Source of the DNA: a bacterium | GTDB taxonomy: Bacteria > 4484-113 > JAGGVC01 | Reading direction: 5' to 3' | Assembly (NCBI GenBank): GCA_039961635.1 | Contig: JABRWB010000008.1 | Span: 30,158-94,157, forward strand | Length of the DNA stretch: 64,000 nt | Shown here: one piece after another, positions 1 to 64,000 of the stretch | How positions within the stretch are numbered: position 1 is the stretch's first letter | Layout: each line of letters opens with the position of its first letter | Program-made: the position numbers and the translations under genes | Notes under the pieces: model-generated | Databases searched by the model: none | Seen by the model: the letters and a program-made list of their open reading frames with translations, nothing else | What the model was told of the DNA's origin: nothing

Positions 1-277
1 GCGAAATACGCGAGCCATTTGGCGGTCGCGCGCGGGTCCGCAAGGTCGGCGCGGGAAAGAACGAAGCATTCCCGGCCGGCGAGCTTGTCGTCCAGCCACA
101 GGCACGCGGAAGGCGCGCGCGCGTCAAGCACGTACGCCGCGAGGTCTATGTATCTGGCGATTTCGGGCGGGAAAACTTCCTTACGGCTCGGACGCTGGGT
201 CACGGGGAAAGTATAGCAATGAGCGAGGTAGTGAGTAGTGAATAGTGAACAGGGAAAAATGAAATAAGCTGTGCCAA
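1..277 (-). CDS. Ribosome biogenesis GTPase RbgA/YlqF-like, N-terminal fragment. The gene runs off the left window edge; the N-terminus is near 277 and the start codon is uncertain.
   Basis: Minus-strand frame is open from position 1 to a stop at 278-280. The translation ...FPVTQRPSRKEVFPPEIARYIDLAAYVLDARAPSACLWLDDKLAGRECFVLSRADLADPRATAKWLAYF matches the N-terminal pattern of circularly permuted YlqF/RbgA GTPases (I-D-x-V-x-DAR-x-P ... NKADL-x-D ... W-x-x-YF). No in-frame ATG; TTG at 275-277 is a possible start. Confidence 0.4.
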
Positions 278-308
278 TCAAATTCGCAAGCGCAAAAATT
301 GCGCGCGC

Positions 309-1202
309 TTATTTATTTGTCAATTTCCTAATCAGCGCGATTGCCGCGCGTTTCGTGCGGATTTCGCGGCGGGCGCGCGCTTCCTCGACCGCATTCTGCA
401 GCCTGCCCACTTCCGGGCCTTCGGGAATACCGAGCGCGGTCATTATTTCGTCGCCCGAAAGAAGAGGCGGGATCACCGGCGCCGGCTCGTAATATTCCGC
501 AAGCACGCGCGCCGCGATTTTGAAATGCGCGTCGATCTGCTCCTGCGTGACCGCTTTTCCGCGCGACGCCAGCCTGTCCGCGAGCGAGAGCAAAATTTCA
601 TGAGGAACAAGCGATCCCAATGCGCGGATGAAACGGCGGACGAGACGCAGATCCGAACCCGCGTCGCGTTCGAGAAATCCGAGGCGCAGGTGATGACGGA
701 CGAGAAGAGCGACCGCGTCCGCCGCGGATTCAGACAATCCGAGGCGATGCGAAATCGCGCGCGCGGTTTGTGCGCCGCGCACGTCGTGGCCGTAAAACGT
801 TATCCGACCGTTTGCCTTTTTTTCGCTCGTCGCGGGTTTGTCAATATCATGCAAAAGCATCGCGAGCCGCAGGACGATGTGCGAATCCGAGCCGCCGATC
901 GGCGCGGCCAGCGATTCCCTGATGCGCGCGTAATACGGCGATACGATGTTTTCAGGAAAGGGAATCGAAGCAACCGCCGCGTCCACATTTCGCAACAGCA
1001 TTTCAAGATGCGCCATCGCTTCCAGTGTGTGTGCGAGCACGGGCTTGTGGTGGAACTCGTTCTGCACGCAATCGCGCGCCGCTTCGAGCTCCGGGATCGC
1101 TACGGTGAGTATCCCGCGCCGGTCGAGCTCCTCGAACGCGAACGGCGAGTCGGGAGAGGCGAGCGTGGAATGCAGGATTACGCGGGCATCGGATTGGCTC
1201 AT
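309..1202 (-). CDS. HD-domain protein. It resembles the C-terminal HD region of tRNA nucleotidyltransferase/poly(A) polymerase-family enzymes, but no polymerase head domain is present.
   Basis: 297-aa ORF with motifs HHKPVLAHTLE and LLHDIDKP (HD metal-binding dyad) and a C-terminal region of the kind found in CCA-adding enzymes. Starts with ATG. Confidence 0.7.
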   Translation of the reverse strand: MSQSDARVILHSTLASPDSPFAFEELDRRGILTVAIPELEAARDCVQNEFHHKPVLAHTLEAMAHLEMLLRNVDAAVASIPFPENIVSPYYARIRESLAAPIGGSDSHIVLRLAMLLHDIDKPATSEKKANGRITFYGHDVRGAQTARAISHRLGLSESAADAVALLVRHHLRLGFLERDAGSDLRLVRRFIRALGSLVPHEILLSLADRLASRGKAVTQEQIDAHFKIAARVLAEYYEPAPVIPPLLSGDEIMTALGIPEGPEVGRLQNAVEEARARREIRTKRAAIALIRKLTNK

Positions 1203-1407
1203 ATCGGGCGCGGCCTACTTTTGCATGAGCGAAACGAATTTAACGATGCCGAAAAACAGCCCGATAAACGCGGCCGCGACCGCCGCGGGGATGAAAACGT
1301 ACGCGCAAATTCGGACAAGGAACGCCACTCAAGAATTATAGCAATATTCTGGAGTATCCTCCGGGATTCCGGGATTCGCGGCGCCACGCGATGATAAAAT
1401 TCATCTC

Positions 1408-2430
1408 GTGCCCGACCTTCGCGACAGATACACCGGATGCTTCCTCGGACTAGCCGCGGGCGACGCGCTGGGCGCGCCCGTCGAGTTTTTCAGCGCGCGC
1501 CAGATCCGCGCGCGCTACGGAGCCGGCGGAATCCGCGAAATGGACACGTGGGGCGGATTCGATGCGGGCTGCTGGACGGACGACACACAGATGTCGCTTG
1601 CGACCGCGCGCGGGATACTCGCCGCGCACGAGCGCGGAATCGACCGCGGGATTTACCATCCGCCCTCTATGGTGTACGAGGAGTACAAAAATTGGCTCGC
1701 GAGCTTGGCCGATCCGGCGAACGACAGATTCCCCGGCCGCACCTGCGTAGGCGCGCTTCGCACCGGCAAAATGGGACAGGTTGACGAGCCGCTGAACGAA
1801 AGCAAGGGATGCGGCGGGGTGATGCGCGTCGCGCCCGCGGGGCTGGCTTACCCGCCGGAAGACGCGTGGCGGTACGCGGCCGCGTTCGCGGCTATCACCC
1901 ACGGACATCCGAGCGCGATCCTCCCGTCGGCGTTTTTGGCGGCGCTGATCGCGCACATCGAGGGGGGGGAGGGGCTGGAAGCGGCGATCGGCAAATGCCG
2001 CGGGATGCTTTCGGGATGCGACGGGCATGAGGAAACGAGCGCGATTGTGGAGCTGGCGGTGACGGCGGCGGGAATGCCGGGGATACCAGCCGGAGTTTCA
2101 GGCGAACCGGATTCTGTTTTCCTGTCCAATGAAATCGCCGGAATAGGAGAAGGCTGGACGGGGGAGGAAGCGCTTGCGATCGCGCTTTTCTGCGCGCTGC
2201 GGTTTCAGGACAGCTTCGAGGACGCGGTAGCCGCGGCCGCGAATCACGGCGGCGACAGCGACTCGACCGCATCCATCTGCGGCGCGATCATGGGAACGCT
2301 TCTGGGCGCGCGCGCGATTCCGGAAAGGTGGCTTGGAAAGCTCGAAAAGCGGGACGAGATAGATAAAATGGGAGACACGTTCTACCGCGTGTTCGCGCTG
2401 GGGCAAGCCGCGTTCGCTCCCGTGCCATAA
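1408..2430 (+). CDS. ADP-ribosylglycohydrolase family protein (DraG/ARH-like)
   Basis: 340 aa with a GTG start. Motifs GCFLGLAAGDALGAPVEF and CWTDDTQM near the N-terminus and GGDSDSTASICGAIMG near the C-terminus are the hallmark Mg-binding motifs of the ADP-ribosylglycohydrolase family. Confidence 0.85.
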   Translation: MPDLRDRYTGCFLGLAAGDALGAPVEFFSARQIRARYGAGGIREMDTWGGFDAGCWTDDTQMSLATARGILAAHERGIDRGIYHPPSMVYEEYKNWLASLADPANDRFPGRTCVGALRTGKMGQVDEPLNESKGCGGVMRVAPAGLAYPPEDAWRYAAAFAAITHGHPSAILPSAFLAALIAHIEGGEGLEAAIGKCRGMLSGCDGHEETSAIVELAVTAAGMPGIPAGVSGEPDSVFLSNEIAGIGEGWTGEEALAIALFCALRFQDSFEDAVAAAANHGGDSDSTASICGAIMGTLLGARAIPERWLGKLEKRDEIDKMGDTFYRVFALGQAAFAPVP

Positions 2431-2439
2431 TCCCCGTCC

Positions 2440-2787
2440 GTGGCTAAGATGTACGACGAATCCGCGATGCGCGACATCTGCGCGGCGTTCGAGGGCGCTG
2501 TCCTGCGCTGGCCGCTGGCGGACACCCGGAAGATGTTCGGCTGCCCGTGCTACCTGGCCGCCGACAAGATGTTCGCATTTCTGGTAACGGGCGGCGTCGT
2601 GCTTACCTGCACCAACCCGGAGATGCGGGAGCGGCTGGCCGCAAAGTTCGGCGCGCGGCCGTTTTCAAGCGGCGGAAAGAAAATCGGCGGATGGATGGAG
2701 TGCCCCGTCTCGGGCGAGGGCGACCTGGAAAAGTTGCTGCCTTTCGCGCTCGAAAGCTTCAACGCCGCGCTTGAGAAGGCGGGATGA
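2440..2787 (+). CDS. Small TfoX N-terminal-domain-like protein
   Basis: 115 aa. RKMFGCPCYLAADKMFAFLVTGGVVL ... FGARPF ... GGWMECP matches the TfoX_N pattern (MFGG..ylv.gkmFa.v.gd.l.lk). GTG at 2440 or ATG at 2449. Confidence 0.5.
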   Translation: MAKMYDESAMRDICAAFEGAVLRWPLADTRKMFGCPCYLAADKMFAFLVTGGVVLTCTNPEMRERLAAKFGARPFSSGGKKIGGWMECPVSGEGDLEKLLPFALESFNAALEKAG

Positions 2788-2955
2788 CAAGGTATCAGTC
2801 TGTTTATATCTTCGAGGAAAGTTATGTCCAAATTACCTACACTTATCGCTAAGTGTATGTAATTAGTTCCGGCCTGTATCAACCATTGCGCCCAGCGTGT
2901 TATTATTCCTGCTCCCGGCGGGGGAAGGACGCCGATTCTCAATGCAAGGAGTCAT

Positions 2956-3433
2956 CATGTCCGACGAAAAAACATATACAGAAAAGGAATGGCACAAGAA
3001 GACGGCGGTCGATGCGTTCAACGCGTGCTGGGATTTGATAGACAAGAAAGACCGCACGCTTCAGGAAGACCTCGAAATGATCCGCCGCGCGCACGTCTCC
3101 CGCTGGCACTGGCAGCACGTCGGCGAGCCGAAGAACTTCGCGGCGGGAGACTGGCAGTGCAGCCGGGTGTACGCGATCCTGGGACGCGGCGAGCCAGCGT
3201 TGATTTACGCCAAGGAGAGCCTGCGCGAATGCGAGGAGGGCGGCGTGACCGATTTCAACCTGCCGTTCGCGCACGAGGCATGCGCGCGCGCGTACGCGGC
3301 GCTCGGCGACAGGGCGAATTTCGAAAAGCACTACGCGGAGGCGAAGCGGCTGGGCGAAACTATCGAGGAAAAGGACGATCGGGATTATTTCTTTCAGGAT
3401 CTCGAAGCCGGAAACTGGTTCGGAATGAAGTAG
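2956..3433 (+). CDS. Hypothetical protein (159 aa)
   Basis: AAGGAG RBS followed by ATG at 2956 (MSDEKTYTEKEW...). The upstream part of track ORF 2897-3433 lacks an RBS. Ordinary amino-acid composition. Its stop codon (3431-3433) abuts the stop of the convergent kinase gene (3434-3436). Confidence 0.55.
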
Positions 3434-6400
3434 CTAAGTATCCAGCACCAGCCTGACTTTCCCCAGAAGCGTCGTTACGCTGTACGGCTTGGGCAGGAAC
3501 GCGACGTTCTGCTCCAGCACGCCGGAATGCGCGATTACATTTTGGGAATAACCTGACGTATACAACACCTTGATCGACGGACGAGCCTTAGAAATTTCGC
3601 CATACAGCTGTCGTCCGTCCATCTTGGGCAGGATCGTGTCGGTAAGCAGCAAATCAATCGGCCCGCGATGCGACTTCGCGATTTCGATCGCCGCGTCGGG
3701 ATGGCCGGCCTCGAGCACGGTGTATCCGTTCTTCTTGAGTATTTCCACCGCAAGGCTGCGGACGATATCCGAATCCTCCACCACCAAAACAGTCTCCGCT
3801 CCTTTCACCGATTTGATATCGCCCAGGCATGGCGCGAAAGCTTCCATAGATTCGTACACCCGCGGGAAGTACACCTTGAACGTCGTGCCCCGCCCCGGCT
3901 CGCTGTACACCCAGATGTGCCCCCCGTGCTGCTTGACGATGCCGTACACCGTCGCAAGCCCCAGGCCGGTACCCTTTCCCAATTCCTTCGTAGTATAGAA
4001 CGGCTCGAATATGCGGTCGATCTGCTCCTTGTCCATCCCTTTCCCCGTGTCGTGGAACGACAGCATCACGTACTCGCCTGGTGTCACTTCGGCATGGGAT
4101 TTCGCGTACTCGTCGTCCAGATGCTTCACCGCAGTTTCGACGATTATCGTTCCGTTGCCCTCGATTGCATCGCGCGAATTCGCCGCGAGATTTATAAGTA
4201 TCTGGTGAATTTGGTTCACGTCCGCTTTTATCCGCGCTCCATCGGCGCCCGGAAAGACGCGAAGCTCGATGTTTTCGCCGATCAGCCTCGACAGCATTCT
4301 TGTGCATTCGTTGACTATCACGTCGATGTCCAGCACCTTCACTTCGAGAACCTGCTTGCGTGAAAACGCCAGGAGCTGCGCAACCAGCGCGGCCGCGCGC
4401 TCGCCCGCGCGTTTGATCTCCTCCAGGTCCTGATAAAGCTGGTTATCCGGTGCAAGCTCCGAAAGAGCGAGGTCGGCGTATCCCATTATCGGAGTGAGCA
4501 GGTTGTTGAAATCGTGGGCGATGCCGCCCGCAAGCAGCCCTACGGATTCCAGTTTTTGCGACTGCCGAAGCTGCTCGGAAAGCTTCGCCTTTTCATCCTC
4601 CGCCCGCTTGCGCTCCGAAACGTCGGCAAGGATTACGGCGTAGTGCCCCGGCTCCGGACGGTAAATCGTGAAGTCGAACCACTTGCCCAGCGCTTCCGAA
4701 TATTCCTCGAACCGGTCGGATTCGCCGGTTTGCGCAACCTTTCCGCATCGCTCGATCCAGCCGGGGAGCGACTTTGGAAATACTTCGGTGAACCGCCTGC
4801 CGACGACATCCTCGCGGCGCAACCCGGTGAGTGTTTCGAACGCGCGGTTGACGTCCACGAATTCGGAATCCACCGGCCGGCCGTTTTCATCGGCGATGAT
4901 TTTATGAAGCGCGAAGCCGTCCGTCATCGATTCGAACAGCTTTGCAAAACGCTCCTCTGCAATCGCCTTTTCCGCGTGGGCGCGAAGCGAGTGTATGCCG
5001 TACGTCAAATCCTTGCCCAGTTCGCTCAAGAGCGCGACCTCCTCGTCGTCGAAGGCGTCCGGCTCGGCCGCGTAGATATTGAGCGCGCCGATTACACAGC
5101 CCCCCCATTCGAGCGGAATCGCGATGGAGGATTTGTACCCGCGCGAGAGCGCGAGTTCTCTCCACGGCGAATAGTCCGGACTCTCTTCGATTCGCGCGAT
5201 CTGAGTCCGCCCGGTGCGGATTGCTGTGCCCGTCGGGCCGCGGCCGTACTCGTCGTCCGCCCACGAAATCCGCGCCTTAGAAAGATAGCCCTCCTCGACG
5301 CCGCTCCAAGCTACCGGCTGGACGGTTTTATTCGCGTCGTCGCGCTTCAGCCCCACCCAAGCGAGCCTGTAACCCCCTTCCTCCACTATTATCCTGCAAA
5401 ATTCCCGCTTGAGCGACAACGAGTCGGTTTCGTGGACCAGCTGCTGGTTGCAAAGCGAGAGGACGCGGTACGCGCGCAAAAGCCTTTCCTTCGCCTGCTC
5501 GGCCCGCTTTTTGTCGGTGATGTCGACGAAATTAAAAGCTATATGCCCGGGCATAGGAGTGAAAACCAGCAGGTGGTACCAGCGGTCGAGCGGCGGCCAG
5601 TAGTTCTCGACGTACTTCGGCTCGCCGGTTATCGCAACATCGGCGAAAACGTCGAACCAGTTCGCGGGCGCGTCGGGATATATTTCCGTAACCCGCCTTC
5701 CCACGGCCTTTTCGCGCGGCAATCCCAATATCCGCTCGAACGCGGGATTCACATCAATAATCTGCGTGTCGTAGGGCTTGCCGTTCTCGTCGTAAAGTAC
5801 TTCGTGAAGCTGAAATCCGCTTACGCTCGTTTCGAAAAGCATCCGATAGCGGAAGTCCGCTTCCTCGCGCTCTTTGCGTATGCGAAGCATGTTTATTCCG
5901 TAGGCGAGATCGCCGGCAAGTTCCTTCAGAAGCGCGATCTCTGAATCGTCGAACGCGTCCGGCTCGCCGGCACCGATTGACAACGAACCGATCAAGTTGC
6001 CGTTCGATTTGAGCGGAAGAGCAGTCAAGGCGCGCAGCCCAAACTCCTCGATGATATCGCGCCAAGGCGCGATTCGCGTGTCGTTCGGCAAATCGTGCGA
6101 AATAAACGGCTTCCCGGTTTTAATCGCAGTCGCCGATGGACCTTCGCCCTTGGGACCTTCCCCCCAGGTGAGATCCAGAGATTCGACGAATTTGGCGGGC
6201 AGTCCCGCGTGTGCGACGATGCGAATCGTTTTGTTTTCGTCGTACTCGCGCAGGCCGACCATTGCCAGCTTGTATCCTCCAAATTCGACTATTACGTCGC
6301 AGAACGCCTGTTTGAGCGCCACGGGATCGCTCTCCCGCACGAGCCGCTGGTTGCATTCCGACAACACGCGGTACGCGCGCATAAGCCTCTTTTCAGCAGC

Positions 6401-7399
6401 CAGCGCTCTTTCGCGCTCGGTCACGTCCGCGAATACCACAGTGAATAGGCCGGGACCCTGGCTGAACGCGGACACCTCGTACCAGCGCTTCAGCTGGCTG
6501 GAGTAATTGACGAAGCTGATCGGCTCTCCGGTCAATGCAACCTTTCCGTATTTTTGGATCCACTCGTTTTCGATGCCGGGGATTACTTCTTTTACCGTTT
6601 TCCCTACAGCCCATTCGGGGCTGACCCCGGTCAAAGTTTCGAATGCGGGATTCAAATAGAGAAATCTGTAGTCGCATGGTTCGCCGTCGTCATCCAGAAT
6701 TATCTCGTGAATGCCGATTCCGAATATGCTTTGCTCCATCATTAGGCGTTTCTGCCGTTCGCTTTCGACGAGCCCCTGGAAGGCGGCCTCCCGTTCGCGC
6801 ACGACGCCGAACATGTGAACGGCTTCGGCGATTTCGCCGGCGAGGTCGCGCACGAGCCCGATTTCCTCGTCTCCGCCAGCGTTCGGATCGTTGGTTCGCA
6901 GCGTCAGAAGCCCGCGGATTGAATCGCCGTATTCGACCGTCGCCCTGATCGTAATCGCGCCGCCTTTTCCGCGCGCCACCGAAACGTCCCGCCCGGACGC
7001 AATGCCCGGCCATTCCGGCGCGCCCGCGGCGTCTGTGCCGGATTCCATTTGCCCCGCGGCTTCGGCGAAATCCTCCGTTTCGGGGGCGGGCGCGCCTTCG
7101 GGGGCGCTTGCCCGGCCCAACAGCTCGCCCCGCCCGTCAAGCAGCCAGACCGACGCCGATTCGAAAATCCCGCCGGACGTGATCGCATCGCAGGCTCGGC
7201 GCAGGAATTCCGCCATCGGACAGCCCGACTCGGAAATTCTGTGGACGGCGCGGTTGATCCGCAGTATGGCGTTAGCGCGCAGCCCGCGCGCGACGGCGGC
7301 CGCGTGGACATCCGCGTCGGACTCCAGGCCGGAAAGCCTGTTTCTGATCGCCTGAAGCTCCTGCTTGAGCCTGCCTTCGCTCTCCCCAGTGCCGCTCAA
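3434..7399 (-). CDS. Hybrid sensor histidine kinase/response regulator with a triplicated PAS-GAF sensory module
   Basis: 1321 aa. Three repeats of the PAS-like block (..[11 protein letters not shown] / [11 protein letters not shown] / [10 protein letters not shown]) alternate with GAF-like blocks, and there is an internal duplication ([21 protein letters not shown] vs [21 protein letters not shown]). H-box [17 protein letters not shown]. HATPase G-boxes DTGKGMD and [38 protein letters not shown]-terminal receiver [11 protein letters not shown]...[14 protein letters not shown]...KPY. Confidence 0.9.
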
Positions 7400-7613
7400 A
7401 TTTGCACCCCGTATATGGAATGGGCAACACCCGAAATCCCGCTTGGCGCGGGAACAAAACCAAATCCAACTTGTATCGACAACGCCTGGGGACTGGCATC
7501 CAGCAAGTCCGAAGGCGTTTTGGCAAACGCCGAAATTATAATGCCGGCCTGTGAAGGGTCTCGCGTCGATTATACCCAGCGTTGGGCATGGTAAGCAACA
7601 AATCAGTAACGCG

Positions 7614-10600
7614 CTACCCGTTTTCGAGAATGAATTTCACGTACGGCTCGGACTCTTTCAGCCGCATCGCGCCCAGCTTTTTCACAAGCGGCTCCAGCGC
7701 GTCACGGACTTCCGAATTCAGGCCGTACTCGGACTTCCAGCGCATCGCCAGCCGCGCCGCGTCCGCGCGCACGCCCCAGTCCGTATCGTCAAGGAGCAGC
7801 GAGACCGTGTAAATCATCGCTTCGTCGGGCTGCGCATCGATACGCGCGAACGCGGCCAAGAGCGAGCGCACGGCGCGCAAGGAAAGCGGCGGCAGGTCTT
7901 CGGGCGCGCGCGCGGAGCGGGCGATGTCAACAAGATCCTTTTTCATCTGCGCGCCGAAGAAATCGTAATTGGCGACGAGGAGGTTGACCGCCGCCTCCCG
8001 GACGGTCAGCTTCGGATAATCGAGGAGCGCGCGGAGCTGCGGCCAGCAGTCGGTTTTGAGCTGCACCAGCGCGGTTATCGCGGCGCGGATCATCGCCTCG
8101 TCCCGGTCGAGCGCGGCCATCGCGAAAAGCCGCTCGTCGCCGGCGTGGCTGCCCAGCGTGCCGAGGACGCCGGCCGCGCGCCGGACGAAGGCCGGGTCGG
8201 GATCGTCGAGATATTTCACAACCTCGTCCGCCAACTCGGTCAGCTTGAGGTCGTTTATTACGACAAGCGAGATGAGCTTGCGCTTTTCATTGGTTGATTG
8301 CGCGTTGCGGCGGATGACTTCGAGCACGCCCGCCCTGTCCGTCTCCAAAATCCTGCCCAGCACGTCGTCGAACGCGCGGATGGCAAGCCCCGACGCGTCG
8401 TTGTCCATCACCTTCTCGATATACGGCAGCACCGAGCTTCCGAACTCGATCAGCCGCTTGCGCGCCTCGGGAACGATGTAGCGGTTATCGCCCACCTCCC
8501 ACCGGATTGATATTTCCCATAGCTCGTCGAAAACTTCCTGCGTGATTTCGCCCTTGTAATTGCACACTTCGGGGATCGGCGCCTGGCCGGAGACCACGTT
8601 AGGGCCGCTCTGCGGCTCCGCATCCTTAGCGGGGGGGGGAGCAATATCAATGCCTGTGCCGAAGCTCGTGTTCGACCACGCGCCGTCGTCTTTCATCTTG
8701 CCGAGGTAATCGTCGGCGCCGCCGAGATCCACGAACACCCCGATGCTGGCCGTGCCGCGGTCCGGGCGCCCGCCGTTCATGTATCCGTCGCGCCTTCCGG
8801 CGTATATATCGTTTCCGCTCCTGTCGAAAAACAGCCCGACGCTGTTCGTGAGCCCGGTTCCGTTGCATGAGGTCAGGCCCATATAGTGGTCATCCCCGCC
8901 GCGATCCATCAGCACGCTCGCCGCAAAGTCGTGGCTTCCGCCCTGTCCCAGCCCGCTGTGCATTACGTAGGTGTCATGCCCCCCCCCGTCGATCAATCCG
9001 CCTATCGCCAGGTGGATGCCGCTGCCCTGACCGTACTGCGTCATTTCGTACACATCGTTGCCCGCGCCGTCCCACAGGAATCCCGCGCTGTACCAGTAGC
9101 CGACTCCTTGGTTGTATATGTCGCCGAGATACCGGTCGTTTCCCGCGTAATCAATGAGCATCGCGATACCGCCCGCGTAGTCTATGTCGCGCTCGCCGAT
9201 CGCGAATCCCTGGCTGAAGGATTGATAGCGATCCGCGAAGAGCGGCGCGTGCAGGTACACACCCCCGGCATGGTAAACCTCGTTTCCGCGCGTGTTCACA
9301 CAGAGCGCGACGGCCTTCGTGCGCGCGAACGCCTGCGCGTTCGTCCAGGCGAAGTAATAATCGTTGTCGAAGTCCGCGATCGCGACCGGATCCGGCGTCT
9401 CGACGTCCGTCGGGATGTCCGGCGCGGGCTCGACCGAATCGTCCACCATGATTCCGATTCCGAATCCCGCCGCGCCCTGGGTGTACACCTTGCTTTCGTA
9501 CGTATCGCTTCCGCCGTCGTCGTAGAACGTCGCGACCCCCCCCACCGCGGCGCCGAGCGTGCAGCTTCCCGCCACGTAGCGGTCGTTCCCTCCTCCGAGA
9601 TCGTAGAACGCGGCTATTCCAAGCACCGCCGCGCCGAGCGTGATGTTCGTTTCTCCGCAGTCGTAGAAGTCGTTTCCGCCGAGATCGGCGAAGAAGCCGA
9701 TCTGCCCCATTCCGATGCCGGTTTCGGGCGCGCCGTACGCAGCTCCGATGATGCAGTTTACGTAATGGTCGTTTCCGCCGGGATCTATCAGCGCCGCGAA
9801 ATTGCCGGTGTACGTGTCGTCTCCGGCGGTTCCGATTGCGATCCGTCCCGCTTTCGTTTCGTAAATCGCGGGCGCGGCTTTCGGAAACGCGTCCGCGGGA
9901 ATCAGCTCAAGCCAGTCCTGCGGGTATCCGAAAACGTACTCGTGGTTTATCGCGAACATTACGATGTCGATTTTCGACGCGAGCTTGTAAAGGTAATCCG
10001 CGGGCCTGTCCTCGAGCGCCGCGTCCCAGTCCTTGCCCTTCGCCGCGTCGAACGGCGACTTGAACACGTCGTGCCATGCCATCTGGTAGGGCAGCTTGTA
10101 CCGAAGCAGGTCGAACTCCGCGCCTTCCACGCCGTAAGTCATCGGGTAAGCGGCGAACGCCTCCAGAAGCGCCGCGAGGTCGTCAGTCGTTTCAATTTTG
10201 CGGACGCCGTTTATAAACTCCATCGGCAGGTTCCTGCCAGTCGGGCTGGGGGGAACCATCGGCTGCGAGCGCATATCTTCAAGCGCCTTCACGGCCTGAG
10301 CCATTTCCGAATACGGATGCGGACGCTTGCCGGGCTTGCTCCAGTCGGCGAATCCGTCCATCACGGGAGCTATGAGAAGCGGGTCGTCCATCAACCGCAG
10401 GACGACGGGCAGGCACTCGTACCCCTTCGTGTAGTCCTTCTTGAACCGCAGGTCTTCGCGGTTCATGTTGACTGCCGCGAGCGCCCGGTCGAGCGCGGCA
10501 AGCTCCTCCGGCGTGTAGCTTGGCGGAAAATACCCCAAGGCGGACGCGGCGTCGGGCGACTGAGCGGACGGCGTTGCTTGGCCGGAATCCTGCGCGGCGG

Positions 10601-10823
10601 CGGGAAGCGGGAAAAGCGCGGCGGCGGGAAGCGGGAAAAGCGCGGCGGCAACCAGAAAGACAACCGAAGCGAATGCAAAACGGCGGCGGATCATCGGAGC
10701 ACCTCCGGAAATGGCAAATGGTGTTTCACCGTGGAGGATTATACGCCGGGCGGCGACTGGCTTGGAGATACGATTGCAGCTTGGGATTTTGCCACGGATC
10801 TGGTCGCTACTCCTCCCCCGCAA
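7614..10823 (-). CDS. Large secreted repeat protein: signal peptide, central array of about 22-aa GGNDxY/GGDDHY/GGADDY repeats (beta-helix-like), C-terminal HEAT/armadillo-like repeats
   Basis: 1069-aa ORF. Probable real start at MIRRRFAFASVVFLVAAALFPLP (signal peptide). At least 12 Gly/Asp-rich repeats containing G-(G)-N/D/S-D-x-Y. C-terminal 300 aa are alpha-helical with HEAT-like repeats (LLDDTDWGVRADAARLA, LDDPDPAFVRRAAGVLG). The stop overlaps the start of the upstream gene by 17 nt. Confidence 0.7.
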   Translation of the reverse strand: MRGRSSDQIRGKIPSCNRISKPVAARRIILHGETPFAISGGAPMIRRRFAFASVVFLVAAALFPLPAAALFPLPAAAQDSGQATPSAQSPDAASALGYFPPSYTPEELAALDRALAAVNMNREDLRFKKDYTKGYECLPVVLRLMDDPLLIAPVMDGFADWSKPGKRPHPYSEMAQAVKALEDMRSQPMVPPSPTGRNLPMEFINGVRKIETTDDLAALLEAFAAYPMTYGVEGAEFDLLRYKLPYQMAWHDVFKSPFDAAKGKDWDAALEDRPADYLYKLASKIDIVMFAINHEYVFGYPQDWLELIPADAFPKAAPAIYETKAGRIAIGTAGDDTYTGNFAALIDPGGNDHYVNCIIGAAYGAPETGIGMGQIGFFADLGGNDFYDCGETNITLGAAVLGIAAFYDLGGGNDRYVAGSCTLGAAVGGVATFYDDGGSDTYESKVYTQGAAGFGIGIMVDDSVEPAPDIPTDVETPDPVAIADFDNDYYFAWTNAQAFARTKAVALCVNTRGNEVYHAGGVYLHAPLFADRYQSFSQGFAIGERDIDYAGGIAMLIDYAGNDRYLGDIYNQGVGYWYSAGFLWDGAGNDVYEMTQYGQGSGIHLAIGGLIDGGGHDTYVMHSGLGQGGSHDFAASVLMDRGGDDHYMGLTSCNGTGLTNSVGLFFDRSGNDIYAGRRDGYMNGGRPDRGTASIGVFVDLGGADDYLGKMKDDGAWSNTSFGTGIDIAPPPAKDAEPQSGPNVVSGQAPIPEVCNYKGEITQEVFDELWEISIRWEVGDNRYIVPEARKRLIEFGSSVLPYIEKVMDNDASGLAIRAFDDVLGRILETDRAGVLEVIRRNAQSTNEKRKLISLVVINDLKLTELADEVVKYLDDPDPAFVRRAAGVLGTLGSHAGDERLFAMAALDRDEAMIRAAITALVQLKTDCWPQLRALLDYPKLTVREAAVNLLVANYDFFGAQMKKDLVDIARSARAPEDLPPLSLRAVRSLLAAFARIDAQPDEAMIYTVSLLLDDTDWGVRADAARLAMRWKSEYGLNSEVRDALEPLVKKLGAMRLKESEPYVKFILENG
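10597..10644. repeat. Perfect 24-bp tandem duplication (2 copies) inside the signal-peptide region of CDS 7614-10823
   Basis: gcggcgggaagcgggaaaagcgcg occurs twice in tandem. It encodes AALFPLPA AALFPLPA on the minus strand. Confidence 0.8.
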
Positions 10824-12234
10824 GCCCGCGCTCGTCCAGCCACTTCGCGTACCACTCGCCGGGATTGGCGTAGTCGAGGGTGCTTATCAAGTCGATTTCT
10901 TTCGCAAGCGGGCCGTCCACCAGATTTTTCTCCGAATCCGCCGAATTTGCGCTCATATATGCAAGATAGCCCAGCGCGGTCGAGGCGACTTCCAATTTTG
11001 TAGCGTCGTTATTCGACTGGCCCTGGCTGGTTTTCATTGAAAGCTCCAGCGCGTCCTTGAAATCTCCTTCGGGCAGGCTTTCGATGTTTTCCAAAGTCCA
11101 AATGGCGAATGGAGCCAGCGCATCATATGAACCTCTGCCGCCTTCCGACCATCCGCGGATCAATGTCTTTATTGCATTGCACTCCGACACGACAGCGGCC
11201 GCCGCGTCCCGCAACACCTCGTCGCCGTTTGCAATCGCGATGTCGTTTGCCTCGCGTGCGCAAATTCCGATCATTACAATCGCGACAAGGCTGTATATCA
11301 TCCCGCGCGGCTCGTCGTTTTTCGCCATCCGGCATGCGGCGCGGTGGATCGAGGTAAACGGCCGCGTGTAATCGCATCCAAGCCGGGTTGCCATGGCCGC
11401 CGTTCTGCAGGCATCCTTCGCCCGAATGAAATTGGGAAGCGCAGTGCCGTATGTGCTTAGCAGGTAATACCGTTCCCCCATGGAAAGTCCCTCAAACGGC
11501 GGCTCGCCGGTCGCCAGCGCGTCGTTCCGCCACTTCACATAATCCATCGGAAACAGCTCCGGCTTGTAAAACCTCGGCGAGTCCGCGCACTTCTCGAACA
11601 GCTCCCACGCCCTGTCCAGCTCGCCCAGCCCGACGCGCTCGACGGCCTCGAAAAAAGGCAGGTATCCGTTGTCGGGATCGCCACGAGCAGCCCGCGCGTA
11701 TCCGTCCGCGATTGCGCTGTACATTTCCGGCGGCGGCGGAGTGTCGGACACCCCGCCGGTATGCTCCTCCTCGAAGGCTTTTTCCATAGACTCCCTGTCC
11801 ATCGCGGCAAGCTCGATTATCGCGGCGGAGCGCGACGGGTCAAGCTCCACTGCGCGCTCCAGGCACCGGCGGTTGAACATCGTCCTTGCGCCTCGCTCCT
11901 TGGCGAAAGAGGTTTGCGCGCGAAGCTCCCAATACTCGGGCATGTGGCCGAACCTCTCCAGATTCGCGGCCAGGTCTGCATCCAGCTTGCTTTGAATTCG
12001 GGACGCGCCGGCTGCGTGGAAATCCCCGAAGCCGAGCGACTTATCCCGGTGGTCTAGGTAGAACCTGAACAGGTCGTCAACAGTTGCGGCCGCGGCGGAA
12101 TCCAGCGCGGAGGGCGAGCCGCCGCTGTCCGAAGACGCGCCCTGGGCGCAAACTGATGCCGCCGGAGGGAAAACGAGCGCGAGAAGGATGATCGCCGCGC
12201 AAAGCGGCGGGCGGAAAGCGAATCTCCATTGCAT
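10807..12234 (-). CDS. Secreted hypothetical protein (475 aa), first gene of a minus-strand operon with 7614-10823 and the hybrid kinase
   Basis: N-terminal signal peptide MQWRFAFRPPLCAAIILLALVFPPAASVCAQG. Ordinary composition with no recognisable catalytic motif. Overlaps the downstream gene by 17 nt. Confidence 0.6.
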   Translation of the reverse strand: MQWRFAFRPPLCAAIILLALVFPPAASVCAQGASSDSGGSPSALDSAAAATVDDLFRFYLDHRDKSLGFGDFHAAGASRIQSKLDADLAANLERFGHMPEYWELRAQTSFAKERGARTMFNRRCLERAVELDPSRSAAIIELAAMDRESMEKAFEEEHTGGVSDTPPPPEMYSAIADGYARAARGDPDNGYLPFFEAVERVGLGELDRAWELFEKCADSPRFYKPELFPMDYVKWRNDALATGEPPFEGLSMGERYYLLSTYGTALPNFIRAKDACRTAAMATRLGCDYTRPFTSIHRAACRMAKNDEPRGMIYSLVAIVMIGICAREANDIAIANGDEVLRDAAAAVVSECNAIKTLIRGWSEGGRGSYDALAPFAIWTLENIESLPEGDFKDALELSMKTSQGQSNNDATKLEVASTALGYLAYMSANSADSEKNLVDGPLAKEIDLISTLDYANPGEWYAKWLDERGLAGEE

Positions 12235-12448
12235 ATTCGTGCCTCCGACAAGCGTGGTGCAATGCCGTACTTGTCCGATAAGATTTTAGCATGCGCAATT
12301 ACGCGAAGCTTCAGGAGTGCCGGCGCAATGCCGCCGCTTAATTCAAGGTCAAAATCGAGCGCAGGCAAGGCCTGCGCACTCCTGAATGGGCTTTTGGAAT
12401 ATCTTTCCTACTTCCGGTTTTCACACATTCCCCGCCATCCCGTGGTAC

Positions 12449-12470
12449 AATGTGAATGACCGTTCACATT
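12449..12470. promoter_or_regulatory. Candidate TetR-family operator: perfect 8-bp inverted repeat AATGTGAA-N6-TTCACATT just upstream of the TetR gene, overlapping a TACAAT -10-like hexamer
   Basis: aatgtgaatgaccgttcacatt. The arms are exact reverse complements. It lies 9-30 nt upstream of the most plausible TetR start (TTG 12476 or GTG 12479). Confidence 0.5.
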
Positions 12471-12478
12471 CCATTTTG

Positions 12479-13096
12479 GTGGGCGGCGGAGGAAGCTTGG
12501 CCGAGGAAAGGCTCTTGACGGACGCGCGGCGCGGCCAGATCGCCCGCGCGGCGCTCGAGATCATCACGGCGGGCGGCGTCGAGGCGCTCAGCATGGCGTC
12601 CGTCGCCGAGCGTTGCGGCATCGTGCCCTCGGCGATTTACCGCCACTTCCGCGGGCGCGACGAGATGGTCGCCGCGGCGGTTGACCACGTCGTCTCGCGC
12701 GCGCGCGCGAACGTCCGCGAGGCGGTAACGTCTTCCGGCGGCGCGCTGGACGCGCTGGAGCGGCTTTTGTACAAGCAGCTCGAACTCGTGGACGAGCTTG
12801 TGGCGATCCCGCGGATTCTATTCGCCGCGGGCGGCGGGCCTGCGGGCAATCCCGCATTCCGCAAGAAGCTGCGCCGGATGCTGTCCGGGCTTCTGGGCGA
12901 GCTTGAAAAGCTCATCCGCCGCGGCCAGGAGGCGGGCGAGATAAGGCGCGACGTCAACCCCGGCGTCGCGGCGCGTATGTACTGGGGGCTTCTTCCTACG
13001 GCGACGATTCTCACGATCCACTTCGGCCGTGACTTCGCGCGGGGCGAGTTTTCCCGCGAGGCGTGGAAGGTGGTGAGGAGGTCGCTCGAGGCGTGA
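12479..13096 (+). CDS. TetR/AcrR-family transcriptional regulator (putative repressor of the downstream efflux operon)
   Basis: HTH SMASVAERCGIVPSAIYRHFRGRDEMV sits 25 aa from the proposed start. The track ORF begins at 12386 but would then read through the palindromic operator. Start placed at GTG 12479 (TTG 12476 or TTG 12497 are alternatives). Confidence 0.8.
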   Translation: MGGGGSLAEERLLTDARRGQIARAALEIITAGGVEALSMASVAERCGIVPSAIYRHFRGRDEMVAAAVDHVVSRARANVREAVTSSGGALDALERLLYKQLELVDELVAIPRILFAAGGGPAGNPAFRKKLRRMLSGLLGELEKLIRRGQEAGEIRRDVNPGVAARMYWGLLPTATILTIHFGRDFARGEFSREAWKVVRRSLEA

Positions 13097-13110
13097 AATG
13101 AAATCGCAGC

Positions 13111-13166
13111 GGGGCGGCTTACCCGCCCCCGCCTTGGATGTGGGCGGGGGTAAATTCCCCCCCCCC
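13111..13166. repeat. REP-like GC-rich double-hairpin element, copy 1 (second copy at 44035-44085)
   Basis: ggggcggcttacccgccccc gccttggatg tgggcgggggtaaattcccccccccc, directly after the TetR stop codon. Copy 2 after ribH shares GGGGCGG-yTTACCCGCCCCC ... GTGGGCGGGG-AAA-CC. Confidence 0.55.
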
Positions 13167-13194
13167 GTACGGTTGATACTGGTGGTGATTTCCT

Positions 13195-14349
13195 ATGGCG
13201 CATCGTTTGAAATTCGTGATTCCGGTGCTTGTTATAGCCGCGGCCGCGTACTTCGTATGGAATTATCAGGCGAACAAGGCGCAGACCGGGAACGGTTCAA
13301 TTAAAATATCCGGCAACATCGAGGCGACCGAGCGCGATCTTTCGTTCAAGATCGCCGGACGGGTGATTGAGCGTGCCGCGTCCGAGGGCGACCGCATCGA
13401 GCCGGGCGCGCTTGTCGCGCGTCTCGACGACGCGGAGCTTTTGGCGGACGCCGCTATCCGGCGGGCGGAATTGGAAGCCGCGCGCGCGGCGCTGGAGGAG
13501 CTTAAGGCGGGTGCGCGTCCGCAGGAAATCGCTCAAGCGGCGGCGATTGTGAAACAGGCGGACGCGAAGGTGCGCGAACTCGAATCCGGCGCGCGGCCGC
13601 AGGAGCGCGAAACCGCGGAGGCCTCGGTGCGCCAGGCGCAGGCGGAAGTGGATCGGCTGAAAGCGGATTTTGAGCGGGCGGAAAAGCTTTTTAACGAGGG
13701 CGTGATTTCGGGGCAGGCTTTCGACGCGGCGAAAACGGCGCTTACCGTCGCAACCGAGCGGCTGAAAACGGCGCAGGAGCAGCGCGATCTTGTGGAAAGC
13801 GGGCCGAAAACCGAGCAGATAGACCAGGCCAGGGCGGCGCTGTCCCAGGCAAAAGAGTCGTATTCGCTGATCAAGGCGGGGCCGCGCGCGGAGCGGATCG
13901 CGCAGGCGGAGGCGCGCGTGAAGCAGGCGGAGGAAGCGCTTTCTCTCTCGGAAACGCGGCTTGGATACGCGGCGCTCGCATCGCCCGCGGGAGGAGTGGT
14001 TGTCAGCGAGAACGTCGAGCCCGGCGAGTACGTCGTGCCGGGGACGCCGGTCGTGACGCTTGCGGAACTTGATAAGGTTTACTTGCGCGGGTTTGTTTCG
14101 GAGACGGAGCTGGGCATAGTGAAGATCGGCCAGGTCGTCAAAGTGAGCGTGGACGCGTTTCCGGGAAAGACTTTCGACGGAAAGATCGTTTTCATATCGC
14201 CCGAATCCGAGTTCACACCCAAGACTGTGCAGACGAAGGAAGAGCGCACAAAGCTCGTGTACCGGATCAAGATCGAAATCGCGAATGCGGGGGGGGAGCT
14301 GAAGCCGGGGATGCCGGCCGACGCGGCGATCGAAATTAACGGGGAATGA
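13195..14349 (+). CDS. HlyD-family periplasmic adaptor (membrane fusion protein) of an ABC-type efflux system; YbhG-like
   Basis: N-terminal TM helix VIPVLVIAAAAYFVW, long Ala/Glu/Arg-rich coiled-coil hairpin, C-terminal beta-barrel region (VKIGQVVKVSVDAFPGKTFDGKIVFISP). Confidence 0.85.
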   Translation: MAHRLKFVIPVLVIAAAAYFVWNYQANKAQTGNGSIKISGNIEATERDLSFKIAGRVIERAASEGDRIEPGALVARLDDAELLADAAIRRAELEAARAALEELKAGARPQEIAQAAAIVKQADAKVRELESGARPQERETAEASVRQAQAEVDRLKADFERAEKLFNEGVISGQAFDAAKTALTVATERLKTAQEQRDLVESGPKTEQIDQARAALSQAKESYSLIKAGPRAERIAQAEARVKQAEEALSLSETRLGYAALASPAGGVVVSENVEPGEYVVPGTPVVTLAELDKVYLRGFVSETELGIVKIGQVVKVSVDAFPGKTFDGKIVFISPESEFTPKTVQTKEERTKLVYRIKIEIANAGGELKPGMPADAAIEINGE

Positions 14350-14350
14350 A

Positions 14351-15271
14351 ATGTCAAACGCGATTGAAACATCCGCATTGCGAAAGGAATTCCCAGGCGT
14401 AGTCGCCGTGGACTCGCTTACGTTCGCGGTGCCGGAAGGCGAGATATTCGGACTCGTCGGCCCGGACGGCGCGGGAAAGACGACGACGATGCGGATGCTC
14501 GCCGCGATAATGGATCCGACAGGGGGGGACGCGCGCGTCGCCGGGCTGTCCGTGCGCAAGGACGGGGACGCGGTGAAGAACCACATCGGATATATGAGTC
14601 AGCGGTTCGGGCTGTATCCGGATCTGACCGTCATCGAAAATCTGGATTTTTACGCGGATATCTACGGAATACCGGCGCGCGGCCGCGCGGAGAAAATCGA
14701 CGCGCTGCTTTCCTTTTCCGGACTGTTGCATTTCAAGAAGCGCCAGGCCGGGCGGCTTTCCGGCGGAATGAAGCAAAAGCTGGGCCTCGCGTGCGCGCTG
14801 GTGCATACACCTAAAGTGCTGCTATTGGACGAGCCGACGAACGGGGTGGATCCGGTTTCCCGCCGCGACTTCTGGCGGATTCTTTACCGGCTGCTATCGG
14901 AAAAGGTGACGATTCTGGTTTCCACCGCGTACCTTGACGAAGCCGAGCGGTGCAACGCGATCGGGCTGATGCACAATGGAAGGATGATTGCAACCGGCGA
15001 TCCCGGCGAAGTGAAAAAACTGATGAGGGGTTCCCTGATTGTAATTTCAACCGATGATCCGCGGCGCGGCGCGTCCGTGCTCAAGCGCGCCTTGCCGGAG
15101 GACGGCGTCGGTATTTTGGGCGGCGCGGTGCACGTAACGACGAATGACTTTGCGCGGACTATGCGCGAAGCGCCCCGGATTTTGCGCGAATCCGGAATCG
15201 CTATACTGGAAATAAAGGAGGAGGAGCCGTCGCTCGAAGACGTATTCGTTTCGATGATGGCGGAATCTTAA
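14351..15271 (+). CDS. ABC transporter ATP-binding protein (ABC-2 type), first of two
   Basis: Walker A GLVGPDGAGKTTT, signature LSGGMKQKL, Walker B VLLLDEPTNGVDP, H-loop region. Confidence 0.9.
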   Translation: MSNAIETSALRKEFPGVVAVDSLTFAVPEGEIFGLVGPDGAGKTTTMRMLAAIMDPTGGDARVAGLSVRKDGDAVKNHIGYMSQRFGLYPDLTVIENLDFYADIYGIPARGRAEKIDALLSFSGLLHFKKRQAGRLSGGMKQKLGLACALVHTPKVLLLDEPTNGVDPVSRRDFWRILYRLLSEKVTILVSTAYLDEAERCNAIGLMHNGRMIATGDPGEVKKLMRGSLIVISTDDPRRGASVLKRALPEDGVGILGGAVHVTTNDFARTMREAPRILRESGIAILEIKEEEPSLEDVFVSMMAES

Positions 15272-16243
15272 TTGAACGACAATCCCGCCGCCGCGGTGCG
15301 GTTGAAAAACCTCGAAATGAAATTCGGGACATTCACCGCCGTGAACAAAATCACCCTCGAAGTCGGCACCGGCGAAATTTTCGGCTTCCTGGGGCCGAAC
15401 GGCGCGGGCAAGTCCACCACCATCCGCATGCTCTGCGGCATTCTTACTCCCACGTCGGGGGAGGGGAGAGTCGCCGGATTCGACGTGATGCGCGAGCCTG
15501 AAAAGATAAAAAAACACATCGGATACATGAGCCAGAGGTTTTCGCTTTACGAAGATCTGACTGTCGAAGAGAATATCGATTTTTACGGGGGAATTTACGG
15601 ACTCAACGGCGGCAAGCACGTCGAGCGCAAGGAATGGGCGATCGAAATGGCGGGGCTTTCGGCTCACCGCAAAAAACGCGCGAAAACGCTCGCGGGCGGA
15701 TGGAAGCAGCGGCTGGCGCTCGGCTGCGCTATTCTGCACGAGCCGCCGGTGATATTTCTCGACGAGCCGACTTCGGGCGTTGACCCGCTCACGCGCCGGC
15801 GCTTCTGGGATGTTATCTACGAACTGGCGGAGCGCGGGACGACGGTTTTCGTCACGACGCATTACATGGACGAGGCCGAATTTTGCGACAGGGTAGCGCT
15901 GATTTACCGGGGGGAGCTGATCGCGGTGGGTGCGCCGTCGGAACTCAAGAAAACCGCGATGTCCCACTCGATAATCGAAGTCGCCTGCGCGCGGCCGCAG
16001 GATTTCATCGGCGAAATTGAACAGCTTCCAAGCGTAAGCGAAGCCGCGCTTTTCGGAAGCGGGCTGCATGTCACGACGGACGATGCGGATAGGGCTGCAG
16101 CGGAAATCCGGCGATTTTTCGAAGCGCGGATAGTTCCGACGGGCAAAATAGAAAAAGTCGCGCCGTCGATGGAGGATGTATTCGTATCGCTGATCGAAGC
16201 GCGCGACAAGCGCGAAAACGACAACCGCGAGGTGGAGCGGTGA
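15272..16243 (+). CDS. ABC transporter ATP-binding protein (ABC-2 type), second of two. The pair corresponds to the two halves of E. coli YbhF.
   Basis: Walker A GFLGPNGAGKSTT, signature LAGGWKQRL, Walker B IFLDEPTSGVDP. TTG at 15272 or ATG at 15317. Confidence 0.9.
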   Translation: MNDNPAAAVRLKNLEMKFGTFTAVNKITLEVGTGEIFGFLGPNGAGKSTTIRMLCGILTPTSGEGRVAGFDVMREPEKIKKHIGYMSQRFSLYEDLTVEENIDFYGGIYGLNGGKHVERKEWAIEMAGLSAHRKKRAKTLAGGWKQRLALGCAILHEPPVIFLDEPTSGVDPLTRRRFWDVIYELAERGTTVFVTTHYMDEAEFCDRVALIYRGELIAVGAPSELKKTAMSHSIIEVACARPQDFIGEIEQLPSVSEAALFGSGLHVTTDDADRAAAEIRRFFEARIVPTGKIEKVAPSMEDVFVSLIEARDKRENDNREVER

Positions 16244-17373
16244 GCTTCAGGCGTTTCGCCGCGGTCGCCCGCAAGGAATTCCTGCATGTATTGCGGGACG
16301 CGAGGAGCTTGGCGCTTGGACTGCTTATTCCTGCAGTTTTGATTTCGCTTTTCGGATGGGCGCTGACTTTGGACGTGGACGAAGTGCCGACGGTCGTATT
16401 CGATTCCAGCGAAACTCCGCAGAGCCGCGATTTTGTTTCATACTTTGACGGAACACCCTATTTCAATATCAAGAAGTACGTTTCGAGCTACCGGGAACTG
16501 GAATGCGAGATAGACCACGCGCGCGCGCTTGTCGCCGTCGTTATTCCGCATGATTTCGCGAGCAAAATAGCTTCCGGCAGAAACGCGGAGGTGCAGATTA
16601 TCGCGGACGGGAGCGACGCGAACACCGCTACGATCGCGACCGGTTACGCGAACGCGGTCGCCGCCGCGTATTCGCAAAAAATCGTAAGCGGGTACGCTCT
16701 GCGCGCTACCGGGCGCACGATATCCGCGCCGCTGGATTTCCGTCCGCGCGCCTGGTACAACCCGGAAATGAAATCGCAGAATTACATCATCCCCGGTTTG
16801 ATCGCGGTGATAATGATGATAATCGCCGCGATACTCACCTCGCTCACGGTCGCGCGCGAATGGGAGCGCGGCACGATGGAGCAGCTTATTTCAACTCCGG
16901 TGCGCGGCCCGGAGCTTATCCTCGGAAAGCTGGTTCCGTATTTCACAATCGGGATGATGAACCTCGTTCTTGCATACCTGCTCGGCCGGTACATCTTTCA
17001 TGTTCCGATGCGCGGGAGCGTCGCGCTTCTTTTCGCGCTTTCCGCCGTCTTTCTCGCGGGCGCGCTTTCGATGGGAATGATAATAAGCATCGTCGCAAAA
17101 AACCAGATGCTTGCAAGCCAGCTTGCGATGATAACGACGTTTCTGCCGTCGTATCTTCTTTCCGGGCTGATGTTCTCGATATTCCAGATGCCTGCACCGC
17201 TTCAATATCTGTCGCACATCGTGCCCGCGATGTATTACATAAGGATTTTGCGCGGAATTTACTTGAAGGGGCTCGGCACCGAAGCGCTGCTGTCCGAAGC
17301 CGCGCTCCTGGCCGTGTTCGGCGCGATCGTGCTTTTCGTCGCCAACCGGAAATTCAGGAGGAAGCTCGATTGA
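16240..17373 (+). CDS. ABC-2 family transporter permease (YbhS/YbhR-like)
   Basis: 377 aa. GTG start overlaps the upstream stop (GTGA). Six predicted TM helices with a long periplasmic loop after TM1, typical of ABC-2 permeases. Confidence 0.85.
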   Translation: MSFRRFAAVARKEFLHVLRDARSLALGLLIPAVLISLFGWALTLDVDEVPTVVFDSSETPQSRDFVSYFDGTPYFNIKKYVSSYRELECEIDHARALVAVVIPHDFASKIASGRNAEVQIIADGSDANTATIATGYANAVAAAYSQKIVSGYALRATGRTISAPLDFRPRAWYNPEMKSQNYIIPGLIAVIMMIIAAILTSLTVAREWERGTMEQLISTPVRGPELILGKLVPYFTIGMMNLVLAYLLGRYIFHVPMRGSVALLFALSAVFLAGALSMGMIISIVAKNQMLASQLAMITTFLPSYLLSGLMFSIFQMPAPLQYLSHIVPAMYYIRILRGIYLKGLGTEALLSEAALLAVFGAIVLFVANRKFRRKLD

Positions 17374-18506
17374 TATCGCGGACGCGCATCCTCCATATGC
17401 TTCGTAAGGAGTTCATCCAGATTTTCCGCGATCCGCGGATGCGCACGATAATTTTCGTGGTGCCGCTCGTCCAGATGTTCGTCTTCGCGTACGCGGCGAC
17501 GACCGATGTCGTGAATATCCCGATGGCGGTATACGACCTTGACGGCACGCCGGCATCGCGCGAGTTGGTGTCGAAATTCGAGGGTACCGGTCTTTTCAGG
17601 ATCGCGGCGCGCATCGCCGACGAAAACCAGGCGGAAAAGCTCCTTGACCACGGAGCGGTCAGCATTGTGCTGCATATCGCGCATGGATACGGCGCCGCGC
17701 TGAAAGCCGGGAAAGCGCCGCAGGTGCAGGTACTGGTGGACGGAACGGATTCAAACACCGGCGGAGTAGTTCTCCAGTACGGTTCCAGAATAATTACGGA
17801 ATATTCGCGCGACCTTCTTGAAAGCGCGATGAAAACGCGTTACGGCGCGGCCGCGGCCGCGCCCGGCGTCACGCTTGAAACGCGCTCATGGTTCAACGAG
17901 AACCTGCACAGCAGGTGGCACTTCCTCCCCGGACTGATGATGATTCTCGTCACGCTTATCAGCCTGCTGCTTACCGGAATGGCGGTCGTGCGCGAAAAGG
18001 AAATCGGGACGATCGAGCAAATCATCGTAACTCCGATAACGCGCCTCGAGTTCATCCTCGGCAAGACGCTGCCGTTCGCGATAATCGGCTACGCGGACAT
18101 GGCGATAGTCGTCGCGGTCGCGACCGGCTGGTTCAGGTTGCCCGTGCGCGGGAACCTCTTGCTGATTGTTCTCGCGGTCGCCTGCTACCTGCTTTGCACG
18201 CTGTCCATCGGCCTGTATATTTCGACTATAAGCGAGACGCAGCAGCAGGCTCTTATGAGCACGTTCCTGTTCATGTTTCCGGCGGTATTGCTTTCGGGAT
18301 TCATGTTCCCGATCGCAAACATGCCCGAGCCGGTGCAATGGCTTACCGCAGTCAATCCGATGAGGTATTTTCTGCTGATCATCCGCACGGTGTTTTTGAA
18401 GGGAGTCGGACTGGACGTTCTATGGCCGCAGTACGCGTCGCTCTTTGCGCTCGGCATCGCCATTGCGTCGTTCGCGATATCCAGGTTCAGGAAATCAATG
18501 AACTGA
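17370..18506 (+). CDS. ABC-2 family transporter permease, second copy
   Basis: Begins at TTG 17370 (overlapping the upstream TGA) or ATG 17397 (MLRKEFIQIFRDPRMRTIIFVVPL). Paralogous to 16240-17373. The track ORF 16860-18506 is an out-of-context 5' extension in the same frame. Confidence 0.85.
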   Translation: MISRTRILHMLRKEFIQIFRDPRMRTIIFVVPLVQMFVFAYAATTDVVNIPMAVYDLDGTPASRELVSKFEGTGLFRIAARIADENQAEKLLDHGAVSIVLHIAHGYGAALKAGKAPQVQVLVDGTDSNTGGVVLQYGSRIITEYSRDLLESAMKTRYGAAAAAPGVTLETRSWFNENLHSRWHFLPGLMMILVTLISLLLTGMAVVREKEIGTIEQIIVTPITRLEFILGKTLPFAIIGYADMAIVVAVATGWFRLPVRGNLLLIVLAVACYLLCTLSIGLYISTISETQQQALMSTFLFMFPAVLLSGFMFPIANMPEPVQWLTAVNPMRYFLLIIRTVFLKGVGLDVLWPQYASLFALGIAIASFAISRFRKSMN

Positions 18507-18547
18507 CGGATGGGAGCTATAATAGTCGCGGTCTTAAGGGGGCGCGC

Positions 18548-19006
18548 ATGCTTTACTTCGCTTACGCGAGCAACTTGTTCAAGGCGCAGATGGCGGTCCG
18601 CTGCCGGCAATCCGTTCCCGTCCGCGCCGCGGTGCTTGAGGGCTACCAACTCGCTTTCGTGGGAGAGAGCGTCAGGTGGGACGGCGGGGGAACCGCAACG
18701 ATAATTCCAAAGGAAGGCGCGTCGGTGCCCGGCGCGCTGTACGAGCTTTCCGTCACGGACGAGCGCTCGCTGGATCGGTTCGAAGGGGTGCCCACGGTTT
18801 ACGACCGGCTGGAAATCGAGATAGACGGGGAAAAGGCATACACGTACATCGGGCGATCCACGGACTTCCGCCCGCCCAGTGAACGGTATCTGGACACGAT
18901 CCGCAAGGGATACCGCGACTGGGGACATCCGGAGGATCCGCTCGACGCGATTATGACTCTCGAAGATTGCGGGAACTCCGAAAAGTCCAGATTCGCGGAT
19001 CCTTAG
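18548..19006 (+). CDS. Gamma-glutamylcyclotransferase/AIG2-like family protein
   Basis: MLYFAYASNL ... SVPGALYEL ... YDRLEIEI pattern (YGSL-like N-terminus, catalytic Glu region) typical of the GGCT/AIG2 fold. 152 aa. Confidence 0.65.
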   Translation: MLYFAYASNLFKAQMAVRCRQSVPVRAAVLEGYQLAFVGESVRWDGGGTATIIPKEGASVPGALYELSVTDERSLDRFEGVPTVYDRLEIEIDGEKAYTYIGRSTDFRPPSERYLDTIRKGYRDWGHPEDPLDAIMTLEDCGNSEKSRFADP

Positions 19007-20883
19007 GTGCCCTTGACGACCAGAATCGGGATGTCCCCGATCTCGTGCTGGACTACCGCGACCGTCGAGCCGAAAATCCAATCCTGCACCGCGCGGTGGC
19101 CGTGGCTGCCCAGAACCAGCAGGTCGAGCTTTTCCTCGGTGGCGATTTTGACCACGCCTTTGGCAGCGTTGCCGAATCCGAGCCTGTAACGTGCGGCTCT
19201 CCCGGACGCTTCGAGTTGCTGAACCAGATTTTTCAAGTATTCTTCGTCCTCGATCGCTTCCCTGTCTTCCGCGTAACCCTCGTACACCTGCGCGGTGGCG
19301 CTTTCCACTATGTGTATAAGTATCAGCTCCGCGCCGCACTGCGAGGCGATGGGCGCGGCCTTTTCCATTATCTTGATGTCGCTTTCCTTCACTTCGAGCG
19401 CGACGCCTATCTTTTTGTATTTGGGCGAAGCGGGCAGCTTTGCCAGGTCGAGGGAGGCGGGCTTTTGCGCCTTGGTTTCGAACAACCGCCGCAGAAGCGC
19501 ACGGAACGTCACGAACCCCAATAATATCACCAGCCCGATTGCAAGCGGCACGACCACAAAATCCACCCACGGCCCCGCCTTTCTCCATTCGTTTATAACC
19601 TGGTATGCGAGCCACATGTTCAATCCGATGATGACGAACGCGCATGCCCAGGCCAATACGTTAACCCAAACCGGATTTGCGAACTTGCCCATCCTTCTTT
19701 TGTCGCTCGTGAAATCTATAAGCGGCACAATCGCGAACGGAAGCTGAAGCGATAGAATCACCTGCGATAGAATGAGCAGCTTGTACGTGCCTTCGCTTCC
19801 CGAAATCCCCACCACGATAACCGCGGGGACGACCGCGATCATGCGAGAAACCAGCCGCCTCGCCCAAGGCTGCATTTTCACCCTGACGAAGCCCTCAAGG
19901 ACTATCTGGCCCGCGAGAGTGCCGGTGAGCGTGGATGATTGGCCGGCGGCAAGCAGCGCGACGGCGAACAACGTGGATGCCAGCGTGGTTCCAACAAGGG
20001 GCGCGAGCAGCTCGTGAGCCTGCTGGATTTCGGTGACCTCGATTCCGCGCGCGTGGAATACCGAAGCGGCAAGCGTAAGTATCGCCGCGTTGACGAAAAA
20101 CGCCGCGTTGAGCGCGATCACGGTGTCTATCAGATTGAATCGCATCGCGGCGCGTTTGCCTTCATCGGTGCGTTCAACCGCGCGGCTTTGCACGAGCGCG
20201 GAGTGGAGGTAAAGGTTGTGCGGCATCACTGTCGCGCCGAGCATTCCGAGCGCGACGTACAGGCTGTCTCCATCGATGCTGGGAATGAATCCCGCAATAA
20301 GGTCTCCCATCACCGGCGGGGAAAGCAGCATCTCGACGAAGAACGACGCGCCCACAATAAAAACGAGTGAAAGAATGAACGCTTCGAGCTTGCGGATTCC
20401 CCAGTGCTGCAGCAGCAGTATCAAAAGCGTGTCCGCAACCGTTATCGCGATGCCCCATATCAAAGGCATACCGAAAAGCAGATTGAGTCCGATCGCGGTT
20501 CCGAGCACTTCCGCCAGGTCGCACGCCGCGATCGCGAGCTCGCACAAAATCCACAGCGGGATGTTGACAATAGGCGGATAGGATTCTCTGCAAGCTTGCG
20601 CAAGGTCGCGCCTGCCCGCGATGCCCATACGGGCGCACAGCGTCTGAAGAAGGACGGCCATCAGGTTGCTCATCAGAAGAACCCAAATGAGCTGGTAGCC
20701 GAAGCGCGCGCCGCCCTCCAGATCGGTGGCCCAATTCCCGGGATCCATATACCCGACGCTTACCAGGTATGCCGGCCCCATAAACGCGAAAAGCCGGCGC
20801 CACCAACTTCCGAAAGCAGGAATCTTGACGGTGGAATGAACCTCGGACAGCGACAAGTCGTGCGATTTCGCGGTGGTTGTCAT
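19003..20883 (-). CDS. mntH: Nramp-family divalent metal (Mn2+/Fe2+) transporter MntH fused to a C-terminal universal stress protein (UspA) domain
   Basis: Nramp signature GPAYLVSVGYMDPGNWATDLEGGARFGYQLIWVLL with 11-12 TM helices. The last 150 aa (KIGVALEVKESD...LLVLGSHGHRAVQDWIFGSTVAVVQHEIGDIPILVV) match the Usp fold. Confidence 0.85.
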   Translation of the reverse strand: MTTTAKSHDLSLSEVHSTVKIPAFGSWWRRLFAFMGPAYLVSVGYMDPGNWATDLEGGARFGYQLIWVLLMSNLMAVLLQTLCARMGIAGRRDLAQACRESYPPIVNIPLWILCELAIAACDLAEVLGTAIGLNLLFGMPLIWGIAITVADTLLILLLQHWGIRKLEAFILSLVFIVGASFFVEMLLSPPVMGDLIAGFIPSIDGDSLYVALGMLGATVMPHNLYLHSALVQSRAVERTDEGKRAAMRFNLIDTVIALNAAFFVNAAILTLAASVFHARGIEVTEIQQAHELLAPLVGTTLASTLFAVALLAAGQSSTLTGTLAGQIVLEGFVRVKMQPWARRLVSRMIAVVPAVIVVGISGSEGTYKLLILSQVILSLQLPFAIVPLIDFTSDKRRMGKFANPVWVNVLAWACAFVIIGLNMWLAYQVINEWRKAGPWVDFVVVPLAIGLVILLGFVTFRALLRRLFETKAQKPASLDLAKLPASPKYKKIGVALEVKESDIKIMEKAAPIASQCGAELILIHIVESATAQVYEGYAEDREAIEDEEYLKNLVQQLEASGRAARYRLGFGNAAKGVVKIATEEKLDLLVLGSHGHRAVQDWIFGSTVAVVQHEIGDIPILVVKGT

Positions 20884-21371
20884 CAGTATCTGGCGCCTCT
20901 GTTCGATTTCGTTTCGAGTAGATTGAAATGGGGAGAATCCAATTTAGATACGGGGCTTGCCAGCAAGGCGCGCGTTTCGTCGGGAAGCTCGAACCATCGC
21001 AGGAGAAACTCGTGAAGCCGCTCCGCCGTCTCGTCGGCCAATCCATGCTCGATAACGCAGGCGTCCCTTTCGGCGCGCGAACGTTCGAGCCCCAGCACGT
21101 CAACGAGCAAAACGACGATGTCGCGGTGACGGTGGCGCAATTGCTCGGCCACACGCCGTCCGGCGTCGGTCAGATGCACAAGCCCGCGCTCTTCCTGCAC
21201 GGCGAAGCCGGCCGCGCGGAGCCGCGCGACGGTGCGGACGACCGTGGGCGGTTTGATCCCCATCTCGGAAGCAATGTCGGTCACGCGAACGCCCGCGTCG
21301 CCTTCCCCCGAAAGGCGGAGCATCAGTTCCAGATAATCCTGTTGCACCGGAGTAAGAGCGGAAGTCGGCAC
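20883..21371 (-). CDS. mntR: DtxR/MntR-family metal-dependent transcriptional repressor
   Basis: Winged HTH VRVTDIASEMGIKPPTVVRTVARLRAAG plus a metal-binding/dimerisation domain. Lies immediately upstream of mntH, with ATGA stop/start overlap. Confidence 0.8.
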   Translation of the reverse strand: MPTSALTPVQQDYLELMLRLSGEGDAGVRVTDIASEMGIKPPTVVRTVARLRAAGFAVQEERGLVHLTDAGRRVAEQLRHRHRDIVVLLVDVLGLERSRAERDACVIEHGLADETAERLHEFLLRWFELPDETRALLASPVSKLDSPHFNLLETKSNRGARY

Positions 21372-21525
21372 TTGTCACCCTGTTGCAATTACCCTTGGGT
21401 AATAGGCTTTATCGCATAAATTTTTTTATCCTTTTTCGATGCCCGGCGGAAGCGGTCCGGAGGCCGAGCTTGCGATATAATCGCTTGGCCAGCAGGATAT
21501 TTTTGTCCGACGGAGCTTTTGCCGG

Positions 21526-24273
21526 GTGAGTTTACGTCGCAGATTCAGGCATTCCCCCAGCATCCAGGACGTCTTCAGACGGTACTTTCTGTCGTTCACT
21601 CTTGGGCCTCTGATTCTGCTCGGCCTATATCTGGGATGGCAGTTTTACGCCGCGCTTGAACGGACTGCGATGCGCACCATTGAAGCGGACAGGCACATCG
21701 CGTCCAATTTGGCGGAGGAGTTTTTCCGCGAAAGCATGGACAGGCTGGATTTGCTTTCCAAAAGGACGACAGTGCGGGCGCTTTTCGGCGAATACGCGAA
21801 AAACTCCGGGGACGAGGGCAGCATCCTTGCCGGCTTGGAGCGCGAATTCAAACTCTTCGCACTCGAGCCGGATTCCCATGTAATGGAGCTTTTGGTTTTC
21901 GACGGCGCGACCGGCGACTGCATAATGGACATGGTTTTCAGGCCGGAGTTATCCGCTGACTCTGTCGGAAAGAATTTCAGGGAAGAGAGGCTGTTCGAAT
22001 ACGGCAAAACAGGCAGTTACAATCCGCCCCTGGCTTTCGACCGCAGGCTTTCGCAGGTCGCGTTATCGCAGAGCACGCCGGTTGTCCTTCCGAGCGGAAG
22101 AAGCTTCGTGATTGCGCAGCACGTGGACGCCGTGGGCTGGCTTAAAAGAACGCGCAAGCTGTTCGAAAAGAGCTGGAACACGAGCATCGCAATATTCACG
22201 ATTGACGGACGAAACCTGGAATGGTCCGAAAGCCAGTCCGCCACCGTCAGGGAGTCATTCGCGTACAGTCAGGCGATAGAGCGCGCGCGTCTCGGGGAAA
22301 CCGACTCCGCGCGATACTGGAATCACACGGGGGTGCTCGTCCTAGGCAGCTTCACCGTGCTTTCGGGCAAGCAGGCAATCGTCGTGGCGGAACTGCCCCT
22401 CGCCGCTTTTGTGGAAGAGATGAAAAGCACGGCAATAATTCTCGGGCCGCCCCTGCTTGTCCTTTTCCTTTCCATTTTCATTTTGACTGCGCTTCAGGCG
22501 CGCAGATTTTCCCGCCCCCTGATCCAGCTTGTTGCGCGCTGCCGCGAAATCGCCGAGGGCGACTGGGAGCGGATGGTCGCGATAAGCGGGGTAATGGAAC
22601 TTGAACTTCTCGGCAACAGCTTCAACGCGATGGCGCGCGATTTGTCCACCTCGTTCAAGGAACGCGAATCAATCAACAGGTCTCTGGAGGAGGCGAACCG
22701 GCTGTTAACCAAGAAAAACGAAGAGCTTTACGAGAGCGAAACCAAATACCGCGACTTGTACGAAAACAGCTTGGACGGGCTTTACACTTTCGATCCGGAT
22801 ACCGGAAAGTACATCATGTACAACCGCAAGTTCTGCGAAATAACCGGTTACAGTTTTGAAGAGCTGGGCGGAATCAGCGTTGACGATATCGTTCCACCGG
22901 AGGAGCGCGCGTACGCGGACGAGCAGCGGGAACTTCGCAGGCGCGGACAGAAGCTGGATTCCCCTTACGAGCTTTACATCAAGCGGAAGGATGGAACTTA
23001 TATTTACGTGGAAGTTTACAGCAGGCCGATTCCGGGAAGCCATTGCTTTGCGGGATCCGTCCGAGACGTGACGGAGAGGGTAAAACTCGAAAAAGACATC
23101 ATCGAAAAAAACCAGCAGCTTGAAAAGCTGAATGAAAGCCTGGAAACTCTGGTCCAGGAGCGCACAAGGACTCTGATCGCGCTTAAGGAGCTGCACGAAA
23201 AAATAATCGCAAACGCGCCGGTGGGGCTGATGGTGGTGGACACCGAGCTGGCCGTGACGTTCGCCAACGACCTTATTCTGAAGCTTTGCGCGCCGGGCAG
23301 GATGGCCGCCGAAATATTGGGGCGGCCGCTCGATACCGAACATCCCATTCTCCCCGACCGCGCCTTTGAAAAACTCGCGGATTGCCTGCGCGGCGAATCG
23401 TTCTACAGCGAGGAAATCAAGTTCACGCCGGAAGGCGAAGAAGGCGCGTCGTACCTGGACATATGGGGCGTCCCGCTCGTCGGAGAAAACGAGGAAATCG
23501 AAGGAGCGCTGGTCATCGCCGCCGATCGCACACGCCAGGTGCAGATCAGGGAAGAGCTGGTCAAAAACCGGCGGCTTGCCGCGACCGGACAGCTGGCCGC
23601 CAGCCTTGCGCATGAAATCAACAACCCTCTGAATTCGATTCGATACAACCTTGAGCTTGCGGAAATGGACCTCGAAGATTTTGCCGAAAAGCATGCCCAA
23701 AACGGGATAGGGGCAATCGAGGAGTACCTTCACACCGTCAACCGCGAAATCGACAGGATCGGCGACATAGTCCGCAACCTTCTCGACCTTCATCGTTCTT
23801 CAAGGCTGTCGCCGATTCCTCTGGACCTCAATGCCGTAATCAACGATGTCCTCGTTCTGATGCGCAAGCAAATTTTGGAGCAAGGCGCGAAAGTCGTGTT
23901 CGAGCCGAAACACGGATTGCCGGATATCAACGGATTGTCCGGCCCGATCAAGCAAATTGTCATCAACATGATTACAAATTCCCTGCAGTCATTCGATGAA
24001 AAGCCGGGCAGAATAGACATCGCCACCGGAAGCGAGGGCGATTTCGGCTACTTCGTTGTTTCCGACGACGGCTGCGGCATCCCGCCGGAAGTGCTCCCGC
24101 GGATTTTCGAGCCGTTTTTCAGCACGAAGGGCTTGTCGGGCGTGGGGCTTGGGCTTGCCATCTGCGAAAGCATCGTGAACCAGTTCGGGGGCAGAATCGA
24201 AGTCGAAAGCGAAGTTGGACAGGGTACGCGGTTTGCCGTATACTTGCCTCTCTACAAAGATGACGGAAAGTAA
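21526..24273 (+). CDS. Membrane sensor histidine kinase (periplasmic sensor - HAMP - PAS - HisKA - HATPase)
   Basis: GTG start. Two TM helices flank an extracytoplasmic domain of about 270 aa. HAMP RRFSRPLIQLVARCREIAEGDW. PAS with YRDLYENSLDGLYTFDPDTGKYIMYNRKFCEITG. H-box HEINNPLNSIRYNLELA. G-boxes DDGCGIP and GVGLGLAICESIVNQFGGRIEVESEVGQGTRFAVYLP. Confidence 0.9.
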   Translation: MSLRRRFRHSPSIQDVFRRYFLSFTLGPLILLGLYLGWQFYAALERTAMRTIEADRHIASNLAEEFFRESMDRLDLLSKRTTVRALFGEYAKNSGDEGSILAGLEREFKLFALEPDSHVMELLVFDGATGDCIMDMVFRPELSADSVGKNFREERLFEYGKTGSYNPPLAFDRRLSQVALSQSTPVVLPSGRSFVIAQHVDAVGWLKRTRKLFEKSWNTSIAIFTIDGRNLEWSESQSATVRESFAYSQAIERARLGETDSARYWNHTGVLVLGSFTVLSGKQAIVVAELPLAAFVEEMKSTAIILGPPLLVLFLSIFILTALQARRFSRPLIQLVARCREIAEGDWERMVAISGVMELELLGNSFNAMARDLSTSFKERESINRSLEEANRLLTKKNEELYESETKYRDLYENSLDGLYTFDPDTGKYIMYNRKFCEITGYSFEELGGISVDDIVPPEERAYADEQRELRRRGQKLDSPYELYIKRKDGTYIYVEVYSRPIPGSHCFAGSVRDVTERVKLEKDIIEKNQQLEKLNESLETLVQERTRTLIALKELHEKIIANAPVGLMVVDTELAVTFANDLILKLCAPGRMAAEILGRPLDTEHPILPDRAFEKLADCLRGESFYSEEIKFTPEGEEGASYLDIWGVPLVGENEEIEGALVIAADRTRQVQIREELVKNRRLAATGQLAASLAHEINNPLNSIRYNLELAEMDLEDFAEKHAQNGIGAIEEYLHTVNREIDRIGDIVRNLLDLHRSSRLSPIPLDLNAVINDVLVLMRKQILEQGAKVVFEPKHGLPDINGLSGPIKQIVINMITNSLQSFDEKPGRIDIATGSEGDFGYFVVSDDGCGIPPEVLPRIFEPFFSTKGLSGVGLGLAICESIVNQFGGRIEVESEVGQGTRFAVYLPLYKDDGK

Positions 24274-25420
24274 TCCTGAAACTCCCACAATTCTGGTGGT
24301 GGACGACGAGCTTGAAGCGCTCAAAGCGATGGCGCAGCTCCTCGAGCGCCGCGGCGGCTACCGGACGCTCATCGCGGCCAGCGGCGAGCAGGCAATGGAA
24401 GTTATGGCCGCGAACAAAGTTGACATCGTCATCACCGATTTGCGGATGCCGGGAATGGACGGGCTTGAAGTTCTTCGCCGAATCAATACGGAGTACCCGG
24501 CGGTTGACGTGATAATCTCCACGGCGTACGCAAGCGTGGACAGCGCGGTGGACGCTTTGCGCAAAGGAGCCACGGATTACCTGCAGAAGCCGAACAAACC
24601 CAAGGAAATGCTGGAAAAAGTGCGGGAAATCCTGGAGCGCCGCACCAAAACAAAGCGGCGCGAGGCCGAATTGGAAGCCGTACGAAAGCGCGACGTAACG
24701 CGTGAAAGCGAGCTTCGAAAGGCCGGCGCAATCCAGCAACGATGGATTCCCCAGGGCTACCAGGGAAGGCACATCAGCCTGGTAACGGGATACCAGAGCG
24801 CCGAGGAGCTTTCGGGCGACTTTATGGACGTGGTCGAGCTGGACGAACGCAGACTGGGTTTCGTCGTGGGCGACGTCGTCGGCCATGGACTTCCCGCGAG
24901 CCTCCAAACGGGCATCGTCCAGCGCCTTATAAAAAAAGAGATGTTGGACGGCAAGTCCGCCGCGCAGGCATTCACTTCCATCAACTCGTTCCTTTACGAC
25001 GAATACCACATGGACAGCGCCTTCACCGCTTTCGCGGGCGTGTTTGACGGCGAGGAATACGTTTTAAGGTACGCAATCGGAGGGCATCCCCCTCCGATTC
25101 AGGTCACTCCTGAAGGAAAATGCTCCTTCCTAGAAACAAGCTGCCCCGGACTGCTCGTTGTACCTTCGCACGAATACGTCGAGCACGTGCTTGCGCTTTA
25201 TCCCGGAGACAGGCTTTGCATTTACACGGACGGCGTGGTGGAAACCCGCAACTCGGGAGGGGATTTGTTCAGCGAAACGCGCCTGGCCACATCGCTGTTA
25301 AAGCACGCGAAAAGACCCCTTTCCGGGCTTATAGCCGCGATCGAAGACGACGTTCGCGAATTCAGGGCGGACGCGCCGATAATCGACGATTTTTCGCTTA
25401 TGCTTGTCGAAATTATTTGA
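24260..25420 (+). CDS. Response regulator with a PP2C/SpoIIE-type serine phosphatase output domain (RsbU-like)
   Basis: REC domain ILVVDDELEALKAM...DIVITDLRMPGMDG...ATDYLQKP. PP2C block SGDFMDVVELDERRLGFVVGDVVGHGLPAS ... CIYTDGVVE. Start overlaps the kinase stop by 14 nt. Confidence 0.85.
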   Translation: MTESNPETPTILVVDDELEALKAMAQLLERRGGYRTLIAASGEQAMEVMAANKVDIVITDLRMPGMDGLEVLRRINTEYPAVDVIISTAYASVDSAVDALRKGATDYLQKPNKPKEMLEKVREILERRTKTKRREAELEAVRKRDVTRESELRKAGAIQQRWIPQGYQGRHISLVTGYQSAEELSGDFMDVVELDERRLGFVVGDVVGHGLPASLQTGIVQRLIKKEMLDGKSAAQAFTSINSFLYDEYHMDSAFTAFAGVFDGEEYVLRYAIGGHPPPIQVTPEGKCSFLETSCPGLLVVPSHEYVEHVLALYPGDRLCIYTDGVVETRNSGGDLFSETRLATSLLKHAKRPLSGLIAAIEDDVREFRADAPIIDDFSLMLVEII

Positions 25421-25423
25421 ACG

Positions 25424-27433
25424 ATGAGTCCGGCAAGTTTTCCACATTCCATTTTCAAAGCAATGGCCGTCGCCGTGGTGTTTGCCGCGACCGTATGTTC
25501 CTCCGGCGCAATGTCCCGCTCGGGCGATGGTTTAAGTCTGACACCCGTCCTGCCCGCGAAAATCCGATGCGAGCCGGGGGAGTACATTTCCTTTTGGAGC
25601 CTACTCGGCGCTGGCGCAAACTGGACGGTTTATCCGCCAGAGCTCGGCGAAATCGCGGGAGGAGCTTTCCGGGGAGATGCTCCTGGAGATGGATTCATCC
25701 TTGGAAGGGACGGGGACAACGCCGCCGTCGCGTCGGTGAAGGTCGAAATACTCACGCCGAGCGACCATGATATTCTGGTCGGCATAAGAAACGAGCTTAC
25801 AAATCACAACCTGTTCATCAACCACATGCGCGATTCATCAGCCGCTTTCGATCGCGCGAACGCGAAGGCGGCTGCGCTTACCGGAGATTACACCGACCTC
25901 GAGGTGCGGATTGCCGCGGCGAGATTGGATTGTGATGAAGCGTATAACCTTCTTTTGATCGCCATCGAATCGTATAAAACGGACAGAAAAACGTTATTTG
26001 AATTGTTGGATGAATACGCGACGATATCGCCGCCGGGATTCAAAAAACCGGCGCCGGAGGATAAAGGAAAATCGCCGACGGTGATTCTGCCATCCGGCTT
26101 CGTTTCGGACGGAGGCATTGTCGTGTGGCCGGAACCGGTTGCCTTATACACCTGGGACGACTGGCTCGACTTTGCGTCATTGAAGATGGACATCGAATCA
26201 ATTCCGGATTACGCGAAGGACAAGCTGTCGTCGGCCGCATCTTCGCTGGTTGATAAAGCAAAGAACGTGAAAGCGGCCGCCGGGAATTATGCGAAATCGC
26301 TCTCGGCAGTTCTCGAATTGATCGACAGGCAGTCATCCCTACCGGAAGAAGCGTGGAATCTTCAAAAACAGCTGGATGCGGCGCGCGAATCCAAGCTGTC
26401 GGCCTTGTACGGACTCAAAGAGCACGACAGAAGGGTGGACGAATACAAGTTGTGGTACAGGTTCAGGCGGTGGATCGAATCGCGAACCATTGTCGGCAAA
26501 TCGGAGCGCGACCGGGAATTCGCGATTGATACCCAAGCCTTCCAAACCAGCCTGGAAATTTATAAGAAGGAATTGGCGGACAGCCTCGCCGCTTTGGAAA
26601 AAATCGATGCGCGTGTTGAATCCGCGCCCGCGCCGTTGCACCCGGAGCAGCTGCCTGAATTGCCTTTATCCGCCGAAATGAGGCGGCTCGTTTCGGATCC
26701 GCAAAGTTACTTCGGGCGGGGCGGATTGCTTTCATTGGAATCGCTCGACCGACTTACGAAATGGATTGAAGGGACAAGCGCGGGGCAGGTTCATGAAAAC
26801 ACGGGCGAAATCGCCGAGCCGGCAATCCCCGCGGGCGCGATAACCGCCGGCGGCTTGTCGGTCAATCCGATCACGCGCGAGGATTTTGCATCGCTTGAGA
26901 TGATCAATCCGGCGAATTTCATCGCCGTTGCGGCGGATGCGGATTCTCTCGCAAACGCAGCCGGGCCGGAAATTCCAAGACTGCACTCGACGGACAAGCC
27001 CGTGGAGTCGGCAAGGCGCAGGCGGTTCAAGGATTTCCTGGATATGCTTCAAAATTACAACCATGAGAGCGCAAAATGGATAGAAAAAAAGATAGCGACG
27101 CGGCTCAAAGAGGCCGTCGCCAGTTCGCTTTCCACGGTAGACGCGATTTTGTCGTACATGGACTGGCGCAGAGGGTACATCACGCTTGCGCATTCGGGGG
27201 ACTTGGATCGGCGGATGGCACTGGAAAGGCTTGACAGAGTCTGGCGGGAAGCCGGTGCAGGGCGAGCGTTGACCCGTAACGAGTTTTTGGATCTTTGGCG
27301 CACGCTTACATCCGTGGACGAGGGAGTCCCCCTGTCAAAAGCGCTTCTCGACGATGCGTTTGGACAGGAAGGCGGCTATTATTCCGGCGGCGGAAACCAG
27401 CGGGAGGATGCCCGGAATCATCCGCACGATTGA
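25424..27433 (+). CDS. Secreted hypothetical protein (669 aa) immediately downstream of the kinase/REC-PP2C pair
   Basis: Signal peptide MAVAVVFAATVCSSGAMS, mostly helical, no recognisable catalytic motif. The 4-nt gap from the upstream gene suggests co-transcription. Confidence 0.6.
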   Translation: MSPASFPHSIFKAMAVAVVFAATVCSSGAMSRSGDGLSLTPVLPAKIRCEPGEYISFWSLLGAGANWTVYPPELGEIAGGAFRGDAPGDGFILGRDGDNAAVASVKVEILTPSDHDILVGIRNELTNHNLFINHMRDSSAAFDRANAKAAALTGDYTDLEVRIAAARLDCDEAYNLLLIAIESYKTDRKTLFELLDEYATISPPGFKKPAPEDKGKSPTVILPSGFVSDGGIVVWPEPVALYTWDDWLDFASLKMDIESIPDYAKDKLSSAASSLVDKAKNVKAAAGNYAKSLSAVLELIDRQSSLPEEAWNLQKQLDAARESKLSALYGLKEHDRRVDEYKLWYRFRRWIESRTIVGKSERDREFAIDTQAFQTSLEIYKKELADSLAALEKIDARVESAPAPLHPEQLPELPLSAEMRRLVSDPQSYFGRGGLLSLESLDRLTKWIEGTSAGQVHENTGEIAEPAIPAGAITAGGLSVNPITREDFASLEMINPANFIAVAADADSLANAAGPEIPRLHSTDKPVESARRRRFKDFLDMLQNYNHESAKWIEKKIATRLKEAVASSLSTVDAILSYMDWRRGYITLAHSGDLDRRMALERLDRVWREAGAGRALTRNEFLDLWRTLTSVDEGVPLSKALLDDAFGQEGGYYSGGGNQREDARNHPHD

Positions 27434-27451
27434 AATTTCAAAAACCGGGCG

Positions 27452-28492
27452 CTAGTAAAAGCTGCGGTAAGTCAACGGATCTTCGATAATCGCCTGGGTT
27501 CCAAGGGCGACGGACAAAAGCGGCTCCTGCGACACTTTGGTTACAATTCCGGTGTCTTTGCTGATAAGCAGGTCTATGTCGCGCAACAGCGCCCCCCCCC
27601 CGGTGAGCATTATCCCCTGCTCGATGATGTCCGCCGCAAGCTCCGGAGGCGTGTCCTCAAGCGTTTCGCGCACCGCTTTGAGAATCAAGTCTATGTTCTC
27701 CTGCATGGCCTCGCGCACTTCCGCGCTGTTTATTTCAAGGCTCTTCGGGAGGCCGGTAACCTGGTCCATGCCGCGTATTTCGGTCGTCAGCACTTCGCTT
27801 GACGGATGCGCGCATCCGATTTCGATTTTGATTCGCTCCGCGGTGCGCTCTCCAATCTGCAGGTTGTAGCGCTTGCGGGCGTAGTCCATTATCGAGCGGT
27901 CTAGCTCGTCTCCCGCGACGCGGATGGAGGTCGAAGTCACGATGCCCTCCAGGCTGATCACGGCAACCTCGGTCGTGCCGCCGCCGATGTCCACGATCAT
28001 GTTGCCGGACGCCTCCGCGATGTCCATGTTGCATCCGATCGCGGCGGCCATCGGCTCCTCGATCAGGTGCGCGTGGCTCGCGCCGGCGTCCATGCACGCC
28101 TTCCAGACCGCGTCGCGCTCAACGTTCGTTATTCCGCTCGGTATTCCTATCACGACCCGGTACTTGAAAAGAAAGGTAAGAGGCTTCGCCCGCTTCGTGG
28201 CTTTGCGGATGAAGAAAGTGAGCATCGCCTTGGTTTTGTCGTAGTCGGCGATCACCCCGTCTTTGAGCGGCTTCATCGCGACGATGCGCCCGGGAGTCTT
28301 GCCGATCATGTTTCGCGCGTCCTCGCCGACCGCGAGCACCTCGTCCGTGCGCGTGTCGATCGCGACTACGGACGGCTCGCGAAGCACGATGCCGTGGCCC
28401 TTAACGTAAATGACGGTGTTGGCCGTGCCCAGGTCGACGCCGATCTCGTCGCGCATCGAAAAAACCCAGTCGCGGAGTCCGCCGAAGAGCAT
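27452..28492 (-). CDS. mreB: Rod-shape-determining protein MreB
   Basis: IGVDLGTANTVIYVKG, DIGGGTTEVAVISL, and the actin-fold phosphate and adenosine motifs. 346 aa. Confidence 0.95.
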   Translation of the reverse strand: MLFGGLRDWVFSMRDEIGVDLGTANTVIYVKGHGIVLREPSVVAIDTRTDEVLAVGEDARNMIGKTPGRIVAMKPLKDGVIADYDKTKAMLTFFIRKATKRAKPLTFLFKYRVVIGIPSGITNVERDAVWKACMDAGASHAHLIEEPMAAAIGCNMDIAEASGNMIVDIGGGTTEVAVISLEGIVTSTSIRVAGDELDRSIMDYARKRYNLQIGERTAERIKIEIGCAHPSSEVLTTEIRGMDQVTGLPKSLEINSAEVREAMQENIDLILKAVRETLEDTPPELAADIIEQGIMLTGGGALLRDIDLLISKDTGIVTKVSQEPLLSVALGTQAIIEDPLTYRSFY

Positions 28493-28499
28493 TTCGCGT

Positions 28500-29462
28500 T
28501 TACCGCATCCTCATTTCAGCCAGAAGTCCGTTAAGGTATAACACCGCCGCAAGCCTGGAAAGCGGGCTTTCCATTCCCTGGAACGTGGGAGGAAGCTTCG
28601 TCAATCCCGGATTCATGAAGAAATCCCAGAAGCTGGGGGGAGGAGGCTCGCGAAGCGTCAAATCCTCGTCGCAAAGCTCCTCGAGTTTCGCGAACGCGTC
28701 GTCGAAGCTCCCGACCTCGTCAATCAGGTGCAGCTCTTTGGCCTGCTCGCCGGTGAAAACCATGCCGGTTGCAATTTTGCGCACTTCCTCGACGGCGAGA
28801 TTGCGCCCCTCGGCGACGCGCCCGATGAATTGCTCGTGCACCTCGTCCAAAAGCGCCTGAAGCATCGCCTTTTCTTCCGCGGTCATCGGACGGTTGATCG
28901 AGCCGATGTCCTTATCTTTGCCGGCCTTGATGGTCGTCGTGCCGATTCCCAGCTTTTCGAAAAGCCCGGAGAATTCCATCCCTTCGAAAATCACGCCGAT
29001 GGAGCCGGTCAGTGTGCTTTGATTCGCGTAAATGAAATCTGCGGCCGTCGCGATGTAATAACCGCCGCTCGCCGCGACGTCGCCCATTGAAACGACGACT
29101 TTCTTCTTTTCCTTCGCTTTGCGGAGCGCGCTCCATATTTCATCGCTGGCCGCCGCGCTTCCGCCCGGGCTGTCAATGCGGACGATTATTCCTTTGATGG
29201 AATTGTCATCAACGTACTCGTTGATCTCCTTGACGACGCGCATGGAAGATACCCCGCCAGAGCCGCCGAACGCGCCTCCGTCCCCGCCGCTGGCCATTAT
29301 CACGCCCTCGATAGTTATAAGGCCCGCCTCCGCGCCGCCGAAGGACATGGACGGCCTTGCGAATCCCTCGCCCGAACGCATCAGCGCCGTTCCCCCTATC
29401 AGCAGGGCGCAGACAATCGCAAACACGAGGAGAGCGTTGAAAAATCTCACGTTTTGGCGCAT
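28500..29462 (-). CDS. sppA: Signal peptide peptidase SppA (36K type, S49 family)
   Basis: N-terminal TM anchor. VVVSMGDVAASGGYYIATAADFIYANQSTLTGSIGV contains the catalytic Ser region. The conserved Lys is in the ...GVIFEG block. Confidence 0.85.
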   Translation of the reverse strand: MRQNVRFFNALLVFAIVCALLIGGTALMRSGEGFARPSMSFGGAEAGLITIEGVIMASGGDGGAFGGSGGVSSMRVVKEINEYVDDNSIKGIIVRIDSPGGSAAASDEIWSALRKAKEKKKVVVSMGDVAASGGYYIATAADFIYANQSTLTGSIGVIFEGMEFSGLFEKLGIGTTTIKAGKDKDIGSINRPMTAEEKAMLQALLDEVHEQFIGRVAEGRNLAVEEVRKIATGMVFTGEQAKELHLIDEVGSFDDAFAKLEELCDEDLTLREPPPPSFWDFFMNPGLTKLPPTFQGMESPLSRLAAVLYLNGLLAEMRMR

Positions 29463-29490
29463 ATTTCCACCTCGGACGGATTATAGCCCA

Positions 29491-30033
29491 CTAGAGCACC
29501 ACCGAGTCTTTGTCGTAGCGCACGGACTTGAACCGGAACAGCCTGTAATCGGCCCCCAAATCTATTCCGGCCTTTTTGGCCGCCGATTCGAGCTGCTTTT
29601 CCACGGTGTCAATTCCGGGCTGGTTCGGGAGCATGACGGCGCGTTTCTCCCCCTGCTCAAGCACTATTCCGAACTCCGCGGGATCGAGGACTTCCTTCGT
29701 GCATTCGCGCGGCCGCTCCAGCACGTCAACTGTGATTTCGAGCGAGTCCAATTCCTTCAATGTCACAGGCGGAAAACGCGGATCCTTGGTGGCCGCCAAA
29801 ATCGCGTTGGAGATAATCTCCACACCGAGCGTGACTTCCTTGTATTCCACGGAACCCATGCAGCCGCGCAGCTGCCCTTTTTTGTGAAGCGTGACGAAAC
29901 AGGCGGACTTGCCTTCGAGAATCTTGTAATACGCATGCGGCGGCGATATCCGGACGCGCGCCTCCAGGTACGACTTTATGGCGTCGTATGCAAGCTGCAC
30001 GAGCGGGTTGTGAATCTTAATTTGGGCTTCCAC
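29491..30033 (-). CDS. AMMECR1-domain protein
   Basis: 180 aa with the conserved LRGCMGS motif characteristic of AMMECR1. Confidence 0.8.
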   Translation of the reverse strand: MEAQIKIHNPLVQLAYDAIKSYLEARVRISPPHAYYKILEGKSACFVTLHKKGQLRGCMGSVEYKEVTLGVEIISNAILAATKDPRFPPVTLKELDSLEITVDVLERPRECTKEVLDPAEFGIVLEQGEKRAVMLPNQPGIDTVEKQLESAAKKAGIDLGADYRLFRFKSVRYDKDSVVL

Positions 30034-30826
30034 CCTTCACCTCGATTTGAGCAACCAAGTATCCCACGCCGAACGGATCCTCGTATGAAAGCACACAAGG
30101 CGCGGCTTCGGCGCGGGAATAAAATCCCATTCCGGCGGCGAAACTGGGGGCACCGCACTGCATCGCCTTAACCAGCTCCGGTCCCGAAATTGACAGTATA
30201 GCGTCCGGATGCCAATCCCGCACCGCCGCGACCACTATTTCGTCAAACTTTTTTCCCCAAGGATCGTACTCGCGTCCCATTCCTTTCCTCGTACAATGGC
30301 TCAAATCGCCGCTGGCCACCCAGCTTAACCGCTTGGCCGGGAAGGCTTTTTGGAGAGCTTCCGCCAGCGCCGCGCCGAACTGGAAGCAAGCGATAAGCGG
30401 CGCCCATGCCAACGAAATAGGCAGAACGACCGGCCGGTACCCAAGTCTCGCCGCGGCGTCGAGGAACACCAAATAGCCCCAGTCAAGCTCGCCGGATTTG
30501 ATTTCGTGGGTCTCAAGCGGTAATACCGCCGCAAGAACCGCCGCCGCAAGCTCCGGCGAGCCATCTACGGAGCGAGATACATCGGGGCATCCAAAATCGG
30601 CGAAATCGCCTCGCAGCTTTGCAGCCGAGACCACTCCCGCCCTGCCGTGCCGCGCCCGCGGATGGTGCGGCCCGCTCATTATCACGACATCCGGCGAGGC
30701 GTCCCCAACGCGCGCGGCAAGGCGCGAGAGCGCCTCGGAAGTGGCCGCAACTTCGGCAAGCCTGTCGCAGCCAATTTCTGGAACGAGAACCGGGGGGTGC
30801 GGCACGATGCCGCCGGTCACAAGCAT
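30017..30826 (-). CDS. Memo-like protein (AmmeMemoRadiSam system protein B family; class III extradiol-dioxygenase-like fold)
   Basis: VVIMSGPHHP ... WVASGDLSHC metal-binding His/Asp/Cys pattern of Memo1 homologs. Overlaps the AMMECR1 gene by 17 nt, as in the conserved AMMECR1-Memo gene pairing. Confidence 0.7.
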   Translation of the reverse strand: MLVTGGIVPHPPVLVPEIGCDRLAEVAATSEALSRLAARVGDASPDVVIMSGPHHPRARHGRAGVVSAAKLRGDFADFGCPDVSRSVDGSPELAAAVLAAVLPLETHEIKSGELDWGYLVFLDAAARLGYRPVVLPISLAWAPLIACFQFGAALAEALQKAFPAKRLSWVASGDLSHCTRKGMGREYDPWGKKFDEIVVAAVRDWHPDAILSISGPELVKAMQCGAPSFAAGMGFYSRAEAAPCVLSYEDPFGVGYLVAQIEVKGGSPN

Positions 30827-30955
30827 CGGATGCGCCCTGAACCGGGCAGAACTATTTTAGCAAAGTCAGCAAGTTCGGTCCGCGCAAATCCCGCAAAGAC
30901 GCCACCGCAAGTGCTCCTAAAATCAAGAGAGGTCGCGGCCCGCGCGCGCGACCCG

Positions 30956-31780
30956 TCACCCGAACCGCACCCTGTCCAGCGGGATAACCGGGCCGTTGCG
31001 GCATGTCGTTATTCGCTTCTCCGTTCCGTCCTCGTCCACGACCGTCGCCACGCATCCGAAGCACGCGCCTATTCCGCACGCCATCCGCTCCTCCAGCGAC
31101 GCCTCGCCCGCAACCCGCCCCGCCGCCGTCCGCTGCACCGCCGCCATCATCGGGGTCGGCCCGCAGCATGCGACGTAGTCCAAATTTTCGTTTTCCAGGC
31201 AATTCGCGAGCAAGTCCACGACCGAGCCATGATGCCCGAAGCTCCCGTCATCCGTTGAGTATTTTGGAGCCATTTTTTCGCGTTCGAACAAAGGGATGCA
31301 AAGCGCCTCTTTTTTTCTGGCGCCCATGAAGAATTCCACCCGCACTTCCGGCCGCGTTTCACGCAATTTCCGGGCGAGAAAGATCAGCGGCGCGTTGCCC
31401 ACGCCGCCCGCCACGAGCGCAACCTTGCGGGCGCCTTCGGGCACCGTGAATCCTTTGCCCAGCGGAAGCAGAATCTTCAGTCCGGTGCCTTCCGGACGGG
31501 CCGCAAGCCATCTCGTCCCTGAGCCCGCCGCGTGGTAGTAAATCTCGATTTCATGCCGCTTTACGTCGTATCCGAGCACCGAAAACGGCCGGTAAAGCCT
31601 GCCCCACGGCGTGTCGTCGCACTTGAGGTTGACGAACTGGCCTGGCAGGAATCCGCCGCCGTAATCCGGGCACGCGAGCCTGATCAGATGGTGCCCCGCG
31701 GCGAATTCGAGTTGCGAAACCACCGTACAGCCCAAGTGCGAGTACTTCCTGGCCTCGATTGAGCGCTCCGCGTCATGCAT
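30956..31780 (-). CDS. PyrK-like FAD/NAD(P)-binding oxidoreductase with C-terminal [2Fe-2S] cluster (dihydroorotate dehydrogenase electron-transfer-subunit family)
   Basis: FNR-family FAD motif RLYRPFSV, NAD(P) motif ALVAGGVGNAPL, C-terminal cysteine cluster CGIGACFGC...C. Confidence 0.75.
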   Translation of the reverse strand: MHDAERSIEARKYSHLGCTVVSQLEFAAGHHLIRLACPDYGGGFLPGQFVNLKCDDTPWGRLYRPFSVLGYDVKRHEIEIYYHAAGSGTRWLAARPEGTGLKILLPLGKGFTVPEGARKVALVAGGVGNAPLIFLARKLRETRPEVRVEFFMGARKKEALCIPLFEREKMAPKYSTDDGSFGHHGSVVDLLANCLENENLDYVACCGPTPMMAAVQRTAAGRVAGEASLEERMACGIGACFGCVATVVDEDGTEKRITTCRNGPVIPLDRVRFG

Positions 31781-31935
31781 CGGCGGGATTCTAGCAGGCC
31801 GGACGGACTTTGCGACGCATCGGGCCGTTCGCCGGAAAGATGACGTGCCGGCCTAACGGAGGCTCTCCGGAAAAAAATCTTGACGGGGTTCGATAAACGG
31901 CCCAAGTTTGTGGTAGAATTGATTACTCCCAAAAT

Positions 31936-31987
31936 TCTCCCTCCTATTTTGTCCGAGGGAGGAGGGTAACCCCTCCTCCCTTTTTTT
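31936..31987 (+). terminator. Attenuator-like unit 1 of 3: two mutually exclusive hairpins. The second is followed by a T8 tract, giving an intrinsic-terminator form on the + strand.
   Basis: CTCCCTCC-tattttgtccga-GGGAGGAGGG-taac-CCCTCCTCCC-TTTTTTTT. Stem 1 pairs CTCCCTCC with GGGAGGAG; stem 2 pairs GGGAGGAGGG with CCCTCCTCCC and shares its 5' arm with stem 1. Confidence 0.6.
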
Positions 31988-32096
31988 TCGCTTGAACACT
32001 TCCGGAAGACGGCCATTCCCGTGAAAACCCGCACATCGCCCGCGGCGCGCCCAAGCCGCGTTCGCTTGTGATAAAATGTGGTCACAATTCAATTAA

Positions 32097-32144
32097 CTCC
32101 CTCCTATTTTGTCCAGGGGAGGAGGGCAAAACCCTCCTCCCTTT
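32097..32144 (+). terminator. Attenuator-like unit 2 of 3
   Basis: CTCCCTCC-tattttgtcca-GGGGAGGAGGG-caaaa-CCCTCCTCCC-TTT, 161 bp after unit 1. Confidence 0.55.
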
Positions 32145-32251
32145 GTTCCGTACGCTTGTGAATGGTTAGCAATCCGTTCCAAATCCCCCGCAATGACCAC
32201 GGCCAAGCATGTAACCGCATGTGGTGGTAAAATAAAACCAGAATGTAATTT

Positions 32252-32302
32252 CTCCCTCCTATTTTGTCCGAGGGAGGAGGGGAAAAACCCTCCTCCCTTT
32301 TT
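32252..32302 (+). terminator. Attenuator-like unit 3 of 3, about 30-60 nt upstream of the start of CDS 32332-33747
   Basis: CTCCCTCC-tattttgtccga-GGGAGGAGGG-gaaaaa-CCCTCCTCCC-TTTTT, 155 bp after unit 2. Confidence 0.6.
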
Positions 32303-32331
32303 GTCGCGGGGGCGCGGGATGGTGCAATCCG

Positions 32332-33747
32332 GTGAAACGTGATTCACCGCCGATACGGAGCTGTGTGGTGAATGAAATTTGGGCGCCTTTAATTGCTCTG
32401 ACATCGGCTCTCCGCTTTGCTAACATTCCAGCCGTGTCCATTCCCGACCACACGCTTCGCTTCAACCGCCGCTCGCCCGAGTTCGCGCTCGACTGGGCGT
32501 GGCTTGCGCTTGCCGATTCCCGCCCGCCGGAGAATCCCGACATTTCTTTCCGCCGGCTCGCCGATGCGAAGGAAACGGCCCGCGGCCTGTTCGTGAGCCG
32601 CCAGATGAAGCTCGCGGATTTGCAAATCCTTCGCGGCCGGGTAGAAAAAGCCGCCCGCGCAAAGACCGATGCCGAAGTGGAATACGAGTTGTTCCTGGAG
32701 AGCCTTGACGCTTCCGCCGCCGCGGCGAAGCGAACCGTCAATCCGCTCAAAAAGCTTTCGGAAGACAAAAAGCGCGAAGAGCTGCTCAAGAAAAAAGCCG
32801 GACCGGTCAAGGCCGCCCGCGAAGTGCACGCCGCGCTGGAAAAACAGCTCGCGGCACTTGAAGCGGAGATCGCGAAGCTCGAAGCCGGCAGGGAAGCCGC
32901 GCTCGCGAATTCAGCCGCACTGGAAGAGCGATGGATTGCCGCGGCGTCCGCCGAGGCGCTGTCGATGCTCGCATCGGAGGGGCCGGATTCGGCCGCGGCG
33001 GCGCTCGAAGCGCGGCTGGGACGGGATCCGCGGCGGATCGAATTCAATTTCCTGCTGTGGATGTGCGCGCAAATCGCATCCGGGCTGTCAGCCGATCCCG
33101 AAAAGCTATTGCATAAATCCCGCGCCGCGATCGCGGAGATACGCGCTTCGGACGCGCACGCGCTCGCAGCCGCGATGGAAGCCTGCGATTCGCCTTCCGC
33201 ACCGGAGTCGCCGCCCGCCACGCCGTCCGACATCGGCGCGCGCGCATACCCGCTTTATTCGCTGTGCCGCGTGATGGCCGGCGCGCCCGCGCCGGCGGAG
33301 CTCGAACCGCCCCGGCTCGCCGCGCTGGCCGAAATTGTCAATCTCGCCGTCGCGGCCGAAAAACGCAGTGCGAAAACCGGGCAATTCGGCGACATTGCCG
33401 GAAAATCCCGCGACGCGGCTGCGCGGATTCTCGAATCCGGAAGCGATTTTCCCGACTCCGCGCTTGCATTGGCGGGCCACGTGCATATCCTTTGCGGCGC
33501 GGCCTCGGATTGGATCGATTTCCTCACGTCCAAGTCCGTTGCGCTTACGCCCGCGCACCGTTTTTCGCTTGGAATACTCGCGCTCGCGCACAAATCCGCC
33601 GGGCGCGAAGTCCCGTCCGCGCTTTTGGATATGTTCCGCAGGGGAAGGCCGGATTCCTTCCTTTGGTATACTCTTTCCGCGGTGGAGGGTGTGCCGCGCC
33701 TGGAGCATCCATTCGAATTCTCCGGCGGACTATTCCTGATCCCTTGA
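32332..33747 (+). CDS. Hypothetical coiled-coil protein (about 460-471 aa), first gene of a three-gene operon with the AAA ATPase
   Basis: GTG start (32332 or 32365/32368). Central Ala/Glu/Lys-rich coiled coil (KLADLQILRGRVEKAARAKTDAEVEYELFLESLDASAAAAKRT...LEAEIAKLEAGREAALANSAALEERW). The C-terminal 200 aa are Ala-rich helical. No known motif recognised. Confidence 0.6.
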   Translation: MKRDSPPIRSCVVNEIWAPLIALTSALRFANIPAVSIPDHTLRFNRRSPEFALDWAWLALADSRPPENPDISFRRLADAKETARGLFVSRQMKLADLQILRGRVEKAARAKTDAEVEYELFLESLDASAAAAKRTVNPLKKLSEDKKREELLKKKAGPVKAAREVHAALEKQLAALEAEIAKLEAGREAALANSAALEERWIAAASAEALSMLASEGPDSAAAALEARLGRDPRRIEFNFLLWMCAQIASGLSADPEKLLHKSRAAIAEIRASDAHALAAAMEACDSPSAPESPPATPSDIGARAYPLYSLCRVMAGAPAPAELEPPRLAALAEIVNLAVAAEKRSAKTGQFGDIAGKSRDAAARILESGSDFPDSALALAGHVHILCGAASDWIDFLTSKSVALTPAHRFSLGILALAHKSAGREVPSALLDMFRRGRPDSFLWYTLSAVEGVPRLEHPFEFSGGLFLIP

Positions 33748-33766
33748 AACGCCGCGGGGCGCCCAG

Positions 33767-35329
33767 GTGGAAAAAGACTTCAGCATCGTGGACGAAATCG
33801 AGCTTCTCATCCGCGCGCGCTACCCCATCCTTTACGTCCAGAGCTTCGAGGAAGACCGCGTGATTCCCGCGCTTCGCCGCATCTGCGAAAAGCGCGGCAA
33901 GGAATATTTCGAGTGGGCGTGCACGGAAGGATTCACCAGCTTCAAGGCCGGCGAAAAGAAAATAGACTCCGCCACCCGCGACCCCGTCCAGGCGCTGGAG
34001 CATGTCGCGCAGTCGAAACTTAACGCGGTTTATTTGCTCAAGGACTTCCACCCGTTCCTGAACGACTTCACCGTGACGCGCAAGGTGCGGGACGTCGCGA
34101 TGGCGCTGAAAAGCAGCTACAAAACGATCGTCATCCTCTCGCCGGTGCTGCGCATCCCGACGGAGCTCGAAAAGGAAATAACCGTCGTGGATTTTCCGCT
34201 CCCGGATTCGAAAGAGCTTCTCGAAATCCTCGACAACATCGTCAAGCTTGTCGCGAAAGACCCGAAGGTCAAGGTAAACCTGACGCAGGCCGACCGCGAG
34301 AACATCGTCCAGGCCGCGCTGGGGCTGACCGCGAGCGAGGCCAAGCAGGCGTTCGCCAAGGCGATTGTCCACGACGCGTCCATTTCGTCCGCCGATATAA
34401 GCATGATCCTTTCGGAAAAGGAGCAGATCGTGCGCAAGGCGGGATACCTGGAATACTTCCGCTCGCAGGACGAGTTCGCGCACATCGGCGGGCTGGATTT
34501 GCTAAAAAGCTGGATGGCAAAGCGCGGCCGCGCGTTCGGCGAGGACGCGAAAAAATTCGGGCTGCCCGCGCCCAAAGGCGTGCTTTTGGTCGGCGTCCAG
34601 GGCTGCGGCAAGTCGCTGACCGCGAAGGCCGTCTCCGGATTGTGGCAGCTCCCGCTGCTGCGGCTCGACGTGGGCAAGCTTTTTTCCGGGGTAGTCGGCT
34701 CGTCCGAGGACAACGCGCGGCGCGCGATAAAGTCCGCCGAAGCAGTCTCGCCGTGCATCCTTTGGATTGACGAAATCGAAAAAGGGCTGTCTGGAGTGCA
34801 GTCAAGCTCGTTCTCGGACGCGGGCACGACCAGCCGCGTCTTCGGCACGATAATCACCTGGATGCAGGAGAAGGAAAAGCCCGTATTCATAATCGCGACG
34901 GCGAACGACATAACGCAGCTTCCGCCGGAGATGATGCGCAAGGGGCGCTTCGACGAGATATTTTTCGTGGATCTGCCGGAGCAAGGCGAGCGTGTCGAGA
35001 TTTTCGAAATCCACATCAAAAAGAAAAAGCGCGATCCGGAGAAGTACGACCTCGAAAAACTCGCGGAACTCGCCGTCGGATTTTCCGGCGCGGAAATCGA
35101 GCAGGCCGTTATCAGCGCGCTCTTCGACGCGTTCGACTCCGGCAAAGAGCTGACGCAGGCCAACCTGGAGCGCGCGATTACCGAAACCGTCCCGCTTTCG
35201 CGCACGATGAAGGAGCACATCGAGGCGCTGCGCGGCTGGGCGAAGACCCGCGCGCGGTTCGCGTCAAGCCGCGAAAACGTAGAGGAAATCCAGCCGCTGC
35301 CCGCCGGATTCAGCGCGCTCGAAATCTGA
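33767..35329 (+). CDS. Classical-clade AAA+ ATPase with an about 230-aa N-terminal domain (Ycf46-like family)
   Basis: Walker A LLVGVQGCGKSLTAKAV. Walker B ILWIDEIEKG. Sensor-1/arginine finger region IIATANDITQLPPEMMRKGRFDEIFFVDLP (classical AAA second-region-of-homology pattern). N-terminal ELLIRARYPILYVQSFEEDRV resembles the conserved N-terminus of cyanobacterial Ycf46-type ATPases (recalled from memory, not searched). GTG start 20 nt after the upstream stop. Confidence 0.8.
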   Translation: MEKDFSIVDEIELLIRARYPILYVQSFEEDRVIPALRRICEKRGKEYFEWACTEGFTSFKAGEKKIDSATRDPVQALEHVAQSKLNAVYLLKDFHPFLNDFTVTRKVRDVAMALKSSYKTIVILSPVLRIPTELEKEITVVDFPLPDSKELLEILDNIVKLVAKDPKVKVNLTQADRENIVQAALGLTASEAKQAFAKAIVHDASISSADISMILSEKEQIVRKAGYLEYFRSQDEFAHIGGLDLLKSWMAKRGRAFGEDAKKFGLPAPKGVLLVGVQGCGKSLTAKAVSGLWQLPLLRLDVGKLFSGVVGSSEDNARRAIKSAEAVSPCILWIDEIEKGLSGVQSSSFSDAGTTSRVFGTIITWMQEKEKPVFIIATANDITQLPPEMMRKGRFDEIFFVDLPEQGERVEIFEIHIKKKKRDPEKYDLEKLAELAVGFSGAEIEQAVISALFDAFDSGKELTQANLERAITETVPLSRTMKEHIEALRGWAKTRARFASSRENVEEIQPLPAGFSALEI

Positions 35330-36366
35330 TGGCTGGCATCCGCCCACTTGATTACCTTGCGGATTACTACCGCACGCGGCCGAACATATACGAGCTGCCG
35401 ATAGAGTCCTCGGGGCTTGCGGACGACGACCTGCATATAAAAACTTTCGGCAGGCTTGCCTCGCTCGCGATGCTGCGCCACGAGAAAACCGTCCTGCGCG
35501 GGATGAGACTGCTTGTCGAGGGAAGCTGGGAGGAATGCGCCGAAGAAATGAAACGCGCGCTGGCGACGATGCCGGGGCTGACCGACGCGCGGCTTTTGGC
35601 CGCGATCGCGTATTACATGCAGGGCAAGCCCGCGCTCGTCGCGAAAACGCTGGCGATTGAAATCGAGGGCGCGAATCCGGATCCCGCGGTGGGGCGGTAT
35701 TTCCGCGCGTGGCTCCCCTCGCTGCGAATACTCGTCCGGCTGGACGACGATCTGGTCGCGCCGTTTTATCCGAACCGGCTGGGGCTTTTCGCGCTCGCGA
35801 TCGCCGCGCAGCGCGAGCTGGGAAACTTCCGCGACGCGGGAATCGCAGTCGAGCAGGCGGCGGACGAGTTCGGTCTCACCGACGAGCTTTTATACTCCGC
35901 GCTGCTGCTGCACCTTCGCACGGGCGGGTACACCGAGGCGTGGCGGCTCGTCCAGACGCGGGAGTACAAGAACCGGGATTCGCTGGACGTCGGGCTTCTG
36001 ATGCTGCGCGCCGAGGCGATGATCGGCCCGCTGGGGATAAACCGCGCGCTCTCCGAATACCGCAGCGCGCTGCAATTCAGGGACAAGCGCTGCAAATGGC
36101 TGATGAACCGGGCGCGCTGGCGCATCGCGGAGCTGTACCAAATCGGGGGGTACTTCCCGGACGAGCGCGAAGCGCTTTGCGCGATAGAGCCGGAGTATTT
36201 TCCGGCGCACCTGAACGAAAGGCGGCTGGCCCGCATTGCCGAACTCCCCGCGCCCAAGGAAGAGCCGGAGGGACTTAAAACCGACGAGCGGTATTTCAAG
36301 CGGTTCGACTACGTCTGGCGAGGCAAGGTGCCGCCCGACGAGCCGGTGGATTTTCTGGAAGTGTGA
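35329..36366 (+). CDS. Hypothetical helical-repeat (TPR-like) protein, third gene of the AAA operon
   Basis: ATG overlaps the AAA gene stop (TGATG). 345 aa, all-alpha, with repeated A-x-x-Y-Y/A-x-x-L helical hairpins. Confidence 0.6.
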   Translation: MAGIRPLDYLADYYRTRPNIYELPIESSGLADDDLHIKTFGRLASLAMLRHEKTVLRGMRLLVEGSWEECAEEMKRALATMPGLTDARLLAAIAYYMQGKPALVAKTLAIEIEGANPDPAVGRYFRAWLPSLRILVRLDDDLVAPFYPNRLGLFALAIAAQRELGNFRDAGIAVEQAADEFGLTDELLYSALLLHLRTGGYTEAWRLVQTREYKNRDSLDVGLLMLRAEAMIGPLGINRALSEYRSALQFRDKRCKWLMNRARWRIAELYQIGGYFPDEREALCAIEPEYFPAHLNERRLARIAELPAPKEEPEGLKTDERYFKRFDYVWRGKVPPDEPVDFLEV

Positions 36367-37272
36367 GGGGCGCAATTTCATATCCCTCCGGTTTCCGGAA
36401 TGGCGCGCAGCGGAATTTTCGCAGGCGCGGCTGGCAGCCGCCCGTTTTCCCGCCGCGGAAATGCGCGGATTTTTCTGGGAGTACGCCGCGTGAGCGGCGT
36501 CCCGCATCGCCTGCGTGAGCGGGCGTGAAAGGACTATCTTTATTTTAGCCGCTTAAGCGGCACAAACCCGACGGCACTTACGTGCCGTACTCCCGGACGC
36601 TACGCGGATATTAGGTATTGATACCGGATACGGCTTGGCCTTCAGGAGTGCGAGAGCCGCGCTCTCGCTCGTTAACGGGAAGCCATGCTTCCCGGAAAAT
36701 AGGAATTCAAATTGCATTGCGCAAACATGAAATTAAAGGAAAAACAATTTCCCCGAAGCATGGCTTCGGGATATCGAGCGGCAGCATGGCCGCCGCAATC
36801 CGGACGCGACGCGGCATTATGAACCGCCGCGACGCGGGGCGCGGCATCCAGCGCGACATGCAGCCCATTCCGGCTCCGCTGTACCTACGCGGAACCTGCG
36901 CGTTATGGCGCGACGCGTGGGAAACGGAAGGCCGGGCGGCGGGCGAGCCGCCGCTCGCCCCTACGGGAAATTTGAGGCGGCTATGGTTTAATGCGGAACG
37001 TCGGAAAAGGCCCGGAAAATTCCCGCATCCCCTGAGTAAAACTGCGTTTGACAGTCCAAAGGGGGGGCGGCCTGCCCTTCCATTTTGGAACGTTGCCTGA
37101 ATGGTGGGATTAACATATTCTTCCTTCTACGAATAATGGCGGAATGTCAACATGGGAAGGCCATGGAAAGATCTGTTTTTGCATGCGAAGATTGTCTGAT
37201 ATTAATCCGTCCAGATCGCTTTTAGCAGTTCGGCTTTGGGGCGATGGTATGAAGAAATTGCCCAAAATATCA

Positions 37273-40170
37273 TCAGAGTTCGTCAGGATCAAGCCTTTGA
37301 ACCAGAAAATCCCGTGAACCTCCACCGACATCAAGTACACCCTCCCTCCAAGTTTGAATCCCATCGGAATCAACAAATATTCCGGATATATTCCCGGAAG
37401 TAACATTTAAATTAATAACTTCTCCCGACGGATGGCTGATGTATGGATTTCGTGCTTCAAATTTCAAACTAGCGCTATTGCAGTTACCCGCCAGCACCAG
37501 TTCGTCATGGCCAGCCTTTGCAATTACCATTCCATCCATATAGTCTTTAATATCACTCAATCCAAATGCCCATATTATGTTTTCATCTATGTCCATTTTG
37601 GCTAAAGATGCGCGCCAAAACGAAATGTATACCCCGTCAGAAGTCGGAACAATACCGCGAGTCCAATATGGTAGTTCCTGGAAGCACGCTGCTTTTTTTA
37701 GCTCACCTGAATCGCTAAATTTCAAAAGTATTGGCTTTTGAACCCCGTTGCTGTAGTACTCTGTTCCGCCGCCTAGGTAGATATCGCCTGTGTCGGATAT
37801 GGCCAGGTCGTTTCCATATTCCTTTGACGGAGTCTCCCATCTACGCGCCCAAATAAAGTTGCCATCCATATCAATTTTCATTATCTCCAAATCGCCTTGG
37901 CCTGCTTCGGCATCCCAATTGTATCCTCCTGCATACAAATATCCGTTTTGCTGGTCAATTTCGCTCGGATAAGCAACCGCGCCAGGATAGGCGCGCGCCC
38001 AGATTAGCTGGCCCGATGAATCAAGATTTAATATTATACAAATTTTATCGGCCGCATCGCTTATAAAACCCAACACGTAAACAAATCCATCTTCATTAAC
38101 GACAACACTTCTGGCGACCGATTCAACACCAGCCAAAAATAACTTGGACCACAGAATGTAGCCATATTCGTTATAGCGTTGAATTAACAAGTCATTATGA
38201 GGCTCTGGCTCAAAGCTGGTTGCTGTCCATCCAGCAACGTATACGCCGCCCTCATTGTCGGCGGCAATGCCTCCTGCACAATCGTTAAAAGTAGTATGGT
38301 AGGTAGTAGCCCAATAAAAGTTGCCATATTGATCAAAAGTAGCAAGCAATATGTCTCTAAAAGGATCATCCTCAACACTTATATCGCCAACTATGCATTC
38401 CGAGTCATTTGATGTGGATGTGACCTCTAGCGCGTACTCAGACAAAACGGAGCCCCAAGAATGGTACCAGTCCACATGCGATACCGCAAATGAAAAGGGA
38501 AAGCTGGCCATGCCAAAGGGACTAGTGAGTTCGAGCATTCCAACGTAATCTCCCGGCTCTCCAAGCATGACAACTGGTGTTGCTTCGGAAGATTGCGACG
38601 GCACAGCATAATCTCCAAATGTCCAATTGTATGCTAGTGGTTCTGACCCAACGACATCTGCAGAAAACTGAACTTGGGTTGCACGATATCCGCTTAAAGG
38701 CGAAACCGATAGTATTTGTGGAGGCGCGCCCGGGCCATAAACTGTAAAAGTAAAATGAAATTCATCCTCCCCCGAAGAATTCGTCGCCTTAAAAATACCA
38801 TCGTATTCGCCAGCGGTCGCAAATACAATTTGTGGCCAAAAATCGGATGAATGGTTCGGTACAGCTCCGCCTCCAAAATCCCAAGAATAGTACATTGGTT
38901 CTGTGCCATTTACCGATGCTGAAAATGTGGCCCGGTCGCCTTCAATGCCGAACAGTGGGGAAACAGACTTAATGTTGGGCACATATGGATTGGCAACAAC
39001 ATCAAGATTGAAATGCCTGGAATCGCTACCTGCTGGATTTGACACGGTAAGTAGGCAATCATATTCACCTTCTGAGCCAATTTGCTCGGTTGGTTGCTGC
39101 AGATTACTGGCAGATGGAGTGGCTGCATCTCCAAAACTCCAGCTGTAAATAAATGGCTGAGTTCCGGAAATTGCTGCCCGAAATACAACTGAATTTCCGG
39201 CAAGTGCACTCTGGGGTGCAATACTCATAATATTTGGCCTTATTAAGTTTGCCGGAATTTGGATTATATTGCTACTATCTCCCTCCGAATTATCACTGGC
39301 CACCGGAACGACGCATACAAAACCTTGTTGTCCCATCGGTAGGTTTAGAGTGATTTTATGTTGAGCTAGTACTTGCTGGCTTACGGGAGTTGGCGCGCCG
39401 ATTTGGATATATTCGCCTTGCTCAAGCGAAGAAGTCAAGACTACATAGCCCCATACTTCGTTTAGGAACCTTAATGCGATTGGTGTTATGTCGCTTATTC
39501 CAACCACGCCGTCACCATCGCCGTCTATCCATGCCTCCAGCGCGTCGTCGCCGATGCCGTCGTTTGTGAGCGCGCCGAAGTGGAGCGCGATCGGCGTGAT
39601 GTCGCTTACGCCCACCTCGCCGGAGACGTCGAAGTCGCCAAGGTTCACGTAGCTCCAGCTAAGCGTGTTCGTCCCCGGATCGTACGCGAGATCGGTCACC
39701 CGGCCGGCGTCGCCCTGGGGGGCTCTTGATACGATGCGGTTCCCGCTTGCGGAATTGCGCGAGCCGCCGCCCGCGATTCCCGATTCGCGCGTGCCGCCCG
39801 CGATTCCCGATTCGCGCGCGCCGCCCGCGATTCCCGATTCGCGCGCGCCGCCGCCCGGCGCTGCAGCTCCATTGCCATGTATTTCTTCGAGCCGGCGGAT
39901 GAGTTCGCTACGAAGCGTTTCGAATACCGCGGGATCGGCGCCGTCCGGAGTTTCGTAGCCGCGGATTTCGTCGAGCGCGGATTCGAGCGCGACGGATTTC
40001 GGTTCGGCGATTGCGATTCCCGTTTCGGGCGAGTCCCGCCAATCGCGGGAACGATGTCCGCCCGCGTCGCCTGCGGAGTTTCTATGCTTGCCCGCGGAGC
40101 AGGATGGGACAAGGAGCGATGCGGCCAAAAGCGCCGCGGCGATTGCGAATGCGGCAAGCGACTTTGTCAT
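37273..40170 (-). CDS. Secreted cell-surface protein: signal peptide, 3x ARESGIAGG repeat, dockerin-like Ca-binding repeat pair, 3 PKD domains, C-terminal SBBP-type beta-propeller
   Basis: 965 aa. Signal peptide MTKSLAAFAIAAALLAASLLVPSCSAG. Dockerin-like segments GDFDVSGEVGVSDITPIALHFGA and IDGDGDGVVGISDITPIALRF. Three PKD-like blocks (..YSWSFGDAATPSAS.., ..YYSWDFGGGAVP.., ..YNWTFGDYAVPS..). At least 6 SBBP-like repeats (DNEGGVYVAGWT, NEDGFVYVLGFI, QQNGYLYAGGYN, DTGDIYLGGGT ...). The DNA from about 37100 to 39450 is markedly AT-rich relative to the window. Confidence 0.75.
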   Translation of the reverse strand: MTKSLAAFAIAAALLAASLLVPSCSAGKHRNSAGDAGGHRSRDWRDSPETGIAIAEPKSVALESALDEIRGYETPDGADPAVFETLRSELIRRLEEIHGNGAAAPGGGARESGIAGGARESGIAGGTRESGIAGGGSRNSASGNRIVSRAPQGDAGRVTDLAYDPGTNTLSWSYVNLGDFDVSGEVGVSDITPIALHFGALTNDGIGDDALEAWIDGDGDGVVGISDITPIALRFLNEVWGYVVLTSSLEQGEYIQIGAPTPVSQQVLAQHKITLNLPMGQQGFVCVVPVASDNSEGDSSNIIQIPANLIRPNIMSIAPQSALAGNSVVFRAAISGTQPFIYSWSFGDAATPSASNLQQPTEQIGSEGEYDCLLTVSNPAGSDSRHFNLDVVANPYVPNIKSVSPLFGIEGDRATFSASVNGTEPMYYSWDFGGGAVPNHSSDFWPQIVFATAGEYDGIFKATNSSGEDEFHFTFTVYGPGAPPQILSVSPLSGYRATQVQFSADVVGSEPLAYNWTFGDYAVPSQSSEATPVVMLGEPGDYVGMLELTSPFGMASFPFSFAVSHVDWYHSWGSVLSEYALEVTSTSNDSECIVGDISVEDDPFRDILLATFDQYGNFYWATTYHTTFNDCAGGIAADNEGGVYVAGWTATSFEPEPHNDLLIQRYNEYGYILWSKLFLAGVESVARSVVVNEDGFVYVLGFISDAADKICIILNLDSSGQLIWARAYPGAVAYPSEIDQQNGYLYAGGYNWDAEAGQGDLEIMKIDMDGNFIWARRWETPSKEYGNDLAISDTGDIYLGGGTEYYSNGVQKPILLKFSDSGELKKAACFQELPYWTRGIVPTSDGVYISFWRASLAKMDIDENIIWAFGLSDIKDYMDGMVIAKAGHDELVLAGNCNSASLKFEARNPYISHPSGEVINLNVTSGNISGIFVDSDGIQTWREGVLDVGGGSRDFLVQRLDPDEL
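39765..39845. repeat. Three tandem 27-bp repeats inside CDS 37273-40170 (encode ARESGIAGG x3)
   Basis: gccgcccgcgattcccgattcgcgcg(t/c) repeated three times, head to tail. Confidence 0.8.
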
Positions 40171-40437
40171 CCCTGCACCTCCGGCGGGCGTTTATTCCGC
40201 CAAAACCAGCAAATTATAGACGGAAAGATTATTGCGGAAAATTGGGGAAATGTCAAATGTGCAGAGCGAAGTGTGAAGAGTGAAGAGGGATGAGCCATAA
40301 GGCAAAAGGGAAAAAGAAAGACGGAATCGAGCGTTGAGAAATCAAGGTTGACGGCCGGGCGCCTTTCCGGAGAACTGCGCATTACGACCCTGGCAGGCGG
40401 ATTATTTTGAATATTCAAAATATTCAAAAAACCGACT

Positions 40438-41361
40438 ATGCTAACATCGCGCGCCTTGAGAAACGACGCGACAAAGCATCTGCTGGCCGCACGGCATGAG
40501 CAGGCTCCATTTTTCGGACTCGAAATGACGCTCGCGGACAGGCGGCTGGCCCGGCGTGGGCGCGGTTTTTTGAAATGGCTCGGAACGTTCAAGGGCGTCG
40601 TCTATTCGGTGCTGTTCGTTTCCGCGGCGGCGTACGCATACTTGATGGCCACCGCGTTTCCCGGCGGGGGGGAGGACTTCCGCGAGCTTTTTTTCGGGAT
40701 AGTGTGCTTCTGGGTTACGCCGATTTACGCGTGCTTCAACGCGCTCGCGGCGGGCGCGTCCACGCTTTCGCAGACTTTGGAGTATAACCAGCCGTCCGAG
40801 TTCGCGCTGTCGGGGCATGCGCCCGAGCGCGTGGGCGCGGAGATTTACGCCTGCCGGGCGTACAGGCACTTTCCCGCGGCGATCCTGTACGCCGGGCTTG
40901 TCGCCGGCGCGATCGCGTACCTGGAATTCAGGGGCGAGGGTGTTTTCAACGATTTCAATCCCGCGTTTTACCCGCTGTTCATGCTGGCGGCCCTTGTCAT
41001 GCAGTATGGACTGTTTGCCGCCGCCGCGTTCATCGGGGTGCTGATTTCGAATCACGCGTGGCGGTTCATAGCGGTTTTCGGTTATTTCATCGTCCAGATG
41101 GCTCTGCCCGTTTTCACGGCGGTGCTTTTGTCCGTTTCCTTCCAGTCGTCGGTCAACGAGGAAGCGGCGGAGCTTGCGGCGATGTGCGCGGCGCCGTACG
41201 GCCCCGTTTATTACTCGATCAACCTCGCCGAGGCGTCGGGCGGATTCTCGGCCTACGACGCGGCGACCGGATACGCGCTGTCCATGGGCGCGCAGATCGC
41301 GATCGCGATCGCGTGGTATCTGGGGACGATCGCGCTGTTCAGGCGCCGCGTGCTGTCGTGA
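40438..41361 (+). CDS. Integral membrane protein, hypothetical (about 6-7 TM helices)
   Basis: ATG start. Hydrophobic segments VYSVLFVSAAAYAYLMA, FFGIVCFWVTPIYACFNALAAGA, AILYAGLVAGAIAYL, LFMLAALVMQYGLFAAAAFIGVLI, FIAVFGYFIVQMALPVFTAVLL, AQIAIAIAWYLGTIALF. Confidence 0.6.
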   Translation: MLTSRALRNDATKHLLAARHEQAPFFGLEMTLADRRLARRGRGFLKWLGTFKGVVYSVLFVSAAAYAYLMATAFPGGGEDFRELFFGIVCFWVTPIYACFNALAAGASTLSQTLEYNQPSEFALSGHAPERVGAEIYACRAYRHFPAAILYAGLVAGAIAYLEFRGEGVFNDFNPAFYPLFMLAALVMQYGLFAAAAFIGVLISNHAWRFIAVFGYFIVQMALPVFTAVLLSVSFQSSVNEEAAELAAMCAAPYGPVYYSINLAEASGGFSAYDAATGYALSMGAQIAIAIAWYLGTIALFRRRVLS

Positions 41362-41401
41362 TTTGAATCGCGGGAGTAATCAATTTCGTGCGCGCGCGGA
41401 T

Positions 41402-42181
41402 TCAGAAAAGCAGGTTGTTGTTCAGCCACGCCATGATTATCCGGTCGAGGCCGTTGCCCGCGGACAGGATATCGGTGCCGTGCCGGTTGCCGGGGTACAT
41501 CTTGAGCTTCGGCGGGTCGGCGGTGTCGAGAAGCCGCTCGTACAGCGCGCGAGAATCCGCGGCGGACGGGTTGTCGCTTTCGCTTGCGACGATCATAATC
41601 GCCCGAGTGCCGTATCGTTCGGCGGCGGGCATCGTCTCGATTCCGCGGTAGTTCAGCCCAGGCGACAAAAGCACGACCGTGCGCACGTGCCTGTCCTGCG
41701 CGGCGTAGTTTATCGCAAGGTTCGCGCCGATGCTTGCGCCGATTATCGCTATTCTGTCCGTGTTCACTTCCTTGCGCGTTGCGAGGTAGGAAACCGCGCC
41801 CGACACGTCCAAAAGCATCGAGCGGAAGTCGCCGTCCCCGAACTCCCGCCATGTGCGGCCCGCCTGGTCGAACTCCAGGCTCTCTCCATGGCCGCGCAGG
41901 TCTATCGCGAGCGCGCAGTAACCCTCCGCCATCACCAGCGGGGCGATCGCGTTCCAGTCGTTGCGCGAGCGCGAAAGCATGTGCAGCATTATCACCACGG
42001 GTACCTTTTGCATCCGCAGCTTCGCCGGGCGGAAGAATGTGCCCGCGATGTTGACGCCGTCGCTTGTGCGGTAGGTTATCCGCTCGGTCGTGTATTCCTC
42101 GTCCGCAAGCGCGCGCGGGGGCGCAAAAACCGCGCCGCTGAACGCGGCCAAAAAAGCCAAAAGCAAAAAATGCCGTCGCAA
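41402..42181 (-). CDS. Secreted alpha/beta-hydrolase (dienelactone hydrolase / esterase-like)
   Basis: Signal peptide MRRHFLLLAFLAAFSGAVFA. Nucleophile elbow IAIIGASIGANLA (G-x-S-x-G). HGESL and a C-terminal His (GNRHGTD) fit a Ser-Asp-His triad. Confidence 0.75.
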   Translation of the reverse strand: MRRHFLLLAFLAAFSGAVFAPPRALADEEYTTERITYRTSDGVNIAGTFFRPAKLRMQKVPVVIMLHMLSRSRNDWNAIAPLVMAEGYCALAIDLRGHGESLEFDQAGRTWREFGDGDFRSMLLDVSGAVSYLATRKEVNTDRIAIIGASIGANLAINYAAQDRHVRTVVLLSPGLNYRGIETMPAAERYGTRAIMIVASESDNPSAADSRALYERLLDTADPPKLKMYPGNRHGTDILSAGNGLDRIIMAWLNNNLLF

Positions 42182-42202
42182 CGAAACCTCGCGGGCGTAA
42201 TG

Positions 42203-42406
42203 CTATCCGCCGCCCACGAATGTTACCACCTCGACTCTGTCTCCGTCCCGTAATTCGGTTTTTTCCCAGTCTTCGCGGTAAACCACCGCGCCGTTCACTT
42301 CGACGACCACAAGACGTTCCGGCGCGCCGATTTCGGCCAAAATCCCAGGAATCGCAGGAGCGGATTCGTAGCTCCGCTTCTTTCCGTTGACGGTGATTTC
42401 GATCAC
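42203..42406 (-). CDS. thiS: ThiS/MoaD-family sulfur-carrier protein
   Basis: 67 aa. MIEITVNGKK...VAVEVNGAVVYREDWEKTELRDGDRVEVVTFVGGG with a C-terminal Gly-Gly. Classic ThiS length and pattern. Confidence 0.75.
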   Translation of the reverse strand: MIEITVNGKKRSYESAPAIPGILAEIGAPERLVVVEVNGAVVYREDWEKTELRDGDRVEVVTFVGGG

Positions 42407-42493
42407 GCCGCGATGATATCACGGCGCTTGTGAAAAATTGCGATTCCGATTGCGCCGTTTGCCGCCTCCGGCACTAATGGTAAACTAAAGGCG

Positions 42494-42715
42494 ATGGACA
42501 AAACTCCGTTGCCACTTAAAGGAGACGAGCTTACCGAGCGCGTCGCCAAAGATTACCCGAAGGCCGAGAAATTCCTATCGGCTCGCGGCATCCGGCTGAA
42601 ACAGGCCGGAGCACCGGTTGTCTACGGAACGCTTTGGGATCTGCTGCGCGCGCATGAAGGCAGAGAAGGGGCCGCGCGCCTTTTGGAAGAACTCAACGAA
42701 AAGCTCGCGACGTAA
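42494..42715 (+). CDS. Small hypothetical protein (73 aa), DUF1858-like fold lacking the CxxC pair
   Basis: ATG start. DELTERVAKDYPKAEKFLSARGI ... LWDLLRAHEGREGAARLLEELNEKL resembles the DUF1858 helical domain. The call is tentative. Confidence 0.35.
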   Translation: MDKTPLPLKGDELTERVAKDYPKAEKFLSARGIRLKQAGAPVVYGTLWDLLRAHEGREGAARLLEELNEKLAT

Positions 42716-42773
42716 TCCGACCCGGACGCGAACCGGCCCCGCAAGGCGGGATCGGCGATACGTTGGGAGGCCC

Positions 42774-43352
42774 CTAGACTTTGGCCAGCAATGCGAGACG
42801 GGATTCGCTGACGCCGATTTGGCCCAGCCCGCCCACCTCGACGATCACGCGCCCGTCGTCGCTGATGAAGCCGATAGGCACGTAAACGTAACTCGGAAGC
42901 TCGATACCCTCGCGGGTGAAACCCACGCGGACGCCGGAAATCACGAACTCCTCGTCCGTCTGCGGATTCTTGACCGCGACGCGCACCTCGCCGCTGGTAG
43001 GCTTGCCGCCGCGGTCGGGCCGCTGGGTGTACGCGGGAATCAGCATTTTGACCACGAAATGATCACCGGCGAACATGTTCCTCGACAGCTTGTCGAAGTA
43101 CCACTGGCCGGAGAACCGCTTCTTGAATTTGAACGGGTTGGATGTGGACAGCCACCAGATGTCGTTCTTTTCGTCGTAGCTGCCGTCGCAGTCGAAGTTG
43201 TACGCGCGGATGTACGCGGCCTGATCGGCGGGGCTTGAAAGGTCCACCTGCCCCGGCGCTTTAAGCACACCCGGCGTATCCTGCGCGAAAAGCGCATGCG
43301 GCGCGATGAGCGCGGCCGCCAGAAGTAGCGCGAGCGATATTCCCCTTGACAT
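42774..43352 (-). CDS. Secreted hypothetical protein (192 aa)
   Basis: Signal peptide MSRGISLALLLAAALIAPHALFAQ. Ordinary composition. Preferred over the antisense Arg-rich ORF 42618-43238. Confidence 0.55.
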   Translation of the reverse strand: MSRGISLALLLAAALIAPHALFAQDTPGVLKAPGQVDLSSPADQAAYIRAYNFDCDGSYDEKNDIWWLSTSNPFKFKKRFSGQWYFDKLSRNMFAGDHFVVKMLIPAYTQRPDRGGKPTSGEVRVAVKNPQTDEEFVISGVRVGFTREGIELPSYVYVPIGFISDDGRVIVEVGGLGQIGVSESRLALLAKV

Positions 43353-43514
43353 GGCCTGATTCTAAATGCGCCCGCGGGCGTTGTCAATCTCGTCCGGCGG
43401 AACGGTTGCTCCCGGAGCAATTTCGCTCAATCCTTCGCGCTGTTGACCGGAGCGCTGCAAAAGGGGGATAATGACGGCGGTGCGCCTCTGGCGCGGGGAA
43501 AGGCGGTGGCAAAG

Positions 43515-44003
43515 ATGCACAGGGAATTCAGCGGAAAGCGGATGGCGGCCGAGCTTCGGGTCGGGATCGTCGTCTCGCGGTTCAACGATATGGTGACGAA
43601 GCGCCTGCTTGAAGGGGCGCTCGACGCGCTTGCGCGCCACACGTCCGGCGAGGGCGGCAGCGCGGACGTGTTCTGGGTGCCGGGCAGCTTCGAGCTTCCG
43701 ATGACGGCGCGCCGCGTCGTCAACACGAAGCAGTACGAGGCGGTGGTCGCGCTCGGATGCCTGGTGCGCGGCCAGACCGACCACTACGAGCTTTTGGCGC
43801 ATGAAGTGACTAAAGGGCTGGCGCAAATCGCGATAAAAAGCGTCATCCCGGTCACGTTCGGAGTGGTGACCGCGGACACGGTCGAGCAGGCGCTGGAGCG
43901 CGCGGGGCTGAAGCAGGGCAACAAAGGCTTCGACGCGATGGTGTCCGCGATCGAGGTGGTCAGCCTGTACCGCCAGATCGCGGAAGTGGAAGCGGAGCAG
44001 TAG
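43515..44003 (+). CDS. ribH: 6,7-dimethyl-8-ribityllumazine synthase
   Basis: LRVGIVVSRFNDMVTKRLLEGALDAL, WVPGSFELP, LGCLVRGQTDHYELLAHEV. Start at ATG 43515 (ATG 43542 is an alternative). Confidence 0.9.
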   Translation: MHREFSGKRMAAELRVGIVVSRFNDMVTKRLLEGALDALARHTSGEGGSADVFWVPGSFELPMTARRVVNTKQYEAVVALGCLVRGQTDHYELLAHEVTKGLAQIAIKSVIPVTFGVVTADTVEQALERAGLKQGNKGFDAMVSAIEVVSLYRQIAEVEAEQ

Positions 44004-44034
44004 GGGCGTGCGGCGCACGCCCGGTGAGTGGTAG

Positions 44035-44085
44035 GGGGCGGTTTACCCGCCCCCACAATTAGGTGGGCGGGGATAAACCCAGCCC
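44035..44085. repeat. REP-like GC-rich double-hairpin element, copy 2. A separate palindrome GGGCGTGCGGCGCACGCCC lies at 44004-44023.
   Basis: gggggcggtttacccgccccc acaattag gtgggcggggataaacccagccc, directly after the ribH stop. It matches the element at 13111-13166. Confidence 0.55.
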
Positions 44086-44094
44086 GTACAATTT

Positions 44095-44868
44095 ATGAGA
44101 AAAAAACTGCTTGCGGCGAACTGGAAGCTGTACAAGACCTTCGAGGAGGCGGACGGCTACGCAGCGAAACTCAAAGCCGCATTCGGCGGAACGCAGCCAG
44201 AAATAGACGTCGCGGTTTGCGCGAGCTTTCCGTACCTGCGCGATTTGATTCGCGCGTTCGAGGGCACCGGCATCGCCGTCGGCGCGCAGAACGTGTCGGA
44301 ATACGTCGAGGGCGCGTATACCGGCGAGGTCGGGGTGCGCCAGCTTTCGGGCTACGGGCTGCGCTACGCGATACTCGGCCACAGCGAGCGGCGAAACGTC
44401 TTCGGGGAAAGCGACAAGCTGATACGGAAGAAGCTTGAGCTTGTCCTTGCGGAAAGCGAGCTTTGCCCGATCCTGTGCGTCGGCGAGCCCTTGGAAGTGC
44501 GCGAGGGGGGGGAGGCGGCGGCTTTCGTCGCGAACCAGCTTGACGGCGCGCTGTCGGGGATTCATCGGGAGCGGGTGCGGCGGCTGGTGATCGCCTACGA
44601 GCCGATATGGGCAATCGGCACCGGAGTCAACGCGAAGCCGGAGGACGCGCAGGAGATGTGCGCGTGGGTGCGCACGGTGGCGTCGGATTTCCTGTCGGCG
44701 GAAGTCGCCGCGGAAATGCGCGTGCTTTACGGCGGGAGCATCAAGCCCGCAAACTGGGCGGCGATAGCCGCGGGCGCGGACGTGGACGGCGGACTTGTCG
44801 GGGGCGCGTCGCTGGACGCGGACGCGTTTTTCGAGCTGTACCGGATTACCGCGGGGCGTGTTGGATAG
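44095..44868 (+). CDS. tpiA: Triosephosphate isomerase
   Basis: AANWKL, ILGHSERR, AYEPIWAIGTG signature and catalytic Glu. 257 aa. Confidence 0.95.
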   Translation: MRKKLLAANWKLYKTFEEADGYAAKLKAAFGGTQPEIDVAVCASFPYLRDLIRAFEGTGIAVGAQNVSEYVEGAYTGEVGVRQLSGYGLRYAILGHSERRNVFGESDKLIRKKLELVLAESELCPILCVGEPLEVREGGEAAAFVANQLDGALSGIHRERVRRLVIAYEPIWAIGTGVNAKPEDAQEMCAWVRTVASDFLSAEVAAEMRVLYGGSIKPANWAAIAAGADVDGGLVGGASLDADAFFELYRITAGRVG

Positions 44869-44889
44869 GTTTGTCGAGGACTCCTCGGA

Positions 44890-45114
44890 TCACTTCGCCG
44901 CAGCCTGGTAAATCGCAGGGCGGTATCTGGGCTTCGGAATCCGTTTCCCCGACGCCTGCGCCGCTTCAATCCATGCGGATTTCGCGATAAGCACCTCGCG
45001 CAGAGCCTTCTCCGGCGTCGAGCCGAAGGCCGAGCAGAATTTGAGGTCCGGAATGTCCGCGACATAACATCCGTCCTCGTCACTGTAAAACACGTTGACG
45101 TGGTAATCTTTCAT
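44890..45114 (-). CDS. hicB: HicB-family antitoxin (type II TA)
   Basis: 74 aa. YSDEDGCYVADIPDLKFCSAFGSTPEKALREV fits the HicB/UPF0150 RNase-H-like fold. Overlaps the upstream hicA by 4 nt. Confidence 0.7.
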   Translation of the reverse strand: MKDYHVNVFYSDEDGCYVADIPDLKFCSAFGSTPEKALREVLIAKSAWIEAAQASGKRIPKPRYRPAIYQAAAK

Positions 45115-45368
45115 TTGCCGTCACCCACATCCAGCCCATAACGCTCAATAATCGAGACAAGCTGCCTGAGCTGGTACGTCTTTATTTTACCCCCGAAGTT
45201 CTGGATATTGATCAGTTCGTTAACACCCGCGCGCCGAAAAATATGGTGGCTTCCCTTTTTTCGGGCAAGGCGAAATCCTAGAGCATCGAGCAGGGTTAAG
45301 ACGTCTGCAAAGGAGACGTTGCCTGAACCGCGCAACACCTGTTCCAGCAATTTTCGTATCTTGGTCAT
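45111..45368 (-). CDS. hicA: HicA-family mRNA interferase toxin
   Basis: 85 aa. LGFRLARKKGSHHIFRR (the KGSHH motif of HicA dsRBD-like toxins). Confidence 0.75.
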   Translation of the reverse strand: MTKIRKLLEQVLRGSGNVSFADVLTLLDALGFRLARKKGSHHIFRRAGVNELINIQNFGGKIKTYQLRQLVSIIERYGLDVGDGK

Positions 45369-45751
45369 TAAGCGTCAAAATACGGGTAACCGAGTCATTC
45401 TATCTTAATTTAACTTAGATATTTCTAATAAGCGCCTCTACCCGCCGTAATTCACGATCGTGAACTGGATCGGGAAGGGCGCGCTGCCGTGCCAGAACGG
45501 AGCCGGCTCCTGATTTAGCCGCGCCGTGGACATAAAAGCAAATTGAGCCGGCGGCATGTCGCTCGCGAAAAAAACGCGGCGTCGGCTTTTCCAGTCCCCG
45601 TCCCGCTTGCCCCGATTGTCACAAAGATTTTTCCGCCGCAGGCTGTCCATTTCCGGCAATACTTGACAAATGTTGGCTATAATAAGCGATGGAGGCGTAA
45701 CCGAGCCAAGCCCGTTTTCCGGGCGGGGCGCCCGGCCTCCCGGAGGTTATT

Positions 45752-47119
45752 TTGAGCGATACTTTGAATTACCTTGATTCGGCGGAAGGGCGAAGTGAAT
45801 CGTACATGCGCAGGCGGCGGTGCGCGCTGTACGACGCGTACTTTTCGGGCAGGCCGTACGAGAACGAGCGGGAGTGGCGCAGCCTGCTCGGGTACTCGGC
45901 GGAAGTTTCCGCACCCGCGATTGTAGTCAACTATCCGCGGCTGGTCGTGGAGCGTCCGGCGCACTTCGCGTTCGACCGGGTCGCGGGCGTGGAGGCGGCT
46001 GACCCCGCGGCGCAGGAATTCGTCGAGCGGGCAATCGCCGGACTGGAGATCGGCGGTATAAGCTCGCTGGATGCGCTTTTAAGCGAAGCGGCGATAGAGG
46101 CGTCCATCAAGGGTGACGCGCTGCTTGTGTTCGATCCGTCGGGATTGGTGAGCGCGGGAAATGCAGGCGAGACGCCGGCCCTCCCTGTTTCAGTCATCCC
46201 CGCGGAGGATTACACGCTTGAATGCGATCCCCACGACGCGTCGAAAATTGCGTTCATCCGCATCGAGTACCGGATCTCCGATGGGAACGGGAAAGAAACC
46301 CGGCACAGGCGGGAGCTGCATCCCGACCGGATTCTTGAATTCATCGGCGACGCGCCGAAGGGCCGCAGGATTTGGTTCGGCGGAAACGCGGCGCACCTTG
46401 CGGGCGCCGCGCCGGACGAGCCGAAGGAATGGCGGCTCGTCTCCGCCGCGAAAAATCCGCTGGGCGAGATACCCGCGGTCGTCGTGCGCAACCGGCCGCG
46501 CGTCGGGCGGGCTTACGGCGAAAGCGACTTCGCGGATCTGCTGACGATATTCGACGACATCAACTGGAAATACTCGCAGAGGTCGCGCAACATCAGCCGG
46601 ACGATGAACGCGATTCTGAAATCAGTGAACGGCCGGATTCTGAACGACGTGATTTCCGAAAACGGCGTGCTGTCGGTGATCGGCGAGGGCGCGGAAGTCG
46701 GGTATCTCATCAACGACGCGGACATGAGGGAGATCTCGACGCATATCGCGGAGCTGCGCCGGGCGCTTTTCGAAATAAGCGGGGTGACGGTGCTGGACGC
46801 GGAGAAGCTTTCCGGATACGGCGCGCTGTCCGGATTCGCGCTGTCCGTTTTGTATGAGCCATTGATCGCGCTTGCGGAGAAAAAGCGCCGGACGATCGGC
46901 GGCGCGGTGGAGCGGTTCCTGTCGAAGATCGTCCGGGCGGGATGGAAGCTGGGATTGATCGAAACCGAGCCGGAAAGCTTCGGCGTGCGGATCAAGTACG
47001 GCGCGATGTTCCGCGAAAGCGAGCGCGAGCTTGCGGAAAAGCAGTCGAGATTGCTCGCCGCGATCGACGCGGGACTTTTGACGAAGGAGCAGGCGGGGAA
47101 GGCAATGGAAACAAGTTGA
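45752..47119 (+). CDS. Phage portal-like protein
   Basis: TTG start 8 nt after GGAGG. 455 aa. Size and position immediately upstream of the capsid gene fit a portal; the family was not verified. Confidence 0.5.
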   Translation: MSDTLNYLDSAEGRSESYMRRRRCALYDAYFSGRPYENEREWRSLLGYSAEVSAPAIVVNYPRLVVERPAHFAFDRVAGVEAADPAAQEFVERAIAGLEIGGISSLDALLSEAAIEASIKGDALLVFDPSGLVSAGNAGETPALPVSVIPAEDYTLECDPHDASKIAFIRIEYRISDGNGKETRHRRELHPDRILEFIGDAPKGRRIWFGGNAAHLAGAAPDEPKEWRLVSAAKNPLGEIPAVVVRNRPRVGRAYGESDFADLLTIFDDINWKYSQRSRNISRTMNAILKSVNGRILNDVISENGVLSVIGEGAEVGYLINDADMREISTHIAELRRALFEISGVTVLDAEKLSGYGALSGFALSVLYEPLIALAEKKRRTIGGAVERFLSKIVRAGWKLGLIETEPESFGVRIKYGAMFRESERELAEKQSRLLAAIDAGLLTKEQAGKAMETS

Positions 47120-47213
47120 CAGTTGGACAGTTGACAGTTCGACAGTTAACTGCGGTTGTTCGACAAAATACACCGGACATGCGAAGCAACTGTCAACTGT
47201 TAACTGTCAACTC
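47115..47213. repeat. Iteron-like inverted-repeat array between the portal and capsid genes
   Basis: Left arm GTTGACAGTTGGACAGTTGACAGTTCGACAGTTAACTG (4 x ACAGTTN). A 26-nt spacer follows. The right arm CAACTGTCAACTGTTAACTGTCAACTC is the inverted complement. Confidence 0.7.
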
Positions 47214-47286
47214 TGAACTTGATTACAGATGCAATCCGGATTATCAACCGGAAAAAGAAACTATGTAATTTTAAGGAGGATCGTGT

Positions 47287-48198
47287 ATGGCACTGACTTT
47301 GGCGGACGCCGCGAAGCTTGAAACGGACGCGCTTAAAAAGGGGGTGATCGAAACCTTCGGCGAGTTCTCGCCTGTCTTGGAAGACCTTCCCTTCATCGAG
47401 GTGCAGGGCAACAGCTACAAGTACGCGATCGAATCGTCGCTGCCCGCGGTGGAATTCCGCGAGGTGAATTCGGCGTACACCGAGAGCGCGGGCGAGTTCA
47501 CGCAGGCGAGCGAACCGCTCGTCATATTCGGCGGCGTCGTGGACGTGGACCGCTACCTGCAGCAAACGCGCGGCAGCATAAACGACCAGCGCGCGATCCA
47601 GACGCGGATGAAGGTGAAGAGCCTGGCGCTCGCGTTCACGCGCAACTTTTTCGAGGGCGACACCACGGCCGACCCGAATTCGTTCGAAGGGCTTTCGAAA
47701 AGGCTGACCGGCGCGCAGGTGATAACCGCGGACGACGGCGGGCACAACGGCGACGACCTTTCCATGGATTACATGGACATGCTGATAGACGCTGTGTGGG
47801 GCGGGCCGGACGTGATTTACATGAGCCGCCACAACAGGCGCAAACTGACGCAGATCGCGCGCGAAACGAACTTCCTCGAAGTGTACCTGGACGACTTCGG
47901 CAGGCAGGTGACGCGCTACGACGGAATTCCGGTGAAGATAATCGGGAAGGACGAGACGAACGAGGAAATCCTGGGCAACGACGAAACCGAGGGCGAAAAC
48001 GACGAAACGAGCAGCATCTACGCCGTCAAATACGGAGCGGACGAGTTCGTGTGCGGGATTACGAACGGCGGAATCCAGGTGGACGACCTGGGGCTTATCC
48101 CCTCCCCCCCCGTGTACCGCACGCTTATCGAGTTCTACTGCGGACTGGCGGTGTTCCATCCGCAGGCCGCGGCTAGGCTGAAGGGGATAAACAAGTAA
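47287..48198 (+). CDS. Phage major capsid-like protein
   Basis: TAAGGAGGATCGTGT-ATG. 303 aa starting MALTLADAAKLETDALKKGVIE, with an acidic patch DETNEEILGNDETEGENDETS. Position and expression signal fit a major capsid protein; the fold was not verified. Confidence 0.55.
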   Translation: MALTLADAAKLETDALKKGVIETFGEFSPVLEDLPFIEVQGNSYKYAIESSLPAVEFREVNSAYTESAGEFTQASEPLVIFGGVVDVDRYLQQTRGSINDQRAIQTRMKVKSLALAFTRNFFEGDTTADPNSFEGLSKRLTGAQVITADDGGHNGDDLSMDYMDMLIDAVWGGPDVIYMSRHNRRKLTQIARETNFLEVYLDDFGRQVTRYDGIPVKIIGKDETNEEILGNDETEGENDETSSIYAVKYGADEFVCGITNGGIQVDDLGLIPSPPVYRTLIEFYCGLAVFHPQAAARLKGINK

Positions 48199-48572
48199 TG
48201 GTCAACCCCGGTTACCTGATGCTCGGCGGGAAAGTGCTTTTCGACGATCCGTACGCGCTCGCGCTCCGCGGAAGCGGCGCGGGCGCGCCCGCCGGGCGCG
48301 GGTTAAGGACGAGGCGGATGGCGGCGCGGCGCGCTGTTGATTTATCTTCCCGCAAAAGCAATGCAACAGGCGAAACCGCGGACGCGGAACCCGATTTGCC
48401 GCCTTTGAAAAAGCTGTTCGTGGCAAGGACGCGCAACCGGCGCTACACGGGCGAAATTTGCGGCGTCTGGTTTTCGGACGGGGAAGCGCTGTGCGCCAAA
48501 GAAGAGGCCGAGGCGCTTTTGGAAGCGGGATGCGAAGTTACGGTATGCGGAGGAACAGATGACTTTGAGTGA
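48198..48572 (+). CDS. Phage-cluster hypothetical protein (124 aa)
   Basis: ATG overlaps the capsid gene stop (TAATG). Continues the gene run. Confidence 0.45.
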   Translation: MVNPGYLMLGGKVLFDDPYALALRGSGAGAPAGRGLRTRRMAARRAVDLSSRKSNATGETADAEPDLPPLKKLFVARTRNRRYTGEICGVWFSDGEALCAKEEAEALLEAGCEVTVCGGTDDFE

Positions 48573-49143
48573 ATACATTCGGCTGGCATGCGGCGACGCT
48601 ACGGAGGGCGAGCAGGCGCTGTCGGACGGCGATATCGCGGACGTGCTTGCGGGCGCGGTGCTTTCTCCGGTCAGCCGGAATTTCATCCGCGCGATCCTGG
48701 AAAGCGGCGCGCGGGCGAGCGTCCTGAACCGCGCGGGCTGGGTGGAGCTGCCGCTTTCCGCGCTAAGTCCCGACCACAGGAAGTGGGGTTGCGGCCTGGG
48801 CGGCTGGCTGGACGGGCTGACCGACGTTTACATCGGCGGCGGGTTGCATCCGCTCGGCGAAAACGAAAGCATAAACAACCTGACCGGAATCGTGACGCTT
48901 TTGGCGGATCCGGGGGAGGGGGCGGCGGTCAGCGTGCGCACCTATCTTGTAGATCTGCCGCGGGCGGTCCACGACGCGCTGATGCTTATCGCGGGAAGCG
49001 AATCGCGGCTCGCGATCAAAGCGGGCGCGGGCGGTGCGGACGTGGACTTGTCCGGGCTCGCGGAGGCGCTGCGCAGGCAGGCGCGCGAGGTGATGGGCGC
49101 GGCGCCGGTCGAAATCGAGCAGCGGGGGGACTACCCGCACTAG
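48559..49143 (+). CDS. Phage-cluster hypothetical protein (194 aa; head-tail connector/adaptor-size)
   Basis: ATG start overlaps the upstream gene by 14 nt. Ordinary composition. Confidence 0.45.
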   Translation: MTLSEYIRLACGDATEGEQALSDGDIADVLAGAVLSPVSRNFIRAILESGARASVLNRAGWVELPLSALSPDHRKWGCGLGGWLDGLTDVYIGGGLHPLGENESINNLTGIVTLLADPGEGAAVSVRTYLVDLPRAVHDALMLIAGSESRLAIKAGAGGADVDLSGLAEALRRQAREVMGAAPVEIEQRGDYPH

Positions 49144-49151
49144 GAGCTGAA

Positions 49152-49550
49152 ATGCCGGACGGAACCAGACTAAAAGCGTTGTTCGAGCGGATGATACGCG
49201 TGCTCGGCGGAAGCGCGGAGGAAGTCTTCATCCGCACGTACGAGGAAACGGGCGGGCATCCCGAAAGCGGGATGCCGCCGGCGCGGATCGCGACCGATGT
49301 TCCGATTTCGCCGCGGCCGATTGTTCTGGCTGCGGATCAACAATTTTACGTTTTCAAAACGCGCGAAATCGAATCGGTGCGCATCGAGGCGGGCGACGTG
49401 AAAATCGTGATGGACGCGGATGAAGGCGTCGAGGCGGAAACGATCCTGCATTTCCGCGGCGCGGACTGGCGCGTGTATCGCGTCGACGCACCCGTGTTAT
49501 TCGGAAGCGTGCAGGTGAAGATCGCGTACGCAAGGAAGGTGCAGGGATGA
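49152..49550 (+). CDS. Phage-cluster hypothetical protein (132 aa)
   Basis: GGAGCTGAA-ATG at 49152 (MPDGTRLKALFERM...). The track ORF 48588-49550 is a 5' over-extension in the same frame. Confidence 0.5.
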   Translation: MPDGTRLKALFERMIRVLGGSAEEVFIRTYEETGGHPESGMPPARIATDVPISPRPIVLAADQQFYVFKTREIESVRIEAGDVKIVMDADEGVEAETILHFRGADWRVYRVDAPVLFGSVQVKIAYARKVQG

Positions 49551-49993
49551 GGGACGCGATTACATCTCTTAACGCGTGGATTTCGGAAAAGCTGCCGGAC
49601 GTGGCGCACAGCTTCGCGCCCGGCTCGCCTGTGAGCTTTCCATGCGTCGTCGTCGTGCCGCGGACGTTGGGAGGAAAAACGAAGCCCGCGGGCGGGCCGG
49701 CCGCGCTGGCGACTGTCACGTTCCAGGCGGACTGCTGGGCGGACGGCGGCGACGCTTTGGCCGCGCGGACAATCGCGCAGCGGATACTCGCGGCGCTGCT
49801 TGGCGACACCGACCGCGGCGCGCGGATACCGCGACACCGGTGGATTTACGGGGAGGGGGAGCCGGTGCGGGCGGAGATGCGCGACGAGATGGTTGTGACG
49901 GACGCGCGGATAGCAGAAATTCCGATACGAGACGCGCCGGAGCTGCGGCTGTGCCGCGCGATTTTCGATCTGCGGTTTGTTTTGACGGCTTAA
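49547..49993 (+). CDS. Phage-cluster hypothetical protein (148 aa; tail-completion-size)
   Basis: ATGA overlap with the upstream gene. Confidence 0.45.
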   Translation: MRDAITSLNAWISEKLPDVAHSFAPGSPVSFPCVVVVPRTLGGKTKPAGGPAALATVTFQADCWADGGDALAARTIAQRILAALLGDTDRGARIPRHRWIYGEGEPVRAEMRDEMVVTDARIAEIPIRDAPELRLCRAIFDLRFVLTA

Positions 49994-50026
49994 CTAGAAA
50001 GTTAAGTCCATTTAAGGAGGATTTTA

Positions 50027-50841
50027 TGACGAACAACGTAAGCGCGCTGACGGTGGGGTCGGCGGAGATTTACATAAACGGCGAAAAGTGCGGCTGGGCG
50101 ACGGATGTCGAAATCGAAAAGCGCGTCGAGGTTCTGCGCCATGAAAGCAATGTGGGGCTTGAATTCGCGACCGACCACGTCGTGCCGCTGCGTCGAAGCT
50201 TCATCGTGCGAGGGCGCTTCGGCGAAGTGGACCCGCCCACGATCAACAACGCGCTGGGGCTGTCCGGGCTTTCCGCGCAGGAGACCGCGAGCGCGCAGGG
50301 GATGACCGAGTACGCGAGGTTGTATCCCGGCAGGTGGTACACGCTGCGGTTCCCGTCCACCGGAACGAGCATCGTTTTGAAAACGGCGGACGGTCAGACG
50401 ACGTTCGTGAAGAACACGGATTACGAAGTATCCGCCGCGCTCGACGCGATCAAGTTGAAGGACAATTCGGCGATTGCTCCGGGAGAGCTGCTTTTGCTCA
50501 GCTATTCGTATCAGCGCCCGCCGTACAGCGAGGTCGCGCTTTCCGCTCCTGGATTCGCTCGGCCCGTGCATCTCGTTTTGGTCCACCGCTATCCGGACGG
50601 CGCGAGCTTTTTCGAGCTGACGCTGCCGCGCGTGCTTCTCGAAGCCGACGTGTCGCTCGCGTTCGACGAAAAGGACTGGATCGGAATCGAGTTTTCCGGC
50701 GAGTGCCTGCCCGACGAAAGCGACGCGGCCGCGCCTTTCGGACGCCAGAAATTCTTCGGCCCGATATTCGAGAACATGGGGCTTGCCGCGGGCGACGTGG
50801 AGAGCAACCCTTACGTGCCGGAAATCGGCCCGACGTACTAG
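50027..50841 (+). CDS. Phage major tail (tube)-like protein
   Basis: TAAGGAGGATTTT-ATG, the same strong RBS as the capsid gene. 271 aa. Located between head-completion ORFs and chaperone/tape-measure ORFs. Confidence 0.5.
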
Positions 50842-50850
50842 GAGGACGAA

Positions 50851-51240
50851 ATGAACGAAACGGTTTTGGAAATCGAGCGCGACGTGTTTTTGGGCGAAGG
50901 GACGCCTCTCGTCCTGCGCGACGGGCGCAAACTGACCGTGCCGCGGTGGAGCGCGCGAAAAGCGCTGTCTCTGGGACGCAAGATCGCGGAGGCCGTGTCA
51001 ATCGCATCGCAGGCGGAGGGCGGCGGCGGCGGAAAGGCGATTCTGTTTTCGCTGCCGCTAATCGGCGAGGTTGTGTGCGAAACGCTTGGCGAGGATGAAT
51101 CGTTCCTGGACACGATCACGAAAGACGACCTTGCCGAAATCGCGCTTGCGATCGTGAAGCAGGAATTTATGTCCGAGCATTTCCTTTCGCTCTCAAAAAA
51201 AGCCGCGGCGCTCCTTCGCAGCTCTCGATCGGCGGATTGA
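50851..51240 (+). CDS. Phage-cluster protein, tail-assembly-chaperone position (129 aa)
   Basis: GGAGGACGAA-ATG. Followed by an overlapping small ORF, as in chaperone G/GT pairs of siphoviruses. Confidence 0.45.
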   Translation: MNETVLEIERDVFLGEGTPLVLRDGRKLTVPRWSARKALSLGRKIAEAVSIASQAEGGGGGKAILFSLPLIGEVVCETLGEDESFLDTITKDDLAEIALAIVKQEFMSEHFLSLSKKAAALLRSSRSAD

Positions 51241-51494
51241 TCGATCTCATCGCGTCCGAGTACGGATGGACGGCTGCGGAAATTCTCGACGCGCAGACGA
51301 TGCGCGGCCTGGAAATTCTCGCGGCGCATATCCGGGCGCGGAAAGCGGAGGAGCGCGTGGTGCACGCCGTCGCGTTCGGAGCGGACAGGAAGGAAGCGGA
51401 GCGGGCGATAAAGCGCATCCGCGAAAAGCTGATTGAAGAAATTTGCGGAAAAAACGAGGAGCCGAAATTCGATCCCGCGTTTTTTTCGGCGTGA
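51237..51494 (+). CDS. Phage-cluster small protein (85 aa), second chaperone-position ORF
   Basis: Overlaps the previous ORF by 4 nt in a different frame. Confidence 0.4.
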   Translation: MIDLIASEYGWTAAEILDAQTMRGLEILAAHIRARKAEERVVHAVAFGADRKEAERAIKRIREKLIEEICGKNEEPKFDPAFFSA

Positions 51495-51503
51495 GGCAAA
51501 AAG

Positions 51504-52130
51504 ATGAGCGATTTTGAAATTGGCGGCGAAATGGACGACGCGATGGCGGAGCTTGCCGCGCAGTTCGCGAAGCTGGCGGAGGGGACGCGCGACGTGCTGG
51601 ATGCGTTCTCCAAATTCGCCGGGATTGATGCGGGCGGCGCGCGGAGCGATTCGCCGTTCGGAAGCTGGGAGCGGCTGGGCGACGAAGTATTGGGCAGCGT
51701 GCGCGGAATCGGAAACGCGCTTTGGCGCGGCGGATTCGACGATGCGGGGCGCAGGTTCCTGCGCAACTTCGCGGGAAAAATCGGCGACGACGTTTCCGGC
51801 GCGGTGAGTGAAGCGCTGGGCGGCTCGTTTTTCGCAGATTTGTTCGGCGGACTTTTGGGAGAGCTGGTGCGCGGCCTGGGAGGGCTTTTCGGAAAGGACA
51901 AGAAAGCGAAGCTTCCGCCCGCAAAGCTGCCGGAGCTATTCAGTCCGCCGGAAATGATGAGCGCGCCGCTTTCGCTTTTGCCGTCGTCCGCGTTTCTTTC
52001 CGGGCGTGCGCCTAGGGCGACGATAAACGTGACGGTGAACGGAATCGTCGGCTCGCCGCGGGACGTCGCGGACGAAATAACGCGCATCGTAACGCGTACG
52101 CTTGTCGATCTGACGAGGAGGGGCGCGTAA
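51504..52130 (+). CDS. Short Gly-rich tape-measure-like protein (208 aa)
   Basis: Gly/Leu-rich central region (GGSFFADLFGGLLGELVRGLGGLFGKD). Position directly after the chaperone-position ORFs. Confidence 0.4.
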   Translation: MSDFEIGGEMDDAMAELAAQFAKLAEGTRDVLDAFSKFAGIDAGGARSDSPFGSWERLGDEVLGSVRGIGNALWRGGFDDAGRRFLRNFAGKIGDDVSGAVSEALGGSFFADLFGGLLGELVRGLGGLFGKDKKAKLPPAKLPELFSPPEMMSAPLSLLPSSAFLSGRAPRATINVTVNGIVGSPRDVADEITRIVTRTLVDLTRRGA

Positions 52131-52576
52131 TGCTCAAATTTTGGACAACGGGCGCGGACGCCGATACGTTCGTGCTGTCGAGCGTGAAATCGCGCGTCGA
52201 GCACTCGCCGTGCGCGGCGATTGTTTTGGACCGCAGCGGAATTCCCCACAGGATCGCGGGCGAATATCAGCCGCGGCCGGTGCGCATCGAAATCGAATTT
52301 CCCGAAAACGCGCTTTCGCTTGAAAACACCCAGCCGATACGGTTCGACAATCTCCTTATCACGCTGTTCGAAACCAACCAGCCGGTCGTATTTTTTGAAA
52401 GCACGCGCGCCAGGGCGTACCAGGGATTTATCGAAGAGCTCGATCCGCGCATCGCGGCGAGGCGCGACCGGCTTGCGGGCGAAGACGATTTCGTCCGCGT
52501 CGTTTTCTGGCTGGAACGTTTCGGCACGTATTCGGACTGGACCAATCTGGCGAGCGTGGAATGGGAGGACGAGTGA
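52130..52576 (+). CDS. Phage-cluster protein (148 aa; distal-tail-size)
   Basis: ATGA overlap on both sides. Confidence 0.45.
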   Translation: MLKFWTTGADADTFVLSSVKSRVEHSPCAAIVLDRSGIPHRIAGEYQPRPVRIEIEFPENALSLENTQPIRFDNLLITLFETNQPVVFFESTRARAYQGFIEELDPRIAARRDRLAGEDDFVRVVFWLERFGTYSDWTNLASVEWEDE

Positions 52577-54504
52577 TGAGCTTCACCGAAACCGCGCGCG
52601 CGGCGCTCGCCGCGAGAAACAAACGCATCGTTTTTCGCGCGCGCCTCAAAACATCGCATCCCGAATCGAACGAGTGGAGGGAATATCCACTTGCGGAAAA
52701 CGGATTCAGGCTCGTGCGCGAAAGCGGTCTTCCCGCGCGGCTGGAGCTGGATCCGGTTCCGCCGGACGGCGGTTTCGGAGCGGAAAGCGATCCATCCGAG
52801 CGCTGGCAGCTCTTCGCGCAGTGCGAGCTGTGGTGCGACGTGTACACCGGCCCGGCGGAATACGAGTCGCAGCGGCTGTTCGACGGAATTCTGACCGAGA
52901 TAACGCCGCGGGATTACGGGCTGCCCGCGGTCGCGCTGGACAGGCTGCACATTTTGTCGCGCACCGTGTGCGCGGTCGCGATGGAAGCGGAGCAAATCCC
53001 GATTGTTGACGGCGCGCCGCTTGCGCGTGCGGAAGAATTTGACGACCACACTTTCGGATTGGTAATGGCGGAGACGCCGGACGGATTTTCGGCCGAGGGT
53101 GAAAGACGCGCATGGCAGCCGGGCGACATCCGCGTTTTTGATTCCGCGGGGGGGGAGCTTCCGCCTGGAAGTTACGCCGTTTATCCGGACAGCGGAGTCG
53201 TACGGTTTCATTCGATACCGGAAGACGATGTTTTCATTTCCGGCGTGCGCTGCTACATCGAGGGAACGAACGATGTTTCAAATGTCCTGCTTTCGGCGCT
53301 GACGTATCCGAAGGAAAAAGGCGGGCCGGGGCTGTCCGTCGCGCAACTCGATCTGCCGGCGCTTGGACTCGACCTGAACCGCGTAGAGTGGGCGGAAGCG
53401 GACGGGAGCGTCGCGGATTTTATTTCGCACCTGCGCGGCGCGCTGCCAGGAAACGTTTCGCTTTCGTACGACAGCGATTCCGGCAGGTTCAAACTGCGCG
53501 CAATCGAGCAGAGCGAAACGCCGGATCTGACGCTTTTGAATCCGGTTTCTGTATCCGGGCCGCGGGACGCGCACGAGGTATACACGCGCGTGATAATCCG
53601 CGGCGAAAATCCCGCGCCCGCGCCACTCTCGGACGATGCGGAAATAACCGACTTGCAGGAAGGAGTCGGCGAGACATTCAAGTGGGAAGGCAACAAGAAA
53701 ACGTTCGACGCGGGAACGATCGCGCTTGTATCGGACGGCGGCGCGAACACGGGATTCGGGCGGCACAACCTTCCGGGCGAGCCGTACGACTGGCGGGATT
53801 TCGCGCTGCTCGACCTCGGCGCTCCGGAGGGGGGAGGGTTCTTCCGGATTTCGCGCGTCGACGTGGTTGCGGCGAACAGCGCGAATCCGAATTCGCAAAG
53901 CGGCGCGAATTTGATTTTCCTTTACGGCGTCGAGCTTTTGGGAAGCAGGGACGGAGTCGGGTTCGTACGCATAGCACCGGGCGCGAAGTGTTTTCTCAAG
54001 GCGCTCGAAGTGCGCACGTTCGATTCGCTTTCGTTCGACCGGTTCCGGTATCTCAAGGTGCGCGTCAAACCGGCCAAAGACGGACTGTCCAACCAGAGCG
54101 ATCCGGGGCTTGCGCTGAACGAAATCCGAATTTGGGGCGCTCTCGAATACGAAATCGAGTCGTGCGTCCAGGACGACGATCCCGATGCGCCGTTTTACTT
54201 CCCCGCCCTGCTGGAGAAAACATCGGCGATCGGACATCTGACATACATCGAGGACGCGGGAAACGCGCTTGACCGGTACGCGGCCAAGGCGCGCGCGGAC
54301 GCGCTGCTGTCGGAGTTCATCCGCGCGTTCCAAGCTGTCGAGTATTCATGCATCGTCGATCCGACGGCGGACGTGGATATGACCGCGGCGGTGGAAGACG
54401 CGGCGACGGGAATAGAAATGAGTTTTCTTATCCACCGCGTCGTAATCGAAGGCACGCGGACCGTCGTATCCGGCGTGGATTATCTATCCGCGCCGCTTTC
54501 TTAG
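52576..54504 (+). CDS. Phage tail protein (642 aa; tail fibre/host-specificity-size)
   Basis: ATG at 52576 overlaps the upstream stop (MSFTETARAALAARNKRIVF...). Confidence 0.5.
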   Translation: MSFTETARAALAARNKRIVFRARLKTSHPESNEWREYPLAENGFRLVRESGLPARLELDPVPPDGGFGAESDPSERWQLFAQCELWCDVYTGPAEYESQRLFDGILTEITPRDYGLPAVALDRLHILSRTVCAVAMEAEQIPIVDGAPLARAEEFDDHTFGLVMAETPDGFSAEGERRAWQPGDIRVFDSAGGELPPGSYAVYPDSGVVRFHSIPEDDVFISGVRCYIEGTNDVSNVLLSALTYPKEKGGPGLSVAQLDLPALGLDLNRVEWAEADGSVADFISHLRGALPGNVSLSYDSDSGRFKLRAIEQSETPDLTLLNPVSVSGPRDAHEVYTRVIIRGENPAPAPLSDDAEITDLQEGVGETFKWEGNKKTFDAGTIALVSDGGANTGFGRHNLPGEPYDWRDFALLDLGAPEGGGFFRISRVDVVAANSANPNSQSGANLIFLYGVELLGSRDGVGFVRIAPGAKCFLKALEVRTFDSLSFDRFRYLKVRVKPAKDGLSNQSDPGLALNEIRIWGALEYEIESCVQDDDPDAPFYFPALLEKTSAIGHLTYIEDAGNALDRYAAKARADALLSEFIRAFQAVEYSCIVDPTADVDMTAAVEDAATGIEMSFLIHRVVIEGTRTVVSGVDYLSAPLS

Positions 54505-54512
54505 GAGGACAG

Positions 54513-55913
54513 ATGGCGAAGCAAATCCGAAATCTCGCATCCGAAATCGACGCGCGTATCGCGCGCTCTTCCGCGCGGGGGAAACGCGGCGCTGTGCCGC
54601 ATCCGCCGTCCAACCGCGACTGGCGGGCCGAGCCCGCCGCCGACAATCCCGATCCGTCGTTCGATTTCGGCGTGCTTTCTCTCGGCGAATACGGCGACGA
54701 AACCGCGCTCTCCGGCGACGTGAAATTGAGCGAAGCCGCGGGAATCGAAATCGCGCGCATCGACGCCGACAACGCGCTTTCGGTCGGATTCACCGCGGAA
54801 GCGGCGGAAATGCTGGGATTGCTTGCGAGCGCAGGGCCGGGCAAACTCACGACGAACAACATAGGCGCTCCGCTCATTACCGTTTTCCGGCTGGGAACGC
54901 AGATTTACGCGCTGACCGCCGGGCAGATTTACCGCGTCGGCGAAACCACGGGAACGCTCGTCGCGATTCCCGGATGCGCGCCGGGGCCGGGCGAGCAGTT
55001 CACGTGCGCACGCGTATTTTCACCGTACGCTTTCATCGGTACGAGCACGAACAACCGGCCTTTCTTGAATATTTACAGGTTTGACGGCTCGGTTATAGCG
55101 GGGGAGCCCGTTCTTCCGGCAATCGGACAAAACTATTTCGTCGCGGGGATGACGGTATGCGCGGCTTCGCTTTACGCGCTCGCCGGCGACCTCGCCGCGC
55201 CGAATTACGGATGGACGGTGCTCCAGCGCGCCGCTCCCGGTGCTTGGGTTCAGCTTCTTCCCTGGCAGAGCGGCGAGCAGGCGGGGACTATCGGTGCATC
55301 GTCGGAGCTTCTCGTGACCGCCAACGCGGGCGCGGCGGGACGCGTTTACAGCGTGCAGCTCGGAGCCGGTCAGGCCGCGCCCATGCCCGTCGTGAACCTT
55401 CCCGGCGGCGCGCCTCTGGCAACCCTCGCGGGCGCGGAAATCGCGGTGCGCGGATGCGAAGCGTACGTTTCGGACGGCAGCAATATCTGGGGAATCGCGG
55501 ACACCCAGCCGAAGACGCACTCGGCAGCGCCTGTCAATCTTGCCGCGTTTTTCGCCGCGCCGTCGCGGTTCACGGCGCCCGCATCGTACATCGCGGTGGA
55601 CTCTACGGGCACGGCGTTCGGAATCGAGGCGGGCGGGCTTTTCGTTTTCGGTGTCGAGGTGCGCTTCCGGATTGATGCAACGCCGACGTTCGAGGACTGG
55701 TGCTACCTGCTCGGATACGACGGCGCGGAACTTATCGAAATCGCGGCGGGAAAGTCGCCGCCCGCGCCGTATTTCCGTCCGGTCGAGGTTGACCGCGGCG
55801 GGAGGATTCTGTTCGCCGCGCTCACCGCGGCGGACGCGCCGTATGTCTGGAAGATGCGGATGAGCCTGAAGCACATTCTCGGATTCGCGGGAAGAAAACT
55901 CGGAGTGAAATGA
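54513..55913 (+). CDS. Phage tail fibre/receptor-binding-like protein (466 aa), Gly/Ala-rich beta-structure
   Basis: TTAGGAGGACAG-ATG. Repetitive G/A-rich C-terminal half (VTANAGAAGRVYSVQLGAGQAAPMPVVNLPGGAPLATLAGAEI). Confidence 0.5.
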   Translation: MAKQIRNLASEIDARIARSSARGKRGAVPHPPSNRDWRAEPAADNPDPSFDFGVLSLGEYGDETALSGDVKLSEAAGIEIARIDADNALSVGFTAEAAEMLGLLASAGPGKLTTNNIGAPLITVFRLGTQIYALTAGQIYRVGETTGTLVAIPGCAPGPGEQFTCARVFSPYAFIGTSTNNRPFLNIYRFDGSVIAGEPVLPAIGQNYFVAGMTVCAASLYALAGDLAAPNYGWTVLQRAAPGAWVQLLPWQSGEQAGTIGASSELLVTANAGAAGRVYSVQLGAGQAAPMPVVNLPGGAPLATLAGAEIAVRGCEAYVSDGSNIWGIADTQPKTHSAAPVNLAAFFAAPSRFTAPASYIAVDSTGTAFGIEAGGLFVFGVEVRFRIDATPTFEDWCYLLGYDGAELIEIAAGKSPPAPYFRPVEVDRGGRILFAALTAADAPYVWKMRMSLKHILGFAGRKLGVK

Positions 55914-55949
55914 AATCGCGTCACGCGAGGCGTGACTAAGGAGAAATCA

Positions 55950-56222
55950 ATGAAGGTCTTGAAGTTTTTAAAAATCGGATTGAAGGAAGTCTGGCGGTAC
56001 GCGAAGTGGCTGTGGAAGCATTACGACGAGATCGCACCGGTGATCGAAATAATCCGCAGGCTCGCGGGCGAGGCCGAGGAGGCGTTCGACTCCGGCGAGG
56101 ACAAACGCCGGTTCGTCGCGCGGCGCGCCGCGCGGGCGCTCGCCTGCAGCGGGACGGCGAAGACGACGCGTAATCTTTTGATCGAGCGCGCGGCGGCGGA
56201 CGCGAAGGACGGTGCGCTGTGA
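55950..56222 (+). CDS. Small basic amphipathic protein (90 aa), holin/lysis-accessory position
   Basis: CTAAGGAGAAATCA-ATG. N-terminal amphipathic helix KVLKFLKIGLKEVWRYAKWLWKHY. Confidence 0.4.
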   Translation: MKVLKFLKIGLKEVWRYAKWLWKHYDEIAPVIEIIRRLAGEAEEAFDSGEDKRRFVARRAARALACSGTAKTTRNLLIERAAADAKDGAL

Positions 56223-56548
56223 ATCCGGAAATCACGACGACGGGAGCGATACTTGCGGGTCTCGCGGCGCTCGTCACCGCGGCAAGCGCCGGGATGGCGC
56301 GTGTAATCGCGGAGCTGCGCAAAATATCCAACGGCAACATGCAGCGGATCGACGAGAGGCTGGCCGAGATTGCGAAACTGGAGCGCGCGAATTTGATGAT
56401 GGGGGGGAAGATATTGCGGGCCATCCGCGGCCTCGGCGCGGACGGCAATTCGCCCCCCGTCAAAAAACGCGCGGGGCGCGCGGAGGGCGCGCCCGCTCTG
56501 ATTCCGCATCCATCTACAATGGAGGGCGATGGCAGGAATGACGGATAA
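56219..56548 (+). CDS. Small membrane protein (109 aa), holin-like
   Basis: One clear TM segment GAILAGLAALVTAASAGMARVIA followed by a charged tail. It sits immediately before the endolysin and overlaps it. Confidence 0.45.
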   Translation: MNPEITTTGAILAGLAALVTAASAGMARVIAELRKISNGNMQRIDERLAEIAKLERANLMMGGKILRAIRGLGADGNSPPVKKRAGRAEGAPALIPHPSTMEGDGRNDG

Positions 56549-57077
56549 ATTCGCATCGCCGCTGATGCGCGGAACGCTTGAGGTCGCGCGCGGATTCGTC
56601 GGCGTGCGCGAGGAGCCGCCCGGCTCCAACTGGGGCAAGGAAATCGAGCGGTTTCTCGCGAGCACCGGGATAAGGACGCCCGCGCCATGGTGCGCCGCGT
56701 TCGTATATTTCTGCGTTAAGAGCGCGGCGACGGAACTCCGCGTCGAAAATCCGTTCGCGAAAATCAAGCTCAAGGCGTACACGCCCGCGTGGCTCGAATG
56801 GGCGGATGCGCACGGGGAAAAGCTGACGGGTGGAAAGGCTGCGGCGCTTTCGCCGGCGGAATTCGCTCGCGAAATTCCGCCCGGAACGATATTCCTTCTT
56901 TATTATCCGAAGCTCAAGCGCGTCGGACACATTGGATTCATAGCGGGCGCGCCGGACGAATCGGGTTACATCCCGACTATCGAGGGAAACACGGATCTGC
57001 GCGGATCGCGCACAGGCGGCGGCGTAATTCTGCGAACGCGCAGACTGCGCGGGATATACAGGCTTGTCCGGTATTGA
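56529..57077 (+). CDS. CHAP-domain peptidoglycan hydrolase (endolysin)
   Basis: Catalytic Cys in APWCAAFVYFC, His in RVGHIGFIAG, and EGNTD as the polar third residue. 182 aa. Confidence 0.7.
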   Translation: MAGMTDKFASPLMRGTLEVARGFVGVREEPPGSNWGKEIERFLASTGIRTPAPWCAAFVYFCVKSAATELRVENPFAKIKLKAYTPAWLEWADAHGEKLTGGKAAALSPAEFAREIPPGTIFLLYYPKLKRVGHIGFIAGAPDESGYIPTIEGNTDLRGSRTGGGVILRTRRLRGIYRLVRY

Positions 57078-57106
57078 ACAGCCTGGAGTAAAATTGAGTC
57101 GGTGAC

Positions 57107-58036
57107 TTGCGATTGAGTCCTTCAATTAAAAAACGGATTTTGCTTTTATCCATCGCTTTCGCCATGCTGGCGGCGCTAACGGCCGCGGCGTTTTCGCAGA
57201 CGGGCGAGCGCATCCGCGGGCTTCTGCGCGATTTCAAATACGTCGCGAATGTCAGGTACGCTGAAGGCGGCGGAAAGTACCACCTTCTGGATGTATTCGC
57301 CCCTAGGATAGTCCCCGATTCGCCGATGCCCGTCGTCGTCTATATCCACGGCGGCGGATGGCGCAGGGGCGACAAGATAAGCGGCAAGACTTTTATGGCC
57401 GCGCTTGCCGAGGCCGGATTCATCGTCGTTTCGATCAACTACCGGCTGGCGCCTGACTCCAAATGGCCGGCGCAGATCGAGGATTGCAAGGCCGCGATAC
57501 GCTGGGTGCGGAAGAACATCGCGTCCTACGGCGGCGATCCGCGGCGCATCGGCGTGTTCGGGCTTTCCGCGGGAGGCCACCTCGCCGCGCTTCTGGGCAC
57601 ATCCGGCGGCGTTGCCGCACTAGAAGGCGATCTGGGAGAGCGCAACATGTCCAGCCGCGTAGACGCCGTGTGCGACTGGTTCGGGCCGTCCGATTTCACC
57701 ATCCTGGGCAGGCGCGCGAGCAAAGAACACAAAGGGATCCTGGAGGGCTTCCTGGGCGGAAAGCTTGATGAAGTCCGTGACAGGGCGATTGCGGCGTCGC
57801 CGGTCACGTACATAGACCGCGACGACCCGCCGTTTCTGATCATCCACGGCGATTCGGACCCGCTGGTTCCGGTGGAGCAGTCCGAGCGGCTGCACGGGCT
57901 GCTTGCGGAGGCGGGCGTCGAAAGCGAGCTAATCGTGGTACCGGGAGGAAAGCACGGAGATTTCCGCGGCACCCATCCGGACGGGCGCGAACTGACGGCG
58001 CTGATGGTCGAGTTTTTCGAAAAGCATCTGAAATAG
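57107..58036 (+). CDS. Secreted alpha/beta-hydrolase-fold esterase/lipase (HGGG-type carboxylesterase family)
   Basis: Signal peptide. Oxyanion-hole motif VVVYIHGGGW. Nucleophile elbow GLSAGGHLAA. IIHGDSDPLVP and HGDF supply the Asp and His of the triad. TTG start. Confidence 0.85.
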   Translation: MRLSPSIKKRILLLSIAFAMLAALTAAAFSQTGERIRGLLRDFKYVANVRYAEGGGKYHLLDVFAPRIVPDSPMPVVVYIHGGGWRRGDKISGKTFMAALAEAGFIVVSINYRLAPDSKWPAQIEDCKAAIRWVRKNIASYGGDPRRIGVFGLSAGGHLAALLGTSGGVAALEGDLGERNMSSRVDAVCDWFGPSDFTILGRRASKEHKGILEGFLGGKLDEVRDRAIAASPVTYIDRDDPPFLIIHGDSDPLVPVEQSERLHGLLAEAGVESELIVVPGGKHGDFRGTHPDGRELTALMVEFFEKHLK

Positions 58037-58127
58037 TCCCGTTCCCTTTTTGCGCCGTTCCGGATAACCGCCGTAAATTGAAGGTACAATAATTGCGGCC
58101 GAGTTTTGCGGCCGGACAAATATTCAA

Positions 58128-60704
58128 ATGGCCCGTGGCCGGAAGAAACTTGCGCGACCAGCCGCGTCAAAAGGCGCAAAAGCTTCAATTTGCGCTTTGC
58201 TTTTAACCGCTGCGCTTTCCTGCGGGGGCGGGAATGCACCGCCGCGGAAGGATTCCCATTTTGCAATGGATGGAAGTCTCTCACAGGAGGCATCGCAACT
58301 TTTCGCGTCAATTTCGAACGAAAGTCCCGATCCCGCGATAATGGCGTTGCTGCTTGACGCGCTTGACGACAAGTTGAAGGAATTCCATCCCGAAGGGAAA
58401 ATCCGGTCCTCCGTCCCCAAAGGAGAAGCCGGCAAGGTTTACGACCTTTCGTACGACCAGGGTACGAAAACCTTGTCCTGGAGCTACGTCAACCGAGGGG
58501 ATTACGATTTTTCGGGCGAGGTCGGGCTGTCCGATCTGACTCCCATCGCGATTTATTACCAAGCCAAAACCGGAGACGGCATCGGAGACGACCAACGCGA
58601 GCGCACGGTGGATGGAAACGGCGACGGAGAGGTGGATATAAAGGACATAAATCCAATCGCTCTCTCTTACCTTGCCGATGTTGCGTCGTACCGGATACTC
58701 ACTTCGTCCGAAGCTGGCGGCGAATACACCGCAATCGGAGAAATCGAATACGCGCAAAACGGCGGCGGCCATCCGCCGAAATTCGTCATACCCCTTCCGG
58801 ACGCGGCACACGCGTTCGTCGCGGTCGTGCCGCTCGACGGAAGCGGTACGCCCGGAGAACAAAGCGATCCGGTTCAGGTGGGACAGAGGCCGCTGATTTT
58901 TGAAGTCGGCCCGTCCGGGGGAAAATCCGGCGCGGCGGTGGTTTTTTCGGCCAGCGTCGCGGGCACGCCGCCGCTGTCGTACGCTTGGAGTTTCGGCGAT
59001 GCCGCGTCGCCGTCCGTTGCGGCTGTGCCTTCCCCTACCGTCGTGCTGGGAGCAGCGGGCGAATATTCGTGCAGCCTCGCGGTTACCAATAAGTACGGCC
59101 TGGCGGAATATGATTTCGAGGTTTCGGTTTATTCCGCCCCATCCGCGCAAATCAGGGCCACTCCCGCATCGGGGAATCCTCCCCTAGTAGTGCTGCTCGA
59201 CGCGTCGGGCAGCACGGCCGGCTCCGGTGCGATCGTGCTTTACGAATGGGACGCGGACGGCGACGGCGCGTACGAGTCGACATCGGGAAGCACGCCGGAA
59301 ATATCCGCGACCTACAATACTCCGGGCGTTTATTTCCCCGCCGTCAGAATCACGGATTCCATGGCGAACCAAGCGACCGCCTCCACGCAGGTTCGGGCCA
59401 ACTCGGCGCCTTTCGCCGATTTATCGGTTGATCCCCGGTCGGGCGCCGCGCCGCTGACCGTCGTGCTGGACGCTTCCTCAAGCCTCGACCCGGACGGGAC
59501 TATTGTTTCGTACGAATTCGATTTCGACGGCGACGGTGCGTGGGACACTCCTCGGCAACCGCAAAGTTCGATCCAACATCAGTATTCCGTACCCGGATTT
59601 TATCTGCCGTCAGTGCGCGTGACGGATTCCGACGGCGCGTCGGACGTCGAAATCGCCGCGGACGAGCTGTACATTTCCGGATGGCGGAAGAGGACTTTGG
59701 ATTCCCAAGGCTTTGTCGGAAAATACTGCTCGCTTGCGGAAATCGGGGGTGTACCGGCGGTTTCGTATTTCGACATCGGCGCCGGCGACTTGAAATTCAT
59801 CGCCGCGCTTGACGAACTGGGCGAAGCCTGGCGCCCGCCAGTCCTGGTGGATTCCGCCGGAACCGTCGGCTCGTACAGCTCCCTCGCGGAAATAGCGGAT
59901 GCGCCGGCGATTTCGTATTTCGACGCTTCAAACTCCGCAGCGAAATATGTCCGCGCCCTGGACAGCGCGGGAAGCGCTTGGGGCGAGCCGGTCATGCTTG
60001 CATCCCAAGGAAGCGTGGGCGCGAACACATCCTTGGCCGTGATAGACGGAAGGCCCGGGGTGAGCTATCTGGATATTTCGAATCACAATTTCATGTACGT
60101 AAGCTCCTTTGACGAAACCGGCGCGGCCTGGGACGCTCCGCACGTTGCGGCGGCGGGCGCGTCCGCGGGCGAGCGCAACTCGCTGACCGAGGTCGCCGGA
60201 CATCCCGCAATCACATTCGTGGAAGAATCCTCCGCGTCGCTCGCCTTCGTGCGCGCGATGGATCCGCAAGGCACGTCCTGGCCGGAGCCGGTGACAATTG
60301 ACGGAACACTCGGCGCGGGGCTTTATTCTTCGCTTGCATTCGTCGGGGGCGCTCCGGCGGTCAGCTATTTCGAAAACAACCAGTCGCGGCTGATGTTCGC
60401 AGGGGCTCTTGATCCATCCGGCTCCGAATGGAAAACGCCGCTTGGTTTGGAGTTCGGCGGGGCGGGGCTTTGGTCGTCGCTCGCCACCTATCAGGCGAAA
60501 CCGGCAATCGCGTATTTCGACTCTTCCATCAACAGGATCAAGTTCGTCGCCGCGCTCGATACAGCGGGAACCATGTGGGCGGCGCCAGAAGTCGTTGCGC
60601 AGGAAGAGGCGGAGCACCTGTCGCTTGCGATAATCGCCGGCAGGCCGGCGCTCGCGTACTACGATCCGCTCCAACTCGACCTGCGGTTCGTCGTACTTTA
60701 CTGA
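58128..60704 (+). CDS. Secreted cell-surface protein, paralog of 37273-40170: same N-terminal dockerin-like module and three PKD-like domains, fused to a different C-terminal propeller of eight repeats of about 44 aa
   Basis: 858 aa. KVYDLSYDQGTKTLSWSYVNRGDYDFSGEVGLSDLTPIAIYY...VDGNGDGEVDIKDINPIALSYL aligns by eye with RVTDLAYDPGTNTLSWSYVNLGDFDVSGEVGVSDITPIALHF...IDGDGDGVVGISDITPIALRFL of the other gene. PKD blocks (SYAWSFGDAASPS, LYEWDADGDGAYES, SYEFDFDGDGAWDT). The C-terminal repeats follow the pattern G-x-Y-SLA-x-I-x-G-x-PAISYFD-x-x-N-x-x-L-K/R-F/Y-V-x-A-L-D-x-x-G-x-x-W. Confidence 0.75.
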   Translation: MARGRKKLARPAASKGAKASICALLLTAALSCGGGNAPPRKDSHFAMDGSLSQEASQLFASISNESPDPAIMALLLDALDDKLKEFHPEGKIRSSVPKGEAGKVYDLSYDQGTKTLSWSYVNRGDYDFSGEVGLSDLTPIAIYYQAKTGDGIGDDQRERTVDGNGDGEVDIKDINPIALSYLADVASYRILTSSEAGGEYTAIGEIEYAQNGGGHPPKFVIPLPDAAHAFVAVVPLDGSGTPGEQSDPVQVGQRPLIFEVGPSGGKSGAAVVFSASVAGTPPLSYAWSFGDAASPSVAAVPSPTVVLGAAGEYSCSLAVTNKYGLAEYDFEVSVYSAPSAQIRATPASGNPPLVVLLDASGSTAGSGAIVLYEWDADGDGAYESTSGSTPEISATYNTPGVYFPAVRITDSMANQATASTQVRANSAPFADLSVDPRSGAAPLTVVLDASSSLDPDGTIVSYEFDFDGDGAWDTPRQPQSSIQHQYSVPGFYLPSVRVTDSDGASDVEIAADELYISGWRKRTLDSQGFVGKYCSLAEIGGVPAVSYFDIGAGDLKFIAALDELGEAWRPPVLVDSAGTVGSYSSLAEIADAPAISYFDASNSAAKYVRALDSAGSAWGEPVMLASQGSVGANTSLAVIDGRPGVSYLDISNHNFMYVSSFDETGAAWDAPHVAAAGASAGERNSLTEVAGHPAITFVEESSASLAFVRAMDPQGTSWPEPVTIDGTLGAGLYSSLAFVGGAPAVSYFENNQSRLMFAGALDPSGSEWKTPLGLEFGGAGLWSSLATYQAKPAIAYFDSSINRIKFVAALDTAGTMWAAPEVVAQEEAEHLSLAIIAGRPALAYYDPLQLDLRFVVLY

Positions 60705-60738
60705 CGATCCCGCGGCGCCGCGCTTATAATTCAATCCC

Positions 60739-62124
60739 TTGAAAGATTCAATCAAAACGTTTCGCGAAACTCCGGGCGCGGGATCGGGATTGCACGTAGA
60801 TCTGTACGAGATTACGATGGCCGCGGGGTATTATTTCAGCGGCCGCGCCGATGAAATCGCCCACTTCGAGCTGTTCATCCGGGGAGGCGGGCCTAATCGA
60901 ATCCACGCGCGAAATTACTACGTATACGCCGGGCTGGAAGCCGCCCTGGATTTCATCCGCGGGTGGGGATTTTCGGACGACGACGTCCGCTATTTGAAAA
61001 ACCTGCCGGCCCTTTCGCACCTGGACGATTCGTTTTTTTCGCTCCTGCGGGGGCTCGAATTCACGGGCGACGTTTTTTCGTTCCCGGAAGGCAGCGTCGT
61101 TTTCCCTGACGAGCCGATATTGCGCGTCCGCGCTCCGATAATCCAGGCGCAGCTTTTGGAAACCGCGCTTTTGGCGATAGTCAACCACCAGACCACGATC
61201 GCCACCAAGGCGGCCCGCGTCGCGCATGCCGCGCGCGGGCGCGCCGTCGCGGAGTTCGGCGCGAGGCGCGCGCACGGTTTGGGCGCGGCGGAGTGGGGCG
61301 CACGCGCGGCTTATATCGGAGGCTGCGCGTCCACATCGAATTGCGCGGCCGGACGACGGTTCGGCATCCCTGTGGTCGGCACGCTAGCCCACTCGTGGAT
61401 AATGAGCTTCGAAAGCGAGCAAGAGGCGTTCGAAGCCTACGCCGGGGTGTTTCCGGACGGCATTGTTTTGCTGATAGACACTTACGACACGCTGGAAGGC
61501 GCGAAGCTCGCCGCCGGATTCGGAGCGAAGCTGAAGGGCGTGAGGCTGGACAGCGGCGACATCGCCGCGCTCTCGAAGGAAGTGCGCGGGATACTTGACG
61601 CGGGGGGGGCGAAGCAGGCGATCATCTTCGCCAGCGGAGACCTGAACGAAGACAAGATTTCGTCGCTTATCGAAGGCGGCGCGCCCGTGGACGCGTTCGG
61701 AGTGGGAACGGATTTGATAACAAGCCGCGACCTTCCCGCGCTGGGCGGAGTTTACAAGCTTGTCGCGCTCGAAAATCCGCTCACCGGCGAAATGGAATAC
61801 AAACGCAAGCTTTCGCGCGACAAGGCCACGCTTCCCGGCCCGAAGCAGGTGGGACGCTCAACTGACGCGGACGGTTTTTATGCGGCGGACTTGTTGCTTC
61901 TTTATGGCGAGGAGCCGCCGCAGGGTTATGCGCCGCAGCATGTCAAAGTTCTGGAGAACGGCCGAGCTTTGCTCGAACCTCCCGTCACAGCCGAAGTCCG
62001 CGAACGCGCCATGGGCGAGCTGGCCAAGCTTCCGCCGCGTCTTCACGAGCGGTCCGCGCAGCCTTACCCGGTCGAGATGGGCGCCGCGTTGGCAAGGCTA
62101 GTGGCCGACGGGGTTGGCTGTTAA
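60739..62124 (+). CDS. pncB: Nicotinate phosphoribosyltransferase
   Basis: VDLYEITMAAGYY N-terminal motif, HSWIMSFESEQEAFEAY, and the conserved TLAHSW His region. 461 aa. Confidence 0.85.
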   Translation: MKDSIKTFRETPGAGSGLHVDLYEITMAAGYYFSGRADEIAHFELFIRGGGPNRIHARNYYVYAGLEAALDFIRGWGFSDDDVRYLKNLPALSHLDDSFFSLLRGLEFTGDVFSFPEGSVVFPDEPILRVRAPIIQAQLLETALLAIVNHQTTIATKAARVAHAARGRAVAEFGARRAHGLGAAEWGARAAYIGGCASTSNCAAGRRFGIPVVGTLAHSWIMSFESEQEAFEAYAGVFPDGIVLLIDTYDTLEGAKLAAGFGAKLKGVRLDSGDIAALSKEVRGILDAGGAKQAIIFASGDLNEDKISSLIEGGAPVDAFGVGTDLITSRDLPALGGVYKLVALENPLTGEMEYKRKLSRDKATLPGPKQVGRSTDADGFYAADLLLLYGEEPPQGYAPQHVKVLENGRALLEPPVTAEVRERAMGELAKLPPRLHERSAQPYPVEMGAALARLVADGVGC

Positions 62125-62155
62125 AGGGAAGTGAAGTAATATTTCCGGCGGTGAA

Positions 62156-62791
62156 GTGAAGATGAAGCCGATTTACATAGACATCGACACCCAACATGAT
62201 TTTATGGACTCGGACGGAGCGCTTAGCGTGCCCGGCGCGGCCAAGCTTGTGCCGAACATCGCCCGGTTGTACGCGGCTGCAAGGGAACGCGGCATACCGG
62301 TGATTGCAACCATGGACGCGCACTCGCAAAACGATCCGGAGTTCGAGGAGTACGGCTTTCCGCCGCACTGCGTGAGGGGCACCCACGGCCAGGAAAAGAT
62401 TCCCGCGACGATCGGAATGAAAAACTCGCTTATCACGCGCGAGGGAACGGGGGAACTGTCGTATTTGCCGCCTCAGGTGATAATCGAAAAAGTCGCGTTC
62501 AGCGTTTTCACCAATCCGCACGCGGAAAACCTGATACTTCGCCGGGTGCCGCAGCTTGCGGGCATAACTCCCGGCGAGGCCGCGTACGTGGTGTTCGGCG
62601 TCGCGACGGACTATTGCGTCAAGGCGGCGGCTATTGGGCTGGCGGAGCGCGGAGCGAAGGTTTTCGTGGTCGAGGATGCGATCGCGCCGGTAGAGGAAGA
62701 ATCGGGGAAAAGCGCGGTGGATGAAATGAAATCCGCGGGCGTGGTTTTTATAAGCACGGACGAAGCATTGTCCCTGGGAACCGAAGAGTAA
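62156..62791 (+). CDS. pncA: Nicotinamidase/pyrazinamidase (isochorismatase family)
   Basis: IDIDTQHDFMDSDGALSVPGAA (Asp of the triad), ATMDAHS (metal His), FGVATDYCVKAAA (catalytic Cys). Adjacent to pncB, forming the NAD salvage pair. Confidence 0.85.
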   Translation: MKMKPIYIDIDTQHDFMDSDGALSVPGAAKLVPNIARLYAAARERGIPVIATMDAHSQNDPEFEEYGFPPHCVRGTHGQEKIPATIGMKNSLITREGTGELSYLPPQVIIEKVAFSVFTNPHAENLILRRVPQLAGITPGEAAYVVFGVATDYCVKAAAIGLAERGAKVFVVEDAIAPVEEESGKSAVDEMKSAGVVFISTDEALSLGTEE

Positions 62792-62837
62792 GTCCTTCAG
62801 CCCCGTCGCCGTCGCGCCAAGCCAAAGCGGAAGCGGA

Positions 62838-63842
62838 TTACTTTTTGCCGAACGGCCAAAAACCCTTTTTGGCGCCGCCCCTTTCGCCCTCGATCTGCGC
62901 GACCAACTGCTCGGCGTTGAGGTTGCGCCACTGCTGCTCTTTGAGACAGGCAAGCACGTGATCCTTCAACGCCGGCTTGGGCTTGCCAAGCAGGTCGGTG
63001 AACTGCATCCCGGATGCGATCGCGCCTTTGAAGTTGCTGTCGCGTATGAAAACTATCTGGCCGCGGAACGCGACCTTGTCGAAACGCGCGTTGACGAACT
63101 GGCACTTCTGGATTTTTTTCGGATTCTGTATGACCGCGCCGGTGAAGTTGGCGCCCGTGAAGTTGCATTCGGTGAACTCGCAATCGTAAAAAACCGTTCC
63201 CTGAAGGTTGGCGCCAGTCAGGTTGCAGGAGCGGAAATTGATTTTTTCAAGGACGGTGTCCGAAATATTGGCGCCGCTCAACTCCACGTCGTACAGGTCG
63301 AGGTTGTCCGTCTCCACTCCGATTTGGGTTTTCCCGCCGTTGGACGGCCGCCCCAGCCATTCCCTCAGATCGGCGTTGGACCAGTTCAGGCGTATCCGGC
63401 TGGAGTGAATCGCGTAGTATTTCTCGATAAGGCGCTTGAACTCCGCGCGATCCTTGAGAAGTTTCAAAAATTCTTCGTCGCTGAAGGACGTGTCGCTCGA
63501 GCGCTTCCTCACTCCTTCCTCGCTCGACCACGGCTCCGGACTGTCCTTGCCGCCCGGATCTTTGCCGATCTTGGGCTCGTCGTGCTTGGGCTCCTGCTTG
63601 TACGTGATCACCTTTTCGCCGCGGAGCCTAAGCAGGTTGTCGTAGTCGGCGCGCTTTTTCGGATCGCTTAGCACCCTGTAAGCTTCGTTGATCTCGGCGG
63701 ATTTGATCGTCGCTTCTTCGCGCGGCAGCTCCGAGAGGTCGGGATGGTACTTGCGCATCAACTTGCGGAACGCTTCCCTGATCTCGTCGGGGGTCGCATC
63801 GGTTTTGAGGCCGAGAATCTGGTAGTAATTGAGTGTCGCCAT
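62838..63842 (-). CDS. DnaJ (J-domain) protein with C-terminal pentapeptide-repeat domain
   Basis: J domain YYQILGL...KYHPDLS (HPD motif). The C-terminal tandem pentapeptide repeats are CNLTGANLQGTVFYDCEFTECNFTGANFTGAVIQN. Confidence 0.85.
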   Translation of the reverse strand: MATLNYYQILGLKTDATPDEIREAFRKLMRKYHPDLSELPREEATIKSAEINEAYRVLSDPKKRADYDNLLRLRGEKVITYKQEPKHDEPKIGKDPGGKDSPEPWSSEEGVRKRSSDTSFSDEEFLKLLKDRAEFKRLIEKYYAIHSSRIRLNWSNADLREWLGRPSNGGKTQIGVETDNLDLYDVELSGANISDTVLEKINFRSCNLTGANLQGTVFYDCEFTECNFTGANFTGAVIQNPKKIQKCQFVNARFDKVAFRGQIVFIRDSNFKGAIASGMQFTDLLGKPKPALKDHVLACLKEQQWRNLNAEQLVAQIEGERGGAKKGFWPFGKK

Positions 63843-63940
63843 ACGACCTTGCCCGGTTATTGCGGGGCTGGCGGATTATATAGACTGCCGCTTGCAGTGT
63901 CAAACGGTTGGCGGACGCGCATCGTCGCGGCGCCGGCCGG

Positions 63941-63972
63941 AAAATGAACGGCCCGGCGTTTCGGCCGGGCCG
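63941..63972 (-). terminator. Intrinsic-terminator-like hairpin, oriented for a minus-strand transcript entering from beyond the right window edge
   Basis: CGGCCCGGC-gttt-CGGCCGGGCCG stem, followed on the minus strand by TTCATTTT. Confidence 0.3.
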
Positions 63973-64000
63973 TCTTGTACACTGGCTTTAGGTCAAGGCT

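What the first reader, a model, noticed from the sequence alone, without database searches (positions are those of the whole stretch)
31936..32302. Three tandem attenuator-like switchable-terminator units in a divergent intergenic region, directly upstream of the unknown/AAA/unknown operon
Seen in sequence:
- Three near-identical units of about 50 nt start at 31936, 32097 and 32252, spaced 161 and 155 bp apart.
- Each unit reads CTCCCTCC / conserved loop UAUUUUGUCCGA / GGGAGGAGGG / 4-6 nt / CCCTCCTCCC / T3-T8.
- Two mutually exclusive helices are possible. The 3' arm of helix 1 (GGGAGGAG) is the 5' arm of helix 2, and helix 2 plus its U-tract is a textbook intrinsic terminator on the + strand.
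- The spacers between units are partly similar to each other (cgcttgtga..., gtggt..aaaat), so the array looks like about 160-bp tandem duplications.
- The array fills the gap between the divergently transcribed PyrK-like gene and the + strand operon 32332-36366. The last terminator ends about 30-60 nt before that operon's start.

Inference, with candidate readings:
- A triple transcription-attenuation leader, i.e. a ligand- or protein-controlled riboswitch-like array.
- Three tandem small-RNA genes, each ending in its own terminator.
- A target for GGA-motif RNA-binding proteins of the CsrA/RsmA type, since the hairpins are GGA-rich.

I do not recognise it as a known Rfam family from memory.
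Basis: partly seen in the sequence, partly recalled or inferred. Interest (0 to 1): 0.75.

Follow-up and report, generated by a model that had tools for sequence, protein, structure and literature searches.

The report
Three tandem small-RNA genes, new family
The three repeats are most likely three separate genes for a roughly 55-60-nt regulatory RNA with a free, C/U-rich 5' end complementary to ribosome-binding sites; it is a previously undescribed family in an uncultivated bacterial lineage, but of a well-known kind, and probably not a triple attenuator.

Summary
Three ~54-nt units start at 31937, 32097 and 32252 (+), each with CTCCCTCCTATTTTGTCC, a 12-bp G/C-rich hairpin and a T-tract. The interpretation needs changing.

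- Each unit has its own -10 box, with a TG extension in all three window units, 17-19 nt upstream.
- In the full-length RNA the terminator dominates and the 5' stretch is unpaired (P >= 0.95).
It is about 10 kcal/mol weaker and is displaced over a low barrier.
- The downstream operon appears to have its own promoter, in a leaderless layout.

Relatives fall into four sequence types beyond the window's own. They keep AAATTCTCCCTCCTATT invariant while the adjacent protein is about 31% identical, and the hairpin shows compensatory changes at 6 of 12 pairs. Where the contig is long enough to tell, they carry one copy, always just upstream of the same AAA+ ATPase operon, whatever lies on the other side.

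No Rfam family matches. The best reading is a new family of independently transcribed, trans-acting sRNAs with an anti-Shine-Dalgarno-like seed, triplicated here. It works like LhrC, RsaE/RoxS and CcsR but is not a member of any of them. Expression, targets and the reason for the operon linkage are untested.

The parts
31890..31919 (+). Promoter of unit 1: TCGATA (31890-31895), 18-nt spacer, TG-extended -10 TGTGGTAGAAT (31909-31919)
   Evidence: Promoter scan. The -10 box is conserved in all 9 family members, and the TCGATA box at -35 spacing recurs in L011, L010/L090 and L091.
31926..31989 (+). Unit 1 predicted sRNA, about 62 nt. The 5' end is inferred at about 7 nt after the -10 box. Invariant 17-mer AAATTCTCCCTCCTATT 31932-31948, terminator stem 31955-31966/31971-31982, T8 31981-31988.
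   Evidence: CM score 82.8 bits. The 5' and 3' ends are inferred, not mapped.
32067..32077 (+). Extended -10 box of unit 2, TGTGATAAAAT. No -35 match.
   Evidence: It ends 19 nt before CTCCCTCC.
32084..32148 (+). Unit 2 predicted sRNA: seed CTCCCTCC 32097-32104, stem 32115-32126/32132-32143, weak T-tract TTTGTT 32142-32147.
   Evidence: CM score 63.8 bits.
32225..32233 (+). Extended -10 box of unit 3, TGgTAAAAT. No -35 match.
   Evidence: It ends 18 nt before CTCCCTCC.
32240..32304 (+). Unit 3 predicted sRNA: seed 32252-32259, stem 32270-32281/32288-32299, T-tract TTTTTGT 32298-32304.
   Evidence: CM score 70.4 bits.
32398..32436 (+). Candidate promoter of the operon itself: CTGACA-N17-TGcTAACAT (32398-32426), ending 7 nt before an in-frame GTG at 32434, a leaderless-type layout. 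A second, weaker candidate is TGGTGCAAT at 32320-32328.
   Evidence: Promoter scan. The same layout (extended -10, then 6 nt, then GTG) is seen in L010/L090 and L045. The N-terminal alignment favours a start near 32434. This is inferred, not mapped.
32332..36366 (+). Linked operon, not part of the RNA but always next to it: unknown protein (ORF from 32332; likely start 32368 or 32434) to 33747, AAA+ ATPase 33767-35329, unknown protein 35329-36366.
   Evidence: The unit lies just upstream on the same strand in L010, L090, L045/L027, L091 and L092.

Best explanation
Each unit is an independent gene for a small RNA of about 50-62 nt. It consists of a sigma-70-type promoter (a -10 hexamer, TG-extended in six of nine units), a 5' single-stranded C/U-rich segment (AAAUUCUCCCUCCUAUU), a short linker and an intrinsic terminator. 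The free 5' segment resembles the anti-Shine-Dalgarno sequence. It most likely works as a seed that pairs in trans with G/A-rich ribosome-binding regions (GGAGGGAG-type) of target mRNAs and blocks translation initiation. The window genome carries three tandem paralogues, which would raise dosage. Relatives assembled on long contigs carry one copy. The gene is inherited together with the adjacent AAA+ ATPase operon, which has its own promoter.

Shown here: the repeat, the structure, promoter-like boxes, conservation and covariation, seed accessibility and synteny.
Inferred: transcription, RNA ends, trans action and the class of targets.
For: 1. Own promoters. All 9 distinct units, from the window and four further sequence types, have a -10 hexamer (TAGAAT, TAAAAT, TATAAT or TATTAT) ending 11-19 nt before CTCCCTCC. 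Six of nine have a TG extension. A TCGATA or TTGACT box sits at -35 spacing in six.

2. Own terminators. The 12-bp helix has changes on both sides at 6 of 12 pairs. 96% of cells are paired against 66-80% for slid controls, and 0 of 500 shuffles reach the observed covariation score.

3. Sequence-constrained, accessible seed. AAATTCTCCCTCCTATT is invariant apart from the first A (C in L010, L090 and L092) and window units 2 and 3, whose five 5'-most bases differ. The neighbouring gene-1 protein is only 31-32% identical across the same lineages. The probability that all 8 seed bases are unpaired is 0.95-1.00 in every unit.

4. Pairing partner class. 9 of 49 unrelated genomic contexts carrying the 18-mer are the exact reverse complement of an RBS plus start codon of a real ORF.

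5. The operon is a separate transcription unit. An extended -10 box ends 6-7 nt before the GTG start in L010/L090, L045 and the window.

6. Specificity. The family CM gives 58-83 bits for members and 30 bits or less for 50 or more control loci that contain the exact 18-mer by chance.

7. The weak Rfam resemblance is to RsaE/RoxS, through the C-rich stretch plus terminator. Multicopy CU-rich anti-SD sRNAs are an established kind (PMC4132741; PMC8034643).
Against: - There are no transcript data, so the promoters are consensus matches only.
- No convincing target was found among the start regions in the 64-kb window. The adjacent operon's own start regions lack GGAGG-type sites.
- Strict co-localisation with the AAA operon, on the same strand and just upstream, persists through at least three rearrangements of the other flank and through loss of gene 1 in L091. 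That is more than a free-standing trans-acting sRNA needs, and it hints at a cis or functional coupling that this explanation does not account for.
- The base of the terminator stem (GGG-R-GG / CC-Y-CCC) is conserved in sequence, and its 5' arm can always pair with the seed. Plain terminator function does not explain this.
- Whether this lineage uses Shine-Dalgarno sites widely is unknown.
Confidence: 0.6

Rival explanations
1. A cis-acting leader or attenuator of the AAA operon. Transcription starts at the unit's promoter. The CU-rich segment pairs with the 5' arm of the terminator as an antiterminator, and an unknown factor bound to the invariant 17-mer decides between read-through into the operon and termination. 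The terminated product would be a by-product, or would also act in trans as a dual-function RNA. The three copies would be stacked modules.
For: - The unit is always immediately upstream of the AAA operon on the same strand in all five lineages, even where the other flank differs and where gene 1 is missing.
- The alternative helix forms in the nascent RNA of every lineage (-10 to -15.7 kcal/mol).
- The 5' arm is always purine-rich and complementary to the seed.
- In window unit 3, the copy closest to the operon, the refolding barrier is high (11 kcal/mol).
Against: - Units 2 and 3 keep their own extended -10 boxes, which a stacked leader does not need.
- The operon has its own extended -10 box 6-7 nt before the GTG in three lineages. 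A read-through transcript would carry a leader with no SD.
- The terminator is favoured by a factor of 1e6 to 1e8, and the barrier is only 2.8-6.4 kcal/mol in 8 of 9 units.
- The 65-200 nt between terminator and operon is not conserved in length or sequence.
- There is no Rfam riboswitch or leader hit and no conserved leader ORF (read from the sequence).
- The seed's flanks AAAUU and UAUU are invariant although they do not take part in the alternative helix.
Confidence: 0.17
2. A protein-binding decoy RNA. The invariant single-stranded CU-rich 17-mer, or the G-rich stem, is the binding site of an RNA-binding protein. Candidates would be a KH, CSD or S1-type protein, Hfq, or a product of the adjacent operon. 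The RNA would titrate or guide that protein rather than pair with mRNAs. The reader's CsrA/RsmA idea is a special case.
For: - Invariance extends over 17 nt, including A/U flanks, which is longer than many seeds.
- The unit is tightly linked to an operon of two unknown proteins plus an AAA+ ATPase.
- There is a precedent for tandem anti-SD-motif sRNAs next to a gene for their RNA-binding protein: CcsR with CcaF1 (PMC8034643).
Against: - For CsrA specifically, all the GGA motifs are base-paired in the terminator stem and none lies in a loop. The PrrB/RsmZ model scores 14.4 bits against a gathering score of 44, and on the wrong strand.
- The operon proteins show no RNA-binding domain or any other known domain apart from AAA.
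- There is one binding site per RNA, unlike typical sponge RNAs.
Confidence: 0.1
3. No dedicated function: a locally amplified intergenic repeat or plain transcription terminators (REP/MITE-like), with the promoter-like boxes arising by chance in A/T-rich spacer.
For: The arms are low-complexity homopurine and homopyrimidine sequence. Short-read assemblies break at the repeat.
Against: - It is not dispersed: only 3 copies in the window. The 18-mer was found once in each of the two species-representative assemblies that carry it, L012 and L027.
- The 17-mer is invariant, and promoter, seed and terminator are conserved across lineages whose flanking protein is about 31% identical. The hairpin shows compensatory changes.
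- There are no terminal inverted repeats or target-site duplications.
Confidence: 0.03

Closest known systems
LhrC1-5 of Listeria monocytogenes (multicopy sRNA; PMC4132741)
   Same: Several near-identical copies, each described there with its own promoter. CU-rich (UCCC) single-stranded motifs pair with the G-rich Shine-Dalgarno region of targets and block translation. It is small and terminator-ended. Copy number is thought to act additively.
   Different: There is no sequence or Rfam relationship. LhrC is about 110 nt with two hairpins and three CU-rich sites in loops and a linker. This RNA is about 55-60 nt with one site at the extreme 5' end and only the terminator hairpin. The phylum differs, and there is no evidence here for an inducing regulator or for any target.
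CcsR / 'cuckoo' RNAs (Rfam ar14 group) of Alphaproteobacteria (PMC8034643)
   Same: Tandem arrays of homologous small RNAs carrying an anti-SD motif. The literal CCUCCUCCC string occurs in the window units. Both have a conserved gene neighbourhood that travels with the RNAs.
   Different: In CcsR the motif sits in the loops of two hairpins. Here CCUCCUCCC is the base-paired 3' arm of the terminator, and the exposed element is CUCCCUCCU at the 5' end. CcsR RNAs in Rhodobacter are processed from the 3' UTR of a DUF1127 gene, whereas each unit here has its own promoter. The neighbour here is an AAA+ operon, not a DUF1127 gene. No ar14 hit appears even at E <= 10.
RsaE / RoxS (RF01820) of Firmicutes
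   Same: C-rich single-stranded regions followed by a G/C-rich terminator. It is the best, though non-significant, Rfam alignment, made through UUCUCCC...UUUGU plus the terminator. The UCCC motif is known to target SD regions (PMC4132741).
   Different: It scores 20.6 bits against a gathering score of 79. The 5' hairpin and the second C-rich region of RsaE are absent, so this is not a member.
Intrinsic-terminator attenuators and riboswitch expression platforms
   Same: An upstream segment can pair with the 5' arm of a terminator, giving two mutually exclusive helices.
   Different: There is no aptamer or leader-peptide ORF. The terminator is favoured by about 10 kcal/mol with a low refolding barrier. 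A promoter precedes every copy, and another promoter lies between the last terminator and the operon.

Membership tests
Intrinsic (Rho-independent) terminator | G/C-rich hairpin immediately followed by a U-tract on the transcribed strand | tested here: met
   Terminator scan. Folds of -21 to -26 kcal/mol. The helix is supported by compensatory changes at 6 of 12 pairs. The U-tract is weak in unit 2 (TTTGTT) and interrupted in L010/L090.
Trans-acting base-pairing sRNA gene | Independent transcription unit: own promoter and own terminator | tested here: met
   A -10 box 11-19 nt upstream of every one of the 9 units, six with a TG extension. Terminator as in the row above. This holds at consensus level only; transcription was not observed.
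Trans-acting base-pairing sRNA gene | Conserved, single-stranded seed region | tested here: met
   17-mer invariant across lineages. P(unpaired) is 0.95-1.00.
Trans-acting base-pairing sRNA gene | Identifiable complementary target sites, conserved across genomes | tested here: inconclusive
   No outstanding site among 1296 candidate start regions in the window. The operon's start regions are not complementary. Whole genomes were not available. The seed is an exact complement of natural RBS sites in other bacteria.
Trans-acting base-pairing sRNA gene | The RNA is expressed as a discrete small transcript | not testable with these tools
   No transcriptome data are accessible.
Transcription attenuator / riboswitch leader | One promoter, with the leader continuous into the regulated gene and no intervening promoter | tested here: not met
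   Promoter boxes lie before each of the three units. An extended -10 box lies directly before the operon start in the window, L010/L090 and L045.
Transcription attenuator / riboswitch leader | An antiterminator able to compete with the terminator | tested here: inconclusive
   The alternative helix exists in all lineages (-10 to -15.7 kcal/mol). It is about 10 kcal/mol weaker, and the barrier to the terminator is 2.8-6.4 kcal/mol in 8 of 9 units and 11.0 in unit 3. A stabilising factor cannot be excluded.
Transcription attenuator / riboswitch leader | A sensor: a conserved aptamer, T-box-like element or leader-peptide ORF | tested here: not met
   No Rfam hit at gathering score in the window, and none relevant at E <= 10. 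Only about 20 nt precede the hairpin. No conserved start codon or ORF is present (read from alignment A6).
RsaE/RoxS (RF01820) | Covariance-model score at or above the gathering score | tested here: not met
   20.6 bits against 79.
CcsR / cuckoo (ar14) | CCUCCUCCC motif exposed in hairpin loops; two hairpins per RNA; DUF1127 gene neighbourhood (PMC8034643) | tested here: not met
   The motif occurs only in the paired 3' arm. There is a single hairpin, the neighbours are PyrK-like and AAA+ genes, and there is no ar14 hit.
CsrA/RsmA-sequestering sRNA (RsmZ/CsrB type) | Multiple GGA motifs in hairpin loops or unpaired regions | tested here: not met
   All GGA motifs are paired inside the terminator stem. 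PrrB_RsmZ scores 14.4 bits against 44, on the opposite strand. Whether the genome has CsrA was not testable.
REP / MITE-type dispersed repeat | Many copies at unrelated intergenic sites | tested here: not met
   Three copies in the window, all at one locus. One 18-mer match per species-representative assembly in L012 and L027. No copy in about 70 kb of other contigs from a related genome.

The most novel reading that the evidence does not exclude
The RNA and the AAA+ operon form one functional module. One possibility is that an anti-Shine-Dalgarno-mimic sRNA damps translation of SD-led mRNAs while its co-inherited neighbour operon, expressed as a leaderless mRNA, escapes. Another is that the nascent seed:5'-arm helix, clamped by an unknown factor, gates read-through, making this a dual-function element that is both a trans-acting sRNA and a cis switch. 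Either would explain why the RNA has stayed glued to this operon through repeated rearrangements, and why the stem base keeps an SD-like sequence.
Probability: 0.12. Interest if true: 0.75.

Novelty: new member of a known kind. Interest (0 to 1): 0.42.

Why it matters
Little is known about regulatory RNAs in uncultivated lineages such as this one, where one relative's record is labelled Planctomycetia. This would be a clean, computationally well-supported sRNA family there, with promoter, invariant seed and covarying terminator. It has an anti-SD-type seed like those that arose independently in Firmicutes (LhrC, RsaE) and Alphaproteobacteria (CcsR). That adds a further case of convergence on C-rich sRNAs that target ribosome-binding sites, together with copy-number amplification. 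Its unbroken linkage to an uncharacterised AAA+ operon with leaderless-type promoters gives a concrete handle on both the RNA and the operon. The family model built here could be used to annotate it in metagenomes. In practical terms, the finding should not be catalogued as a new riboswitch or attenuator.

Tried and rejected
- **Rfam.** The whole window at gathering thresholds gave nothing. The locus at E <= 10 gave only noise-level hits.
- **Homologues of operon gene 1 by protein search.** Only the protein itself was found. Orthologues had to be found by synteny.
- **Exact 18-mer scans.** The genome collection gave 26 loci with 2 real (L012, L027). The metagenome collection gave 51 loci with 2 real (L045, L047). 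The rest are chance matches, many of them reverse complements of RBS sites. These scans require the AAATT prefix, so they may miss copies like units 2 and 3.
- **Viral contigs.** One chance hit.
- **MAFFT alignment of the units.** It mis-slid the C-rich arms. It was replaced by a CM-guided alignment, which leans towards the modelled structure.
- **Target search in the window.** No credible hit; the top score is an antisense artefact.
- **Pairing of the seed with the operon's own start regions.** Rejected.
- **Function of operon genes 1 and 3** through Pfam, NCBIfam, PADLOC and PDB sequence search: nothing. The PADLOC IetA and NCBIfam IteA hits on the AAA protein cover the ATPase domain only and are far below cut-off.
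- **Leader-peptide attenuation.** Rejected. Unit 1 has a 6-codon UUG...UAA frame that is not conserved in units 2 and 3 or in the relatives, and no SD precedes it (read from the sequence).
- **Minus-strand function.** Rejected. No T-tract follows the hairpin on the - strand, and the ORFs there (31684-32085, 32093-32404) are not conserved between units.
- **Taxonomic placement** via the literature on the accessions: nothing found. The phylum remains unverified.
Full report
**1. The observation**

The repeat is real. Direct-repeat analysis finds three copies of a 54-nt unit at 31937-31990, 32097-32150 and 32252-32305 on the + strand, spaced 160 and 155 nt apart. The 18-mer CTCCCTCCTATTTTGTCC occurs three times in the 64-kb window against 0.02 expected. 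An unfiltered covariance-model scan finds no fourth copy.

Each unit ends in a 12-bp G/C-rich hairpin with a loop of 4-6 nt, followed by a T-tract: T8 in unit 1, TTTGTT in unit 2 and TTTTTGT in unit 3. The terminator scan picks these up. The hairpins fold at -23.7 to -26.4 kcal/mol, 3.3-4.5 SD better than shuffles. The flanking genes are as described: a divergent PyrK-like gene with the DHODB Fe-S domain, and a + strand operon of unknown protein, AAA+ ATPase and unknown protein.

**2.

- **Each unit has its own promoter-like box.** Aligning the units with their upstream flanks shows that the 'partly similar spacers' are TG-extended -10 boxes: TGTGGTAGAAT (31909-31919), TGTGATAAAAT (32067-32077) and TGgTAAAAT (32225-32233). 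They end 17-19 nt before the conserved stretch. The rest of the spacers cannot be aligned. Unit 1 also passes the sigma-70 scan, with TCGATA at -35.
- **The 5' stretch is free in the finished RNA.** The terminator dominates the ensemble. The probability that all eight bases of CUCCCUCC are unpaired is 0.95-0.97.
- **The alternative helix is real but transient.** It forms when only the 5' arm has been transcribed (-11.8 to -15.7 kcal/mol in the window units). Once the 3' arm is available the terminator is favoured by about 10 kcal/mol, a factor of 1e7 to 1e8 in the window units. The best direct refolding path has a barrier of only 2.9-3.6 kcal/mol for units 1 and 2, and 11.0 for unit 3.

**3. 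Relatives**

The window matches JGI metagenome contig Ga0307753_100040. An NCBI MAG with a 100% identical PyrK-like protein is labelled only 'bacterium'. Two short-read assemblies of the same organism break inside unit 1, as expected at a repeat.

I found relatives in three ways: by synteny through the PyrK-like and AAA proteins, by exact-word scans of the genome and metagenome collections, and by covariance models. This gave nine distinct units, from the window and four further sequence types:

| Source | Details |
|---|---|
| Window | Units 1, 2 and 3 |
| L011 | PyrK-like protein 77% identical; near-identical orthologue of unit 1 |
| L010, L012, L090 | A 'MAG: bacterium' and two JGI metagenome contigs |
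| L027, L045, L047 | L027's record is titled 'uncultured Planctomycetia bacterium' |
| L091 and L092 | A JGI metagenome contig and GCA_964602075.1 |

The phylum could not be verified independently.

All of them share the same architecture: a -10 hexamer, then 11-19 nt, then AAATTCTCCCTCCTATT, then a linker of up to 8 nt, then a hairpin, then a T-tract. The core CTCCCTCCTATT is invariant in all nine units. Only the first A and the A/T prefix of window units 2 and 3 vary. Across the same lineages the adjacent gene-1 protein is only 31-32% identical.

The hairpin is conserved as a structure. Six of 12 pairs show changes on both sides, for example A-U to G-C, and AGGG/CCCT to AAGC/GCTT. 96% of cells are paired against 66-80% when the partners are slid, and no shuffle out of 500 reaches the observed covariation score. 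The alignment was fitted to the model, which favours the structure somewhat. However, the compensatory changes are plain in the raw sequences.

The family model scores members at 58-83 bits. It scores 30 bits or less for more than 50 control loci that contain the exact 18-mer by chance.

**4. Genomic context**

Wherever enough sequence is available, the unit lies immediately upstream of the AAA+ operon on the same strand. The other flank varies:

| Locus | Gene on the other flank |
|---|---|
| Window, L010, L090 | PyrK-like gene |
| L045 | An unrelated same-strand ORF |
| L092 | An FTCD_C-domain gene |
| L091 | A 196-aa ORF |

In the genomes of L045 and L092 the PyrK-like gene sits on another contig. 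In L091 gene 1 is absent, and the unit directly precedes the AAA gene. The next-closest AAA clade, at about 60% identity, is a lone ATPase next to selB with no unit. So the RNA travels with the operon. The window's genome has three copies, whereas the relatives on long contigs show one.

The AAA protein is a classical Cdc48/p97-D2-type single-domain ATPase. Its two partners match nothing in Pfam, NCBIfam, PADLOC or PDB sequences.

**5. Is the unit a leader of that operon?**

Probably not, for four reasons.

- **The operon seems to have its own promoter.** In L010/L090 (TGATAGAAT) and L045 (TGGTACAAT) an extended -10 box ends exactly 6 nt before the GTG start, which is the layout of a leaderless mRNA. 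In the window, the best sigma-70 match of the region is CTGACA-N17-TGcTAACAT at 32398-32426. It ends 7 nt before an in-frame GTG at 32434. That start fits the orthologues' N-termini better than the longer ORF starts do.
- **A read-through transcript would be poorly translated.** It would carry a leader with no Shine-Dalgarno site.
- **The sequence between terminator and operon is not conserved.** It varies from about 65 to 200 nt.
- **There is no sensor.** There is no aptamer-sized conserved structure, no relevant Rfam family and no conserved leader ORF.

Together with the promoters retained before units 2 and 3, and the thermodynamic and kinetic dominance of the terminator, this disfavours the triple-attenuator reading. 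It does not exclude it, because an unknown factor could clamp the alternative helix. The strict operon linkage also still needs an explanation.

**6. Most likely mechanism**

These are small RNA genes whose product exposes an anti-Shine-Dalgarno-like, C/U-rich seed at its 5' end, followed only by a terminator hairpin and a U-tail. Such a seed would pair with GGAGGGAG-type ribosome-binding regions and block initiation.

As an illustration, 9 of the 49 unrelated genomic contexts that carry the 18-mer are the exact reverse complement of an RBS plus the start codon of a real ORF. The three tandem copies would raise dosage.

The following are inferred and not shown: transcription, the RNA ends, trans action and the target class. 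I could not identify targets.

The CsrA-sponge reading is not supported, because every GGA motif is buried in the stem.

**7. Comparison with known systems**

Functionally the closest are these:

- **LhrC1-5 of Listeria.** A multicopy family whose CU-rich UCCC motifs bind SD regions (PMC4132741).
- **RsaE/RoxS.** C-rich regions plus a terminator. It is the best Rfam alignment, but at 20.6 bits against a gathering score of 79.
- **The CcsR 'cuckoo' RNAs.** Tandem copies with a CCUCCUCCC anti-SD motif and a conserved neighbourhood (PMC8034643).

Membership fails for all three. The model scores are far below threshold. In CcsR the motif sits in the loops of two hairpins, whereas here the same string is the paired 3' arm and the exposed element lies at the 5' end. 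So this is a new family of a known kind.

**8. Unexplained**

- Why is the base of the stem conserved in sequence (GGG-R-GG / CC-Y-CCC), with a 5' arm that is always complementary to the seed?
- Why has the RNA never separated from the AAA+ operon?
- What is the TCGATA box at -35 spacing in most lineages?

These leave room for a coupled RNA-operon module, which is the most novel reading the evidence does not exclude.

Noticed in passing
window 32398-32436; L010 ~9671-9654 (-); L045 ~10646-10629 (-): The unknown/AAA/unknown operon appears to be expressed as a leaderless mRNA. An extended -10 box ends 6-7 nt before the GTG start in three lineages. The annotated or longest-ORF starts in the window (32332, 32368) are probably too far upstream.
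   Followed up: partly
window 31890-31895; L011, L010/L090, L091, L045 upstream of the units: A TCGATA (TTCGATA) box recurs at about -35 spacing upstream of the unit in most lineages but is absent before window units 2 and 3. It could be a variant -35 element or a regulator binding site.
   Followed up: partly
window 32332-33747 and 35329-36366: Both partners of the AAA+ ATPase are orphans. The word-indexed search of 5.8 billion proteins found only gene 1 itself, yet syntenic orthologues at 30-33% identity exist. Neither partner matches Pfam, NCBIfam, PADLOC or PDB sequences. Weak PDB hits suggest gene 1 may contain a coiled-coil-like stretch.
   Followed up: partly
window 45752-56000: An SPP1-type phage portal protein (45752-47119) is followed by a run of large + strand ORFs with no Pfam match. 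This may be a prophage or a phage-derived element.
   Followed up: no
L002 and L003, position 1 (= window ~31964): Two independent short-read assemblies of the same organism end inside unit 1, so the triplicated unit breaks assemblies. Copy number in other short contigs such as L011 may be under-reported. The 79 nt downstream of L011's unit look similar by eye to the window's unit 1-unit 2 spacer, which would suggest more than one copy there too.
   Followed up: partly
L010 2212-3285 and 11729-12359: The related contig carries DarT/Macro (DarTG-like) and HepT/MNT toxin-antitoxin pairs within 8 kb of the unit. There is no evident connection.
   Followed up: no
L046 and L083 (QMCD01 metagenome contigs): The family model gives many weak, regularly spaced hits. 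These contigs hold a tandem array of a unit of roughly 70-nt spacing containing ...CTACAATTCCTATCTAAATTCTCC.... It is unrelated to the family but is an unexplained repeat.
   Followed up: no
L095 7395-7447 (IMG/VR UViG_3300032038_000159): In an AT-rich phage contig, GAGGGAGA...TCTCCCTCC forms an inverted repeat just upstream of a GGGGAGG RBS and an ATG. This could be a local anti-SD/SD hairpin. It is a chance match to the search pattern and not a family member (18 bits).
   Followed up: no
window 3434-7399, 21526-25420: There are large hybrid sensor kinases (GAF/PAS/HisKA/REC) and a response-regulator-SpoIIE (PP2C) phosphatase pair. Their function is unknown, and no link to the RNA was examined.
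   Followed up: no

Follow-up and report, generated by a model that had tools for sequence, protein, structure and literature searches.

The DNA analysed here, a window of 64,000 nucleotides, carries at positions 32332–36366 three co-directional genes that are best explained as a chromosomal operon of an uncultivated bacterial clade centred on a Ycf46-type ATPase, a reading to which, taken as a whole, we give about an even chance. The operon is a lineage-specific version of an already known Ycf46-type module, and it probably functions in the ATP-driven remodelling of proteins, with a TPR protein as the adaptor. All three genes lie on the forward strand: g1 (32332–33747; 471-residue ORF, GTG start) encodes a lineage-restricted orphan, g2 (33767–35329; 520-residue ORF, GTG start) a classical AAA+ ATPase of the Ycf46 type and g3 (35329–36366; 345-residue ORF, ATG start) a TPR-like helical solenoid. 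These are real genes, with relatives found for each. The number, orientation and order of the genes and the AAA motifs given in the original prediction were borne out by the ORFs and the sequence, as was the 1-nt TGATG overlap in which the g2 stop and the g3 start have one base in common (ctcgaaatcTGATGgct); the spacer between g1 and g2, however, is 19 nt and not 20 nt. The GC content of the trio is equal to that of its flanks, and the neighbouring genes are core chromosomal genes (MreB, S49 peptidase, LigB-like and PyrK-like). A candidate operon terminator on the forward strand (36453–36478; CCGCGGAAATGCGCGG followed by ATTTTTCTGG, 87 nt past the g3 stop) is a consensus scan match alone, and terminator-like matches in the region show no excess over shuffled sequence.

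The g2 product is composed of an N-terminal domain (residues 1 to around 235) followed by an AAA module containing Walker A (GVQGCGKSL, residues 276–284), pore loop 1 (G-V-V-G, around residues 308–311), Walker B (WIDEIE, residues 333–338), sensor 1 (N380), an RKGRFDE motif (residues 391–397) in which R391 and R394 occupy the arginine-finger positions, a lid (GFSGAEIE, from around residue 438) and a C-terminal tail ending in SALEI. The N-terminal string ELLIRARYPILYVQSFEEDRV is also present, and together with Walker A, Walker B and RKGRFDE it forms invariant columns in a 25-sequence multi-phylum alignment. Pfam AAA matches residues 272–402 (E 2.5e-28), and AAA_lid_3 just passes, with 27.6 bits for a cut-off of 27.2. 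At least 8000 relatives were found at E ≤ 1e-30, and the full-length family, 55–63% identical, extends to Armatimonadota, Omnitrophota, Planctomycetota, Verrucomicrobiota, Myxococcota, Chloroflexota and Sericytochromatia. The association with the Ycf46 family, as originally proposed, is supported by the JGI name SpoVK/Ycf46/Vps4 and by the architecture of an N-terminal domain plus AAA module, which is common to thousands of proteins. The best solved relatives are p97/Cdc48 D2, VAT and AFG2 (E down to 3e-51, residues 259–487), and the NCBIfam matches to CDC48, FtsH and PAN are limited to the AAA part. For the N-terminal domain, which is conserved, around 235 residues long and without a P-loop, no solved relative was found; it shows weak colinear similarity to the AAA C-terminal half (hhalign E 0.015, probability 3%) and may be a degenerate AAA-like module serving as a docking platform. 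Pore loop 1 is aliphatic, not aromatic, in the majority of the family, and processive threading is therefore not assured.

The third gene, which was originally described as lacking a nameable motif, encodes a protein of the TPR fold class, as seen from its predicted model, from fold matches and from Pfam matches of a homologue. The AF2 model (pLDDT 67.5, pTM 0.66) gave as its best Foldseek PDB matches a consensus TPR (rank 1), the OGT TPR and the TPR domains of EccA5/EccA3, and for the homologue in L015 both TPR_19 and TPR_14 of Pfam are above threshold. The family is tiny, being confined to the focal clade and one Planctomycetota genome, with seven relatives at 46–52% identity. Its conserved non-TPR features are an N-terminal peptide (PLDYxxDYY...IYEL), a β-hairpin insert around residues 133–146 followed by PFYPNRLG, and an invariant F-L-E in the C-terminal tail RFDYxxRG...FLE(V/L/M). 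A conserved carboxy-terminus, ...LE(V/I/L), is common to g3 and the ATPases of the clade and may be involved in tail docking.

When 1.84 billion representatives were scanned in full with HMMER, g1 was one of five family members, with four distinct relatives at E 1e-22 to 1e-41, and a word-index search returned only the self-match. No Pfam, NCBIfam or PHROG match to g1 and no significant fold match were found. Its AF2 model has an overall pLDDT of 54, reaching 80–94 only in a long antiparallel helical hairpin predicted at around residues 71–216; the C-terminal half is helical and poorly modelled, and conserved LWYTL and GG(L/M/V)FxIP motifs lie near the C-terminus. The start of g1 is uncertain: JGI places it 12 codons downstream, giving 459 residues, while the alignment with the relatives favours the GTG at 32332 and, after it, an insertion of around 30 residues that is specific to the window.

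Absence of the trio from related genomes, which the original prediction had named as counter-evidence, was not what was found, because the trio recurs in five lineages of one uncultivated clade (the window; L001/L002/L006/L100; L003/L004/L090; L005; L107). Pairwise identities within the clade are 22–31% for g1, which thus evolves very fast, 72–79% for g2 and 47–58% for g3. In L101 the upstream RNA unit, the ATPase and g3 are kept and g1 is missing, and the constant core is therefore the ATPase and the TPR protein; of the two dedicated partners originally proposed, g3 is constant, whereas g1 is missing in L101 and was not found beyond the clade. The gaps between g1 and g2 are short in all of the trio lineages (4–34 nt). 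The tight g2/g3 overlap is not kept: relatives have gaps of 19–140 nt or an inserted opposite-strand gene (DUF3800, in L003 and L102), so that co-transcription of g2 and g3 is not universal. The upstream neighbour varies by lineage (PyrK-like, methyltransferase or FTCD_C). In a Planctomycetota MAG, the ATPase gene is followed after 12 nt by a g3 homologue. Across 80 genome loci of the g2 family, DUF1257 is a neighbour in 28 and DUF2997 in 15, and the description of the ATPase as stand-alone therefore does not suit its family, which usually adjoins these two genes, though both are missing here. DUF1257, DUF2997 and a radical-SAM-like neighbour are absent from the 64 kb window and from the loci of the clade, which may work differently or encode DUF1257/DUF2997 elsewhere.

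Upstream of g1 lie three RNA units on the forward strand. Unit 1 (31911–31990), which was matched by both the promoter and the terminator scan, consists of an extended −10-like box (TGGTAGAAT, 31911–31919), a C-rich segment (CTCCCTCCTATTTTGTCC, 31937–31954), a 12 bp GC hairpin (31955–31982) and a run of eight T; its predicted fold (−25.7 kcal/mol, z −4.2) leaves the 5′ segment unpaired. Unit 2 (32069–32150) has the box TGATAAAAT (32069–32077), a C-rich segment (32097–32114) and a hairpin whose T-run is degraded (TTTGTT), and unit 3 (32225–32305) has the box TGGTAAAAT (32225–32233), a C-rich segment (32252–32269) and a hairpin with an interrupted T-run (TTTTTGT). The three copies of the element in the window (31937, 32097 and 32252) compare with 0.02 expected by chance; in the relatives the element occurs once, ahead of the first gene of the operon. 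The C-rich segment CUCCCUCCUAUU is invariant across the copies and the stem sequences vary among lineages. All seven versions folded contain a 5′ segment, a hairpin of 10–12 bp and a U-run; the 5′ segment is wholly unpaired in four of them, and the three window copies have the C-rich core within an unpaired loop. The element was not found in around 1 Mb of ATPase loci beyond the clade, and neither a leader peptide nor a known riboswitch was found, with no Rfam match at the gathering score. As judged from the sequence, the unit fits either of two readings, a gene for a small RNA or a leader that is terminated, each linked to the operon.

The label of triple attenuator originally given to these repeats goes further than the sequence supports, given that each copy has its own −10-like box, that the hairpin dominates the fold and that the relatives are single-copy. 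True attenuation, in which the repeats belong to one leader and pairing of the C-rich 5′ segment with the G-rich left hairpin arm decides between termination and read-through, is a possible but somewhat doubtful alternative. Consistent with it, CUCCCUCC is complementary to the left hairpin arm in all lineages (with G-U pairs needed in L001), the unit lies directly 5′ of the first operon gene even in L101, in which that gene is the ATPase, the weakened U-runs of units 2 and 3 would permit read-through, and the window offers g1 only a poor −10-like box, TGCAAT, at 3 nt from its start codon. However, the terminator hairpin dominates all of the predicted ensembles (−21 to −27 kcal/mol), the C-rich segment is largely left unpaired in the folds described above, L001, L003 and L101 have good extended −10 boxes downstream of the terminator and ahead of the first gene, and the presence of one −10-like box per window unit points to three promoters rather than a single leader; the lack of a leader peptide, riboswitch or Rfam match argues in the same direction. 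A separate question is whether g1 and g3 are functional partners at all, since the ATPase could act alone or with unlinked DUF1257/DUF2997, and adjacency inside a single, young clade may partly reflect shared descent, the Planctomycetota case alone being independent. The loss of g1 in L101 and its restriction to the clade, the variable g2–g3 spacing with a gene inserted in two lineages, and the prevalence of DUF1257 and DUF2997 rather than g1 or g3 relatives beside the family would all agree with inherited synteny. We nevertheless consider it unlikely that partnership is lacking, as the adjacency persists though the upstream flanks differ, the g1–g2 gaps are short throughout, g2 and g3 overlap in the window, and the ATPase independently precedes a g3 homologue in the Planctomycetota MAG.

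A defence role, which had been considered conceivable, found no specific support and appears highly improbable. Under this explanation the trio would be an anti-phage, anti-plasmid or toxin–antitoxin-like system in which the ATPase is the sensor or motor and g1 and g3 are effector or specificity subunits. IetAS and SgiAT of SGI1 are defence or toxin–antitoxin pairs of an AAA ATPase and a subtilisin-like protease, and the AAA module of g2 scores against PADLOC IetA models (E 4e-24) and NCBIfam IteA (72 bits); these matches, however, reflect the generic AAA module only, being confined to residues 262–493 and excluding the N-terminal domain, and the IteA score is far under the cut-off of 510 bits. 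The IetS-type protease partner is missing, and profile searches of g1 and g3 found no nuclease, TIR, protease or other effector domain. In favour of defence, the full-length g2 family also occurs on hundreds of plasmids, the IncC backbone included, and in the phage protein family phrog_8638 (E 2.6e-152); relatives carry genes of toxin–antitoxin or defence type near the trio (HepT with a nucleotidyltransferase, DarT with Macro, and the inserted DUF3800), and g1 evolves very fast. In contrast to patchy defence islands, the ATPase is highly conserved, both within the clade and across phyla, and occupies a fixed chromosomal site among housekeeping genes, which disfavours a defence island, and the GC content of the trio matches its flanks.

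Returning to the remodelling module, g2 most likely forms a ring, since all of its catalytic motifs are intact, and this predicted ring would use ATP to pull or remodel client proteins via the hydrophobic pore loop G-(V/I/Y/W)-(V/I)-G. The most likely role of g3 is that of an adaptor or scaffold binding extended peptides that belong to clients or to the ATPase, whereas g1 would be a clade-specific, losable coiled-coil accessory, possibly a client, a scaffold or a second adaptor. The RNA unit, promoter-proximal, preceding the operon and triplicated in the window, would present its C-rich single-stranded segment ahead of an intrinsic terminator, and would act as a small RNA encoded alongside the operon or as a terminated leader that limits read-through. 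The cyanobacterial ycf46 operon offers an indirect analogy, on which the module would probably serve in remodelling or quality control in response to stress.

Ycf46 (slr0374 or Synpcc7942_0417; plastid ycf46) is an uncharacterized AAA ATPase. Like Ycf46, g2 has around 500 residues, with an N-terminal domain of around 230 residues followed by a single classical AAA module, and it is placed by family label, the JGI COG name SpoVK/Ycf46/Vps4; plasmid-borne cyanobacterial homologues of g2 share 44–45% identity with it from end to end. In cyanobacteria, stress induces the three-gene operons slr0373-slr0374-slr0376 (PMC7496141) and Synpcc7942_0416-0418 (bioRxiv 10.1101/2025.07.21.665879), and ycf46 lies in the middle of each, as g2 does here. 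The flanking genes differ, being a coiled-coil orphan of 471 residues found only in the clade and a TPR protein of 345 residues found also in one Planctomycetota MAG, and, as a further difference, no photosynthesis gene was present among the window genes scanned. The same ATPase family, at 50–63% identity, occurs in the widespread neighbourhood of a Ycf46-like AAA protein with DUF1257 (Ycf35-like) and DUF2997, often with a radical-SAM/4Fe–4S protein, in place of which g1, g3 and the RNA unit stand here.

The C-rich small RNAs RsaE/RoxS and the anti-Shine–Dalgarno csRNAs of Firmicutes form the comparison class for the RNA unit, which resembles them in being a predicted short RNA, in having an intrinsic terminator after an unpaired C-rich segment that contains CCUCC, and in its multiple paralogous copies. 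The unit is not a member of RsaE, the nearest Rfam match, because it scores 20.6 bits against a gathering score of 79; unlike these RNAs it is clade-specific and in every case adjoins the ATPase operon. EccA of type VII secretion is a TPR domain fused to an AAA ATPase, and the operon likewise brings together a TPR solenoid and an AAA ATPase, with EccA5/EccA3 among the top matches of the g3 model and a weak Pfam T7SS_EccA1_N match (E 0.0012) in the Planctomycetota g3 homologue. Here, however, the two are separate polypeptides, the TPR matches are generic, with the consensus TPR ranked first, and the likeness is drawn from the TPR side, the best sequence matches of the AAA module being Cdc48, FtsH and PAN; no ESX/T7SS genes were found among the neighbours scanned. 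Compared with the Cdc48/p97/VAT unfoldases, which include the best solved relatives of the AAA module and which g2 resembles in its classical-clade motifs and two arginine fingers, g2 has a single active AAA module instead of two, its N-terminal domain is unrelated by sequence to the p97 N domain, and g1 and g3 are not of the UBX, SHP or Ufd1 type. The overall arrangement nevertheless fits the concept of a ring ATPase that takes its specificity from separate adaptors.

The three genes lie at the positions originally given, all on the + strand, and their co-directional layout and the 1-base TGATG junction are borne out. The coiled-coil orphan g1 (32332–33747, 471 amino acids, GTG start) is separated by a 19 nt spacer from g2, which encodes a Ycf46-type AAA+ ATPase (33767–35329, 520 amino acids, GTG start), and the stop codon of g2 overlaps by one base (TGATG) with the start of g3, which encodes a TPR-like protein (35329–36366, 345 amino acids, ATG start). 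The GC content of this trio, about 0.61, equals that of its flanks, and the genes around it are chromosomal core genes: on the 5′ side, on the opposite strand, those for a PyrK-like Fe–S protein, a LigB-family protein, an S49 peptidase and MreB, and on the 3′ side that for a large PKD-repeat protein. Large antisense ORFs overlap g1 and g2 and are taken as presumed by-products of high GC content, because the genes opposite them have real homologues. Over 36001–40170 the GC content is 0.51–0.54, against about 0.61 elsewhere in the window; this stretch covers 900 nt of gene-poor DNA 3′ of g3 and the gene for the 965-residue PKD-repeat protein (37273–40170, − strand), and may represent acquired DNA or a gene for a surface protein with a composition of its own.

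Classical AAA ATPases are recognized by a Walker A motif GxxGxGK[ST], a Walker B motif hhhhDE, a sensor-1 Asn, an SRH with two arginine fingers and a helical lid, and g2 belongs to this class (Pfam AAA, PF00004, E = 2.5e-28, residues 272–402; AAA_lid_3, 27.6 bits, just above the cut-off of 27.2), so that the canonical motifs originally read from its sequence are now supported by profile matches. In an alignment of 25 sequences from several phyla, Walker A (G276–S283), Walker B (D335/E336), sensor-1 N380 and the arginine fingers R391 and R394 are invariant, an invariance that makes g2 look competent for catalysis. The sequence of pore loop 1 is G-(V/I/Y/W)-(V/I)-G, mostly aliphatic, not aromatic. 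The best solved relatives are the D2 domain of p97/Cdc48 (the best match), VAT and AFG2, and the NCBIfam models for CDC48, FtsH and PAN match g2 over the AAA part only. The first ~235 residues form a domain conserved to the same degree as the AAA module, in which R16, R18, Y19, Y23, E28, E29 and R31 are invariant across phyla. A search with its profile against all PDB sequences gave no credible match among solved structures. Its hhalign alignment with the AAA module is colinear but weak (E = 0.015, probability 3%); this aligned a sensor-1-like strand, ‘IPxELEK..ITVVDFPLP’ with ‘LPPEL..RFDEIFFVDLP’ and the lid-like ‘GLTAxEAE’ with ‘GFSGAEIE’. Because of the missing PDB match and the weak alignment, a degenerate AAA-like origin of this domain stays a suggestion.

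Ycf46-type proteins consist of an N-terminal domain of ~230 residues carrying a LIRARYPIIY..S.EE.R motif, followed by a single AAA module, with a total length of about 500 residues. This is the architecture of g2, and the label ‘Ycf46-type’ is applied here on the basis of architecture and annotation (the JGI COG label of the family is SpoVK/Ycf46/Vps4), not of direct orthology. At least 8000 relatives of g2 were found at E ≤ 1e-30, and the best homologues listed, with the query's own cluster excluded, show 55–77% identity over 93–100% of the query. Identity to g2 is 47–58% in 79 loci outside the uncultivated clade of the source organism (Armatimonadota, Omnitrophota, Planctomycetota, Verrucomicrobiota, Myxococcota, Chloroflexota, Sericytochromatia and others), 48–55% in homologues from Sericytochromatia and Gastranaerophilales, and 44–45% over the full length in plasmid-borne AAA genes of Geminocystis and Pseudanabaena. 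The family also has at least 80% coverage of g2 in 659 plasmid records, with the plasmids including those of the IncC backbone and of cyanobacteria, Bacillus and Treponema, and g2 has a full-length match to the phage family phrog_8638. The COG label, together with the 44–45% and 48–55% identities, points indirectly to a putative orthology of g2 with the cyanobacterial or plastid ycf46 gene product. Ycf46-type ATPases form a family with 50–60% identity over seven bacterial phyla or more, and Sericytochromatia and Gastranaerophilales, both cyanobacterial sister groups, are included.

When the genes adjoining the ATPase outside the clade were clustered over 80 loci, DUF1257 was found next to it in 28 (within L014–L080) and DUF2997 in 15, both identities being confirmed by Pfam, and a radical-SAM-like neighbour was present in 13 PVC-clade loci. 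One Armatimonadota locus has a radical-SAM-like protein, DUF1257 and a TPR-containing kinase near the ATPase, and annotated plasmids carry the same partners as the outside loci (DUF1257, DUF2997 and radical-SAM-like). The repeated adjacency of a Ycf46-type ATPase to DUF1257 (Ycf35-like), DUF2997 and often a radical-SAM or 4Fe–4S protein (28 loci in L014–L080, together with L097 and L103–L106) is an observation in its own right: the AAA/DUF1257/DUF2997 grouping spans phyla as well as IncC, Bacillus, Treponema and cyanobacterial plasmids, and we found no published characterization of this broadly conserved module with its radical-SAM member. The window does not belong to the AAA, DUF1257 and DUF2997 neighbourhood. 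Profiles built from 27 DUF1257 and 15 DUF2997 neighbours matched nothing at E ≤ 10 in the six-frame ORFs of the window or in the clade loci L001–L006 and L100–L102, and the window has no radical-SAM-like neighbour.

TPR proteins are recognized by tandem helix–turn–helix repeats arranged in a solenoid together with a TPR profile match. The g3 sequence of the window alone reaches 16.7 bits for Pfam TPR_19, below the cut-off of 25. Its sole homologue outside the clade, in a Planctomycetota MAG locus (L015) where it lies 12 nt 3′ of the ATPase gene, passes TPR_19 (39.7 bits) and TPR_14; iterative profile searches with g1 and g3 over 80 ATPase loci of other phyla added only this protein. An AlphaFold (AF2) model of g3 built with seven relatives (46–52% identity) is a helical-repeat solenoid (pLDDT 67.5, pTM 0.66), the best PDB matches of which are consensus TPR, the OGT TPR and the TPR domains of EccA5 and EccA3 (E = 3e-5 to 1e-3). 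From the homologue's Pfam matches and the model's fold matches, g3 is a member of the TPR superfamily; the original description of it as having no nameable motif is not upheld. Outside the TPR, the strongly conserved features are an N-terminal peptide PLDYxxDYY...IYEL, a β-hairpin at about residues 133–146 followed by PFYPNRLG, and a C-terminal tail RFDYxxRG...FLE(V/L/M) with F-L-E invariant. The clade ATPases, like g3, end in ...LE(I/L/V); in many remoter members of the family the terminus is ...(I/F)E(F/L). Extended or C-terminal peptides are the classical ligands of TPR domains, an example being the EEVD tail bound by Hop and CHIP, and for this reason our preferred reading, by analogy, is that g3 may act by docking conserved tails. 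A specific kinship of g3 with the TPR neighbour family of the PVC clade was considered, and hhalign showed none. In L015, six tandem paralogous genes of ~140–180 codons (3103–6728) lie directly 5′ of the ATPase gene, and their products have the motifs GTLRSIGSSQLAY, MIENYSMTWEA and CVTEDQVVRVY in common.

The g1 protein matches no Pfam, NCBIfam or PHROG family, and a lone PADLOC match to PtuB (E = 0.062) is not credible. A word-index search returned only g1 itself, and a full HMMER scan of 1.84 billion representatives returned five proteins, none of them annotated. The AF2 model from the single sequence is poor (pLDDT 54) except for residues 71–216, a long antiparallel helical hairpin with pLDDT 80–94, and a Foldseek search with the model gave no match at E < 0.4; what it returned were generic coiled-coil hairpins, p85 iSH2 and HlyD among them. 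Within the clade the short motifs EVDYE, PVKxAR, LWYTL and GG(L/M/V)FxIP are kept, and the pairwise identities contrast sharply: 72–79% for g2 and 47–58% for g3, but 22–31% for g1.

Conservation of the trio in related genomes, on which the original prediction depended, was looked for and found in five lineages of the clade: the window, L001/L002/L006/L100, L003/L004/L090, L005 and L107. The 5′ neighbour of the trio varies among these lineages, which argues against simple inherited synteny. The gap between g2 and g3 ranges from −1 to about 140 nt, and in two loci a DUF3800 gene on the opposite strand lies between them (L003 8924–9922 and L102 958–1857, − strand). One locus, L101, has the ATPase and g3 without g1; from such departures, the constant core is the ATPase with g3, and g1 is dispensable. 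Genes of toxin–antitoxin (TA) or defence type flank the trio in relatives, namely a nucleotidyltransferase with HepT, DarT with Macro, and DUF488 with DuOB (L001 1550–2180 and 10624–11697; L002 6680–8365). This cargo differs between two strain variants from one metagenome, which suggests a variable island just 3′ of the acyl-CoA dehydrogenase gene.

Upstream of g1 the window carries three RNA repeats starting at 31937, 32097 and 32252 (spacing 160 and 155 nt), each preceded by an extended −10-like box (31911–31919, 32069–32077 and 32225–32233) and each closing with a GC hairpin of 10–12 bp and a T-run. The repeat 18-mer occurs three times, against a chance expectation of 0.02. The motif, which spans 31911–32305 in the window, is triplicated there; one copy precedes the first gene of the operon in L001 (~4078–4165), L003 (~5742–5832), L005 (~1836–1920) and L101 (~935–1035), and in the last of these that gene is the ATPase gene. 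Every repeat contains CTCCCTCCTATT, invariant across the clade, with the window copies reading CTCCCTCCTATTTTGTCC. The stem varies by lineage yet always pairs (arms GGGGGGGGCGGC/GCCCCCCCCC in L001 and AGGGAGGAAGC/GCTTCCTCCCT in L005 and L101), whereas the C-rich segment is invariant. All seven versions are predicted to fold as a strong terminator hairpin with a U-run, in which the C-rich core is never paired with a hairpin arm; in the window copies there is only a weak 5′ helix around the core. The motif with its invariant unpaired CUCCCUCCUAUU segment, which is anti-Shine–Dalgarno-like, is clade-specific and always 5′ of the first gene of the operon; about 1 Mb of ATPase loci from elsewhere than the clade does not contain it. 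A metagenome scan gave mainly chance matches that were reverse complements of ribosome-binding sites and re-found only the L003 species, and scanning the window by duplex energy for possible targets of the C-rich seed gave no informative result. No Rfam 15 family matches at its gathering score anywhere in the window. The nearest over 31780–32450 is RsaE, of which the element is not a member, its 20.6 bits being far below the threshold of 79. In L001 (~4238–4255) and L003 (~5947–5964) a further extended −10-like box (TGnTAnAAT) stands 6 nt before the GTG of g1, a leaderless-mRNA geometry; a leaderless g1 mRNA does not fit the window, where a degraded box (TGCAAT) stands as close as 3 nt to the GTG (32320–32334).

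Judged by its conserved sequence and predicted folds, the element has the anatomy of a short terminated transcript, with its adjacency to the operon under selection, and would be either a trans-acting small RNA or a leader limiting read-through. An attenuator would have a single promoter, terminator and antiterminator folds that exclude each other, and a sensing element, for instance a leader peptide, ligand, protein or tRNA. Two features favour attenuation: the left arm of the hairpin is a possible pairing partner of the C-rich segment, and the U-runs of window units 2 and 3 are weakened. Against it, every copy in the window comes with a −10-like box of its own, and in relatives additional −10-like boxes stand between the terminator and the first gene. 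The antiterminator pairing is possible on paper but absent from every predicted fold, and no sensing element was identified. For the operon as a whole, the model that we favour, and to which we would give about an even chance, is that g2 acts as an ATP-driven ring remodeller or unfoldase, that g3 would be its TPR adaptor, that g1 would be a lineage-specific coiled-coil accessory and that the conserved RNA unit controls or accompanies expression. The original prediction is confirmed as an observation and in part as an interpretation. That the trio is instead a defence system might be suggested by the presence of the g2 family on plasmids and phages and by TA and defence genes close to the trio in related genomes, but the trio contains neither an effector domain nor an IetS-type protease, it keeps a fixed place in the chromosome and conservation of the ATPase is strong, so that defence is decidedly unlikely.

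A bolder, and rather unlikely, version of the remodeller model is that a near-universal Ycf46-type unfoldase has been rewired in the clade by a new adaptor pair and new RNA control. DUF1257 and DUF2997 would have been replaced by a TPR protein docking via ...LE(V/I/L) tails and by a rapidly evolving coiled-coil client or scaffold, and a new small RNA, the invariant CUCCCUCCUAUU segment of which would mimic the anti-Shine–Dalgarno end of 16S rRNA, might control how far transcription reads through into the operon, or might target ribosome-binding sites in trans; if so, the small RNA would link the ATPase to translational status. The ATPase family is already known and uncharacterized, and its arrangement in the clade is a new variant. 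Nothing here is surprising in kind, and the rare, uncultivated lineage limits direct testing. The pairing of the ATPase with a recognizable peptide-binding TPR adaptor may offer one route to the clients of Ycf46-type ATPases, and the cross-phylum AAA/DUF1257/DUF2997/radical-SAM neighbourhood may offer another, while the clade-specific C-rich terminated RNA, always beside the operon and not in Rfam, is a candidate new RNA motif.

Several known systems invite comparison. IetAS/IteAS pairs an IetA-type ATPase at family score with the subtilisin-like protease IetS; the trio lies outside it, with g2 reaching 72 bits for NCBIfam IteA against a cut-off of 510, a PADLOC IetA match confined to residues 262–493, and no protease domain in g1 or g3 by Pfam, NCBIfam or PADLOC. 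Vps4/CdvC systems combine an MIT N-terminal domain on the ATPase with a Snf7/PspA-family helical-hairpin partner. This reading was rejected, as neither g2 nor g1 has a Pfam match to MIT, Snf7 or PspA_IM30 at E ≤ 0.1, the CdvC model matches only the AAA part of g2 (69 bits against a cut-off of 650), and the helical hairpin of g1 matches generic coiled coils only (E ≥ 0.5) and not ESCRT-III/PspA. In EccA, encoded in an ESX locus, the TPR domain and the AAA module are parts of a single polypeptide. The present module resembles a split version of it but is not a member: the TPR protein and the ATPase are encoded by separate genes, the AAA module best matches CDC48, FtsH and PAN, and no ESX genes are present among the ten neighbours scanned. 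To Cdc48/p97 with its cofactors, g2 with its partners is alike in concept, again without membership. The ycf46 gene is known from plastids and from cyanobacterial chromosomes, and we know of no established biochemical role for Ycf46-type ATPases. In cyanobacteria, ycf46 stands second among the three genes of an operon induced by stress (PMC7496141; bioRxiv 10.1101/2025.07.21.665879). Ycf46 is the closest named relative of the g2 module, and the ATPase gene is the middle gene of a three-gene operon both here and in cyanobacteria.

Follow-up and report, generated by a model that had tools for sequence, protein, structure and literature searches.

The window (the whole 64,000-nt stretch of DNA analysed here) contains two genes, W1 and W2, that belong to one family with a common N-terminal architecture and a variable propeller. 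The features discussed below are these, each with the evidence for it.

37273..40170, minus strand: W1, coding sequence of 965 aa, mosaic family member (ORF; identical JGI gene call; Pfam PKD/PKD_4)
40228..40256, minus strand: promoter-like site upstream of W1, TTGACA, 17-nt spacer, AATAAT, in native-GC DNA (consensus scan, weak)
40099..40170, minus strand: signal peptide with Cys24 as its last residue (LLVPSC), probably of the lipoprotein type (sequence; inference)
39765..39852, minus strand: tandem repeat with a 27-bp unit, 3.3 copies, 96% matches, encoding GGARESGIA linker repeats, native GC (TRF)
39457..39645, minus strand: dockerin-like module, W1 aa 176-238, with two EF-hand-type loops of 12 residues and an ITPIAL helix after each loop (DNA repeat, ligands, AF2, Foldseek)
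39504..39536, minus strand: 5' recombination junction, codons 213-223 (A-W-I-D-G-D-G-D-G-V-V), in the second Ca-binding loop (codon-by-codon GC3 switch)
39256..39450, minus strand: FN3-like beta-sandwich, W1 aa 241-305, within the low-GC block (AF2, Foldseek, W2 alignment)
38476..39240, minus strand: three PKD domains, W1 aa 311-565, "SWxFGDxATPS" subtype, within the low-GC block (Pfam)
37276..38475, minus strand: SBBP-type beta-propeller, W1 aa 566-965, within the low-GC block (CylK match; sub-threshold SBBP)
37079..39504, no strand: low-GC island, ~2.43 kb, GC 0.45, GC3 0.39 (change points, z-scores, codon table, shuffle test)
36751..36771, minus strand: terminator-like hairpin in native-GC DNA, ~500 nt past the stop codon of W1 (consensus scan, weak)
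58128..60704, plus strand: W2, coding sequence of 858 aa, native-GC family member with the N-terminal architecture of W1 and another propeller

W1 is thus built, in order, of a signal peptide ending in Cys24, a linker, the dockerin-like module, the FN3-like domain, three PKD domains and the SBBP-type propeller. By BLASTP, W1 aa 145-494 align with W2 aa 91-439 at 40% identity (E 8e-64), and Pfam finds PKD and PKD_4 in both, which bears out the homologous N-terminal region proposed in the earlier note. The similarity is not one of low complexity only, since the aligned stretch consists of the two loop-helix repeats, the beta-sandwich and the PKD domains. The start codon of W2 is uncertain (787 aa in the JGI call and 812 aa in the NCBI call, against 858 aa), and its signal peptide is present only in the longest form. 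Exact look-ups recovered the 812-aa form of W2, but neither its 787-aa form nor the longest-ORF versions of W2 and of the gene after it. The signal peptides end in ...LLVPSC24 (W1) and ...TAALSC31 (W2), and 85 of 126 family members have a lipobox-like Cys, as counted with a lenient pattern and no dedicated lipoprotein predictor; the family probably consists of lipoproteins that would be located at the cell surface. The 27-bp tandem repeat described earlier in W1 is real, although it comprises 3.3 copies at 39765-39852 and not 3 at 39765-39845. No Rfam families were detected within the window, and a weak tblastn match at 56456-56566 falls in a spurious antisense ORF.

In the W1 module, ITPIAL comes directly after both loops, DFDVSGEVGVSD (aa 179-190) and DGDGDGVVGISD (aa 216-227), and the two loop-helix segments are 81% identical in DNA (internal repeat D3). 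Across 29 family members, loop positions 1 and 12 are invariant, while 90% or more of them conserve position 3 and Gly6; the module thereby consists of two tandem loop-helix segments as defined for the type I dockerin (PF00404). In Foldseek, a model of 181 residues drew matches mainly to its FN3-like domain, and a second model was therefore made of the dockerin part by itself (AF2, W1 aa 156-240, pLDDT 84.6). The best 15 PDB matches of this model are all dockerins, with a probability of 0.99 for the top five, and it superimposes on 2y3n_B with a TM-score of 0.75 (target-normalised) and an rmsd of 1.9 Å over 62 columns; the Foldseek E-values are weak (0.015-0.6), as expected of a 60-residue domain. 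In profile searches, Pfam Dockerin_1 (PF00404) has no match in W1 or W2 at E<0.1 and stays below the gathering score, it matches only 3 of the 29 family modules (best E 0.019), and a PDB profile search with the module reached dockerins only at E 0.26-0.66. The dockerin or EF-hand character suggested for these loops is therefore supported by the predicted fold and the conserved ligand positions, but not at Pfam thresholds, and we conclude that the N-terminal module of W1 is predicted to fold as a dockerin in which the Ca-ligand positions are conserved. A scan of ten large proteins of the window detected no cohesin, and the attachment to a cohesin scaffold or S-layer suggested earlier is not supported.

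The FN3-like domain that follows (model A1, pLDDT 86 by AF2) matches FN3 domains in Foldseek and aligns with W2. The PKD domains of W1 are each 35-41% identical to PKD1 of W2, and score above the Pfam gathering threshold in both proteins (W1: PKD, PF00801, 69 bits, and PKD_4, PF18911, 64 bits; W2: PKD_4 107 bits and PKD 87 bits). In the last 400 aa of W1, 4 stretches match the beta-propeller of CylK (E 1e-11), and although SBBP (PF06739) reaches only 16.8 bits in W1 itself, under the cut-off of 20.5, the W1 homologues P0007 and P0018 carry it. The likeness to SBBP proteins and CylK lies in these propeller repeats; the N-terminal domain of CylK is absent from W1, and W1 bears no sign of CylK-like catalysis. 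The propeller of W2 has no Pfam match and no PDB sequence match. The two genes do end in propellers of different types, as had been proposed, but that of W2 is made of ~6 full repeats and 1 truncated repeat, ~7 in all of ~49 aa each, rather than eight of 44 aa.

The 3' three quarters of W1 are AT-rich and compositionally foreign, whereas the 5' part to which they are joined is resident. Maximum-likelihood GC change points fall at 37079 and 39504. In 500-nt windows the GC is 0.454 within the island against 0.602 ± 0.036 outside (z = -4.1), none of the outside windows lies under 0.50, and the tetranucleotide distance of the island gives z = 16.5. The contrast with a high-GC window noted earlier is thus confirmed, and so is its 3' bound (~37100); the 5' bound of ~39450 is not, as this edge, which can be placed no closer than 39504-39536, lies inside the dockerin-like module and not after it. 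Within the gene, GC3 changes at codon 222 from 0.74 to 0.39, with a log-likelihood ratio (LLR) of 40.7, whereas none of 2000 shuffles exceeded 11.2. The island value of 0.39 compares with 0.64-0.82 in 15 other genes and 0.68 in W2. The switch can be read from the two copies of SDITPIAL, which is encoded by AGC GAC ATC ACG CCG ATC GCG CTC in repeat 1 and by AGC GAC ATA ACA CCA ATC GCA TTA in repeat 2. The low-GC composition also runs ~190 nt beyond the W1 stop codon into non-coding DNA, and the FYMINK/GARP ratio of the island-encoded protein is 0.84-1.10 against 0.46-0.55 in the equivalent parts of W2, a bias that points to long residence in an AT-rich genome and not just to synonymous drift.

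The position of the 5' junction, gene nt 631-666, falls within a conserved block, gene nt 456-717, to which DNA similarity between genomes (~70%, exact runs of at most 22 nt) is confined. Homology to W2 runs ~170 residues beyond the junction, and the foreign part is 33-43% identical to family genes of other genomes. Since family homology continues past the junction, the donor would have been another gene of this family, in a genome of lower GC. The earlier view of a foreign cassette on a resident module is therefore right in its two components, an AT-rich foreign part and a resident front, but not in picturing a propeller attached to an anchoring module of unrelated origin: the break falls within conserved dockerin DNA, and the foreign piece includes the rest of the dockerin as well as FN3-like and PKD domains homologous to those of W2. 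A junction in dockerin DNA with the same architecture beyond it argues for homeologous recombination or allelic replacement between family members.

As W1 comes from a metagenome contig, and tens of family copies per genome together with a conserved block could confuse assembly graphs, an assembler might have crossed between the family genes of different organisms at the conserved dockerin DNA and returned downstream. This reading has already been largely refuted. A Logan contig (L164, from SRR32934033, seen in 2 samples), the product of a different, conservative assembler and another run, is 100% identical to window positions 32252-39822, 7571 nt that span both junctions. A chimera would moreover need two crossings, one of them within non-conserved intergenic DNA, and exact matches between family members of different genomes do not exceed 22 nt. 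Other Logan contigs end not at the junctions but at the 27-bp tandem repeat 39765..39852, from which L169 and L170 carry on at 39823, or at a GC-rich hairpin, with poly-G tails. An alternative allele at the early ends of L165-L167 near 36943 was considered and ruled out, these ends being coverage drop-outs at the GC-rich hairpin with poly-G read tails. The Logan runs possibly belong to the same sample series as the JGI assembly, and accordingly exclude assembler error rather than represent an independent population. The W1 junction is real DNA and not an assembly error.

Searches for the parents of the mosaic returned only distant relatives. With the 743 aa encoded by the island, the best match among 5.8 billion proteins has 41% identity, and blastn of the island DNA against 159 related loci gave only short PKD-motif matches, so that the suggestion of finding the donor lineage by BLAST of the AT-rich segment led to no close relative. 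Lower-GC relatives with the family do exist, at loci with GC 0.43-0.50. The N-terminal 222 aa of W1 gave 6 weak matches only, in which low-complexity words were dominant. Queries with this part, with the C-terminal 743 aa and with the neighbouring 345-aa gene did not recover an unrecombined parental allele (the last gave no syntenic locus in metagenome_contigs, a collection that seems to lack this sample), and for this reason we infer the direction of transfer and the number of events. The ~900-nt gap downstream of W1 has no credible gene, just one 73-aa overlapping call, and no protein similarity; no trace of the displaced 3' end was detected at 36366-37100, and when 36300-37300 was compared by blastx with 82 family proteins, the best match had E ~1. 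The island is flanked by no direct or inverted repeats, target-site duplications or terminal inverted repeats, and no integrase, transposase or other mobility genes adjoin it.

The explanation that we favour, with a probability of about three in four, is that the 3' 2.4 kb of W1, a stretch that starts halfway through the second dockerin loop and ends ~190 nt beyond the stop codon, were recently replaced by the equivalent segment of a family member from a lower-GC genome. The incoming DNA would have recombined homologously within the dockerin-coding segment, the sole part conserved at the nucleotide level between genomes, while the other end, in the intergenic DNA downstream, would probably have been closed by an illegitimate or microhomology join, which would make the event a one-sided, homology-facilitated recombination. 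The outcome would be an intact protein that is still under the resident promoter and has the resident export signal, linker and first dockerin repeat, but whose PKD stalk and SBBP-type propeller, exposed as the outward-facing binding end, are new.

The same mosaic could have arisen by gene conversion in the opposite order, if the whole W1 gene came from a low-GC donor and a resident high-GC paralogue later overwrote the promoter region and the 5' 630 nt of the gene. Family genes that are low in GC throughout do exist elsewhere (the L060 gene has GC 0.40-0.48 in flanks of 0.55-0.63), and the junction lies in the block best suited to conversion between paralogues; yet this order requires two events where the favoured one takes a single event, W2, the one further paralogue visible, lacks similarity to the first 140 aa of W1, searches gave no close match to the N-terminus, and the upstream intergenic and signal-peptide DNA bears no low-GC remnant save the usual AT-rich promoter stretch at 40200-40300, so we consider it unlikely. 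Less probable still is that no transfer took place, and that a native post-dockerin part became AT-rich by a local process such as codon selection for the folding of repeat domains or a localised mutational bias. While several family genes elsewhere have a C-terminal GC3 somewhat under that of their modules, the shift in W1 is abrupt (within ~10 codons), affects all three codon positions and the amino-acid composition, and extends ~190 nt into non-coding DNA, and W2, with the same domain types, has native GC. Most of 124 distinct family genes, moreover, have no such step (median LLR 5.35).

The wider family comprises 1633 representative clusters, with tens of copies per genome. Searches of the available libraries gave no significant match to its N-terminal module, and we found nothing specific in the literature on the family or the lineage. 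Its C-terminal domains vary (SBBP propeller, W2-type propeller, arylsulfotransferase-like, CBM and PPC), in agreement with the domain shuffling that the earlier note had proposed. Similar mosaics recur in other genomes: W1 and L007 have the two strongest GC3 change points among the 124 genes, with the switch in L007 ~20 codons further on than in W1; in L044 both edges of a ~2.4-kb low-GC island are visible; and L053 and L150 are weaker cases. One could tentatively speculate, though we think it rather doubtful, that the dockerin-fold module plays two roles, as a protein being the handle by which each cell fixes tens of different lipoproteins to a cohesin-like partner in its envelope, and as DNA a recombination anchor. 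On the same speculative footing, the anchor might let PKD/propeller "binding heads" swap between genomes of very different GC in this uncultured lineage, whose MAGs are labelled UBP7, Planctomycetales or "bacterium". Were this so, the family would be a polymorphic adhesin system analogous to polymorphic toxins, and the window would hold the most recent and clearest exchange of that system.

Compared with the known dockerins of cellulosomal and non-cellulosomal proteins (PF00404; 2ozn_B, 2y3n_B, 4fl4), the W1 module shares the duplicated loop-helix segments, with Asp at 1, 3 and 12 and Gly at 6, and a predicted three-helix fold best matched by solved dockerins. Whereas classical dockerins are C-terminal on an enzyme, that of W1 is N-terminal, ~80-120 aa after a lipoprotein-type signal; the family module also differs in having a conserved beta-hairpin (WSYxN) before it, an FN3-like domain always after it and no known cohesin partner. 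The family would thus represent a non-cellulosomal, N-terminal dockerin-fold module, and the identity of its partner would tell how these bacteria organise their cell surface.

As a gene, W1 resembles the mosaic pbp2x and penA of Streptococcus and Neisseria, which were made by interspecies homologous recombination: a resident block would have been exchanged for the homologous block of a divergent donor, with the junction in conserved sequence common to both parents, both segments homologous to the same family, and the frame intact. It differs from them in that the donor would be ~15 GC points off and the parts are only ~35-40% identical in protein beyond the anchor, in that the replaced block alters the domain content (another propeller) and ends outside the gene, and in that recognisable homology exists at one end only. 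W1 is a clean example of a gene made mosaic by recombination, though one with precedents and with a mechanism of a known kind, and would record a recent within-gene recombination between distant lineages in an uncultured lineage, its junction located to ~10 codons and confirmed by a second assembly. A second likeness is to the Rhs/CdiA-type polymorphic proteins, in which C-terminal displacement involves a variable, often AT-richer cassette acquired horizontally; common to both are the conserved N-terminal or core part, the sharp break in composition at a conserved motif and the recurrence across a multicopy family. In contrast to these proteins, W1 has no toxin domain, downstream immunity gene or nearby orphan cassettes, and its variable end is a PKD and beta-propeller region predicted to be a likely binding module, demarcated by a dockerin-fold module. 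W1 thus illustrates how a large family of probable surface proteins may vary its outward-facing domains while the export and anchoring end is kept.

The earlier note had claimed that two surface-protein genes of the window, the compositionally mosaic W1 and its paralogue of native GC content, W2, share a homologous N-terminal region, and this is confirmed: residues 145-494 of W1 align with residues 91-439 of W2 at 40% identity (BLASTP, E 8e-64), and Pfam finds PKD/PKD_4 domains in both.

Family genes of the window and the repeat inside W1
37273-40170, minus strand: W1, intact gene, 965 aa
58128-60704, plus strand: W2, intact gene, 858 aa
39765-39852: 27-bp tandem repeat, 3.3 copies, inside W1

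The two proteins end differently. The last 400 residues of W1 match the CylK beta-propeller in four stretches (E 1e-11), and W1 itself lies just below the Pfam cut-off for SBBP, a domain that its homologues do carry. The C-terminus of W2, which has no match in Pfam or among PDB sequences, is built of ~49-aa repeats, six of them full and one truncated, not the eight of 44 that had been counted initially, and repeats of this type form the C-terminal end of many family members. The start codon of W2 differs by source (58128-58341), giving 787 aa (JGI), 812 aa (NCBI) or 858 aa (longest ORF); since only the longest form holds a signal peptide, with Cys31, the public annotations probably cut off the export signal.

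The GC content of an island covering the 3' part of W1 averages 0.454, compared to 0.602 ± 0.036 in the rest of the window (500-nt windows; z = -4.1), and no 500-nt window outside it falls below 0.50, the only other noticeable dip being one to 0.50 at 45001-45500. Maximum-likelihood change points place the island edges at 37079 and 39504, and the low-GC block extends ~190 nt past the W1 stop codon. Within W1, GC3 is 0.74 before the junction and 0.39 after it (0.64-0.82 in 15 other window genes), with a change point at codon 222 whose log-likelihood ratio of 40.7 compares with a maximum of 11.2 in 2000 shuffles. The strikingly AT-rich segment described in the note is thus borne out by GC, by GC3 and by the tetranucleotide signature, which lies 16.5 standard deviations off equal-sized chunks of the window (z 16.5). 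The encoded protein is shifted as well, with a FYMINK/GARP ratio of 0.84-1.10 against 0.46-0.55 for the equivalent W2 domains, and the block has therefore long evolved in an AT-richer genome, rather than having undergone a shift at synonymous sites only.

Placed codon by codon, the GC3 switch falls between codons 212 and 223 (window 39504-39536), where the peptide reads A-W-I-D-G-D-G-D-G-V-V. This puts the junction in the midst of the N-terminal module, within its second calcium-type loop, whereas the note had set it beyond the module. Comparing the two internal repeats of the module makes the switch directly visible: SDITPIAL is encoded by AGC GAC ATC ACG CCG ATC GCG CTC in repeat 1, and by AGC GAC ATA ACA CCA ATC GCA TTA in repeat 2.

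The description of this module as dockerin-like holds at the level of loops, helices and predicted fold, but not in Pfam, which gives no dockerin match for W1 or W2 and matches only 3 of 29 family modules, reaching E 0.019. Its two 12-residue loops both carry Asp1, Asp3, Gly6 and Asp12, residues that are invariant or almost invariant among the 29 members, and a helix follows each loop. In a profile search of PDB sequences both loops align with the corresponding loops in a C. thermocellum dockerin, at E 0.26 only. In an AlphaFold model of residues 156-240 (pLDDT 84.6), the 15 best PDB structural matches are all dockerins, the top five with a probability of 0.99; rmsd is 1.9-3.1 Å for the better matches, and probabilities collapse beyond the fifteenth. 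By its anatomy and modelled fold, though not by Pfam, the module is a dockerin. It differs from classical dockerins in position, being N-terminal in a probable lipoprotein, and the domain following it is FN3-like. For the hypothetical attachment to a cohesin-bearing scaffold or S-layer that the note suggested, a scan of ten large window proteins turned up no cohesin partner.

Since the source contig is metagenomic (JGI metagenome 3300028461, Ga0307753_100040, 99.8 kb), the possibility had to be considered that the mosaic is an assembly chimera. A look-up of neighbouring genes in other assemblies, however, led to the Logan contig SRR32934033_12363, from another run and a different assembler and seen in two samples, which matches window 32252-39822 at 100% identity (7571 nt) and spans both junctions. 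This settles the point, and a chimera is therefore very improbable. The window from 39823 onward is carried by contigs of SRR32934023 and SRR32934024, and the Logan contigs on either side meet at the 27-bp tandem repeat. An apparent alternative allele near 36943 was rejected as a coverage artefact: Logan contigs of at least two runs (three contigs) end there at a very GC-rich hairpin, with a poly-G tail in at least one.

As to the origin of the AT-rich part, the proposal of a foreign cassette holds for its composition, but not for its being unrelated to the resident gene. W1-W2 homology reaches ~170 residues beyond the junction, through the second dockerin helix, a beta-sandwich and the first PKD domain, the latter aligning in W2 with each of the three PKD domains of W1, and family genes from elsewhere, in other genomes, align with the island at 33-43% identity. 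Because homology continues into the island in this way, the donor gene was itself a family member. The donor lineage sought at the note's suggestion is absent from the databases, where no protein match exceeds 41% identity. The initial observation stands, and its interpretation in part, the junction site, the type of donor and the W2 repeat count having to be revised.

In a comparison with 159 loci from other genomes, only nt 456-717 of the W1 gene, the part coding for the dockerin, show similarity at nucleotide level (reaching ~70% identity, with exact runs of at most 22 nt), and the W1 junction, at gene nt 631-666, falls within this block. The simplest reading, which we favour, is a two-step route in which incoming DNA would have been anchored by homologous recombination in the conserved segment, and its far end then joined in downstream intergenic DNA without recognizable homology. 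One could also imagine the reverse order, a whole foreign gene arriving first and its 5' end being converted later, but this requires two events and we consider it unlikely. Near the island we found no remnant of a displaced 3' end, and around it no flanking repeats or mobility genes.

Downstream of W1, an unusually long gap of ~900 nt (36366-37273) between two convergent genes holds an imperfect 57-nt inverted repeat (36642-36698 / 36748-36804), a terminator-like hairpin (36751-36771) and a very GC-rich hairpin (36926-36958), but matches nothing in Rfam and shows no similarity to proteins. A phage-like cluster of native GC at 45750-51000 (also 15315-20924 of L168 and 1-4311 of L161), with an SPP1-type portal, GP7, a faint match to tail-completion gp17 and a major tail protein with an Ig-like domain (phrog_807), is probably a prophage or prophage remnant; tail genes may account for the large unannotated ORFs after it, to ~56 kb. 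A HicA-toxin gene with small ORFs beside it (44900-45650) falls in the GC dip at 45001-45500, immediately upstream of the portal gene. Two large multi-PAS/GAF sensor histidine kinases (3434-7399 and 21526-24273, one a hybrid with a receiver domain) and an Nramp-Usp fusion transporter (19003-20883) are ordinary chromosomal context.

A search with the module (aa 140-310) gives 1633 representative clusters with E<=1e-3, of which 831 reach E<=1e-10, and the module nearly always lies 60-160 residues from the N-terminus. The common order is a signal peptide ending in Cys, a helical linker, the module, a PKD run of the 'SWDFGGGATPN' type and a variable C-terminus, which can be an SBBP propeller, a W2-type propeller, an arylsulfotransferase-like domain, or a CBM or PPC domain. 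Family-bearing MAGs among reference genomes are labelled UBP7, Planctomycetales, Planctomycetia or just 'bacterium', and two matches come from candidate division Kazan MAGs (GC 0.46-0.48). Some MAGs hold tens of copies: among 79 loci listed (L002-L080), ~30 are from CAYMAI01 and ~17 from JAGGVC01 (AUK090), with tandem copies at L002, L021, L054 and L079. Reference-genome loci range in GC from 0.43 to 0.65, so lower-GC relatives carrying the family exist. Neither the family nor its N-terminal dockerin-fold module had a match in domain libraries or in the literature searched, and both appear to be undescribed.

Among the 124 distinct family genes (160 loci) put through the same GC3 change-point test, W1 and L007 were the two extremes (log-likelihood ratio ~40, median 5.35).

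Family loci of other genomes with a compositional contrast
L007, 3026-5386: MAG AUK090; switch right after the second dockerin helix, ~20 codons further on than in W1; its low-GC DNA encodes a W2-type propeller
L044, 3-2800: also MAG AUK090; switch at the start of PKD1; both edges of a ~2.4-kb low-GC island on one contig
L053, 4600-7200: weaker GC-step case
L150, 4689-6959: weaker GC-step case
L060, 3400-6200: entire gene low-GC, flanks high-GC

Given the GC3 steps in L007, L044, L053 and L150, exchange of the post-dockerin part is recurrent in the family and at this stringency affects about 1 in 25 genes. The mechanism proposed for W1 is of a known kind and resembles that of mosaic genes formed by interspecies recombination. 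From Rhs/CdiA C-terminal displacement W1 differs in having no toxin or immunity pair; what the two share is a multicopy family in which composition breaks at a conserved motif.
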